A DNA stretch of 62,039 nucleotides, counting the filler, from Hausera hauseri (Eukaryota), in NCBI GenBank assembly GCA_046269625.1. It is 11 parts of 11 records of this genome, joined end to end, with 100 filler letters (N's around TTAATTAATTAA, not from the genome) between each part and the next. Parts side by side here need not be neighbours in the genome. Positions count along the whole stretch, not along the records: positions 46,159 to 50,577 come from JBJURY010591445.1; 10 more parts are not named here. The stretch is one strand, 5' to 3'. How positions within the stretch are numbered: the first letter of the stretch is position 1; each line of letters starts with the position of its first letter. Under the pieces are notes generated by a model. The model had not been told where the DNA came from and did no database searches. It worked only from the letters and a program-made list of their open reading frames with translations. The position numbers and the translations under genes were made by a program. This document shows, piece by piece, positions 1-62,039 of the stretch.

Positions 1-1990
1 CCAACATCAAACAGCCGGTACATTTCCGGGTCTTGCAGCAGCTCAATGTCTCGATCCAGTGACATTAGAGCTGACGCTCAACTTATGCTCGGTATGGAAT
101 AAAAGTTAAGTGGCTCCATCCTATCTTCAGCCAACGCTTTCGCTCGAAACGCTTGGAACACATTGGCTAGTAAGTACATGTCCAGTTTGAGATACTGGAG
201 CATGTAGTCCAACATGTTTCTACAGCCGAGTTCTGTCCAACACCTTTGTGCTTTCCGGTGTTCATCCTCTGCGATACCTGTCCATCACGGCGATAATTCC
301 TTTGCTATCCGGAGTCGGTCATACGATGTCGCAAAGTCATATAGGAATATGCCTTTGCTACGTGCAATATGTGCGGGGAACTGCGTCAGTGCTATCGGCA
401 CATCTGACATGGCATTTACCAGCTCTGCCGGAGATTCATTGAGAAATTGCAATGAATCAAAGAAGCGTACATGGAACCGGTTTATACGAGCAGACAGTGA
501 TGGTTCCCAGTGCGGAAATCCGTTTATTGCCCGTTTCAAAATATGGTGACAATCATAACCCCTGAAGTTATGAAATACCACCGGTCAGAACGGCAGCATA
601 CGGCTTGCCAAATTGCATGAATTACATGCTGCTTTGAGATTTCGACCAGTAAAATGATCATGATTCTGTACGAGCCGTTTGAGTGAGTCAAGCGGTAATA
701 TTTTGTGGCACGGATAACATTCATTGGTCGTCGCGAAAATCAGCGGTTCGTATTCATCTGTCCAAATCAATAGTTTAGTGGAATTATTGAGATACTACGG
801 TTTTATTTCCGTTTCCACTATAGTTTCCAAATGCTGCAGGAAATCATGTACACAGTTGCAGCCGTAAAAGGTGTAATACTGCAGCTGACCGACCGCTTTT
901 ATTGGGACGACCAACATACCAAAGGCGATTGGAACATGTTTTTAATCACACTGGTTGTACCGTGGTAGAATTGCCTCAATATCGGCATATAACATATATG
1001 CCGGACTGTCCGTTTTCCACCACTCACTGAATCGGAGCTCCTTTTTGAGCAGCATGACGTACATGGTTGTTCCCGTTGAATTCTGCTTGCATAGAGTCAC
1101 ATATTTCTCCATGTTCTTTTTGACCTGAAACCGTGCAGACATACAGGACACCATTTACACTGTATACGCTTTTGGACAAAATAATGGTGATCCATGTTCA
1201 ACAGTCGGTACAAATTGGTCACTGCCATGTAATGGAACCTCATTTTGCTGCAGCAATAACAAATATATTGGGCGTCCACTTGCGTTCCGACTTCAATAAA
1301 TTATGTCTACATGGGGGTTCTTATATATCTCTTCGTTTGCCGGTATTTCTATTATTGTATTGTACGGCAACACATTTATTGCCAGTGTTGGATTACGCCG
1401 TTCAAAAGTCGGAATGGTTTTTAGTTTCATCGGCATCCAACATTCATTGAAATCGAATTCGAAAAAATACTGACGATACTGATTTGGACAATTTGCACTA
1501 TGTCTGTCCATTTGGTCATATTTTATTACCGCCAGAATACTGTAAAGAAAATAGTATTCGTCGTCAGTATTTTTTACATTCACTACTGCATGTCAATGCT
1601 GCAGGGCTGTAGGTGACGGTATGAATAATCGCCCGGACAGGTAAATTATGTCACTCGACTTTGTTAAATAAAGCCGTGTGACAATTTTTATAATTCGCCA
1701 TCCATTACCCTTTTCTATGTAGTTGGTGATTTTCTTCTCGAGCTTTTGCCTACGTCGGCAATAAAATCTTCGAAATACGGTACGGCTGGATGTGACAGGT
1801 ACCATTGTTTCCTGTTACCTTTGACGTTTCAAATTCTGCAAGTGCACAATATTGCACTTTGCAGTGGTGGTGGTGGAAATGTTGGAATTTGGCCACATAT
1901 GTTTCCAACCGGTTACGCACATGAGCGGGTACATCCTCCAATTGCGTTGCTGTTTTCGCCGACATGGTCATCTTCATGTCCACGTACGAT
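1..1990 (-). pseudogene. Polinton/Maverick protein-primed family B DNA polymerase, N-terminal half, decayed
   Basis: Frameshifted fragments: EKGNGWRIIKI, VNVKNTDDEYYFLYSILA, YADIEA (Exo I), HDHFTGRNLKAACNSCNL (endonuclease VII-like insert), FHNFRGYDCH (Exo II), RFFDSLQF, YLKLDMYLLANVF (Exo III). Colinear with the copy at 32925-35800. Confidence 0.92.
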
Positions 1991-2043
1991 GTGTTCAGAT
2001 CGTACTTGACTGTAATATTGGGAATACTGGCTTCCTGTTCTTG

Positions 2044-2613
2044 TTAATGCTTTTCCTGCTGCTGCTGGGTACTGTTTCTGATTAAATCGTCAAGACTTGT
2101 TGAGGCCTGACGTTTCTTACTGGTTGTTGTTGTTGCTTTTGTTGTTGACAGGATGCTGCTGCTGTTGTTTATAAATATTTGTTTCTTCGACCACTTTAAC
2201 TGGTTTAAGTGGTCCTTGTGCAAATTATAGAATTGTTCATAGTCGATTTGATCATCAACTATAGAACAACAACCGGGACAAACATAGGCTCGTTTACTGT
2301 GCAGCGTTGTGGTGATGCAATAATACTGCTCAATTACAGTATGGCAACCATCAGCGTTATGAACTCTACTAATACAGTATTGCGGGTATGTAGCGCAACG
2401 CGCAAGTATCATCTTCTTGGGTCGCGTAAACGGTTCGAGATAATGCTTGTGCATCTCATAAAAGTTTGCGTACGGGCACTGCGTTGAAGTATTGCACGTG
2501 GGACATAAATTTGTGTCCGTCCCAATAATGTAATACTTCGCCATCTGCAGATAGCACTGCTCCTGATCTACGTGTATGCGTGATACGCAATACAAGGGAT
2601 AATGCTTGCATTT
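2044..2613 (-). CDS. Polinton accessory protein with two tandem Cys/His (Zn-binding-like) repeats; probably spliced
   Basis: ORF 2044-2595 contains YP.YC.SR.H...C...YY...CP.C...Y..FY..H..(H/Y)L twice. Homolog at 32283-32709. Both copies have an AT-rich intron-like stretch ending in YAG before AAATG(C/T). Confidence 0.6.
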   Translation of the reverse strand, partial: KCKHYPLYCVSRIHVDQEQCYLQMAKYYIIGTDTNLCPTCNTSTQCPYANFYEMHKHYLEPFTRPKKMILARCATYPQYCISRVHNADGCHTVIEQYYCITTTLHSKRAYVCPGCCSIVDDQIDYEQFYNLHKDHLNQLKWSKKQIFINNSSSILSTTKATTTTSKKRQASTSLDDLIRNSTQQQQEKH

Positions 2614-2795
2614 CTAAATGAGAAACAAATTAAAGTAAGCGTAAAATGCAATATATATAAGCTTATTAATACTTTAAATTAAAATGACACACTACTTCTA
2701 TGGTGGGGTGGACTGGGGTGGTGGTGGTGGTGGTCTAAGGATGACTATAAATATTTGCCACTCTTAGCACTTAAAATCACAAGTAAAACAAACGG

Positions 2796-3073
2796 ATGGA
2801 AGAGTACACAGAAAGTAAGATTCCGAAATTGACCGATGACATTTTGACCGACCATGTGTTTAATGTCAGTACCTATGTGAACTGTCAGAAAAGAGAATAA
2901 TGAGCAGACGAGAATATATTGAATTAATAGTCAGATCTCTGTTCGTAAAACGTATCGAGGATAAAATGAGACTAAAACGATAACGACAAAGACGACGTAT
3001 TAATTTCCGTATTGGATTTGTATTTACTGCTTCACTTTGCATTGTAATGATAAAGTTGATTGACCGTATTTAA
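2796..3073 (+). pseudogene. Small Polinton protein with basic stretch and C-terminal hydrophobic helix (disrupted)
   Basis: MSRREYIELIVRSLFVKRIED...GFVFTASLCIVMIKLIDRI. Close homolog at 31849-32123 on the minus strand. Confidence 0.55.
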
Positions 3074-3211
3074 CCACATTTGTATGTTAAATATATATAA
3101 TTTCGCCACGTGTTTGTTTTTATGTATTAATGTAAGTGTGTGTGTGTGTGTTCAAGCTACATTGCAGTATAAATACTTCGTCTTCTTTCTTTCTTTCCAT
3201 AAGATTATACA

Positions 3212-3673
3212 ATGTCTCACTTGACAACACAACTCATTAGCTTACACTACACATTCGACGGTCTCCGGAACCACCCGTACAATCTCAATCGACCTTTGGA
3301 CAATGTTCGATATTTGCCTCCGGAAGAGCTAATACTACTTGCTGAGCAGAATTGGAGGGCACGTGAATCTTATCTACACCATATAAAGCAGGTTGCTGGT
3401 GATATGGAATTTTTATTCCGTAAGATTTTTCACACATATGGAAAAATGAAGTTGGACAATAATCCTCGTCACGTAGAATTTATGACCGATTTTGTCAAAC
3501 GTGGTCAGACGGATTACATTCCTACGTGGCAGTCAACATATAAAATTTGCTTGAAGCAGTATTGCAATACGATTACTTCCGATAGTCTCATTCAATTTTC
3601 TTTTTATTCTCCTTCGAAATTAACTAATTCCTGTGGTTTATTCATTCATTTTCGGTTATCGCAAATTTTCTAA
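3212..3673 (+). CDS. Polinton TIR-proximal hypothetical protein
   Basis: Intact 153-aa ORF with TATAAATA at about 3168. Its N-terminus (MSHLTELIRLYHSFDGLRSH) recurs at 31667-31732 (-) in the same gene order. Confidence 0.6.
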   Translation: MSHLTTQLISLHYTFDGLRNHPYNLNRPLDNVRYLPPEELILLAEQNWRARESYLHHIKQVAGDMEFLFRKIFHTYGKMKLDNNPRHVEFMTDFVKRGQTDYIPTWQSTYKICLKQYCNTITSDSLIQFSFYSPSKLTNSCGLFIHFRLSQIF

Positions 3674-3839
3674 GTAACGATAAACTAAGTTCAATGGTAT
3701 TTTATATGTTAGTATGTGTGTAGTGATTATAATTTATTGATGTACATTGATGATTTTGAAAATAGAGCCTCCGAAAACAAAAGCAACAACAACAACACAG
3801 TCTTGACTTTAAATGTCCAATATTTCCAGATTAAACTTT

Positions 3840-4345
3840 AGAGTAAAGATCGAACAAATTATGAGAAATAACATAAAATTGCGAATCGATTGATTTTTTA
3901 TTGCTAACAGAGGTTGGTAAGTCTCCAAAACTAATTTGTAATTTTCAATATTTTAAGGATGTTTTGAAAACTTTGTGTTATCTCTCACCTACAACAATCT
4001 CTACATTGAAAAAGAAAAGCCGACATAACAAAATCATTTTTATTTTTAATAAATGCAATCCTAGAGCGTTATTAAAAACTGAATATTATGTTACAAATCA
4101 TGAAAAAAATGTGTGAATTTTCATCACAATCATTTCCCTTGTGAGTTGTGAATAGTAGTAGGAGTAGTACTCAACCATGAGCTGGTCGTCGTCGTAGTCT
4201 TCGTACACGACTTTTTACAAAACAAAACGAAACGAGATTTTGACTTTTAACAATGCATTTTTTTGTTTGTTCTTTCTTTCGTTCGTTCGTTCGTTCGTTC
4301 GTTCGTTCGTTCGTTCGTTCGTTCGTTCGTTCGTTCGTTCGTTCG
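3840..4345. repeat. Inner part of probable Polinton terminal inverted repeat, ending in (GTTC)n microsatellite
   Basis: The reverse complement matches 15900-16100 and 12790-12848 (atgttatttctcat-atttgttcg; gagtactact...ctcacaagg; gcattgttaaa). (GTTC)n at about 4277-4345. Confidence 0.6.
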
Positions 4346-4445
4346 NNNNNNNNNNNNNNNNNNNNNNNNNNNNNNNNNNNNNNNNNNNNTTAATTAATTA
4401 ANNNNNNNNNNNNNNNNNNNNNNNNNNNNNNNNNNNNNNNNNNNN
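4346..4445. other. Artificial contig-joining spacer (one of ten)
   Basis: N-run, TTAATTAATTAA, N-run. The same spacer occurs at 8992, 16950, 25010, 31567, 36104, 40301, 46059, 50578 and 55500. Confidence 0.99.
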
Positions 4446-4944
4446 TACCGACCATGGATCGAAATGTGCCTATAAGAAATGTTTGGTGCTGTGTCAGCAC
4501 TATTTGTCATGTAAATAAATTTGATTTGATACTGTGATTTATAAATAATGATTGAGCAATTAGTTAGACTTTTTAACCATATAAATGTTTATTTTGTTAC
4601 ATAATGCTAAAATAGAACTTGAAAGCTTTCATGAAAGTGTTGTAATTTGTTATATAGTCATATTCATCAATCAGTTGGCATTATTATGTTTTTTATATGT
4701 ATCTGTATACGCTTTAAGTTATTTAAAAGTATAATTATTTGTAAACATGGACAACCTAAAAGCTAAATATTACAGAGTACAAAACAAATCAAATATTAAT
4801 TGAGACGTCATATAGTACTTTAAATTTGAATGGGCGATAAATCTCGTTTTTACAATGCCATGCGAATATATGTTGTCTTTCGTTTTTGCGTTTATAAATT
4901 TTTATTGTATTTTATTATTTTACAAAATGTATTAAATTTTCTAT

Positions 4945-5555
4945 TTTATCCGTATTAAATAAATTACGAATGTAAGAAAATATAATACTGATAATGTGGA
5001 AAATGTTTTGATAGAAATCCAAGTAACGTAATTGGAACACTTAAATATAACAACATTTCGCACTTGTTTGAATCTCCCCCACTACGTTTAGGAATTTTGT
5101 AATCAGATACAATTTTCATTACTTTGTCGAGCTAATATTCGATTTATATCGTTTCCCTTATGTTCTGATGAAATAAATATATCCAAAGAATATTTAGCCT
5201 ATAGTTTTTGATCACTGATGTATATAGTTTAAATTTATACATGAGGAGAATATGCGATTATCAATGAGATTCGGTAAATTTTAGATTGAAAATTCTTCCA
5301 GAAAAACAAAATCGAATATTGAAAAACTATTTGGTCGTGAAAATTAACAAAAATATTACCAAAGTTCAAAGTTTCTAAACGTACTGAGAGGAATTTGAAC
5401 ATGCGCGAATTACTCAAACATTAAATAGCTCGAGCAGCGTTATTTTTGATCCCCCTTTTCTTTCATATTATTAATCATCATTATATTTCGCACATCTCTC
5501 TGACAATTTGTAATAAAAAAAACCCTGATTTACCGTAAAATTCGTTTCCTTGTTA
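4945..5555. mobile_element. AT-rich MITE-like element, copy 1 (degenerate)
   Basis: Shares core catttcgcacttgtt-aatctcccc-actacgttta and right TIR gtaaaattcgtttccttgtta with copies 2 and 3. Confidence 0.6.
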
Positions 5556-6624
5556 GAACAGAAGCTGGTTTTATAAGGTATCCAAAAAATTCTATTTAAT
5601 ATAGGAAATTTTGAGATTATTAATTACCAAATGAATCAAAATGTGTGGATATATATTTCAAATACCCAGTGAGCAACACAGGACTTTAAACTATGGGATT
5701 TTTCGACAAGATAATGACAGAAACCATATAGACAGAGTCGAAAAACGGTGGCATATTGTCAAAGTTGCGCAATTTTCTTGTGCAGTCTGTCAGCTTTAAT
5801 TTCAACGAACATTTTGCAGCCGAAGTTGATCAAAACATTTAAAATAACTATAACGAGGGGTGTTCTCAGGAACGAATGGGGAAAATGTCATCAACTCAAT
5901 CCGAAAATTTTAGCTATCAATACTGTATTGTCTTACAGTAGCTACAAAATTTAATGGACGCCCTACAAATATTTTCATTAAATTCGTCTACTTGAATTTT
6001 CGATATTTTGCATTTAAAAATAATATAGATTGTGCAATGTTAAAATTTTATTACAAACTTCAATTTCAGAGTTGACTATAATTTGTTACATATTTCTTGT
6101 CGAGATTTTCGTGGGTTAATTAAATATGTTCAAATATTTAGACATCATCAAAGGAAAATATTCGAGATTATTCCAGAATATTCAGAAATAGATTTCGATC
6201 GAAAAGTCGAATGCAAAAGCAAACTAAACTTGGATATTTGCCAGTCCAAAATATGCCTGACAAATTGAAAATTTATAATACAAAATTGAATTGAAATTTA
6301 ATGCCATTTTAATCCATCGGACTATCACCGATTGATTGACTATCACCGAGTGTTGACCCTAATTTCGACATGTCAACATTGTTCATTGCTATTGTCGACC
6401 TACATTAGGACAATTTCACAAAATAAATGATTCTTATAAATTGTGATACAATTTCATTTTAAACATATTTTCTTTCCATGGCACAGTCAAATGTAAGATT
6501 TGTACTCTTATTTGATTTATATTGGTATTACAATTTAAATGACATTGATATTTCCACGTATAACTCGTTTACTATAAGATGGATTTGGAATATTTTGTAC
6601 TTACTTTTAAACTTATAAAAAGTC

Positions 6625-7272
6625 TAACAAAGAAACGAAGTTTAACTAAAATAAGAGTTTTTAATAATAAATAGTCAGAGAAATACAAAATATATAATGT
6701 TAATTAATAATATGAATAAAATAATTTTCCGAGAAAGCCGGAATAACGCATTTGGAGTCTTTAAATGTAACAGCATTTGACACTTGTTCAAATCTCCCTC
6801 ACTACGTTTAATATTTTCACCTTTTACAAAATTCTCATTACTTTTTTCCTGTTAATATTCTTTTAATAATCGATTTAAATCGTTTTTTATGTTCTGAAAG
6901 TAAAAATATCCATCGAATAAAGTCTATTGTCAGTTATGTGATAGCCAGAATTTATACACAAGGGAATATGTTATTGTGAATTAAATCAATGAATTTCAGA
7001 TTCACAGAATATCAAGAAAGCATTATATATCGAATAATAACACCATTCAAACGAGAAAAGATGCGCAAATGTTTTAAAAGTTGGAAATTCCTAATCATAG
7101 CGAGGTACATTTAAATAACTGCTAAATGCTGTTATATTTAAAGACTCCAATTACTTTATTTAGTTTTTCACTGCAAAGTTTTTTTTCACATTATTAATCA
7201 ACATTATATTTTTTATTTCTCTGTCAAGTCATTATAAAAAACACAGATTTGAAGTAAAATTTGTTTACTTGA
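6625..7272. mobile_element. AT-rich MITE-like element, copy 2 (about 650 bp, about 150-bp imperfect TIRs)
   Basis: ttggagtctttaaatgtaacagcattt (about 6752-6778) is inverted at aaatgctgttatatttaaagactccaa (about 7124-7150). No ORF. Confidence 0.7.
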
Positions 7273-7787
7273 CTGACTATTATATTTTTTAAATTATCAA
7301 AGTTTATAATCATAAAACAAAAACTTGATTGAACAAAAGTCATTTTGAACGTATAGTTCAAATTTTTACGGTAATAAATTGAAACGTGCTACCGTATTTA
7401 ACAATTGTAAATTTTCACAAATCCAGTGAAATTGTGCATAATTCTACTTTGTAAATATTATTTATCAAAACAATTATTTTTGAATTAAAACATTGATCTG
7501 GTACTGCACTGAGAAAATAGTGAAAGTCAGCTTGAGAAAGTCCCTTAAATCGCCATCATTAATTTGTGTTCATGCATGTATCCAATTCTATGGACTATGA
7601 TTGAAAGTTAGTACATTACTCATACGATGCTTTGTTAGTGACCTGGTTATTTAATTTTATATTTCAATAAATTAGATTGCACTCAATTTTAATATAAATT
7701 AATAGCATTATGAAGAAATGGAAATAGAAATTTTTCTATACTAACCATCTTCGGTTGAAAAGGAACAATTTTTTCCATTGTGAATAG

Positions 7788-8354
7788 CTAGAGACATACA
7801 AAGTATAATGTTGATTAATAATATGAAAAAATAATTTTCCGAGAAAGCCAAAATAACGCATTTGGTGTCTTTAAATGTAACAGCATTTCGCACTTGTTCA
7901 ATTCTCCCTTATTACTTTTCTTGTGCTAATATTCTTGTAATAATCGATATATATATCATTTTCTTCATGTTATGAAAAAATAAAATATATCAATCGAATA
8001 TAGTCTGTTGTCACTCATTTGATAGTCAGAATTTACACACAAGGGAATGTGCTATTGTGAATTAAACCAATACTTTTCAGATTGATAGAACATCGAGGAA
8101 ACACTATAACTCGATTATTAAAAGAATATTAGTTCGAGAAAAGTAATGAAAATTTTGATAAAGTTCAAATTTCTAAACATAGTGGGAAGATCTAAACAAG
8201 TATTAAATTCTGTTAAATTTAAACTGTTAAGGTGCGTTATTTTGGCTTTTTCCGCAAAGGTATCTTCCATATTATTAATCAGCATTATATTTTGTGTCTC
8301 TCTGAATATGTGTTATTAAAAAACAGATTTAAAGTAAAATTCGTTTCCTTGTTA
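7788..8354. mobile_element. AT-rich MITE-like element, copy 3
   Basis: Colinear with copy 2 (aataattttccgagaaagcc..aataacgcatttgg; acacaagggaat). Inverted arms aagccaaaataacgca / tgcgttattttggctt. Confidence 0.65.
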
Positions 8355-9753
8355 ATTTAATCACTTTACAATTATGGTTAACCTAAATAAATATGGTGTT
8401 CTGTATAGTTTCATGTGCATGTATTTTACACAGTTTTCATCAACATACGACAGGTGTTCAATATATTTTTCTTACTCATGAACAGATAAATTATGAGATT
8501 TTCAGACAAAAATTAACTGGAATTTTCTGATGAATTCATGTAATTGATTAAATGTAATATACCTTAGGACAATTTCATAGATGAGAATGTATATTTATTC
8601 AGTTAAACGCTAAAAATATACTGAACACTTTTTGTATACTATACTTTATAATTATGGTTTTACTGTAGCTGCCGTTTAATCATAACCATACAAATTGAAT
8701 TAATCACACTGTCTTCGATAACTTGAAACTGGATTTAAAATGTAAATCAGTTTGTAACTAGTTTCCATCACCATCACCATCACAATAAGTCATAAAACTT
8801 TTGAAAGTTGGATGGAAAATCTTTCAGTTAAATTTGTCATTTAAAATCTCGAAACGTACGGCTTTTTCTGGGGGAGGGATATTTCAGTACTTTTATTCTT
8901 CCTGCTAATTTCGAAATGAATTACAAATGCAAATTAAATTTTATTGCTCAATTGAACATACTTACATAATGTCAATGTATGTTTAATTCATNNNNNNNNN
9001 NNNNNNNNNNNNNNNNNNNNNNNNNNNNNNNNNNNTTAATTAATTAANNNNNNNNNNNNNNNNNNNNNNNNNNNNNNNNNNNNNNNNNNNNAACATGGAA
9101 GATGGTAGAATGATTCGTAGAAGAATGGAATGGTTGAAAAGAGTGAACAAGGATCATAAAGGAGAGGGAAAAGTAATGCAGCAGCAAAAATAAATAATAA
9201 TCAAAATTATTATTTACTTTTAATTTGTTTTAATATTGCATATAAAATAAATATATTTTTATAGTAAATCCACAACAATTTGAAACATTTTAATTTTTGT
9301 GATAAAAATTATAATTCCGTTGCAATGGAGTAATAGCATGATATTTACATTAGAGACAAATATTATTTAGCTTAATTCTTATATATCCCTTAAAGCATTA
9401 CAAATGCAAATAGGGCAAATCGGTTTTAGTTATTACTGCATAATTTTACAAATAATTAATGTGGACATAATATCTATTGACTAATGGTACTTTCTAGCTT
9501 ATAATAATTCTTCCACAGTATTACATTGCAATTTTGTATAATTGTTATGATAATTATAATTACTATGCATAATTACAATTACAATATTACTGTACATGTC
9601 ATTGATATTTAGATTCTGTGGCTACATTTTTATTTACCACTAAGGCCAAATACATTTGACCAACACAGTAAAATGGCCCATTGTGCTAAAATTTCTGGTG
9701 CCTTGTGCATGTTGTTAAAGCCCCATTGGATTTAAGCTTGTTAATTAACAGAA

Positions 9754-9833
9754 TTAACCATTTGCACTCCGATGTCGCTACTGTGGCGACATTGTACGTC
9801 ATATTAAAAATTTCTTGGTGCGCAAAGGATTAA
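9754..9833. mobile_element. 72-bp piggyBac-type miniature element with TTAA target duplication
   Basis: TTAA-ccatttgcactcc ... ggtgcgcaaagga-TTAA (imperfect TIRs), with internal hairpin atgtcgctac/gtggcgacat. Confidence 0.6.
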
Positions 9834-10345
9834 AATATATTTATTGAACAATCATTGATCATAAATTATACTAGACTTTATTATATGGTGGGGATTCTTG
9901 TGGAATACTTGTTAATGTCGATATCTATAATAATCTGCTACTCATGCCAAAAAGAACGTATTAGTCATTGGATTAATCTGTCGTTGTGTTTTACAAAAGT
10001 TGTCTTTCCAAAACGACTCATAAATTATGAATGATTTCCAATCAGTGCCGTAAAATCAAATACATGTTGTACATGTAACATTCTTCGACCGATGTTTATT
10101 TTTGGTATTCTGAGAAATGCAAATTTCTTTCACAAATTATGAAACAACATTGACAGACTTTATTTAAAATGAAAATGGTGTAATTTATCGGATTCACCTT
10201 GTTTCACCTTTGTTCCTTGTTCAGAACATGTAGAACTCACAGACGCACATTCTGCCAATTGTACAACCGTTTTTTTTCATTGGAGTGATTTGCAATTTTA
10301 TTTCACGTGGAGAATTTTTAATGATATTCGAATTGACCGAATGTC

Positions 10346-10560
10346 ATGGCACTGAACAATGAAGGTGAAGAAAACATTTTGTTGAAGAAGAAGTAATCGA
10401 TAATGCTGTACAAACGAATATTACGTGGAGAGGTTTACAATTGAGTAAAGCAAAATTGAAAGCAGTCGGTCAGACGTCCGGATTGTTGTCAGGATTTGCT
10501 GTCGTGACTGTTATTCAGTTGGAGGTTGGATTAAATGATGAACTATCATTATTGATTGGT
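10346..10560 (+). CDS. ORAI: Orai (CRAC channel pore subunit) homolog, N-terminus and TM1; rest not traced
   Basis: Frame from 10381 reads TWRGLQLSKAKLKAVGQTSGLLSGFAVVTVIQLEV, against Orai1 [35 protein letters not shown]. ATG 10346 joins in frame through a possible 23- or 26-nt GT-AG intron starting at 10365. Confidence 0.8.
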
Positions 10561-10859
10561 GATTATTTTAATTAGGGTTTTGATACCCAACATTCATTCT
10601 ACATGAACTTTACCGGTCTTTTATAGTTTCTTTAGCAGTCAAACTGACTCATTTTCGTTTAATTTGAAGGGAAATATGTTACACTCATGGCACTATAGTG
10701 TAAATGATCATTTGCTTTGTGTTGGGTGGGAGGGTGGGAGTATTGTATAAGTGCAAAATGTTTCAATGTACAATCACATTCACGTTTGATGTTTGAGTAG
10801 AAATTCTGTGAAAATGGGTATAGAGAAAACTCGATATAGTATAGAGAAAACTCGATCCT

Positions 10860-11456
10860 TTACGGATGATCCGACATCTGAAGACAAACGATGTTTACAC
10901 TTTTGTTTAAAAGTTATTTGGAGGTTACTGAGCAGACAAAATAAATTAATGCCCGCGTATTTTGCAATGCATGAATTGATGAAGTGCTTTGCACCAGATG
11001 ATTTGGATAAACAATCACATAAATTGCTGCAGACAGAAATAACATCATTCATGAGTAGCTTTCGGAAACCGGCTAAGCTTTTAATTCCTTTTTGTCGAAA
11101 CTTATTTTCCCCATCGCTGGCGTTACTCATCCGATTAGTAGTGCATTTCATTTTGATGTGAGCACTCTTGTATATGTATTTCTGCAACGAAAGGTGCCAT
11201 GCGTTATTCAAAATGTATTCGTCGACCACAAACTTCCGAAATCACCCGTTTGCTTATGCAAACTCGTTGTACTGATATCGCTCAGTATCTGTTGGAACGA
11301 ACGAAATCATCGGCCTTGGAAAATGCATTTGTGGAATTTATCCACGAAGTAATGGTTGTGATTGAGTCCATGGGAGACCCCACGGTACACCAACAGTGGA
11401 TTTATATATTATACTCATGTAATGACAGAATTACAACACTTATGCTCTACAAATAA
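10860..11456 (+). pseudogene. MED23: Mediator subunit MED23 internal fragment, frameshifted and apparently intronless
   Basis: KLMPAYFAMHELMK...SFMSSFRKPAKL and PQTSEITRLLMQ...SALENAFVEFIHEVM resemble MED23 LLPAYFAVTEIRK...DFVDTFRPTARI and PQTALLRYVLEQ...PVLEDQLVDLVVYAM. Confidence 0.7.
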
Positions 11457-12276
11457 AAATTTTACAAATATATGACAAGAATAGATCAAAGTTTCCGGTC
11501 ATTCAGTTTATGAGCACGAGTATATAACGATAAGTATTGTATTTCAATATTCACTAAGATCTCTCAAAATACTTCTGAGGGTTTAAACACGAATAATTAT
11601 CACTATATTTTGTATTTAGTAGTTGCGTGTGAGAAATGTAGAAAATGATTATTTAACTTTGGTTTCCTGTTAACCGAGTTTCCAAGTTTTACTTTGAAAA
11701 AGAAACTAATAAACAAGAAAAATGCATTGAACTGAAATAATGAATTACCAAATATCGATTAGTGGCAATAAAGGCAATTATAAACTTTCAGAATTCAGTG
11801 CCAACAAATACTCATTCACGCAAATTCTGTTTATAATTATGTGATCAGCTCACAAGGGCATGAACAAAATTGAATCAATAAGTAACACGATAAACGGAAT
11901 TGAAAAATTGTGTCTATCAAAGTCTTTTTCCTTTTTTTAATGTTGTCGTTTAATGCATTTTGATTTTAGTATTTATAATATAGGATTTATATTATTAGCA
12001 ACAATATTGGGCTAGAAAAGTTGAAGAGAAATAGTGAAGAAAATTTTCAATATTCTCATTATGAAGTTAATTTTAGCTACAAATGCTAAATAGAAAATGT
12101 TACTATTTTAGTATTTGGTTAGAGAATGACACAAAATTTAGCAAGGAATTAATGTAATCAATGATTTTTGGACACAAATGTACCGACGATAAAAAACCAG
12201 CAGGAAAATCAATATTATGTCGATATGCGGTATTTACTTAAAGACTGATTAAAATAACTACGTATAACTACAACAT

Positions 12277-24750: not shown

Positions 24751-26029
24751 GCCCACCCCCCGGCAAAGGAAATTTCTTTTTGGTTCGCGGATGAGTCATG
24801 GGGTAGAAAAAACGATACACATACACTGTTAATAGGGCGGAGATAGGAGACAGTCAGAAAGTGGATACACACAGGCGGGCGTACTGTATGGATTTTAGGT
24901 ACGTGTAAAAATTTGAATTTGGCGCGTAAAATTTTTTTTGTTTAAATTTTGGTTGTGGGATTTCTGCCGCAGATTGGGTTTCACTATTCCCACCCCCAAT
25001 TGGTGTAATNNNNNNNNNNNNNNNNNNNNNNNNNNNNNNNNNNNNNNNNNNNNTTAATTAATTAANNNNNNNNNNNNNNNNNNNNNNNNNNNNNNNNNNN
25101 NNNNNNNNNTGATATTTCTTGTAGTCGCGGATGCTTCCACGGGTAAACATTTTATTGCCTTCAGGCATTCAAACACTTCAACAGTGAAATAACTATCCAT
25201 AACTGCTATGAACTGCCTCTTTCAGAGTTTGAAAGAGCGTATCCACAATGCTTCTCATCATTCTATATTCTGATTTATAATTTCTGACATTTGAACTTCC
25301 CATAGTATGGGCCATACTCATACACTTCAAAACTTTTTTCTGAAAATATATTTTTCAATAAATACTAACATCACAAGATATGGATATGCAATACTAAAAG
25401 TCAAGTTAATAATAATTATTGAATAAATTACTTTTTGTTGCAATAAATAGAAGACAAAGATTACATTTTGTCCCCATTCAGCCCAAGTCCTCCCAGGTCT
25501 CTGTGTGCCAGTGTCCTGTGGGTAATTTCTGGTACCAACATATATTTTTGTCAGTGTAACGCAACCAATTGCGTACATTTGTAAATTAGAATATAGAATG
25601 ATTAAATGTAATCTCTGAGATAGCAAAAAATATTGCACCAAAATATTCCACAAGAAACCACTAAATTCGGACAAAGAAAACAGACACACCAAAGTTGGTA
25701 CACCATGTTTTACTACACGCTTGGACAGAGCAGATAAAATTAAACACAAAGAGCAAAGCTACAGAGTTATGCCGCATCACAGGTTGTTGAGAAAAGGTTA
25801 TTTTACGTGGACTAGCAAGTGCCGTCTGATTGCTCGTCGCATTTAAGAGATAATGGGCTTTAATAAACTTATCTGTAGTTATAAATACCGTCAGGATACA
25901 TATTAAGAGCCTTGCCGGTAGACATGGGTGATCATGCTTTTCCATAATGCCTTTTTGGCTTCCTCCTCCCATGATAGTAGTATAGAGGAGGAGAAACAAG
26001 TCGAATTTCAGGCGCTAAATGGCTGGCTA

Positions 26030-29000
26030 TAAGAAAAAAAACATGGATTGAGGCTGGATGGATGACATCATCCATCCTGTCGGGGTAATGGGGAGAAAAG
26101 AAAATATTAAGCGACAAACAACTCTTGGGAAATTTCTTGTAAGGGGAAACAACTCCTTTTTTGTTTTAATTTGGTAATTATGTAATTGTGTTTTGTATAA
26201 TTTAATTTTTTTTATTTAGATAATTGTTAAGTAATATTAATTGTGTTTTGTATTTTTTTATTAGGTAATTGTTATGAAATAAGTATTTTGTGTAATTGTT
26301 TTGTAATACTTGATAAGTGTGGGTGTTATTAGCGAGTGGGTACCCGAGTAGTAAAGGGAGACCATTTTTTCATTTGTTGAATTTATTTTTTATGTAATAG
26401 TATTTGATAAAGATATGTGAGGGTGGTGTCATTAGCGGGTGTGTTAGGTCTTCTTATGCAAGCTTATGAGGAGTCTGTTGGTTCAAGGCAGGGTCATATT
26501 TTCTGGTAAGGTTGGGTACCGTAAGGATGATGGAGGTGGATTAGGGTCACGACAGTGTCATATTTACTTTTAAAGTTGGTCTTCAAAAGGGTACTGAGTG
26601 GGATTCGTCTTCGTCTTAATTCTTATGTATACATATGGGAGCCTGGTGGGTCATGGCAGGGTCATATTTTCTGTTAAGATTAGGTATGTAAGGGCACGGA
26701 TGTGGCTTAGGGTCACGGCAGGATAATATTTTCTGTTAAGATTGGTCTTCATAAGGGTGCCAGGGTGATTTAGGTCGACTCCTTCACTCTTACTTATGCT
26801 TATGGGAGCCTGTTGGGTCACGGCAGGGTCATATTTTATGTTAAGGATAATCTTCATAAGTGTGCAGTGGGTAGGTTAGGCCCTCTTCTTCGTCCTTCTT
26901 ATACAAGCTTATGGAATGCATGTCGGGTCATGGCAGAGTTATATGTTCTATTATGGTTGGGCATCATAAGGGTGCTGGGTATGATTTAGATCAACTTATT
27001 CATTCTTATGTAATCTTATGGGAACCTATTTGGTCACCTCATGGTGCCATTTTTTGTTAAGGTATGGTATCATAAGGGGGCTAGGAGTGGTTTAGGTCGT
27101 CTTCTTTAGGTTTCTGAAGGATTTATGGGAGCCTGTTGGGTCATGGTAGAATCATATTTTCTGTTAAGATGCAGCATTATAAGGGTGCTGTGGGTAGGTT
27201 AGTTCGTCTTCTTTGGGTGGTGGTATGTTTCGTCATCATGTTCCTGCCGCATTAGGACGGGAAAGTTAACGGCGCTGTTAGGGATATTAGCCATCATCAG
27301 TTGTCCGCTCGTATAAGGAAGGGGAATATAGCTGCGTTGGTAGGATAGTCATCAGTTGCAGGTGACTTGAACTATAACGAAGGGGCAGTTAACAGCATTG
27401 TCTGATTAGTCATCATCATCAAGAGCCCTGGTGTTAGGGATATTAGGCATCATCATGTACCCAGTTGTATAACTAATGGAGGATAGCAACGTTGTTAGGT
27501 GTTAGTCATCTGGTTTTTACAAGCATCGGCATTTTCATGTCGGCCATTTTATTTTTCATGTCGATAACTTTTCATGCCAGCCTTTTTTTTCTTTTCTTGT
27601 TCATGTGGATTTTTATGTTAACCATTTTTTTCATGTCAACAAATTTCAATGTCCACCATATTTCCAGGTCTACAACTTTTTATGTCAGTCAATTTTTCTT
27701 CATGTCGGCCATTTTTCATGTCAGCAATATTTCATGTCGACCATTTCTCATCTGGGCAATTTCTTTATGACAGCCACTTTTTATGTCGAAAAATTTCATG
27801 ACCAACTTTCTTTGTCAACAATATTTCATATTGTAAACCTTACATGTCGACAACTTTCATGTTGGTAATTCTTCATGTCAGCACCATTTTATGTCGACAA
27901 CTTCTCATTTATATTGTTGTCATTTAAAAGCAATTAGCAGTAATTCTACAGTTTACCAAAAATTATGTCCCTATGTTGTCACAAAAATGCTGACATAAAA
28001 GATTGCCGACATGAAAAGATGCCAACATGAAAAGTTGACGATATGAAAGTTGTTCACGTGAAAAGTTGAACTCATGAAAAATTTCCCCACATGAATGTTG
28101 AAGACACAAAAATTTGCCAACAGATTAAAGGTGTTGACATGAAATAATTGCCAACGTGAGCAAGTTGCCACCATGAAAAAAGAATTGCCAATATGAAAAG
28201 TTACCGACATAAAATTTACTGATATGAAAAGTTGTCGACATGAATGTTGTCCCTATAAAAATTTACGAACATGAAAAGTTACCAACATAAAAGTTGTCAA
28301 CACGAAAAGCTGTCGACATCGAAAAATTACCAATATAAATGATGTCGACATGAGAAGTTGTCGACATGTAACGTTCCTGACATGAAAATTTACCTGCATG
28401 AAAATTAACTGACATGACAATGTCGACACGAAACAATTGCCGACATGACAAAGGTACCGACATGACAAAATTACCAATATAAAAGTTGTTAATGTGAGAA
28501 GTTATCGACATGAATCGTCGAAGACATCAAAAGTTGTCGATATGAAAGTTGTCGACAAAAATGTATCGACATGAAAAGTTACTGACATGAACTGTTGTCA
28601 ACAAGGAATGTTGTGGTTATGAAAAATTTCTGACCTAAAAAGTGGCCGACATGAAGAAATGACCGACATGAGAAATGATCGAAATGAAAGATGTCGACAT
28701 GAAAAGTTACTGACGTGAAAAAAGACTAACATGAACAGTTGTCGACATTAAAAATGAAGAAAAACTGACGACATAAAAAGTTATTCACCTGGAGAAATGG
28801 TCGACATTAACATTTATCGACATGAAAGAAAAATGGCGGATATGAAAATGCCGATGGTTGTAAAAAGCAGATGACTAACACCTAACAACGTTGCTGTCAT
28901 CCCTTCCTTATACAACCGGGTGCATGATGATGCCTAATATCCCCTAACACCAGGACTCATCATGATGATGACTAATCTGACGATGCTGTTAACTTACCCT

Positions 29001-29797
29001 TCCTTATAGCATAGGTCACCTGCTGCTGATGACTAACCTACCAATGCAGCTATCTCCCCTTTCCTTATACGAGTGGGCACCTGATGACGACTAATATCCC
29101 TAACAGTGCTGTTAACTTTCCTGTCCTTATGTGACTGGAACATGAATACGAAACATACCACCACCCGAAGAAGACGACATAAGCAAACTTAAGAATGAAG
29201 AAGAAGAATCACACCAATCACCCTTATGAAGATCACCCTTAAAGTAAAATATGACCTAGTTGCAGCCCTAAACCAATACCGCACCTTTATGATACCCAAT
29301 CGTAAAACAAAATATGACCCTGCCACGACCCAACAGGCTCCCCATAAGCTTGCATAAGAAGACATAACCCAACCGCTGATGACACCACCCTCACATAACT
29401 TTATCATATACTATTACATACAAAATAAATTAAACATGAAGAAAAAAACGTGTCCTCTTTACTACCCGTGTACCCACCCGCAGACGAAACCCAGACTTAT
29501 CAAGTATTAAATAACAAATATATAAAACATATATTACGTAACAATTACACAACAATTACCTAATACAAATAAAATTATACAAAACACAATTACTATTACA
29601 TAACAATTATCAAAATAAAAATAAAATTATATAAAACACAATTATTGATTACCTAATTAAAACCAAAAAATAATTGTTATCTCCCCCTTATAAAAAATTT
29701 CCCATGGGTTGTCTGCCCCTTAATATTTTCTTATCTCCTCTTAACCCGACAGGATGGATGATGTCATCCATCCAGGCTCCATCCAAGTTTTGCCTTA
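26030..29797. mobile_element. About 3.7-kb foldback (long imperfect inverted repeat) element with internal tandem arrays
   Basis: 26050-26150 is the reverse complement of 29675-29785, and 27200-27530 of 28840-29175. The centre is at about 27940. No transposase ORF. Confidence 0.8.
27530..28850. repeat. About 17-19-bp minisatellite (consensus near GACATGAAAAGTTGTC) in head-to-head orientation
   Basis: ttttcatgtc units at 27530-27905 and gacatgaaaa units at 27975-28850. Confidence 0.85.
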
Positions 29798-31566
29798 TCA
29801 TCATCATCATCAGGTGCCACGCTGCGAAGCATAAGGTTTTCATGGATCTCCATTTCTCGCGATTATTGGTATCAACAATCATCTCTGCTGTTGACCTACT
29901 TCGAATCCTTCTTGCAAACCGTCACTTAATTCATTGCCATCCACTACTTCTACTTCCTGGTATTTTACCTGTGGTGGCCAAATTCTCTTCTTAAAATATG
30001 CCAATCATAGATGCTTGTCTCTTTCTGATCTTAGTGATAAGCGTTCTTTCTGCATCTGCTTCTTGTAAAACTTCTTCATTTGTTCTCTTTGCTGTCCAAG
30101 GGATTTTCAATATTTTTCTGGGAAACCACATCTTTGTTGCTTTTAAATAATTTTCCAATTTTTTACTCAGTATCCAAGATTCGCAGGCATACATTATTAT
30201 GGGTTCGACATAACACTGCTGGACTTTCTTTCTCAATGACAGATTTGTTTATAATAATATGCTTTTCATTTTCTGGAATGCTGTTTGTGCCTGTGCAATT
30301 CTGATTTTGATTTCCGTGTCACATCTGCCATCTAATGTTACAAGAGTTCCAGGGTATTTGAATTTCTGCACTTGTTTTACTTTTGTCGATTTAATCATTA
30401 CATTGCAAACTGTTGAGTCTTGTTTCTTAGAGACTGTCATCATTACTTTTTTTATGTTTAAGCTGAGTCCATTCTTTTCACTTTCAGTTATTACAGTATT
30501 GAGCATCTCTTGTAAAACCCTTTCATTTGTTGCTATTAGCACAGTGTCATCTGTACAGCGTAAGTTATTTAAATTATATCCACCCACTTTTAATCCTGGC
30601 AAATCTGCTACTGATCTCATTATGTTCTCACTATGTACAAACCTGTCGTACACCCTTTTTTTATCTCTTGGAATGGTTCTTATTGGTTTCCTATTCGTAC
30701 ATCTACCCTTTGTTGCCAATAAAAGTTCTTTATCTGTCTTAGATCTTTACCATCCACGTTTTGTCCTCGAGCATCTGAATAATTTCTTTGCGCTTAACCT
30801 TGTCAAAGGTCTTGGTGTAATCAATAAAGCATAAATATAAATCTGTTTGAACTTCTATTGATCTATATATGTACATATAACTATATACATATAATATATT
30901 TATATAGCATTATTTGTGCCCTTTCCATGGACAAAGCCGTACTATTCTTCTGATATTGTTTCTCAGTCTTCTCATAATTATTCTCAGCATTATTTTTGTC
31001 CTATGACCCATGAGACTTGTAATCCTGCACTCTTCACGTTCTATGACACCTGAGCTTTTCGGTAGTTATAAAAATTGATTGAAGTAAGTCTTCTGATATG
31101 TTCCCGCTATTGTAGATATCATTTAAGAGTTTTGTTTTGATTTCAATTCAAAAACACCTGTTTAATATAGCTTCTCTTACTTCGTCTTCAAGTATTGGTA
31201 GACCATGCTCAGTTTTATTGTCAGTTATTTCTGGTATATTATCATTGTATAGTTCTCCTAAGTATTCTGACCATCTTGCTATTACTTCCTCTTTTCCCAT
31301 TAATATTTTACCCTCTTTTAATTTGGTTCACCCTGTTGAACCATTTGCTCTTTTCCCTGTAATGTTATTTATTGTTTGATGCATATTTCTTGGATTTCGT
31401 TGCTGTATTTTTATCTCATTACATCTTTTATTTAGCCAGTCTTCTTTTGCTGCATTACACATTTTTCTTATTGTATTACTTAATTGTCTGTATTATTCTT
31501 TATCTTTTCTGTTTATTCTTCTTTGTTCCATTACATTTAATAGCTCTACTATCATCCATTTTTGTT
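29797..31566 (-). mobile_element. RTE-clade non-LTR retrotransposon, 3' part, decayed
   Basis: GLKVGGYNLNNLRCTDDTVLIA (YADD region), GLSLNIKK, QVQKFKYPGT, EIKIRIAQA, YACESW, LKIPWTAKRTNEEVL. (GAT)n 3' tail at 29797-29812. Confidence 0.92.
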
Positions 31567-31666
31567 NNNNNNNNNNNNNNNNNNNNNNNNNNNNNNNNNN
31601 NNNNNNNNNNTTAATTAATTAANNNNNNNNNNNNNNNNNNNNNNNNNNNNNNNNNNNNNNNNNNNN

Positions 31667-32709
31667 GTAAAGGTGACTGCGGAGACCGTCGAATGAGTGA
31701 TACAAACGAATGAGTTCTGTTAAATGGGACATGTCGTAATGTCGTCCCGTAATGAAGCACAGGTATTTATACTGAAATGTAACAAAAACAACAACACGCG
31801 AAATAAATTATATTGATTGATTCACATATGTACAATATGTGTGTGTGATTAAATACGGTCAATCAACTTTTTCATTACAATACAAAATGAAACGGAAAAT
31901 ACAAGTCCAGTGAGGAAATTAATACATCGTTGTCGTTGTCGTTTTTGTCTCATTTCATCCTCGATACGTTTTACGAAGAGAGATCTGACTATCAATTCAA
32001 TATATTCTCGCCTGCTCATTATTTGCGTTTCTGTGAGCTCACATAAAAACTGTACATCAAACACATGTTCGGTCTAAATCTCATCGGTCAATCTCTGAAT
32101 TTCACTTTCAATATATTCTTCATTTGATTTAGTGTAGTAATGTTGATAAACGTTTATAGCCGACTTAGGCGACGTTTGACACTGCAGTAAGGGAAATACG
32201 TTATGGTGTATTGTAGTTAAATATATTTATTCATAATTAATACATTTTTATTTGTTGTTAGTTTAATTTGTTTATAATTCAGAAATGTTTACAATATCCC
32301 ATGTATTTCGTCTCCCGCATACATGAGGATGGACAATGCCACAAGGAAATGGCCAAATATTATTCAGTGGCTAAGGACACATACCTGTGTCCCGTTTGTG
32401 TTTATTTAAAACACATGCCCATACGCCGACTTTTATGAGTTGCACAAGCATCACCTCGATCCGTTCACGCGGTCCAAGAATATGATGGTTGTGCATTACC
32501 CTACATACCCACATTACAGTACCAATAAAGTGCATGACGTTGGTGGTTGCAATAGTGAAATGGAGCAATACTATGGCACCACAACGGTGCTCAGTAAACG
32601 ATCCTATGTATGTCCCGGTTGTTCTATAGCTGATGATAAAATCAACTATGAACAATTTTATAATAAGTACCATGACCACTTAAACCAATTTAAGCGGTCG
32701 AAAATATAA
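31667..32709. mobile_element. Polinton accessory gene block of second copy (ORF-X start, small TM ORF, Cys/His-repeat ORF)
   Basis: Same order and orientation relative to pPolB as 2044-3673. Confidence 0.75.
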
Positions 32710-32924
32710 ATGTTAATGGACGCAGCAAAAAGCAGCAGCAGCAGCAGTATTCCTCAACAAGTAGGAAACGTCAGGCATCAAAAAGCCTTGACGAATACTT
32801 GTAAACAACAAAAATCAAAAACAACAGAAGCAGCAGTAGCAGCAGGAACAGGAGCAACAGGGAGAGGAACAACGCATTACTGTCATGTACCATCTGAATA
32901 AATAGTACGTGGATAAAAAAGTGA

Positions 32925-35800
32925 ACATGTCAGCGACAACAACAACAACAACGACAACGCAATTGAAACATGTTCCATCCATTGTGCGAAACCGGTTGGA
33001 ATCTGAAGTGGATAAATTCCAACACCACAAACACCACTGCAAAGTAAAGTATTATGCACTTACAGAATTCGAAAATGTGCAAGGCGACAGGAAACAATGG
33101 TACCTGTCACATCGAGCACTACCATATACCGAGGATTTTATCCCTGAGATTGGCGAAAAGCTTGAGGAGAAAATCGCCAACTACTCGGAAAAGGGTAGTG
33201 GATGGCGAATTGTAAAGATTGTCACTCTATGCTTTATCATTACAAAGTCTTGTGACATGATTTACTTGTCGGAAGATCATTCATACCGACACATGCAGCC
33301 CTAAAGCACTATAAAACTGTAGTCAATGTAGAAAGTAATATCGATGAATACTGTTTTCTTTACAGTATTTTAGCCCTATTAAAATATGACGAAGTACGCA
33401 GAAATCGTGCAAATCGTTCAAAACAATATCATCCGTTTTTTTCCGATCTGGACTTTGATAAAACCTCAATGCCGATGAAAGTCAAAATCATTCCGGCTTT
33501 TGAACGGCATAATGCGACACTGTCAATCAACGTTTTCCGGTACAACTCAATAATAGAGATACAGGCAGATGAGGAAATTTACAAGAATCCTTAGGTGGAT
33601 ATAATCTGTCGAAGTCGGAACCCAAATGGACGTCCAATATACCTGTTGTTGTTGGAGCAGGCAGAAAAATTTATTACGTGGCCGTAACGAATCTGGACAG
33701 ACTGCTGAATATGGACCATGACCAGTTTATCCAAAAACAAATACGATGCAAATGGTGCCCTATATATTTGCACGGCTTCAGATCAGAAGCGACATGGGAA
33801 AAACACGTGGTGCTATGCAGAGGAAACGTATCGAAAACAATAATGTACGTCATGCCCGTCAAAAAGGAGCTGAGATTCAGTGGCTGGTCGAAAACGGACA
33901 GTCTGGTATATATGGTCTATGCCCATATTGAACCAATTCTACTGCGGCACAATGTATACGACCAAAAGCACCTTTCAGTCGCCGTCGGTATGTTGTTAAT
34001 ACAAATAAAAGCCACGGGACAACCGAAATATTACGTTTTCCGCGGATGGAGCTGTGTACGTGATTTCCTGCACCAGTTGGAGGCAATAGTGGAAGCGGAA
34101 GTCGCACCGTGGTACAGTAACAACAGCACTAAGCATTTGCTCTGGATAAACGAAGACGAACATCTGACATTTGCAGTCACAGATAAATGCTACATGTGCC
34201 ACAAAATATTAACATTCGATAAAAAATGGCTCGTACTTGATCACGACCACTTTACCGGACGATATCTGGGAGCAGCATGCAATTCATGTAATTTAGCACG
34301 GCGTGTGCGGCCATTCCTGCCGGTGATATTTCATAACTTCAGGTGTTATGATTGTCATTATATTCTGAAATGGGCCATTAACAAATTTCCACACTGGGAA
34401 CTGTCCATAATCTCAACAACGATGGAGAAATACCTGTCTCTGTCGGCACGTATAAACCGGTTCCAGGTGCGATTCCTTGACTCATTATAGTTCCTCAATG
34501 AGTCTCTAGCATAGCTGGTAAATGCCTTGCCGGATGTGCCGTTAACATCAACGCAGTTTCCGATGCATATTGCACGTAGCAAAGGCATATCCCCATATGA
34601 CTTTGCTGTATCGTACGAGTGGCTTCAGACAAAGAAGGAATTGCCGCCGCAATGGCCCAGTATAACAGAAGATGAATATCGCAGAGCACAAGAATCTTAG
34701 TCAGAGCTCGGCTGCAGAAACCTGTTGGACTACATGCTCTATTATATAAAACTGGACGTGTACTTGCTGGCCGACGTGTTTCAGACATTTCGAACTAAGA
34801 CGTTTGTGGAAGATAGGCTGGAGCCGCTCAACTTTTACTTCATACCGGGAATGAATTGGGCATCAGCTCTGATATCACTGGACTGGGACATTGAGCTGTT
34901 TTAAGACCCAGAAATGTACCAACTGTTTGTTGTTGGTATTTGTGGCGGCACGACATTTGTCAACAATCACCACGTAACCAGTGATGATAACACTACGTAA
35001 CTGCTGTACATTGACATTAATGACCTGTACGGCTGGGTGCTTTCGCAACCCTTGTCGTACTGTTCATTTGAATGGATACGGACAAGCAAGATCTGGAGGC
35101 AATATTGGAAAATTTACCAAGAGCAAACACGGCAGAAAACAGCTCATTCGACTACCTGGTGGAAGTTGATCTCATGATACCGGATGAGTTGCATGACGCT
35201 TTTGACCAATTGTTTGTCGCACCAATTAATCAATGTTCTGTCGGCGGCTCAAAGGTGAAGAAACTGCTCATGACGCATGAATCGAAGTCAAATTACGTGG
35301 TTCAATGGCATCTGCTACAGTTCTACATGCAGCTCGGTGTACGCGTCACACAGCTGCATCGAGCAATCAAATTCAATCAGGCGCCGATATTCAAGGCATA
35401 CATTGACGGAAATTCACAAAAACGAGACTCAGCTTGTACAAAGTTCGAAAAGGACTACTACAAGTTAAAAAATAATTCTCTCTACGGTAAAACAGTAGAG
35501 AACCTCAAAAAGCGACACAATATGCGTCTATGTAACAACGAAAAGCGGCTGGTTACATACACCAGCAAGGCTCAGTTCAGGCGGGCAATGCATATTGCCG
35601 ATGGATTTATCGCCATGCTGTTAAACAGGGAAGAAGTCGTACTGGACAATCAATGACTGTGCGTCAAACGACAATACGGTTGATTGAGCACCAGCTGTAT
35701 ACTATAACAAACATAAAATTGGCTTTGTCATGTAATGATGATAAGCGAAAGTGGGTGGGGCGAAATAAGAGTTGGGCATATGGGTATTGGCGTTTGAAAT
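32925..35800 (+). pseudogene. Polinton/Maverick pPolB, decayed, motif C region deleted
   Basis: EKGSGWRIVKI; DHDHFTGRYLGAACNSCNL; FHNFRCYDCH; LLYIDINDLYG (motif A); KLKNNSLYGKT (motif B); C-terminal KLALSCNDDKR. No YxDTDS is present between about 35650 and 35690. Confidence 0.93.
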
Positions 35801-36203
35801 AACACACATGTGATGCTTTATGTGCTCCGACGATTCGAGGCAGACAGTTACAGTCATTTGAACATTGTGACAACTACTGACATCTTGTGATTTTTGTTGT
35901 TATATCACAATAATGTATTTTTGTTCACCGACTTTTTTCGTTCTGTTTTATATAGTTGTTTAATTTTCTTCATATTAAGTGATGACTAAGAAAACATTGG
36001 GTGTAATTAAATTTCAATACAGTATTAAAAGTCAATTTAACACTACAAATGCAAATAAGTTTATTAAGCATTAATCACAAATCACAAAATCACGTCAAAT
36101 CAANNNNNNNNNNNNNNNNNNNNNNNNNNNNNNNNNNNNNNNNNNNNTTAATTAATTAANNNNNNNNNNNNNNNNNNNNNNNNNNNNNNNNNNNNNNNNN
36201 NNN

Positions 36204-37225
36204 AGTGAAGATCTGTCTATTATGTTCCTTTGAAACAAAGAAAGCATCGGAAACAGCAGCTGCACAAACTTCCAGCACGTGATGTCTGCAAGCCAGAAAC
36301 AGCAGCCGTCGACTGAATGCTTACTGAACAATATTTATAGCTCCTGTGTAGATTCCAGTATTGCTGGCTGTTGTGTCAAAACAAAGTCCAGCTAAGTTTT
36401 CCTTGACACCGTGCCACGCATTTAGAAACTCTATTACTTTCTAACCCATCAACGCACCAGTTCCATCTGACAGAGCTGTCGTTACAATCATCACTGCCTG
36501 GCGAGTGCATGTCCTGGTCCTTTCAAGTGTTGCATTGAAAAGGGGATTGTCAATTATACAGCGTTTAGGTTGTGGTTTCACTGAGTCAATCTTGTGGATG
36601 GTGATGGTGACAACTGACGTTTATTTGATTGCGATTTGAATGGATAGAAGGGTTTGTCAAGTGGATACTGTGTTGTATTATCCGAAGAATCTGAGTCATC
36701 CGAAGTTAGATCTCTGAAGGTGGCAGTATTAGTTGCTGTATTTTCTGAAATCTACTGTTCTGTATACTGTTGATGACGCCTTTGCTTAGCCTCCTTTCTT
36801 CTCTGATACCTGGCAGAAGCATCACGGTATTTAATGTCCTCCGTAGTCATAACCATCTGTTGTGGGTCACGCTGGCCAATCAGAAAAAGCCTGTCTTCAG
36901 GAATTTTTTAAACGTTCCAATTTAGCATGTACGATGTCAAATAGCTGCTCCATGGATGATGTAAATTCATCTTCTGAACGGGACTGACTGGCAGACTTTC
37001 ATTTTTGTGTTTGGAAACACAAACATGTTCCTGATAAATGGACTTCAGTTTGGCGACAACGTGAGGTTTAGCCGTTGTTGCAATATTGACCTTTGTCAAA
37101 CACATCCCCATTACTTCATCATCAACTAAATTGCAGACTTCTGGCAGTGTTACCTTGTTACTCTTCATCTCATGGAATACACGACGCAGTGCAAGACCAT
37201 CTGTTGGTAATTGATTTTGTTCCTC
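36204..37225 (-). mobile_element. Decayed DDE DNA transposase of the FDTTASNTG/CRHH type (hATm/Cc8K15.2-like)
   Basis: N-terminal QLPTDGLALRRVFHEMK, then ENLAGLCFDTTASNTG...LLFLACRHHVLE at 36270-36405. The superfamily label is tentative. Confidence 0.75.
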
Positions 37226-38689
37226 AATGCCTGTGTTGGGAGTTCGGTGGGTTCATCTTTACAAGTCGACCCAACACATAAATGGATATATGATGTATGC
37301 ACAACTATAAGCAGATGAGGATGCTTATAGCAATAAGGAATGAAGTCTCTGGAGTTCAAATGGCGGTCCAGTAACAAGATGTTACCTGCACCTGTTCGAT
37401 ATGAAATGAATGATTGATACTGGCAGTATCCTGTCCATAATAGGGGAAATGAGCCATCCCGTCGTAAATGAAAGAATATAATTAACATGAGCGACTATTC
37501 GAGCTATTGAATGATAACGGGCAATTTATAAGGGAGGAGTAATTTGAATGGGCAACTATTCTAGCCATTAAACGATAATGAGCGATTTATAAAGGAGGAA
37601 ATAGACAATACTATTCTCTCATTGTCGCATAATTCAATTCAGCAAATGAGTATAACCAATCCGACTAACTGATCGAACTATTGAACCGCAACAATACTTC
37701 GAGATTGCTTAACCTTTGTCATTACGGACTATAATTCCTAATACTTTTATCAGATGAGGTTCATTAAAGTAACTTTTAATAATCCTGGAATCTCAATGAA
37801 TCGTTCATTACATCTACTACACAACAATTCCATCTACTGACCAATCGCCGGATAACCGAATTTCACCATATTGATGTTTATATAATTCGATGAGCATGGA
37901 GAATTGTTGAGCTATAATCCTATAATTAATTTTTATATCAAACCGTTGGTAAAAGTAGTTGTACGTAATCTTACCTAACTGTCAGTCGGTAATGTGTGTT
38001 TAACAAGTCTATGAAGTTAATCAACTTTACTTACTACGGTTTAATATCTTATGTCTTTAATTGGGTGATTATACGGGCGGTCGTTAGGTAGTGTTAGACC
38101 TAGACGACCAAATTCCAAGTTAATTAGGAGTTATTTATTTACTTTCTTTACTTAGCCAAGAATAATAAAATCAACAGCAATGAATATTACGATAATATTT
38201 TATGTAAATGCAATAAAACAACAATAAACCTTTTACCATGCATTCAGAGAGAAACTAAAACATACTTACAGGATAGCATGAGGATTTCAAATTGATACAA
38301 TAATGAATAACAATTTCTATAATGAATAACAATTTCTGAGTCTTGTGTCAAATACCGTTGCTTTTATAGGTGTTTGTGAAAATATGTACATGTCTATATT
38401 AGGACCATATGTCCTTTTTAAGATAAAATAACAACACAAATCATGTACATAGCAAGGAAAAATTTCTACATCACAAAAAAACAGAATATGTTTTTCCTTC
38501 TCTTTTCAAATTTATCAAAATGTCACCACTATTTGATTCGTTAGCAAATAAAATCAATTGGAGCAAATAAGTCTGTTGATGGAGAAGAGAAAATATTAAT
38601 TGGAGAAATAAAATGAAAATGTCATCAAAGAGGATCGAGGGTCAAAGAAAATTGTCCCAAATTTTTCGACGTCTGAAGATAGATGACTG

Positions 38690-40111
38690 TTACTGATCCA
38701 ACGACAGAGGGATATGAATGAATTTGTCCGATGTTTTACTTTTGTATCTTATTGACTCTGGCTCGTAGATCTCTCCATCGATTGTTATTGTTTCATCCGT
38801 CTGAAATTTCCTTTTTCTGCCAGAGGTTGGTGCTATTCGCACCTGCTCGGAGGCCGAAGTCTGTGTGATGATTTCGTCGGTCCATTTCAATTGTTTATAA
38901 ATGGCCTGGTAACACTGTACCAAGGCTGTACTTCGGAGTGGCATTCCACGAGTGTCGTAGAACTTCTTTGCCAACTCCTTATAAGTGTTAGTGGTTAACT
39001 GGTATTTGCGGATAGCCTCTTCGTGATAAAGAATATCGCGAACTCCGGCTATCCGCCTGACTGGGCATTTGCAGTGATTAATCACCATCTCGAGCACATC
39101 GGCTCCGATTATGATTCTATCTGTAAAGACTTCTGTGATTTTCCGGTAAAACTCATTTGCGTCCATCTGGTTATTGATATGGGATTCTGCCAAACCCGTG
39201 AGGTGGGTATCGAAATTATTAATTCTTTGGCGTGGGGAGATGACACTATAGAAGAGTGTCTGGCCATCCAATGCTATAACCGAACATTCAATCGGTTGCA
39301 TTTGATTCCACTGGTCATAGGCTAGGTTAACAGCAGCTATGACCAGGTCGTCGTTGGTAACACTTTGTACTCTTCTGTAAGGGACTGTTTTGTATCGTAC
39401 GTAGTCGGGTTCCGGAAGATGGAAACATTTTCCTTCTGGGATCAACGGTTGAAAATTCTCGTGCTTGATTATCTCGAATGCGATCATTATACGGTTAGAA
39501 AGAGACCGAATTTTCAGAGTGTTATCTTTTATAAATCTATAATCGAAAGCTAAGACATGGTCGGGATTTATATTGATCAAGTCTCCTTGTATGAAAGTTT
39601 TACGACTGGTGGTCTTTATGTGAAATTTTCCTGCTACATTGTATACATTTATAGAATGAAATCTTTCTGGTAGGATGATCAAATCTTGGAGGTGAAAAGA
39701 AGTCGCTTTCGTTAATTGAATTAGGGCGAGAGATCTATTGCCCATACTATATCCTTTGAGGTTGTTGGGAATTTGTGGTGTTTGAGGATAGTTCAAACTG
39801 TAGGTGTAATTATTGTGAGTCACATAACATTTATTGGTTGGGATAGCATTGATAAGATGCGTTTTGACATTTGTAAACCAATGTTTTGATCGGGAGATTG
39901 ATTGAATTTTATGAGATGTCGAGGTTGATACTATAAAGGGAAATGCCAATTGCGAGTTAATATAGATATTTACACACAACACAAGGGTTATCAAGCACAC
40001 AGTGGTAATCGTTGTAGTTTTATAATTTAGTTGATCTCTATAGGTAACCTGATGACTGGTGGTTAACTCTATTAAACGGGTTGCATCAATAGCAACCCCT
40101 AGGCTCCACCG
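38690..40111 (-). CDS. Intact ORF with C-terminal DEDDh (REX4/ISG20-like) exonuclease fold lacking catalytic acids
   Basis: ECSVIALDGQTLFYSVISPRQRINNFDTHLTGL...KITEVFTDRIIIG...VRD...YKELAKKF follows the REX4/ISG20 pattern. The frame is open from 40111 to 38690. Confidence 0.7.
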   Translation of the reverse strand, partial: RWSLGVAIDATRLIELTTSHQVTYRDQLNYKTTTITTVCLITLVLCVNIYINSQLAFPFIVSTSTSHKIQSISRSKHWFTNVKTHLINAIPTNKCYVTHNNYTYSLNYPQTPQIPNNLKGYSMGNRSLALIQLTKATSFHLQDLIILPERFHSINVYNVAGKFHIKTTSRKTFIQGDLININPDHVLAFDYRFIKDNTLKIRSLSNRIMIAFEIIKHENFQPLIPEGKCFHLPEPDYVRYKTVPYRRVQSVTNDDLVIAAVNLAYDQWNQMQPIECSVIALDGQTLFYSVISPRQRINNFDTHLTGLAESHINNQMDANEFYRKITEVFTDRIIIGADVLEMVINHCKCPVRRIAGVRDILYHEEAIRKYQLTTNTYKELAKKFYDTRGMPLRSTALVQCYQAIYKQLKWTDEIITQTSASEQVRIAPTSGRKRKFQTDETITIDGEIYEPESIRYKSKTSDKFIHIPLSLDQ

Positions 40112-40300
40112 TCACCTGGGATTATTAATGGGTAACGGGTTCGTTAGCTCGCGTAAGTTGATTCGTACCCAGCTTCGTTTCTTTTTGCGTCGTTGTTGTT
40201 GTATTACCTTGGCTAATATAACTGTTATTATCACTATTACTATAGGGGTTATTGAACCTATTATGATTATTTCTAGACGAGAATGCGTATGTCCTGCTCG
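40112..40300 (-). CDS. C-terminus of a membrane protein (TM helix and basic tail), env-like; truncated by contig end
   Basis: LEIIIIGSITPIVIVIITVILAKVIQQQRRKKKRSW...NNPR*, in the same frame as the downstream exonuclease ORF. Confidence 0.55.
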   Translation of the reverse strand, partial: RAGHTHSRLEIIIIGSITPIVIVIITVILAKVIQQQRRKKKRSWVRINLRELTNPLPINNPR

Positions 40301-40400
40301 NNNNNNNNNNNNNNNNNNNNNNNNNNNNNNNNNNNNNNNNNNNNTTAATTAATTAANNNNNNNNNNNNNNNNNNNNNNNNNNNNNNNNNNNNNNNNNNNN

Positions 40401-41028
40401 ACAACAACACAACACAGCACAACACAACACAACAAAACACAATACAGCACAACAGAGTACAACACAACACAGTACAACAAAACACAACACAACACAGCAC
40501 AACACAACACTACACTACACTGCACAACACAACACAACACAACAACGCAACACAACAGAACACAACGCAACACAGTACAACACAACACAACACAACACTG
40601 CACTACACTACACAACACAACACAACACCACACAACACAGCACAAAAAAACGCAACACAGTACAGCGCAACACAACACAACACAGCACAACACAACACAA
40701 TCAAAACAACAATGCACTACACTACACAACACAACATAGCACAACACAACACAGCACCGCACAAAACAGCACAGCATAACACAACACAACACAGCAGAGC
40801 ACAACAAGACACAACGCAACACAACACAGCACAACAAAACACAACACAACACAACACAACAATGCATTACACTACACAACACAACACAGCACAGAAAAAC
40901 ACAACACAACACAGCACAACACAACACAACACAAGAAATCACTACACTGCACAACAACAACACAACACGACACAACACAACACAAGAAATCACTACACTG
41001 CACAACAACAACACAACACAACACAGCA
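40401..41028. repeat. (CACAA)n degenerate pentanucleotide microsatellite
   Basis: Seen directly in the sequence. Confidence 0.97.
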
Positions 41029-41136
41029 CTAGCTTTGTGCAATAGTACATTTGATTAATGATAAATATATTTTTATTATTTTCGAAGTTTTGTTTATATT
41101 GTTCACTACTTCTGATCGAAAAAATCATGAGCTCAT

Positions 41137-42130
41137 TCAAAAGTTCAACTTTCTGGCTTTAGAAAAGTCCTTGATGGCTTCATGAAAGTTTAGTTTCTCT
41201 GCCAACTCCCGTTCGATTGAAATCAGCACAAGAGTGAAAAGTCGAGATAGGCTCATTTCTGAATGTAAGTAGCCTATGATCAATTTCAGCTTTGAAAAGC
41301 TGCGTTCACATGACCTAACTGAAACGCAAGATGTCAGAAAAATTCTAAGTATGACTGTTAAATTTGGTAGGATTTCTGCAAATCTCCACTTAACAATCCA
41401 TTCCAGCAATGACAGCACTGTGGATGTTCGATCCAGGACCAGCTTTTTGTACTTTATTGATGAAGACAGCATACAGGGCAGTCATCATATTTCAAGTTTT
41501 GTCTTGTGCATGAATTTCATTATACCGAACTGCTATTTCATCCACCTGATCACCAATTTCACTGTCACTGAAAGGATCCAACAACTGGGAAAGCTGCAAA
41601 ATCTGAAACGATTGCTCACTACTTTTTCTTGTTCGAAACGTCGCTGTATTTCATTTATTAGCCAATCCAGTGTCTCGAATATTTCAGATGAACCAGTGAA
41701 TGAATTATATTGTTATAAATGCATTAATAAATGATATTACTAATTATATTACAAAAATGAATTGTATTATCGATTTTCATCGTTCTTTTTAGCATAATTC
41801 TCTGCTTCTCGATCCCGTCCAATGAAGATCATCATATTCAGCGATAAACGTTTATTAACTTTATCGCGTTTCACAAGCAATTTTCTGTACGCAGATCCAC
41901 CGAATCTTTGTCTTTTATTCATATTCTTTTATCAATGCCGTTTATTATTTTGCTGTTAATTAAAAAAATGTTGATTACAACAACACGGATTGTGTCAAGC
42001 TTCAAATTTAAAATAAATTTGCTTTATGCATCTGCCCCAGGATAAATAACCTAGCATCGCAGATTTTGTTCATCACTTCATTTTGCCGCCCGGGGCAATC
42101 CACCTCCTCCGCCCCCTCTCTACGCCACTG
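41137..42130 (-). mobile_element. Internally deleted hAT transposon (C-terminal dimerization domain and one TIR)
   Basis: LPNLTVILRIFLTSCVSVRSCERSFSKLKLI...L.LISIERE. The minus-strand terminus CAGTGGCGTA lies at 42130. Confidence 0.85.
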
Positions 42131-42956
42131 CACACTTATATTGAAAGGCACTTTACTATCAGTCAGAGTTCTTTTTTATATAAATTAGTTACATAATAAC
42201 TTCATCTCAAAGGATTATAAAACAGCGAAAATTTTGTAAAATCTCAAAATTCTTTTACATATTGTGGGATGGTAGGGATTGAAGATCGAAATACGTATTA
42301 TTCGAAAACTATGATTACATAATTTTAGCCTTTCTTTCAAATCTTAAAACTGTGCTTTTATAAATAATGCTCATAAGAAACTCTGACTGACAGAAAAGTC
42401 TCTTTCCTTGTTAGAAAATGAATGACAAGAATTTCAAGGCATAGAAATATTTCTTATACTCGAATTTAAATTTCTATTTGTCATTTAATCCTTCTGCCAA
42501 CACTAGCCAATAAAACTGAAGAAAATTTCAGACTAATAATGACACGTTTGAATTTGTATGCTCTATGCTGCAGTACCTTGAGAAAAATTGCATAAACTAT
42601 GCAACCAATGAAAATGAAGCAAACTTACAACCAGATATTGCATTTGTTCCACTGGTTAATCACCTTGCCAATCTGATAATAATATTATGCATCTTTTGGA
42701 AACAGAAATGAGTTATTTGTTGAAAAAGTAAAATGCAGAAAAATGTTCAAAAACTAATAAAAATTCATGAGTTCGAGTTCGAAATTTGAAGTCCATAAAA
42801 TCGATAGTTGTACTCTTGTCTACAAATTACTGAATTTTCGAACTGTTATTGATCAGGCTTGATCGAAAAATATTTATTGATTTTTAGTACTTTCGAGGAC
42901 TTCTTTGACCTAGTTCGAATAGGAAATCTGGACTTGGTTCGGTCCCATTGTCAAAA

Positions 42957-44672
42957 TGATTGGGCGGATAAAGAATTAGTTAGTAATTAATGAATAAATG
43001 TACCGTATTGCCCCTGACATTTCATAGAGCGGCTGGAGGCCAATTCATATGGCCTGTATGAATGGGCATACAGAAGTTGTAAAAATGTTGCTTAACAAGG
43101 GATGTCAAATTGAATCATCGTCACTTCTGGTAAAACTTTTCCTATTTCGTTTTTAAATGGAATTATTCAGTGTGGATGGCGTCCAATCCACTGCGCATGT
43201 ATCTACAACCATGATCCAGTTGTTAAGTTACTTCTTGACAGAGGCTGTAATATGGAAGCTAAAGACGAAGTAAAGCGTAAATAATGTTGTAAATGCTGCT
43301 TTGTTCCAGTCAGACTTGACTCCACTGCATCATGCATGCAGAAATGGCCACATGGCAATTGCACATCTTCTGATAAGCAAAGGCTGCCAAATTGAATCCA
43401 CAAATGGGGTAACACAAAATGCAAATGGGTTTTAGTATTGTTGTGCAGTTGGGATGCCGACCAATTCATTTCGCTTGTCTGATGGGTCACACGGAAATTG
43501 TGAAGTTGTTGATGAAGCAGAATTGTCAAAAGGAAGCTGCAGATGTCGTGAGTGAGCGTATCTGGATGAGGTTCTGATGATTGCGATTTCAGAATAATTG
43601 GAGGCCAATACATTACGCGTGTTGCAGAGGTCATTTGAAGGTCGTTCAGCTGTTAATCGACAGTGGATGTTTGACGAATGTAGTAGATAAAGTACTGGCG
43701 ATTTGAGGAAGATGTCGTTGTAATGATTATTTATTCAGTTTGGATTGAGGCCAATTGATTTGGCATGCAATTACGGACATATTGCTGTGGTAACACTTCT
43801 ACTCAACTGGGGATGTTATACTGAACCATCGATCAGAGTGACTTAGTTGCCCCACGTTTTGTTTTGATGATATTTGTAGATTGTTAAATCAACTATGGAT
43901 ACGATGCAAGATTGTGAGAAAGATCAATGCCGTAACATCATCAAAGCATTTTCTCCAATTGCAAAAAGGGTTAGTTAACGCATGATGTCCAGAAAATGGC
44001 TGCTGTAAATGTTGATTCACTTCATCTCCCTGTATTGTGAATAGAAGGTCAAGTTTGGGTCGGTTAATTCAACAGATGTAGGAGGCTATAGGATGTTAGG
44101 GTGAATGAACTGATAAAGCAATCTGGGGTGGACAAACTACGGCATATTTACGATTTTTAAGCAACCCTCTAGGAATAAATAAATTTGGAAAAAGTATCCA
44201 AACCATCCAAACTTTTATTCCAATTTAGCTGTTGCAGGTAAAAAGGAAGAAGTTGGAAAATGTTAATGAAGATCAACACAACAAAACGCAACCCATTTTA
44301 TGTAGAGAAAGTCATGATGGAAATTGAGATCGAATTCCATAAAAATGATTAGTTTAATACTGAGTTATACTCTCGTCTGTAAACAATTTTGTTTTTGTCT
44401 AGAACAAGCAATTCATAGAAAAGCAGCAAAGGCAAAGACGACAGATGCGATCAACATCATACGTCGATGATACTGAACCCCACAACGTAAACATGTACTC
44501 ATTCCCCACGGGCATAACGAACATTCAGGTGTGTAATGTGTGTATGGACCAGAAAATTGACAGTTCATTCGACTGCGGTCATACAATGTGTATGCGATGT
44601 GCCCGAATGGTCAACTGCTGCCCATTCTGTCGATCTACAGTCATGAATCCCCGTCGAATCATTCTACCGTAA
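42957..44672 (+). CDS. Ankyrin-repeat plus C-terminal C3HC4 RING E3 ligase, multi-exon
   Basis: Ankyrin exons 43028-43129, 43171-43269, 43310-43408, 43449-43547, 43593-43691 and 43739-43837 (G.RPIH.AC..GH..VV.LL...GC), separated by phase-0 GT-AG introns of 40-47 nt. The last exon encodes CNVCMD...CGHTMCMRC...CPFCR. The start codon and middle exons are approximate. Confidence 0.9.
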
Positions 44673-45844
44673 CTACAATTATAATTCCAACTACCATCTG
44701 ATGGATACTGCCAAGGTCATACTGGGTTTTTTACTTGTCTTTTTAAACAGAAATGGAGATAAAATTCATCGCCGAAAATGTAAAATAAATACATCTTATA
44801 ATCGTTCATTATTGGTCACCCGACCCTCCAAATAATCCCCCACCGAATCGAATGAAAACTCGAAACACGCCCTAACCCCATCACGATGATTTGTAAGATC
44901 TATTTACACAGAGTCAATTGATGAAATCATTTAAAAAATTTGGCCATACATTTAGGCACTTGTTCAATTCCCACCCCAATATGCAAAACAAATTATCAGC
45001 AGTGAGATCTCGTTGCTTCTAACTACGAAATTATAAAATTGAATGGATATGTATTATTATATTGATCAACTTTTCAACAAAAATTAAATTATTAGTGAGT
45101 GCTACTCATATTCCAAAATTAAATTCTATACTACAAAATAATTATTCCAACCTGTATCTAAATTAAACCAGCAGGTGGTTTTGGTCAAATTTAACTGACA
45201 AACAAAAAGTACAGTGAAGAGTTCAGTTACCTTGGTGGTGGAGGTTGCACTGAATATAACCGACCATCAGGGGTCGGCGATCTGTACAAAAAGCTATGCA
45301 ATTTGACAAAGAACCAATTAAAAAGGATATCGAAAATTATATGAGATATTCTCGTGACAATCAGTAATATGATTGTCTTGTATAACAAGAAATATTTTGA
45401 CATGTTTTTCATTAAATTTATCAATAGCTAATTGACACAGAGAATTGTTGGGCATTCATTATTTTTATGTTCATTAAAACACTCCCTCCCCGAAAGAACA
45501 GATAGACTAAACAAAACAAACAACAAAATAATTTTCTGTAGCTTCCTTGCAACATGAACTGACTTTGACCTAAGTTTAAGCTTTGTGGAAGCTGCTTCAA
45601 GAGAAACAGTGTAAAGAATGATGTACCATTACATCATGCTGAAAAGGGTAGACGGCACATTTGACATGCATGTGAAGGTGAGTTAGTCCTTAATTTGTTA
45701 GAAACTGGTTTTAACCCCCCACCTGTTTGATTAAATACCAAAACATCTGAAGATTTTAAGAGAGGGCTACAAGGTTCACTGAGCACAGGCGCTGCCGAGG
45801 TGAGAGTGGATGAGAGCCTAGAGTGGTGCAGCCGAACAACTTAC

Positions 45845-45995
45845 ATGGGTCCCGTGCAATGAAGTGTGCTCCTAGAGCGGGGTGGATATTTGTGGGGTTC
45901 GGTGTGGCCATCAGCTTACTCTTTGCCATCTTCGTGTTGGCTTTAGCAAACTCTAAGCGCAGGGTCTGGGGACTGTCGGGATCAAAACGGATACC
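45845..45995 (-). CDS. RBPMS2: Vertebrate (teleost-like) RBPMS2 exon
   Basis: cag|[50 protein letters not shown]|gtaagt, 151 nt with canonical splice sites. Confidence 0.92.
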
Positions 45996-46167
45996 CTGAG
46001 AGGAGAGACGGAGGAGGGGGACATATGATCGTAAGGGAGGCGAGCCGAGTTCATGGGGNNNNNNNNNNNNNNNNNNNNNNNNNNNNNNNNNNNNNNNNNN
46101 NNTTAATTAATTAANNNNNNNNNNNNNNNNNNNNNNNNNNNNNNNNNNNNNNNNNNNNGAGGCGTAC

Positions 46168-46329
46168 CTTGGCGGAGCGGGTGATGGCGGGGATCTCGGA
46201 GTAGACGTCAGAGGATTGTGGGTAATTGTCCTCCAGCAGGCTGCAGGTGTGGTGCAGAAGCGAGTGGCGGTGGACGGTGTCCTTCACCTCCACCACCTTC
46301 TCCAGGTAACTGAGCTCAAAGCCTTTGGC
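46168..46329 (-). CDS. FHOD1: Vertebrate (teleost-like) FHOD1/FHOD3 formin FH2 exon
   Basis: cag|[54 protein letters not shown]|gt, 162 nt with GC-rich codons. The paralog assignment is uncertain. Confidence 0.85.
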
Positions 46330-46920
46330 CTGCAGGTCCACAGAAAACACAGGAACATGGAGAGAATGTGGACAGAAACAGCTCAGTGAAATCACAAATG
46401 GAACTTTTGCTTCAACAACAAATCGCAGCAGAGTTCCTTTCTTGCAGGGTTTGAAAAAATAAAAATAAACTCAATGAAGTGATCCGACCGGATGTCTAGG
46501 TTCATTAGACTGTTCTTATCAAAAACTATCATATACTCAAGCTTCACTGATTGTTCTTCTGAGCCAAGGGAAGCCAAACAGGTCCGAATTCATCATGAAA
46601 AACAATCCTAACAAGATCTGCCTTGATCGATTGCCAGCTTTAAACAGCTTACTGCAAAATATAAAAGCAGTAAGTATTTACGGTAACCGCTTGTTTTGAT
46701 GTTGATGACTTGTGTTTCCCCTTTTAGATGTTTGGTTTCTGATTCCAGAGGCTCACACACCCGCAGAGGCACATGCATGTGATGAAGTGAGAACAAAAAC
46801 ACAGAAACATGAAGCATGAACGACCAACACCTTCAGGTCTGATCTCAGGCTTTTCAAGTGACACGTAGGTGGATTTTTATGTTCTTCAACATTATTATTA
46901 GCACACAAAAGGATTATCTT

Positions 46921-49410
46921 CATCAATGCAGGAAAAGGTGCTCGAACCATAGAGCCTGTAAAGGATATCGTTGATTAATGGTAGAGAATAGGCATCCATT
47001 GTTGTTATGATGTTGAGTTGGCGGTAATCACCGCATGGGCGAAAGGTGCCAACTTTTCTGAAACCACATGTTGGAGTGAAGACCACGGGGATTTGGATCT
47101 TCTGATTATTCCTGATTTTTCTAATTCGAGAAACTCAGCCTCCACTGCCTGTCTGCAGCGAGGCAAAAGTGGGCGGACCCTTTGACGTATTGGTCTTTAA
47201 TGTGCTGTTACTATGTGATGGAAGGTGGATTTAGGTGGTACGAATGATTTGTCCTTTTGCAACAGACGTATGCAGGAAGAGGAAATATATTGCTGTAAGT
47301 CAGAGGACAACGATGAAAAGTTTTCAGATGGTGTCGATGCTTCGTGACTGGATGCAGTTGAGATATGAGTTGTAGACGAGATGTTGTGACTAGGTGGTAT
47401 TAGGTGCAGTGTTCGTGCTGAAGATGGTGTTAGCAGCTGTACTATCAGCAATAGGTGCCACGCAGTTGGCAATATCATAGTTGTTGCCGCAATAAAAATT
47501 TCTATATAATGGATGATTATAAAAATAATTTAAATTGGAAGTCGTTTTCTTTAGTATTGACTTGCTGAAAGCGATCGCCCGGGTAGTCACCAAAATGCTG
47601 ATAATTTGATTAAAATTAATTCCGCTCTTTAAGGAACATCGTTTGCAGTCTACAAGTAAATTGTAGTGGGACAGAAGGTCTGAACCCAATATAGGTGTGC
47701 GTACATTGGCTACTGTAAATTTCCAAGTGAATGTGTTTGGGAAATTTGGAAGTGTAAAGGTTAGTTTCGTAACACCAAAAGTTTGTAAAGGTTTACCGGA
47801 CGCAGTGAACAGTTGCTTTTTTGAACTGAAATTATTTTGGATGTGCTGTGTTGGTGGTAGTAAAGAGATTGCTGCGCCAGTGTTTATCAGAAAATTAATG
47901 TTTTGCTTTGCTGGAGTGACGACTGCTGCTTCCAACGCGAATACAGCAAAAGAAATGTGTCGGCTATCTTTTTGTAGGTTGTTGCCTTTGCTAAAACTTG
48001 CCGTGTATCCTAGCGGCGAAATCAGTTTTTTGTAGCTGGTGAGTTTGGCCTGCTATTTTGTGTGAGTTTGGTAGTGCTGATTTTATCGTGCGTGTTGTAG
48101 TTGCAGCCAGGTAGGCATTTTTGTGCTTTTGTTCCAAATTTTGCGTGATAGATACAAACGATGTTGCTTGTGTTGAAATCGGGGGAGTAAAATTTACAAC
48201 CGATGCAGCATTTCTGAGCATTGTTACCAACTTTGTTGTGATAGTAGCAAATAGACGACCGCGCGGGCGAAGGCAACCGTCTTTGTCGTTGATGAAATAC
48301 ATTAGGGGAAGCAGCCCTAGAAAAGCCTTGTCGAGGCAGCGTTAAGTCATTTAATTTCTCGTTTATGTTATTAATTGTTTTTTGCAACATTTTTATTGTT
48401 GGTGGTTTGTTGTTGATGCCGCAGAGACAGTCGGTGTTGTGTGTGAGTGCAGCACTTCATAAGCTTTGTCCGCCAGTTCGGCCAACTTTCCCAGTGCCGT
48501 GGAGTCTTCGACTACAGTCAGCAAAGCTTTTATTTGAATGGGCCATGCGTTTAGGAAGTAACGACGAAGAAGTTTTGGACTATGCTAAGATGTTACGCCA
48601 AGGGTATTGAGGTGAGACAAGGATGTGCGCAAGAATTCAGAAGGCTTCTGAAGGCCCATGGCGTTGTCATTAAAGAACCTTTGAATGATAGAATCGATTG
48701 ACGGCCCAGTGAACTTAAGAACGGCATTGTAAAGTTGAGCATATGGATCGGTGTGGTGAAGGATGTCGACGATGTTTGTAATTTTAGTTGTGATAGAAGG
48801 AGGTAAATGAAAAAATAGGCTGTTGGCTTTGGATAAGGAGTCGACGACGTTTTGTGATTGGAGCCAGAATTGATGAAATTTTAGCCATGTTTGGGTGGAA
48901 TTTTGGCTGTCGAGGAAGTATTCTGTGCAGGGTGAATGAGTGGGGAGTGTGTGCTGTGTCGAAGTGTTTGAAGTACTTTGTTTGGGTAGGTAAATGATGG
49001 AGATCGGTGGTTTGGCGGGTTTGTCCGTGGTATCAATAGTGGGTGATGAATCCATGCCACCACGGATGCGGGTGTATATGAAAATAGATATTAAATGAAG
49101 ATTTCAGGGTCTCAACGAGAGGTACCCTGGAGCCGTGGTGTGTGAGATAAAAGTCAGGTGAGCAAAGAGAAGTGGAGATGACGGTGTAAATGGCAGCAGT
49201 GCTTAAGTGTGTAACTGCATTTGTGCAAATGTGTTCGTTATTTAGAAAAAAGAAAAGGATGTATATGGAGGTCGTGTAACCTGGGGCGTGTGGTGGTGCG
49301 GCAGCGAACGGTGCCGTCTGACCCAGTGGTATAGGGTGGGCGGCAGGGGCTTCAGCCTCGCCGTGACGGGCCGCAAACTGCGGGGTAGCCAAGTTTCCCG
49401 CTTGCAGCCA
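46921..49410 (-). mobile_element. CsRn1-like Ty3/gypsy copy B (leader-UBL-gag-PR-partial RT), broken in mid-RT
   Basis: RIRGG|MDSS at 49070-49044; gag with MGLQKPSEFL and two CHCC motifs; FLINTGAAIS; FRPCGDYRQLN. Ends abruptly at STFSCID. Confidence 0.9.
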
Positions 49411-50243
49411 AATTTTGAAAATCGTGATATTGATTGTTTTCGTGAGTTTTGGTGGGGTTTGGTCGGGCTCCTATGGATTAACCAAAATAAAATTGTCATC
49501 GTATAAAATGAAATACAACAGGCTGTCCCATGTAGCCTTGTTAATACTTGTAGATTTAACAGCAACGTTTTGAACGGTAACAAGAGTGTGTTCGACCAAT
49601 TCATCAATTTCTTTAAGCAAAGGATTACAATCCGGTTTCGGTTCGATGCCTAAATTATAATTGGCCGCCGAAACATTTAGAATTTGCAAGAAATACGTAT
49701 CAACTAAATTCTTGAAGAAACTACATAAGTTGGACAGAATAACCAAAGCATATTTATTGGGTGACGATTTAATACAATTTGGCAAATCAGCCAGTGGTGA
49801 TCAAACGGAACTATCGGTATCTAAATCATATTGCAAGTTTGACAACCAAAAACAAAATGTGAACAGAATGCTTAACAATTTCCATATTATTAATTACGGA
49901 TATTTTACGGCGTATTTCATTACTTTGAGTATCCAGTCAACTTCTATAGCTGTTGTTGCAGCAACGGTTTTGGATTTTGTTTGTAACAGCTTTAGTTGAC
50001 TAGAAAAATTGTTTATCCTTTGCGATATCCTTTCAAACATCACGATTTGCTACAGTCGGAGTATTGGTAATTCGATTAATTTCAAATAACAAATGGTAAC
50101 AGTTACGTTCGCCACCCCTCAAACTTAACAGAACTTGATGGGCAATTACAATAGCAACATCAGGTGGAAAATTGTCTAATGTTGATGTATTATCCGGGAA
50201 CTTCTGTAAATTTTCTAATTCACATTCATAATCGTTGTACATA
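49400..50243 (-). pseudogene. RALGAPB: RALGAPB N-terminal fragment, intronless and decayed
   Basis: MYNDY...TSTLDNFPPDVA; EVDWILKVMKY; PNKYA..ILSNL..FF; VQNVA..ST.INKATWDSLLYFIL; IFKIWLQA. These resemble RALGAPB MYSEW...TSVLHSYP, EVKWTMEVICY, ETWE.LLLFLL and LFEVWLLA. Confidence 0.7.
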
Positions 50244-50677
50244 TCACTGCATGCAATTATAAAACAATAGTTTTGTAAAGACCGTCTAACGTGCAGATCA
50301 GAATGTTTAAAATTCACAATGGAAAAAAATGTTAACTTCGTGAAAAAATCTTTGTCCATGCGACACGAAATAAACTGGTATGTTTTCCGAAACCATTTAT
50401 CAAATTGTATTTTTGAAATACGTTTTTGATTGAATTGTCTTTCTAAATCTTTGTACAAACGTATCGCTAAATTTATCGTCGATTCAGAAATAATTCCCAG
50501 TTTAGACAGATTCGACTCATTCTTTGATGTCATTTCACCAACGAATAGTTTTTGTTTCAACGGCGGTTCACAGGTTTNNNNNNNNNNNNNNNNNNNNNNN
50601 NNNNNNNNNNNNNNNNNNNNNTTAATTAATTAANNNNNNNNNNNNNNNNNNNNNNNNNNNNNNNNNNNNNNNNNNNN

Positions 50678-53600
50678 CAGAGTCCATAATGGCCCATCTA
50701 GTCCTAAGAATGCTGCAAGAAGAATCGCCCCACCCAGTCCTCATGAGTCTCGAAGCGCACAATCCCATTGCCAGTTATTACAGAGATTCCCCACCCGCCC
50801 TGATAGTTTCCAGAACAACCCACAGTTTCGAGAAAAGAAGATTGATAAAAGTACGACAAGTCTCAATTACGAATCCTCCCAACCCTCTGCGGTATTTGAG
50901 CAACAAAATGGTGTTCCAGAACAGTATTCACGGAATCAGAAGAAAAGAACGTACGAGATTAACGTTACCTCGGATCCAAGTTCCTGCGTTATATATTTTG
51001 AAAAGATACGCGTCAGAATTCTCGTGGACACGGGCGCGCAAATAACGATACTCAGTGAAAGAGTTTATAAAATGTTGACGAAAAAAGGAAAGCTAATGCC
51101 ATGTGATATTGACTTACGATCTGTCTCAGGAAGTACCCTCCACGTATTAGGAAAAGCTAACCTAGAATTTCGCATAGGCAACAGTACGATGAGACACCCT
51201 TTTGTCATTGTTAGAAACATGTCTCGAAGCCCTATACTTGGAAGAGATTTTCTCAAAAAAAATAATGCGCGAATATACTTTGACTTAAGGAAGATCAAAA
51301 TCAATGATGAATATGTCGATTTACAAGACGACATTCACATTGCTTCTATCGCTCGGGTCACGCAACAGGCAATTTTGAAACCTCACTCAGTCAACTTCGT
51401 TATGGCAGGTTTGAAAAGTAGTGATTATTGGCACGAGAATGTCGAACTTTATGTGAACCACTTGATGATTTGGTTATTGATGAGCCTGGTCTGGAGATAA
51501 TAAATGGCATAGTGCACTGTGATCAGAAACGACGACTTCCCGTCATGGTAGGTAACCATACCGGCAAAATGATAAAATTAAAGAAGGGATGCATTATTGC
51601 TAAATCAGCCAAGCCAAAAACTCCTATGGGCTTTAGTCAAGATAACACACAAAGTGGTGATGATCTGATAGCTGATAACCATTTGACTTCCGTCGACGCA
51701 CGGGAACAACATTACCGCCATAGACAACAAGTCCTTAAGTATATTAGAGAAGGTTCGTGGAAACGAAAAGCGTACACTGAGATTGCAGAGTGCATAAATC
51801 CAGAGGAACGAATAGCAAACTTGTTGGCCATGTTGAAAGTCGATTCCGGACATAAGGCAACAATCGAGAACTTTGTGGTTAAACATCAAGATGTGTTTGC
51901 TCTGTCTGATATGGAGTTAGGAAGAACTCAAACGGTTGAAATATCGATTGATACAGGAGATCGCCCACCTATTAGTCTCCGACCATATCGAACACCATTG
52001 GGAAACCGAGACATTTTCGAGAAAGCAGTCGAAGAAATGCTACAGGCAGGAATAATTGAAAGGACACACTCTGAATGGCCATTTCCGGTGGTCATCGTTT
52101 CTAAGAAAGATGGTACGCACAGATTCTGTGTCGATTATCGCTCCTTGAACGCGATTACGACGAATGTGAGTTTTCCTCTTCCGTTAATAGACGACATCCT
52201 AGGAGTACTAAATGGATCGACGTATTTCACTATGTTAGATGCTCGCTCCGGATTCTGGTGTATTCCCATGACACCTGAGGTGAAACAGGAAATGTGCTTT
52301 TTACACTCACTCCGGTCCTTATGCCTGGAATGTTATGCCGTTTGGTTTAAAAGGATCACCGGCAACGTATATGTCTTTGATGAGTCAAGTATTGGAAGGG
52401 TTGCAAACTTTTGCGTTGGCATACATCGATGACATTCTGATTTTCACCAAGGGAGATATTGTAGACCATCTGCAGCATATTGAAACTGTCTTCGACAGGT
52501 TACGACAGCATAAAGTTCGTCTGAAGCTCTGCAAGTGTGAATTTCTGAGACAAGAGACTCAATATCTGGGATTTGTTATTACGAAACATGGCATCAAGGC
52601 GGACTCAGAAAAAGTTCAGTCAATTCGATCGATGGGTGTACCGAAGAACACTAGAGAAGTTCGTGGATTCTTGGGAACATGTGGATATTATGGACGCTTT
52701 ATCCCTAATTTCTCTGCAATAGCAGAACCAATAGTTGCGCTAACGAGGAAATTCGCCCGTTTTCAGTGGGATGAAACTTGTCAGAAAACTTTCGATTATT
52801 TGAAGACTAGCCTCACCATAGTCACGAATCCAAACAAGCCATATATTCTGTATACAGACGCATCAGACTATGCTATTGGAGCAGTCCTCGTCCAGGAAGA
52901 AGAGCACATAAAAGAAACAGGCACGACTGAGATAAAGGAGAAACCTATATACTTCTTGTCCCACAGGCTCACCAAGTCTCAAAAGAAATGGTTGGTTACC
53001 GAAAAAGAAGCTTACGCTATTCATTTTGCACTTCAAAAGCTCAACTTTTACTTGCATAATAGCCAGTTTACGATCAAAACTGATCACATGCCTCTCAAAG
53101 CGATGATGCGATCAGATGTGCAAAATCGAAGAATTCAACCATGGGTCTTAAACTTACAAGGTTACAATATGCACATCGAATATATACCTGGTCCAGAAAA
53201 CACAGTCGCTGACTTGCTATCACGCATGCCTGAGAAAGATCCGTTAGTAATTGAGCCAGAATGCACAGATGAAATACCCGACATTGATGATCACACTCTT
53301 CAAGTGTCTGTCCTCAATGCGATGGAACCACAGCAGTCAGACTCATACAGTAACTCGGAATCAGAGACGAATGATATAGAGACACTGAGCATGAAGGAGG
53401 AACAAGAAAAAGATGTTGCCTTTCGTCAAATAATACAGGATTTGAAATCCGATGCAAAGGAAAGCTCTTCTAAGTGGAAAAAGTATATGCTAGATGATAA
53501 TGTTTTGTATAGATTGAGTGGTGAAGGCACATTCCAGCTATCCATTCTAGTCATATGACGCATAAGTTGCTAACGCAATACCATGACAACTTAGGACACC

Positions 53601-55499
53601 TTGGGCGCGACAGAACGTTTACGATGATAAACAGGAAATATTATTGGCCAAACATGCAGAAAGCCATTGCAGAATATGTTATGAATTGTCTGGCTTGTCA
53701 TTTGAGAAATATGGAAATATTATGACACCCTATGCAGGAACCCACACAGGCGCACTTTCCTTTTGAGAAAGTCAGTTTAGACCTGTCGGGACCACATCCG
53801 TTGACTGCGTCCAGGAACGTCCACATTCGTCATATCGACATTTACAGTTGCCGGTCGGAACTGCATCCGTTACCCAATAAGGCTGCTGAGAACATTATTG
53901 ATGTTCGATTAGAAAAGTATATACCTGTTTTTAGTTGCCCTCTGGAAATCATTACAGATAATGGCACATAATTCGTAAACAGAGCAATGAAGGAAACATT
54001 GAAGGAGTTAAATATAAAGCATATAACTACTTCATATTATAATCCGGGCGCAAATGGTGTTAATGAACGCCAGCATAAGGTGATTTATGACGTTATAACG
54101 AAATATGCGAAGGATCAGTTACGTTGATAGAAAACGGGATTAGAAAATTCTCACCTTTTGAGATGATTTTCGGTAGAGATCCTATTCTTCCAGTGGACAT
54201 GTTATTCCGACCACGACTCCGATACCATGGAGATGATTTTCACCAATACTTACTACAGAAGCTCCATGAAATCACTATCAAGGTCAGTCGCAATGTTAGA
54301 AAGTCATTCCAAATTCGCAAGATAAGAACCGATAACACTGCTGTGCATCAAGAGTTTGACATTGGCGATAAAGTTTGTTACAGACAGCATCGCAGAAGTT
54401 CGAAAATGCAAAACCGTTGGATTACAGGGTATACCATCATTGAAAAGTTAGGTCCTATATCATATCGCATCTCCAATCAACTCACAGGACAAACAGCGAG
54501 AGTTACAACGTCTCAGTTAAGACAAGATGATCGGTCGTTTCCTACAGAACAGCTACCTTATACGACAGGTATGGTTAGACGATCGAGATATGTTGTACTC
54601 CCTGAGAATATGAATTCGGAAGAAGCTAGTGATACAGAACAAACAGAATTATCCGATACATCTGAGAGTGACACACGATACGAATTGTGTATACCACCTC
54701 TTATGTTACCGAAGGACACGAGACAAATGGCGTGTAGAACAGACACCCAGTCTAATAGAGAGATTCCACGATAGCAAACTGAAACGGAAGCCCCATACCA
54801 GAATACTAGAGCTGCAGCTAAAAGGAAGTTTGAAGAAGCTAGAAGACAACAATGTAATAGTCAAAGAATTGAGCTAAGTAGTTCATCGGATGACTCTGAT
54901 ATGCCGTTGTTAGTGTATCGCGAACGTCAGTTACAGCAGCAGGCTCAAGAAAATGAACAAGCTCCAGTAGTTGAATGCGAAAGTGGTAAAGTTGATGCAT
55001 CAGATTCCGACTTGTCTGATACGGATGAAACGGATGAAATGGTTCGCAGATGGAAAAGACTTAGAGATTCTAGTACCTCAGCTGACCCGCTACCACAACC
55101 GAAAAGAGCACGACAGGCAACGTTGCGACAGAAACGAAAGAAAAAAGTACAGACCAATGATCTGATGGAAATAAAAGAAGTTCCAGATGCTGATGAGAAT
55201 TACATTACGCGCCGAAGAAATATGTTGATCACAGAAATGGGTATGCGAAACACTCGCGTGCATAACAAAGGCATTGCACCAGATGTTAAACAATTGACAT
55301 TAGCGTTTGAAAGTATCTTTGAGGAAGCTGACCTTCTTACCTTATCCACCAAGCAAGTGAGACACATGTTAGAGGAAAACTTTACCATTGACTTATTACC
55401 TAGAGCACGTGTAGTTGATGATTTGGTTATGCAGTTATTTGATGTGGATGTAACACAGTTGACTGTTCGTCAAAAACATGTTCACCGAAACAGAAGTCT
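50678..55499 (+). mobile_element. Ty3/gypsy retrotransposon of a different lineage: PR, RT, RNase H, integrase with long C-terminal extension
   Basis: ILVDTGAQITI; KKDGTHRFCVDYRSLN; AYIDDILIF; LYTDASD, TDHMPL; HDNLGH...CLAC; VSLDLSGP, ITDNGT, NGVNER. Confidence 0.95.
55279..55437 (+). CDS. DEK-C-like domain at end of integrase extension
   Basis: PDVKQLTLAFESIFEEADLLTLSTKQVRHMLEENFTIDLLPRARVVDDLVMQL fits the DEK_C pattern (P...L...I..IL..ADL..VT.KQVR..LE..F..DL..R...I...V...L). Confidence 0.72.
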
Positions 55500-55599
55500 N
55501 NNNNNNNNNNNNNNNNNNNNNNNNNNNNNNNNNNNNNNNNNNNTTAATTAATTAANNNNNNNNNNNNNNNNNNNNNNNNNNNNNNNNNNNNNNNNNNNN

Positions 55600-58000
55600 T
55601 TTTCCGACAACCGTCGACAAATATTCATCTTCGTACATTCATGCTCGAAATAATTACACAAATGAACTGCAGGAAACAATTAATACTTTGTTAAATGAAG
55701 TCAGCGTCATTCTCGATTACGAACGCAACAATGCTGATTACATAAGAATTGCCAGTTCGTCAAAAGCATTTTTCTACTCCGGCCATGGATTTGTTAACTA
55801 CATTTGTCAATGGTTAGTGGCCATTTGTGCAAAAATCTCTGTGACATACGAACTGATTTTGTCGATAAATGGTACGAATCAATCAACGGATCGAATGAAA
55901 TGGTATCACATTCTAATAATAATGTGTTTAATTGATATTTTGTGTAAAACGTTGAAGAGCAAAATGATTGATTACGAAGTGATATCGATTATAATGAAGC
56001 TCGTTGCACAGCCGACTGCATCTTATTTGGGTGATGAAACATATCCGTGAACGACATGACAGTTCAATCGTCAATAAAATTATCGAATGCCTTTTGAGTG
56101 AACCCTCTCAACCACAAGAATATGGGAAATAGCCATCATGCTTACTTGTTCTCAGTCATTTTGGTCCTCAGTACTCCCGTCAGTTACAGCCAGCTGCATA
56201 CGGGGAATTAAAACAAGACATACAGGAATCAACTGGCATGAGGACATCGAAAAAGGTCGTCAATTATCAAACACTAATTTATTTTACGTTATCCTTGGCA
56301 TTTCGAAGTGACGGTCTTGAGTTTACAAGCACAACGATATTAATTCTCCGGAAAATCATTTAGCAATTTACAGCGAAACAACTCGAGCATTTCTTTCTGC
56401 AGCAGAATTTCGGTGAGGAAAATTTACGCAGTTTTTACCACAAGATGTTGAATATTCTGATGACATCGTTGGATATTGAAATGGGACGGTTGTTGGAATT
56501 TCTCGTGCTTCACGTTCATTGCACAACGACTGGGCGATCGAATGTCACATGCTGTTCTCCGCAATTTTCTCAGGTTTGTACGAATATCGTACCGATGGTC
56601 TGCTCTAAATTGCTGACGCAGTCACATGCGTCACGTGTAACCCGCACGGGTGGTAGTAAATTGTTGTCATTGGCATTATTGAATGCGGTGTTACACAAAT
56701 TGGAATATTGGATTCAGTATGTTATTATGGAGGGTAACACTCGCTGCGAAACCGTTGACGAGTATCGTTATGAATGATTTTAAATTTGTCAGCGAGGATT
56801 TGATTGTGGCCATTCCGCTCAACAATCCTCTCGATGTCATGCATATGCTTGTTGGGTTAGCTGCCTTCGGTCCTTCGGCAATTGCTCCCCCCCCGCTACT
56901 GCCGGTCCAGCTGGACTTCTGCGACTCGTGCCTGGTCATTTTTTCGTTGGTGCTCTGGGCAGACAATCGATAGACACTTTCTGTAACGGTGTACAATCGG
57001 AAGGTGTTCTTATCGAAACTAACAATGACTTATTGCGAATCGCGGCTCTTTGCATTGACAAGATCCCCCCTTTCTCGATCGCGTCACCGACGCATTTTGT
57101 CTTAGTCAGTTAATTACCGTTCTACTCGAACAGCGGATGGGTCAATCTGCCATACTTTGTATATTGTTGACAGTGCTCCACGAGGGATCTTCATCAAGTA
57201 TTCCCATACGGAAGGCACTACTACGTTTGCTCTGTCCCGTTTTACTGAAATTCCGAGAAAACACGGATTCCGCTAATTCACATTGTCTTACTAGACTTAA
57301 CAAAGAATTACAACATGAGCCCGATGACACAATGGCCGCCGTACGCACCTGGTTGCTGGCCATTCTGGAAAATAAATTAACTAACGATGCTAATTATCTG
57401 AGTCTCGTTATTTTATTCGTCCAAGTTCTTGCCTCCAGTTGTCAGGAGGACAATAATCGCAATTTGTGTGTTGTTGCCATTTGATGTATCATTCGATTGG
57501 ACGACGATATTCGACACTGGTTGGCTGTTTGTCACGTTCAACAGAAACAGACTGCTGATGTTGGCACTGCCTGTACGAACTTACATGTCGTTATCGCGTT
57601 GACTTGCATCCTCAGTAATGGCTGTTGTCCGTTGCCTGTCTACATCAGTCTTATACACACTTTATTTGATTGGAAAAGAGATTAATCGATATTTTGCAAA
57701 ATTCATTGGACCTGTCATCGCTGACAAACCAGCCGTCCGATCGTTGAGCATACCGCCCCATGTAAGTTGTCCTGATTACAATATAACAATTTTAGCTAAT
57801 ATGTTTCTAAATAACCATAACCTCCATAAGATGATCTGCCTCCACAGTGCACAAAAGCTACTCGAAATTTTGACACAAAATACATTTCGCACACATTTTC
57901 TTCAAAATGTGAACACATTAATCTCTGATAGTGCCTTTAATGTTCGGTTTAACAATCATATTATCTACAAAGATGAGGTGGCACTTCTTAGTCCTATTTT
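55600..58000 (+). pseudogene. Decayed, apparently intronless host-gene fragment(s), helical-repeat-like, unidentified
   Basis: Run of same-strand Leu-rich ORF fragments (55688, 56445, 56683, 57137, 57618) directly 5' of copy C. Confidence 0.45.
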
Positions 58001-58009
58001 AAAACACCT

Positions 58010-61000
58010 CAGGCTGAAGATTCGGCCACCTTGCAATTTGGTGCCCGCCCCGCTGGGGCGGAGGTCCCGGCCGTCAACCCTGCGCCGGTCGGTTGGACGG
58101 CACCTTTCGCGTCGGCCCCACGCCACGCCCCCAGGCGCACTACTTCTTCCCCCTTTATTTTTTTTCCTCAATAATACCCACATTTACACAATCAGTACAT
58201 CACATTTACATATTCCAACTCTTCGTACCTTCGTTTTTTTCTTACTTAACTCTTCCGATTTTTACTTCACCCATAACGGCGCTATCATACATTCACTGGA
58301 ACCCTACCATTTTTCTCAAGCCACACTTGCCTCTGCATACATCTCCATATCCGTGGTGGCATAAACTCTTCGCCAACCATTGACACAACGGATAAAACCA
58401 CCACGAAACTAAAATCTGTCATATTACTTCAAAAATCCACTCATAATCCTTCTAGCAACTTCCCACCCATTACCTCTTCCGCTCCTTTCCCTAACTGCAC
58501 CGAATTTTTCATCGACAACCAAGGCTCCAGCAAACCTTTCTTGCAATTCAATCAGCTATGGCTACAGGCAAATAACATCACTGACTCTTTAACTAAAGCA
58601 CATAATCTTCTCTTCTTACTGCCTAATAACATCAGAACCCGCATTCACAACATCATCAAAATCTTCGAACTTCCAGACCCATATTTCCAACTTTCTAACG
58701 CAGTTCTTAAGATCACGGAACCTTCAATGGACACGATCATACAACGTTTCTTCCACAACATCGTTATAGGCACCCAACGACCATCAGAATTCTTACGTAA
58801 CTCTTTAGCACATCTACATACCATCGGCGTTACTAAGGAACACAACCCAGATCTACTGCACCACTATTTCCTCAATGCGTTACCTATCTAAATCCTGGCC
58901 CTACTTACCGTGGTGGAGGACTCCACGCCTCTTGAGAAATTGGCCGATTTAGCAGACAGGACACACGATGTCCTACACGTAAATTCTTCGCCAGTCGTTT
59001 CAGCAGCAGTTGCCACTAACGATAATACATCCATAGAACAACAACTTCATCAGCTACGCGCTAAAAACATTGCACTACATGCAACAATCAACAATATAAA
59101 TAATAAATTAAACGCAGTGTCCCTGTCCCGACAGGGAAATTTTCTCGCTGACCGCGCCCGTTCTGCGTCTAGAAACCGCTCACCATCGCCTGCGCGTTCA
59201 TCGATCTGCTATCACCACAGCAGATTTAACACTAATGCTCAGAAGTGTTGCCTAGGGTGCAAGTTTTATAATAAGATATTTTCCTCGGACACCGTTGTTT
59301 GCATCTACCATGCAAGGTTCAAAAATCAGGGTCGTAGATGCATTCCAGGCTGCAGTTTCAAATCAAATACGAACGAAAAACGTACTGCCTTTCCTTCTAA
59401 TAGTTGCCCTAATTCACCCTTTCAAAAAAACTAAGTTCGCCGCCAGAAGTCACGGAAAACTCTGGCAAAGGTTGAGCACATCTCAAAGCACGTCTCTTTC
59501 TGTCTTTACTATAAAGGCTGCAATCACCGCTCCTAGAACGCAATCTGTTGACTTCCTCATCGATACAGGTGCAGCGATTTCTTTATTTCCACAAACCTTT
59601 CCTGTACAAAATTCTTATACACTGCTTCAGGCCAACCGCTGCACATTTCTGGCATGTTTAAATTCTTTCACTTTAGCAAATTTTCCTACACCTTTCCACT
59701 GGACGTTCACAGTCGCTAACGTCTAGACGGCAGTTCTGGGATCCGACTTTCTCTCATACTACAATTTACTGGTTGACTGCAGCCAGCGATGTTTGAGGAA
59801 CGGCATCACTGGGACATTTCTGAGCATGTCAATAGCATTTCAAGTACCGCACAGTCGATCGGAATGCGGAAGTCAATCTTAAAAAGTCAATTCAATTTTT
59901 TATAACAATAATTCCATTCGTAAATTTTTAAATAACACTATTGTTATACGATCCAGGTTCGATGTCGATAATCGTGATACTGCCACCAACGTTAACTCAT
60001 TCGACGAAAATACTTCATCCAAAACCATTTTCAATTCGACCATCTTACACCAACAACTCACACATTGCATCCGCTACTACTCAAGCCGTTTCACCAATTC
60101 CACCAAATCTCTCACAGTTACCTACATCTTTACAGCAATTCGGCAACACATCAGGTCCACGCGTACTTAAAAAAGACCGTACGTTTACTCCCGCAAACAG
60201 TACTTTAGACCACATAGTTACACAGCATCAACGACCTATACGCCAAAACGTACGGCTTCTGTCGCCTGGTCGTCGACAGACTGTAGAAGCCGAATTTCTC
60301 GAACTAGAACGTTCTGGCATAGTACGCCGTTCCAAATCTCCTTGGTCATCACCTTTATACGTTGTACAAAAAAGGACGGTAATTTTAGACCATGCGGTGA
60401 CTACCGACAGCTGAACAACTTGACAATAATGGATGCGTACCCTTTACCATTCATCAAGGATATTCTGCATCGCCTTAATGCAACCACCATCTATTCGACC
60501 ATTGATATAGATAAAGCATACCATCAAATACCAGTGGCACCCGAAGACAGAAAAAACTGCTGTCACTACTCCTTTCAATTTCTACAAATACCTGTTTATG
60601 CCATTCGGCTTGCGAATGCCGAAAAAACTTTTCAGCGCCACATTGATTCAATTCTTTCCGATTTCCCATTTTCACACCCTTATATCGATGATATTCTAGT
60701 TGTTTTATCTTCGGTCAAACAACACGAGTAACACCTTCGTGCCATATTTCAACGTATTAACCACCATAATATCCAAGTCAATTTCGACAAATGTCATTTT
60801 TTCAAAAAGCGCATTAACTTTTTAGGCCACATTATTTAACCAGACGGTCATTCTTCCCAATCAGACCGAGTTGAAGCTCTTAGAAACATCCAGTTGCCAC
60901 GTACAACCACCGAAATGCGCAGCTTTCTCGGTACACTACACTGTGTACATAAATATACACCATATTGCTCCGAATTGACAGCACCATTCGCACACCTAAG

Positions 61001-62039
61001 CGGCGGCAAAAAACATCAGCCAATCTAGTAGACACCTGAATTGGTTGACAAATTTGATAAGCTACGCGAAGGAATTAACACCGTCGATATTCTAGCTTTC
61101 CCCAAGTCTGATGCAGAACTCATCCTTACTACAGACGCGTCAACCACTGCAGTAGGCTCTGTACTTTACCAGATCTACAAGGGGGAAAATCAACCACTAG
61201 AATTTTTCTCTCGCAAGCTAACAGCCCCTGAAACCCGATATTCAACGTTCGATCGAGAACTATCGGCCATCGTTCTCGCTTTAAAGCATTTTTCCAACCT
61301 ACTTGTTGCTCGTCATTTTACCATACAAACCGATCACAAGCCCTTACTTAACATCATGGTTATGAAACACCCTTCCACACGCCAAAAACGACAAATATCA
61401 TACATATCGACATTTAACTTCGATATTAAACACATTATCGGGGTTAATAATTTAGTTGCTAATTTTTTATCTAGGTCGGTTAATTCGATTAATTTTTCGC
61501 TGATCTCTACGCAAGATCTAGTTCAACAGAACCGCCACCTCAGGACATGCTTAATTCTTTCAAATCTTGAACAATCGTTGACGGCGTGGCTTTAGACACT
61601 TCCAAACCAGGCCAGTTTGTAATAATTCTAGCACCATCATTGCAAAGGCAAGCATTTCACAGCGTTCATTCACTAAATCATCCTGGTGCTAAAGCCACTT
61701 TTCGTTTACTCCATCGACAAGTAATATGGCCTTCAATGCGTTCTGATGTGCAGGCATGGGTTAAGGAGTGTGTGGCTTGCCAAAAATACAAAACAGGTAA
61801 GCATTTAAAGCCACCAGTATTCCACTTTCCCTGCACATCGCGTTTCAAATCCGTGCATATCGACATCGTTGGCCCTCTTCCTCCAGACAACGGTCATCAG
61901 TTCATCCTCACCATGATGGACCGTTCCTCGCGATGGCCAGAATCCATCCCTCTGCGGAGCATTAACACAGACACCATAGCTGACGTTTTCATTCGCACAT
62001 GGATTAGCAGGTTTGGATCACCTCGCTTCATCATCACGG
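58010..62039 (+). mobile_element. CsRn1-like Ty3/gypsy copy C (leader-UBL-gag-pol), decayed, runs off the window
   Basis: HLHIRGG|INSS at 58340-58372; gag with GTQRPSEFL and two CHCC motifs; FLIDTGAAIS; FRPCGDYRQLN; YIDDILV; LTTDAS; VHIDIVGPL. Confidence 0.93.

Follow-up and report, generated by a model that had tools for sequence, protein, structure and literature searches.

How is Gag translated in a retrotransposon whose reading frame, followed upstream from Gag, shows no start codon of its own? This question was raised by a window of 62,039 nt from Hausera hauseri (GCA_046269625.1), to which all coordinates refer; positions 46,159 to 50,577 come from JBJURY010591445.1. In element copies A, B and C of this window, captured host sequence (cargo) precedes a linker, a ubiquitin-like domain (UBL) and Gag. 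The original prediction held that in copy B the host-derived frame continues through a GC-rich, ATG-less linker into the UBL, and that translation starts upstream in the cargo, at a non-AUG codon or via splicing. The continuity was confirmed: on the minus strand of copy B, cargo, linker and UBL are read without a shift from 49785 to 49051 (...IFKIWLQA-GNLATPQF...HAPG, then the UBL), with one TAG at 49473–49471. The frame of copy B runs into the UBL but misses its RIRGG end because it slips near 49070.

Both copy B and copy C are members of a Ty3/Gypsy family of CsRn1-like type, whose LTR and leader are pieced together from fragments of host mRNAs. The elements are arranged as LTR, primer site, further host pieces, linker, UBL, CHCC Gag and reverse transcriptase, RNase H and integrase; Pfam analysis of copy C returned RVT_1, RT_RNaseH and Integrase_H2C2 in this sequence, the Ty3/Gypsy pol order. 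The family LTR (~0.65–2.4 kb) consists of a constant head of ~105 nt and then variable host pieces as filling, and the identical head was found both after a G-rich polypurine tract 3' of integrase and 5' of the primer site. In one LTR class with a sharp end (30 loci), the primer site follows in 6 and other DNA in 24. No target-site duplication was present at L181, the sole two-ended LTR checked on these short contigs. The family form of the primer site is TGGTGTCAGAA, with an extended tRNA-like match in 12 loci; ARAGORN detected no complete tRNA there, and the site is presumably of the tRNA-Leu rather than the tRNA-Trp type. An ARAGORN tRNA-Leu call in L091 was judged spurious, being antisense and within UBR4-like cargo. 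All copies are decayed, and gag and pol are retained 3' of the cargo in A, B and C.

In copy B (minus strand throughout), the 3' end of the 5' LTR (50401–50577) is cut by the contig end and is open in the primer-site frame; its boundary was set from sister copies. It is followed by a degenerate primer-binding site (50385–50395), where the long frame reads K-W-x-x-K, a flatworm-type spliced leader ending in ATG (50250–50293; 35-nt core 50284–50250), RALGAPB cargo from the likely host start ATG at 50242 to the junction (49399–50242), the GC-rich linker (49278–49398), where the cargo/UBL frame is open and the sequence resembles the reverse complement of the LTR head, the UBL with its RIRGG end (49056–49277; Gly-Gly at 49061–49056) and a broken Gag (48022–49055) with an ATG at 49055, DUF7041 and two CHCC motifs (CX2HX9CX3C).

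Copy C (plus strand) carries a PP2A-scaffold-like piece and a Piwi-domain piece as proximal cargo (57603–58012), identified by Pfam on the sister copies L052 and L089, and then the linker (58013–58135), a UBL with frame slips and an HIRGG end (58136–58360; Gly-Gly at 58355–58360) and a broken stretch of Gag, likewise with two CHCC motifs, protease-like sequence, reverse transcriptase, RNase H and an integrase cut by the contig end (58361–62039). We dropped a reading of the upstream open reading frame (ORF) of copy C as a second UBL, as it equals PP2A-A plus Piwi. Copy A (minus strand) represents an A-like subfamily: its UBL (21987–22228) has its own ATG at 22228 and an LRGG end (21992–21987), and the cargo (22229–25009) comprises RME-8/DNAJC13 pieces, others and a diverged linker.

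The UBL is constrained (dN/dS 0.54; 0.6% stops). R-x-R-G-G is the commonest C-terminal reading in all three subfamilies and is invariant in 29 open UBL copies, which had been selected on that motif. A first AlphaFold model (pLDDT 61) gave no UBL match in a wide fold search. With a second model (pLDDT 58; strands 3–8 and 11–17, helix 23–34, strands 41–43 and 46–48), the top Foldseek rows were ubiquitin or UBL structures (TM ~0.5, best E 5e-3), and VIA gave Z 3.6–4.9 and rmsd 3.1–4.9 over ~59–73 aligned. The longest single-stretch match among PDB sequences was the SDE2 chain (E 0.007). Pfam detected ubiquitin in only 1 of 29 UBL copies (E 0.1), a homologue search among longer proteins with the UBL alignment returned none, and no entry for the UBL of this genome was found in the Atlas. 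In P0002, a relative from another assembly, a single predicted protein combines a CNOT1 piece, linker, UBL (RLCGG) and Gag, and the Gly-Gly is followed by Ser; the Atlas model of P0002 reached TM 0.70–0.73 to ubiquitin domains. These models suggest, with low confidence, a ubiquitin (beta-grasp) fold for the domain before Gag.

The frame of the cargo relative to the linker was evaluated across the family. The copy set was reduced from 170 to 132 by removing 9 matches without an anchor plus duplicates, and copies with under 150–170 nt upstream were excluded from the counts. Among 40 cargo classes (155 copies), 31 had strictly fewer stops in the linker frame than in either other frame, and 9 did not favour that frame. 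The original prediction had proposed a check of whether junctions are in frame more often than one in three. This proved to be the case (p=1e-8 against 1/3), and the frames were not random against a stricter null either: chance microhomologies fall in frame 39–48% of the time, and the excess over 0.48 gave p=1e-4. The classes are non-independent, as nested proximal junctions recur in many of them, and only about a dozen distinct direct junctions were counted by eye. Over the 150 nt directly upstream of the linker, stops per 50 codons amounted to 0.78 in the linker frame versus 3.87 and 2.52 in the other two, and 70 of 127 copies had none in the linker frame, versus 4 and 21. In a three-frame scan of 8 loci, 7 matched host domains in the linker frame (E<=0.01) and 1 had no match; one of the 7, L277, had an additional upstream RecQ match in another frame. 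Host domains found by Pfam in the linker frame were Piwi, PP2A-A HEAT, NUP210, NOMO, Myb, Tudor, RALGAPB_N, DEAD, NatA, TPR, Helicase_C, CDC5L and UBR4; for L335, one Pfam reference fell in the wrong frame, and the cargo is presumably kinesin.

The open frame was also traced upstream. For 15.3 of 22 classes, the frame of the primer site stays open into the 3' end of the LTR (0.61 versus 2.3 and 2.6 stops), and in L089 about 500 codons run from LTR cargo through to the linker with one stop; primer-site-to-linker distances in single copies represent all three frames. Directly after the LTR head, Pfam matches (8 of 41 heads) fell in the three frames 4/3/1, and thus the in-frame bias appears to arise only downstream of the head. 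An ORF start at a GTG in the head was dropped on these frames and on equal stops. Within the cargo, stop shares were 0.2–0.8% in six classes and 1.8% in one, and simulated neutral decay gave 0.55–1.0%. Because these values match, openness inside the cargo is no proof of selection by itself, and selection for an open frame there is inseparable from neutral decay.

The linker was predicted to be ATG-less and under coding selection. As to the former, the frame of copy B has no ATG before the Gly-Gly and copy C has none from 58000 to 58360; however, the linker codon that is ATA in copy B is ATG in 50 of the 127 B-like copies scored (39%; ATA in 49). The same codon is GCG in 17 of 22 C-like copies, and a linker ATG occurs in only 1 of these 22, so that no linker ATG is conserved across the family. 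Moreover, the lack of an ATG in copy C does not extend upstream: a 253-codon ORF (57603–58364), whose frame covers the greater part of the UBL, contains ATGs at 57618, 57801 and 57831. As to coding selection, copies B and C differ over 37 linker codons by 6, 11 and 17 changes at codon positions 1, 2 and 3 (pS 0.55 versus pN 0.21, Fisher p=0.001), in line with the prediction, whereas the family-wide signal is weak, with dN/dS of 0.82 and 0.89 in the two linker halves versus 0.54 in the UBL and 0.44 in Gag. The net value between B and C subfamilies was 0.54 (CI 0.25–1.23), and within B-like copies it was 0.8–1.0. This linker test excluded indel copies (28 of 132 B-like, 7 of 29 C-like), and many copies were retrieved by exact linker patterns, which biases both the constraint and the ATG numbers. 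Taken from sequence comparison, amino-acid constraint on the linker appears mild.

Could Gag instead be started downstream? Starts are available there, because ATGs lie directly after the Gly-Gly (91 of 106 B-like and 23 of 27 C-like copies scored; in copy B in frame, at 49055), in B-like linkers and at the start of the UBL in 26 of 29 A-like copies. On this account, the linker would be an RNA element pairing with the LTR head so that ribosomes bypass the cargo, and in-frame junctions would be due to biased microhomologies together with escape from nonsense-mediated decay. The high linker dN/dS within B-like copies favours it, as does the alignment of the linker to the reverse complement of the head (z 0.7–7.4 in 10 same-contig pairs; antisense exceeding sense in 81% of pairs for B and 63% for C), an antisense likeness owing to which part of the linker's conservation may be at the RNA level. 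However, the head is partly self-complementary and pairs nearly as well with the reverse complement of the linker, A-like linkers gave no antisense signal against the heads sampled, and no covariation was detected within elements, own head–linker pairs being no more stable than cross pairs (p=0.13, n=10). The UBL upstream of the post-Gly-Gly ATG is itself under coding constraint, C-like linkers are nearly devoid of ATG, and the 31 in-frame classes exceed the 48% null. We consider a downstream start unlikely. Initiation from a non-AUG codon close to the linker, or from an AUG supplied by splicing or trans-splicing, seems less probable still. The host does have AUG-ended spliced leaders, a pyrimidine run precedes the UBL and C-like linkers lack ATG, all of which would suit such a start; yet no conserved AG was seen by eye after the pyrimidine run, the linker motif was absent from the fetched flanks of 30 leader-bearing loci, and the in-frame cargo and open LTR end would go unexplained. 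Of the origins first proposed, non-AUG initiation and splicing obtained no support.

The upstream start, by comparison, was supported by the in-frame junctions, the open LTR end and the cargo of copy B, which is the 5' end of RALGAPB mRNA. Pfam RALGAPB_N matches the cargo/linker frame (E 1e-4); apart from the TAG, this cargo has a frame slip near 50010. The ATG that ends the spliced leader meets a stop two codons later. Leaving aside indels private to single copies, the ATG at 50242 lies a multiple of three nucleotides from the linker. This ATG is likely the host start codon, judged by the N-terminus of RALGAPB and by the position of the ATG downstream of the leader. With the N-terminal 100 codons of this piece, no match was obtained in the PDB. 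For RALGAPB only, an exon in L257 is bounded by AG and GT and copy B reads through without the intron, indicating intron loss, and the junction shows a 7-nt microhomology. The spliced leader has the same length and ends as that of M. lignano. It has 70 exact matches, with 29 different 3' sequences among the 30 loci read; in these 30 of 70, no SL RNA gene (GT donor plus Sm site) was detected, and the motif had no match in the literature searched. Since the cargo of copy B is a host mRNA 5' end with leader and likely start, the missing ATG most likely lies upstream, in the cargo.

We therefore favour, as probable, a model in which cargo, primer site, linker, UBL and Gag share one frame translated from an upstream host-derived start, and a deubiquitinase of the host is predicted to cleave behind RxRGG. 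Reverse transcriptase would change templates between the RNA of the element and host mRNA packaged alongside it, and the ribosome would use the first AUG of the LTR-started transcript; therefore, only captures that keep the frame open to the UBL would leave a Gag-competent element. The predicted cut would free Gag, and the UBL would make its N-terminus independent of whatever is fused upstream. What the linker would need is an open frame, not a set peptide sequence; pairing with the LTR head may be an additional role. The cargo peptide would be mostly a passenger. That captured fragments are instead retained for function, for example as Piwi or Tudor decoys against piRNA silencing released by the UBL cut, is improbable in our judgement: Piwi-derived sequence adjoins the linker in ~40 of 155 copies at several junction points, a Tudor piece is present and Piwi cargo has a dN/dS of 0.62, but cargo dN/dS overall is 0.6–1.05 and in several classes is matched or undercut by that of other frames, the fragments cover domains only in part, the bulk of the cargo comes from unrelated housekeeping genes, and Piwi mRNA may just be plentiful in cells with an active element. 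A bolder version remains doubtful, though a little less so, namely an autonomous family without a start codon or leader of its own, which would borrow both from captured host mRNAs, with a UBL cut site that lets any fragment precede Gag, each active copy producing a chimeric host protein, and Piwi/Tudor pieces selected as decoys for the piRNA defence.

In ubiquitin-fusion precursors (SDE2, ubiquitin–ribosomal fusions), UBL-Gly-Gly precedes the mature protein and N-termini are fixed, and in Ty1-type elements the ORF overlaps LTR and primer site; by comparison, the sequence before the UBL here is exchangeable host cargo. In LTR-mediated retroposition in metazoans (Tan et al., 2016; PMC5131818), LTR elements likewise come to contain incomplete stretches of spliced host mRNA. 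Junction microsimilarity, multi-gene chimeras, sense orientation and further rounds of copying are shared; however, in the elements of that account part of the internal ORFs gives way to the retrocopy and the element is nonautonomous, whereas here gag-pol is kept downstream, and the cargo, which occupies the LTR as well, is joined in frame with UBL-Gag. The CsRn1 clade (PwRn1, AgCR; PMC2582038) shares the Ty3/Gypsy affiliation, the CX2HX9CX3C Gag motif (two copies here), the RT–RNase H–integrase order and the flatworm host type, but has a tRNA-Trp primer site, unlike the presumed tRNA-Leu-type site, and differs from the N-terminal UBL and host-filled LTRs described here. Cytopathic pestiviruses (BVDV CP Rit and Osloss) carry ubiquitin insertions in the polyprotein (PMC8310069, PMC13517609); as in our working model, host-RNA-derived sequence is combined with ubiquitin and host hydrolases free an authentic N-terminus, whereas there the ubiquitin is recent, near-intact and sporadic in an RNA virus, and here a diverged UBL with predicted cleavage is fixed in a retrotransposon family. 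No UBL-Gag or in-frame-cargo element was found in the literature searched, which included few subscription papers and no supplements.

Gene capture usually cripples an LTR element. A UBL adaptor would make capture cheap while autonomy is kept, and would therefore explain the host-gene-filled LTRs of this genome. The family offers a natural large-sample test of template switching through its junctions, frames and spliced-leader ends, and would form a parallel, in an endogenous element, to the uptake of oncogenes by retroviruses and of ubiquitin by pestiviruses. Host coding fragments would be repeatedly shuffled into one translated frame, and, under the model, germline or stem cells should contain chimeric host peptides.

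The original prediction, made on copies B (46159-50577, minus strand) and C (55600-62039, plus) of this CsRn1-like Ty3/Gypsy family (copy A, 17050-25009, minus), was that a codon-conserved linker lacking an ATG joins host-derived sequence in frame to the ubiquitin-like domain (UBL) and Gag. The copy B frame from 49785 does run from a RALGAPB piece through the linker into the UBL without a shift, interrupted by one TAG (49473-49471), and Pfam RALGAPB_N matches it at E 1e-4. However, a slip near 49070, ahead of RIRGG, had been overlooked. Likewise, no ATG was found in this frame or in copy C at 58000-58360, but one lies directly behind the GG in copy B (49055) and three lie inside the copy C ORF 57603-58364, all previously missed. 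Codon conservation was borne out between copies B and C, whose 37 compared linker codons show 6, 11, and 17 differences at positions 1, 2, and 3 (pS 0.55, pN 0.21, p=0.001), but amino-acid constraint on the linker is mild, with dN/dS of 0.82-0.89 within B-like copies. Net dN/dS between subfamilies was 0.54 (CI 0.25-1.23), the lowest among six frames, and a linker ATG was polymorphic (50 of 127 B-like copies).

Using the copy B linker-UBL as a query, 1113 first-look candidates were obtained in the genome, 40 of which were scored; pattern searches and fetched loci brought the B-like set to 132 distinct copies, and a further 29 C-like and 30 A-like loci came from separate searches. A core read as AGNSAT was a sharp limit of similarity, with many unrelated sequences above it. 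In the 150 nt above the linker, the linker frame of 127 copies contained 0.78 stops per 50 codons, compared with 3.87 and 2.52 in the other frames, and after clustering of 155 B- and C-like copies it had strictly the fewest stops in 31 of 40 cargo classes. A-like copies showed a like but weaker tendency (1.4 versus 2.2 and 3.0 stops). Chance microhomologies of 5-8 nt between the cargo ORFs were in frame 39-48% of the time; the in-frame excess gave p=1e-8 against 1/3 and p=1e-4 against 0.48, values that are optimistic because classes share nested junctions.

Cargo named in the linker frame by Pfam or PDB included Piwi, PP2A scaffold, NUP210, NOMO, Myb/CDC5L, Tudor, RALGAPB, DEAD helicase, UFD2, UBR4, a NatA subunit, TPR, and Helicase_C; for 8 loci the submission covered all three frames, and for the others the linker frame alone. 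Chimeric cargo was common, as in copy C, where PP2A-A is joined to Piwi. Cargo dN/dS was 0.6-1.05 and stop shares were 0.2-0.8% (1.8% in one class), near simulated neutral decay; given these values, the cargo is passenger-like. By our own count, about one copy in four has a Piwi piece adjoining the linker; a decoy role for these pieces is conceivable but unsupported.

A second fixed point, AATAAA-TGGTGTCAGAA, lies ~600-2800 nt above the linker. Because it runs on into tRNA-like sequence in 12 loci, it is the primer site of the family, presumably of tRNA-Leu type. In an LTR class with a sharp end, the primer site came next in 6 of 30 loci and unrelated DNA in 24; the DNA upstream of the primer site is the LTR. 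Behind a G-rich tract, the 3' LTR opens with a GC-rich head of ~105 nt, which is found upstream as well in about ten linker-bearing contigs. Host sequence fills the interior of the LTR (DEAD plus PWI helicase, kinase, RING, SH3, ankyrin). In the primer-site frame, 15.3 of 22 classes were open over the final 120 nt of the LTR and 6.5 of 10 over the 120 nt behind the site, counts in which a few fuzzy matches may be spurious. Domain matches directly behind the head were spread 4/3/1 across three frames (8 of 41 heads). From the open LTR end and this spread, the frame constraint appears to begin at some point inside the LTR. At locus L089, a single stop interrupts the ~500 codons that lead from LTR cargo across the primer site and Piwi up to the linker. 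Separately, primer sites at L352-L363 extend 20-45 nt as tRNA-like sequence with different DNA after, that of L355 being joined to gag-like sequence; in L113, a tandem copy, the start of the UBL meets the primer-site module at a AATAATAAA that both share.

Read as its reverse complement, the LTR head is similar to the linker (z 0.7-7.4), and antisense outscored sense for 81% of the B and 63% of the C pairs. The head is itself partly self-complementary, and head-linker pairs from the same element were no better than cross pairs (p=0.13). Possibly the linker is the head copied in inverted form, its long-range pairing partner, or both.

A start codon may come from captured mRNA. Copy B carries a 35-nt spliced-leader core at 50284-50250, identical in ends and length to the Macrostomum lignano leader in the available text of PMC8629364; flatworm leaders have an ATG at their end, as stated in an excerpt of PMC12582326 citing Cheng 2006. 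The core has 70 exact matches in the genome, and 30 loci read had 29 different sequences after it. In copy B the leader's own ATG meets a stop two codons later, and the next, at 50242, opens an N-terminus that we take to be RALGAPB-like; a PDB search with this piece gave no match. The cargo frame has one slip near 50010, a place at which two other copies match one another, and ATG 50242 is in frame with the linker once copy-private indels are discounted. Locus L257 is an exon bordered by AG and GT, and copy B crosses its 5' border without an intron. Given the leader and the missing intron, the copy B cargo comes from the 5' end of a RALGAPB mRNA that had already matured and been trans-spliced. 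At the junction the host protein reads LQA-CRKC and the element LQA-GNS, with 7 nt in common. The leader module is confined to some lineages, and therefore the ATG source varies. At 6 of the 30 leader loci (L324, L328, L326, L330, L339, L347) the LTR head is soon followed by the leader and a host ORF start (head ~107 nt ahead in L324 and L328), so mRNA 5' ends sit in some LTRs. A long intronless RALGAPB copy with the identical leader (L258) passes the copy B junction with no linker there. At seven loci (L322, L323, L331, L333, L335, L338, L343) another common 5' sequence is joined to the leader at a fixed point, with a different gene start after it in each; they may belong to a second family of elements that captures the 5' ends of mRNAs.

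The UBL (dN/dS 0.54, stops 0.6%) and Gag (dN/dS 0.44) lie below the linker. RxRGG was the most frequent C-terminal reading of the UBL in all subfamilies. Sequence-level matches were weak (SDE2 at E 0.007), with a full-length match to a ubiquitin repeat of an OAS-like protein. A first structure model was uninformative; a second had the strand-helix register of ubiquitin and matched mostly ubiquitin-like folds with low scores, and the Atlas model of P0002, a relative from another assembly, gave TM 0.70-0.73 to ubiquitin domains. A-like copies have an ATG at the UBL start (26 of 29) and Ser after GG, whereas B- and C-like copies lack this ATG and have Met after GG. P0002 and P0023 share the cargo-linker-UBL-Gag order with neither feature; their predicted protein (ENA) comprises Rrp44-like and CNOT1 pieces, linker, a UBL with a terminal RLCGG, and a related Gag, although its N-terminal portion could be a chimera introduced by gene calling.

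Elsewhere in the window, which is assembled from 11 stretches, a family LTR head at 15390-15476 (minus) precedes long host-like ORFs at 14734-13160. A second, broken Ty3/Gypsy pol unrelated to this family occupies 50678-55499 (plus), presumably encoding protease, RT, RNase H, and integrase. Broken ORFs at 33573-35656 (plus) are, we assume, protein-primed DNA polymerase B-like and Polinton/adintovirus-like, and 30249-30746 (minus) is presumably an RTE-like non-LTR RT fragment. An ORF of 473 codons at 38690-40111 (minus) has a C-terminal part that we take to be DEDD-exonuclease-like, and a long CAACA-type simple repeat spans 40401-41030.

The Gag (DUF7041 and two CHCC motifs) and the RT-RNase H-integrase order of pol agree with the CsRn1 clade, which has CHCC Gag and the same order in the portion of PMC2582038 available. 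Host-mRNA capture by LTR elements is already known; in the cases described in the accessible part of PMC5131818, cargo takes the place of the element ORFs, unlike here. No element with in-frame cargo-UBL-Gag was found in the literature searched, supplements excluded. We consider it fairly probable that the family encodes a single predicted polyprotein, started at an upstream host-derived AUG and cut at RxRGG, much as polyprotein cutting at ubiquitin is described for cytopathic pestiviruses in the text available from PMC8310069 and PMC13517609.
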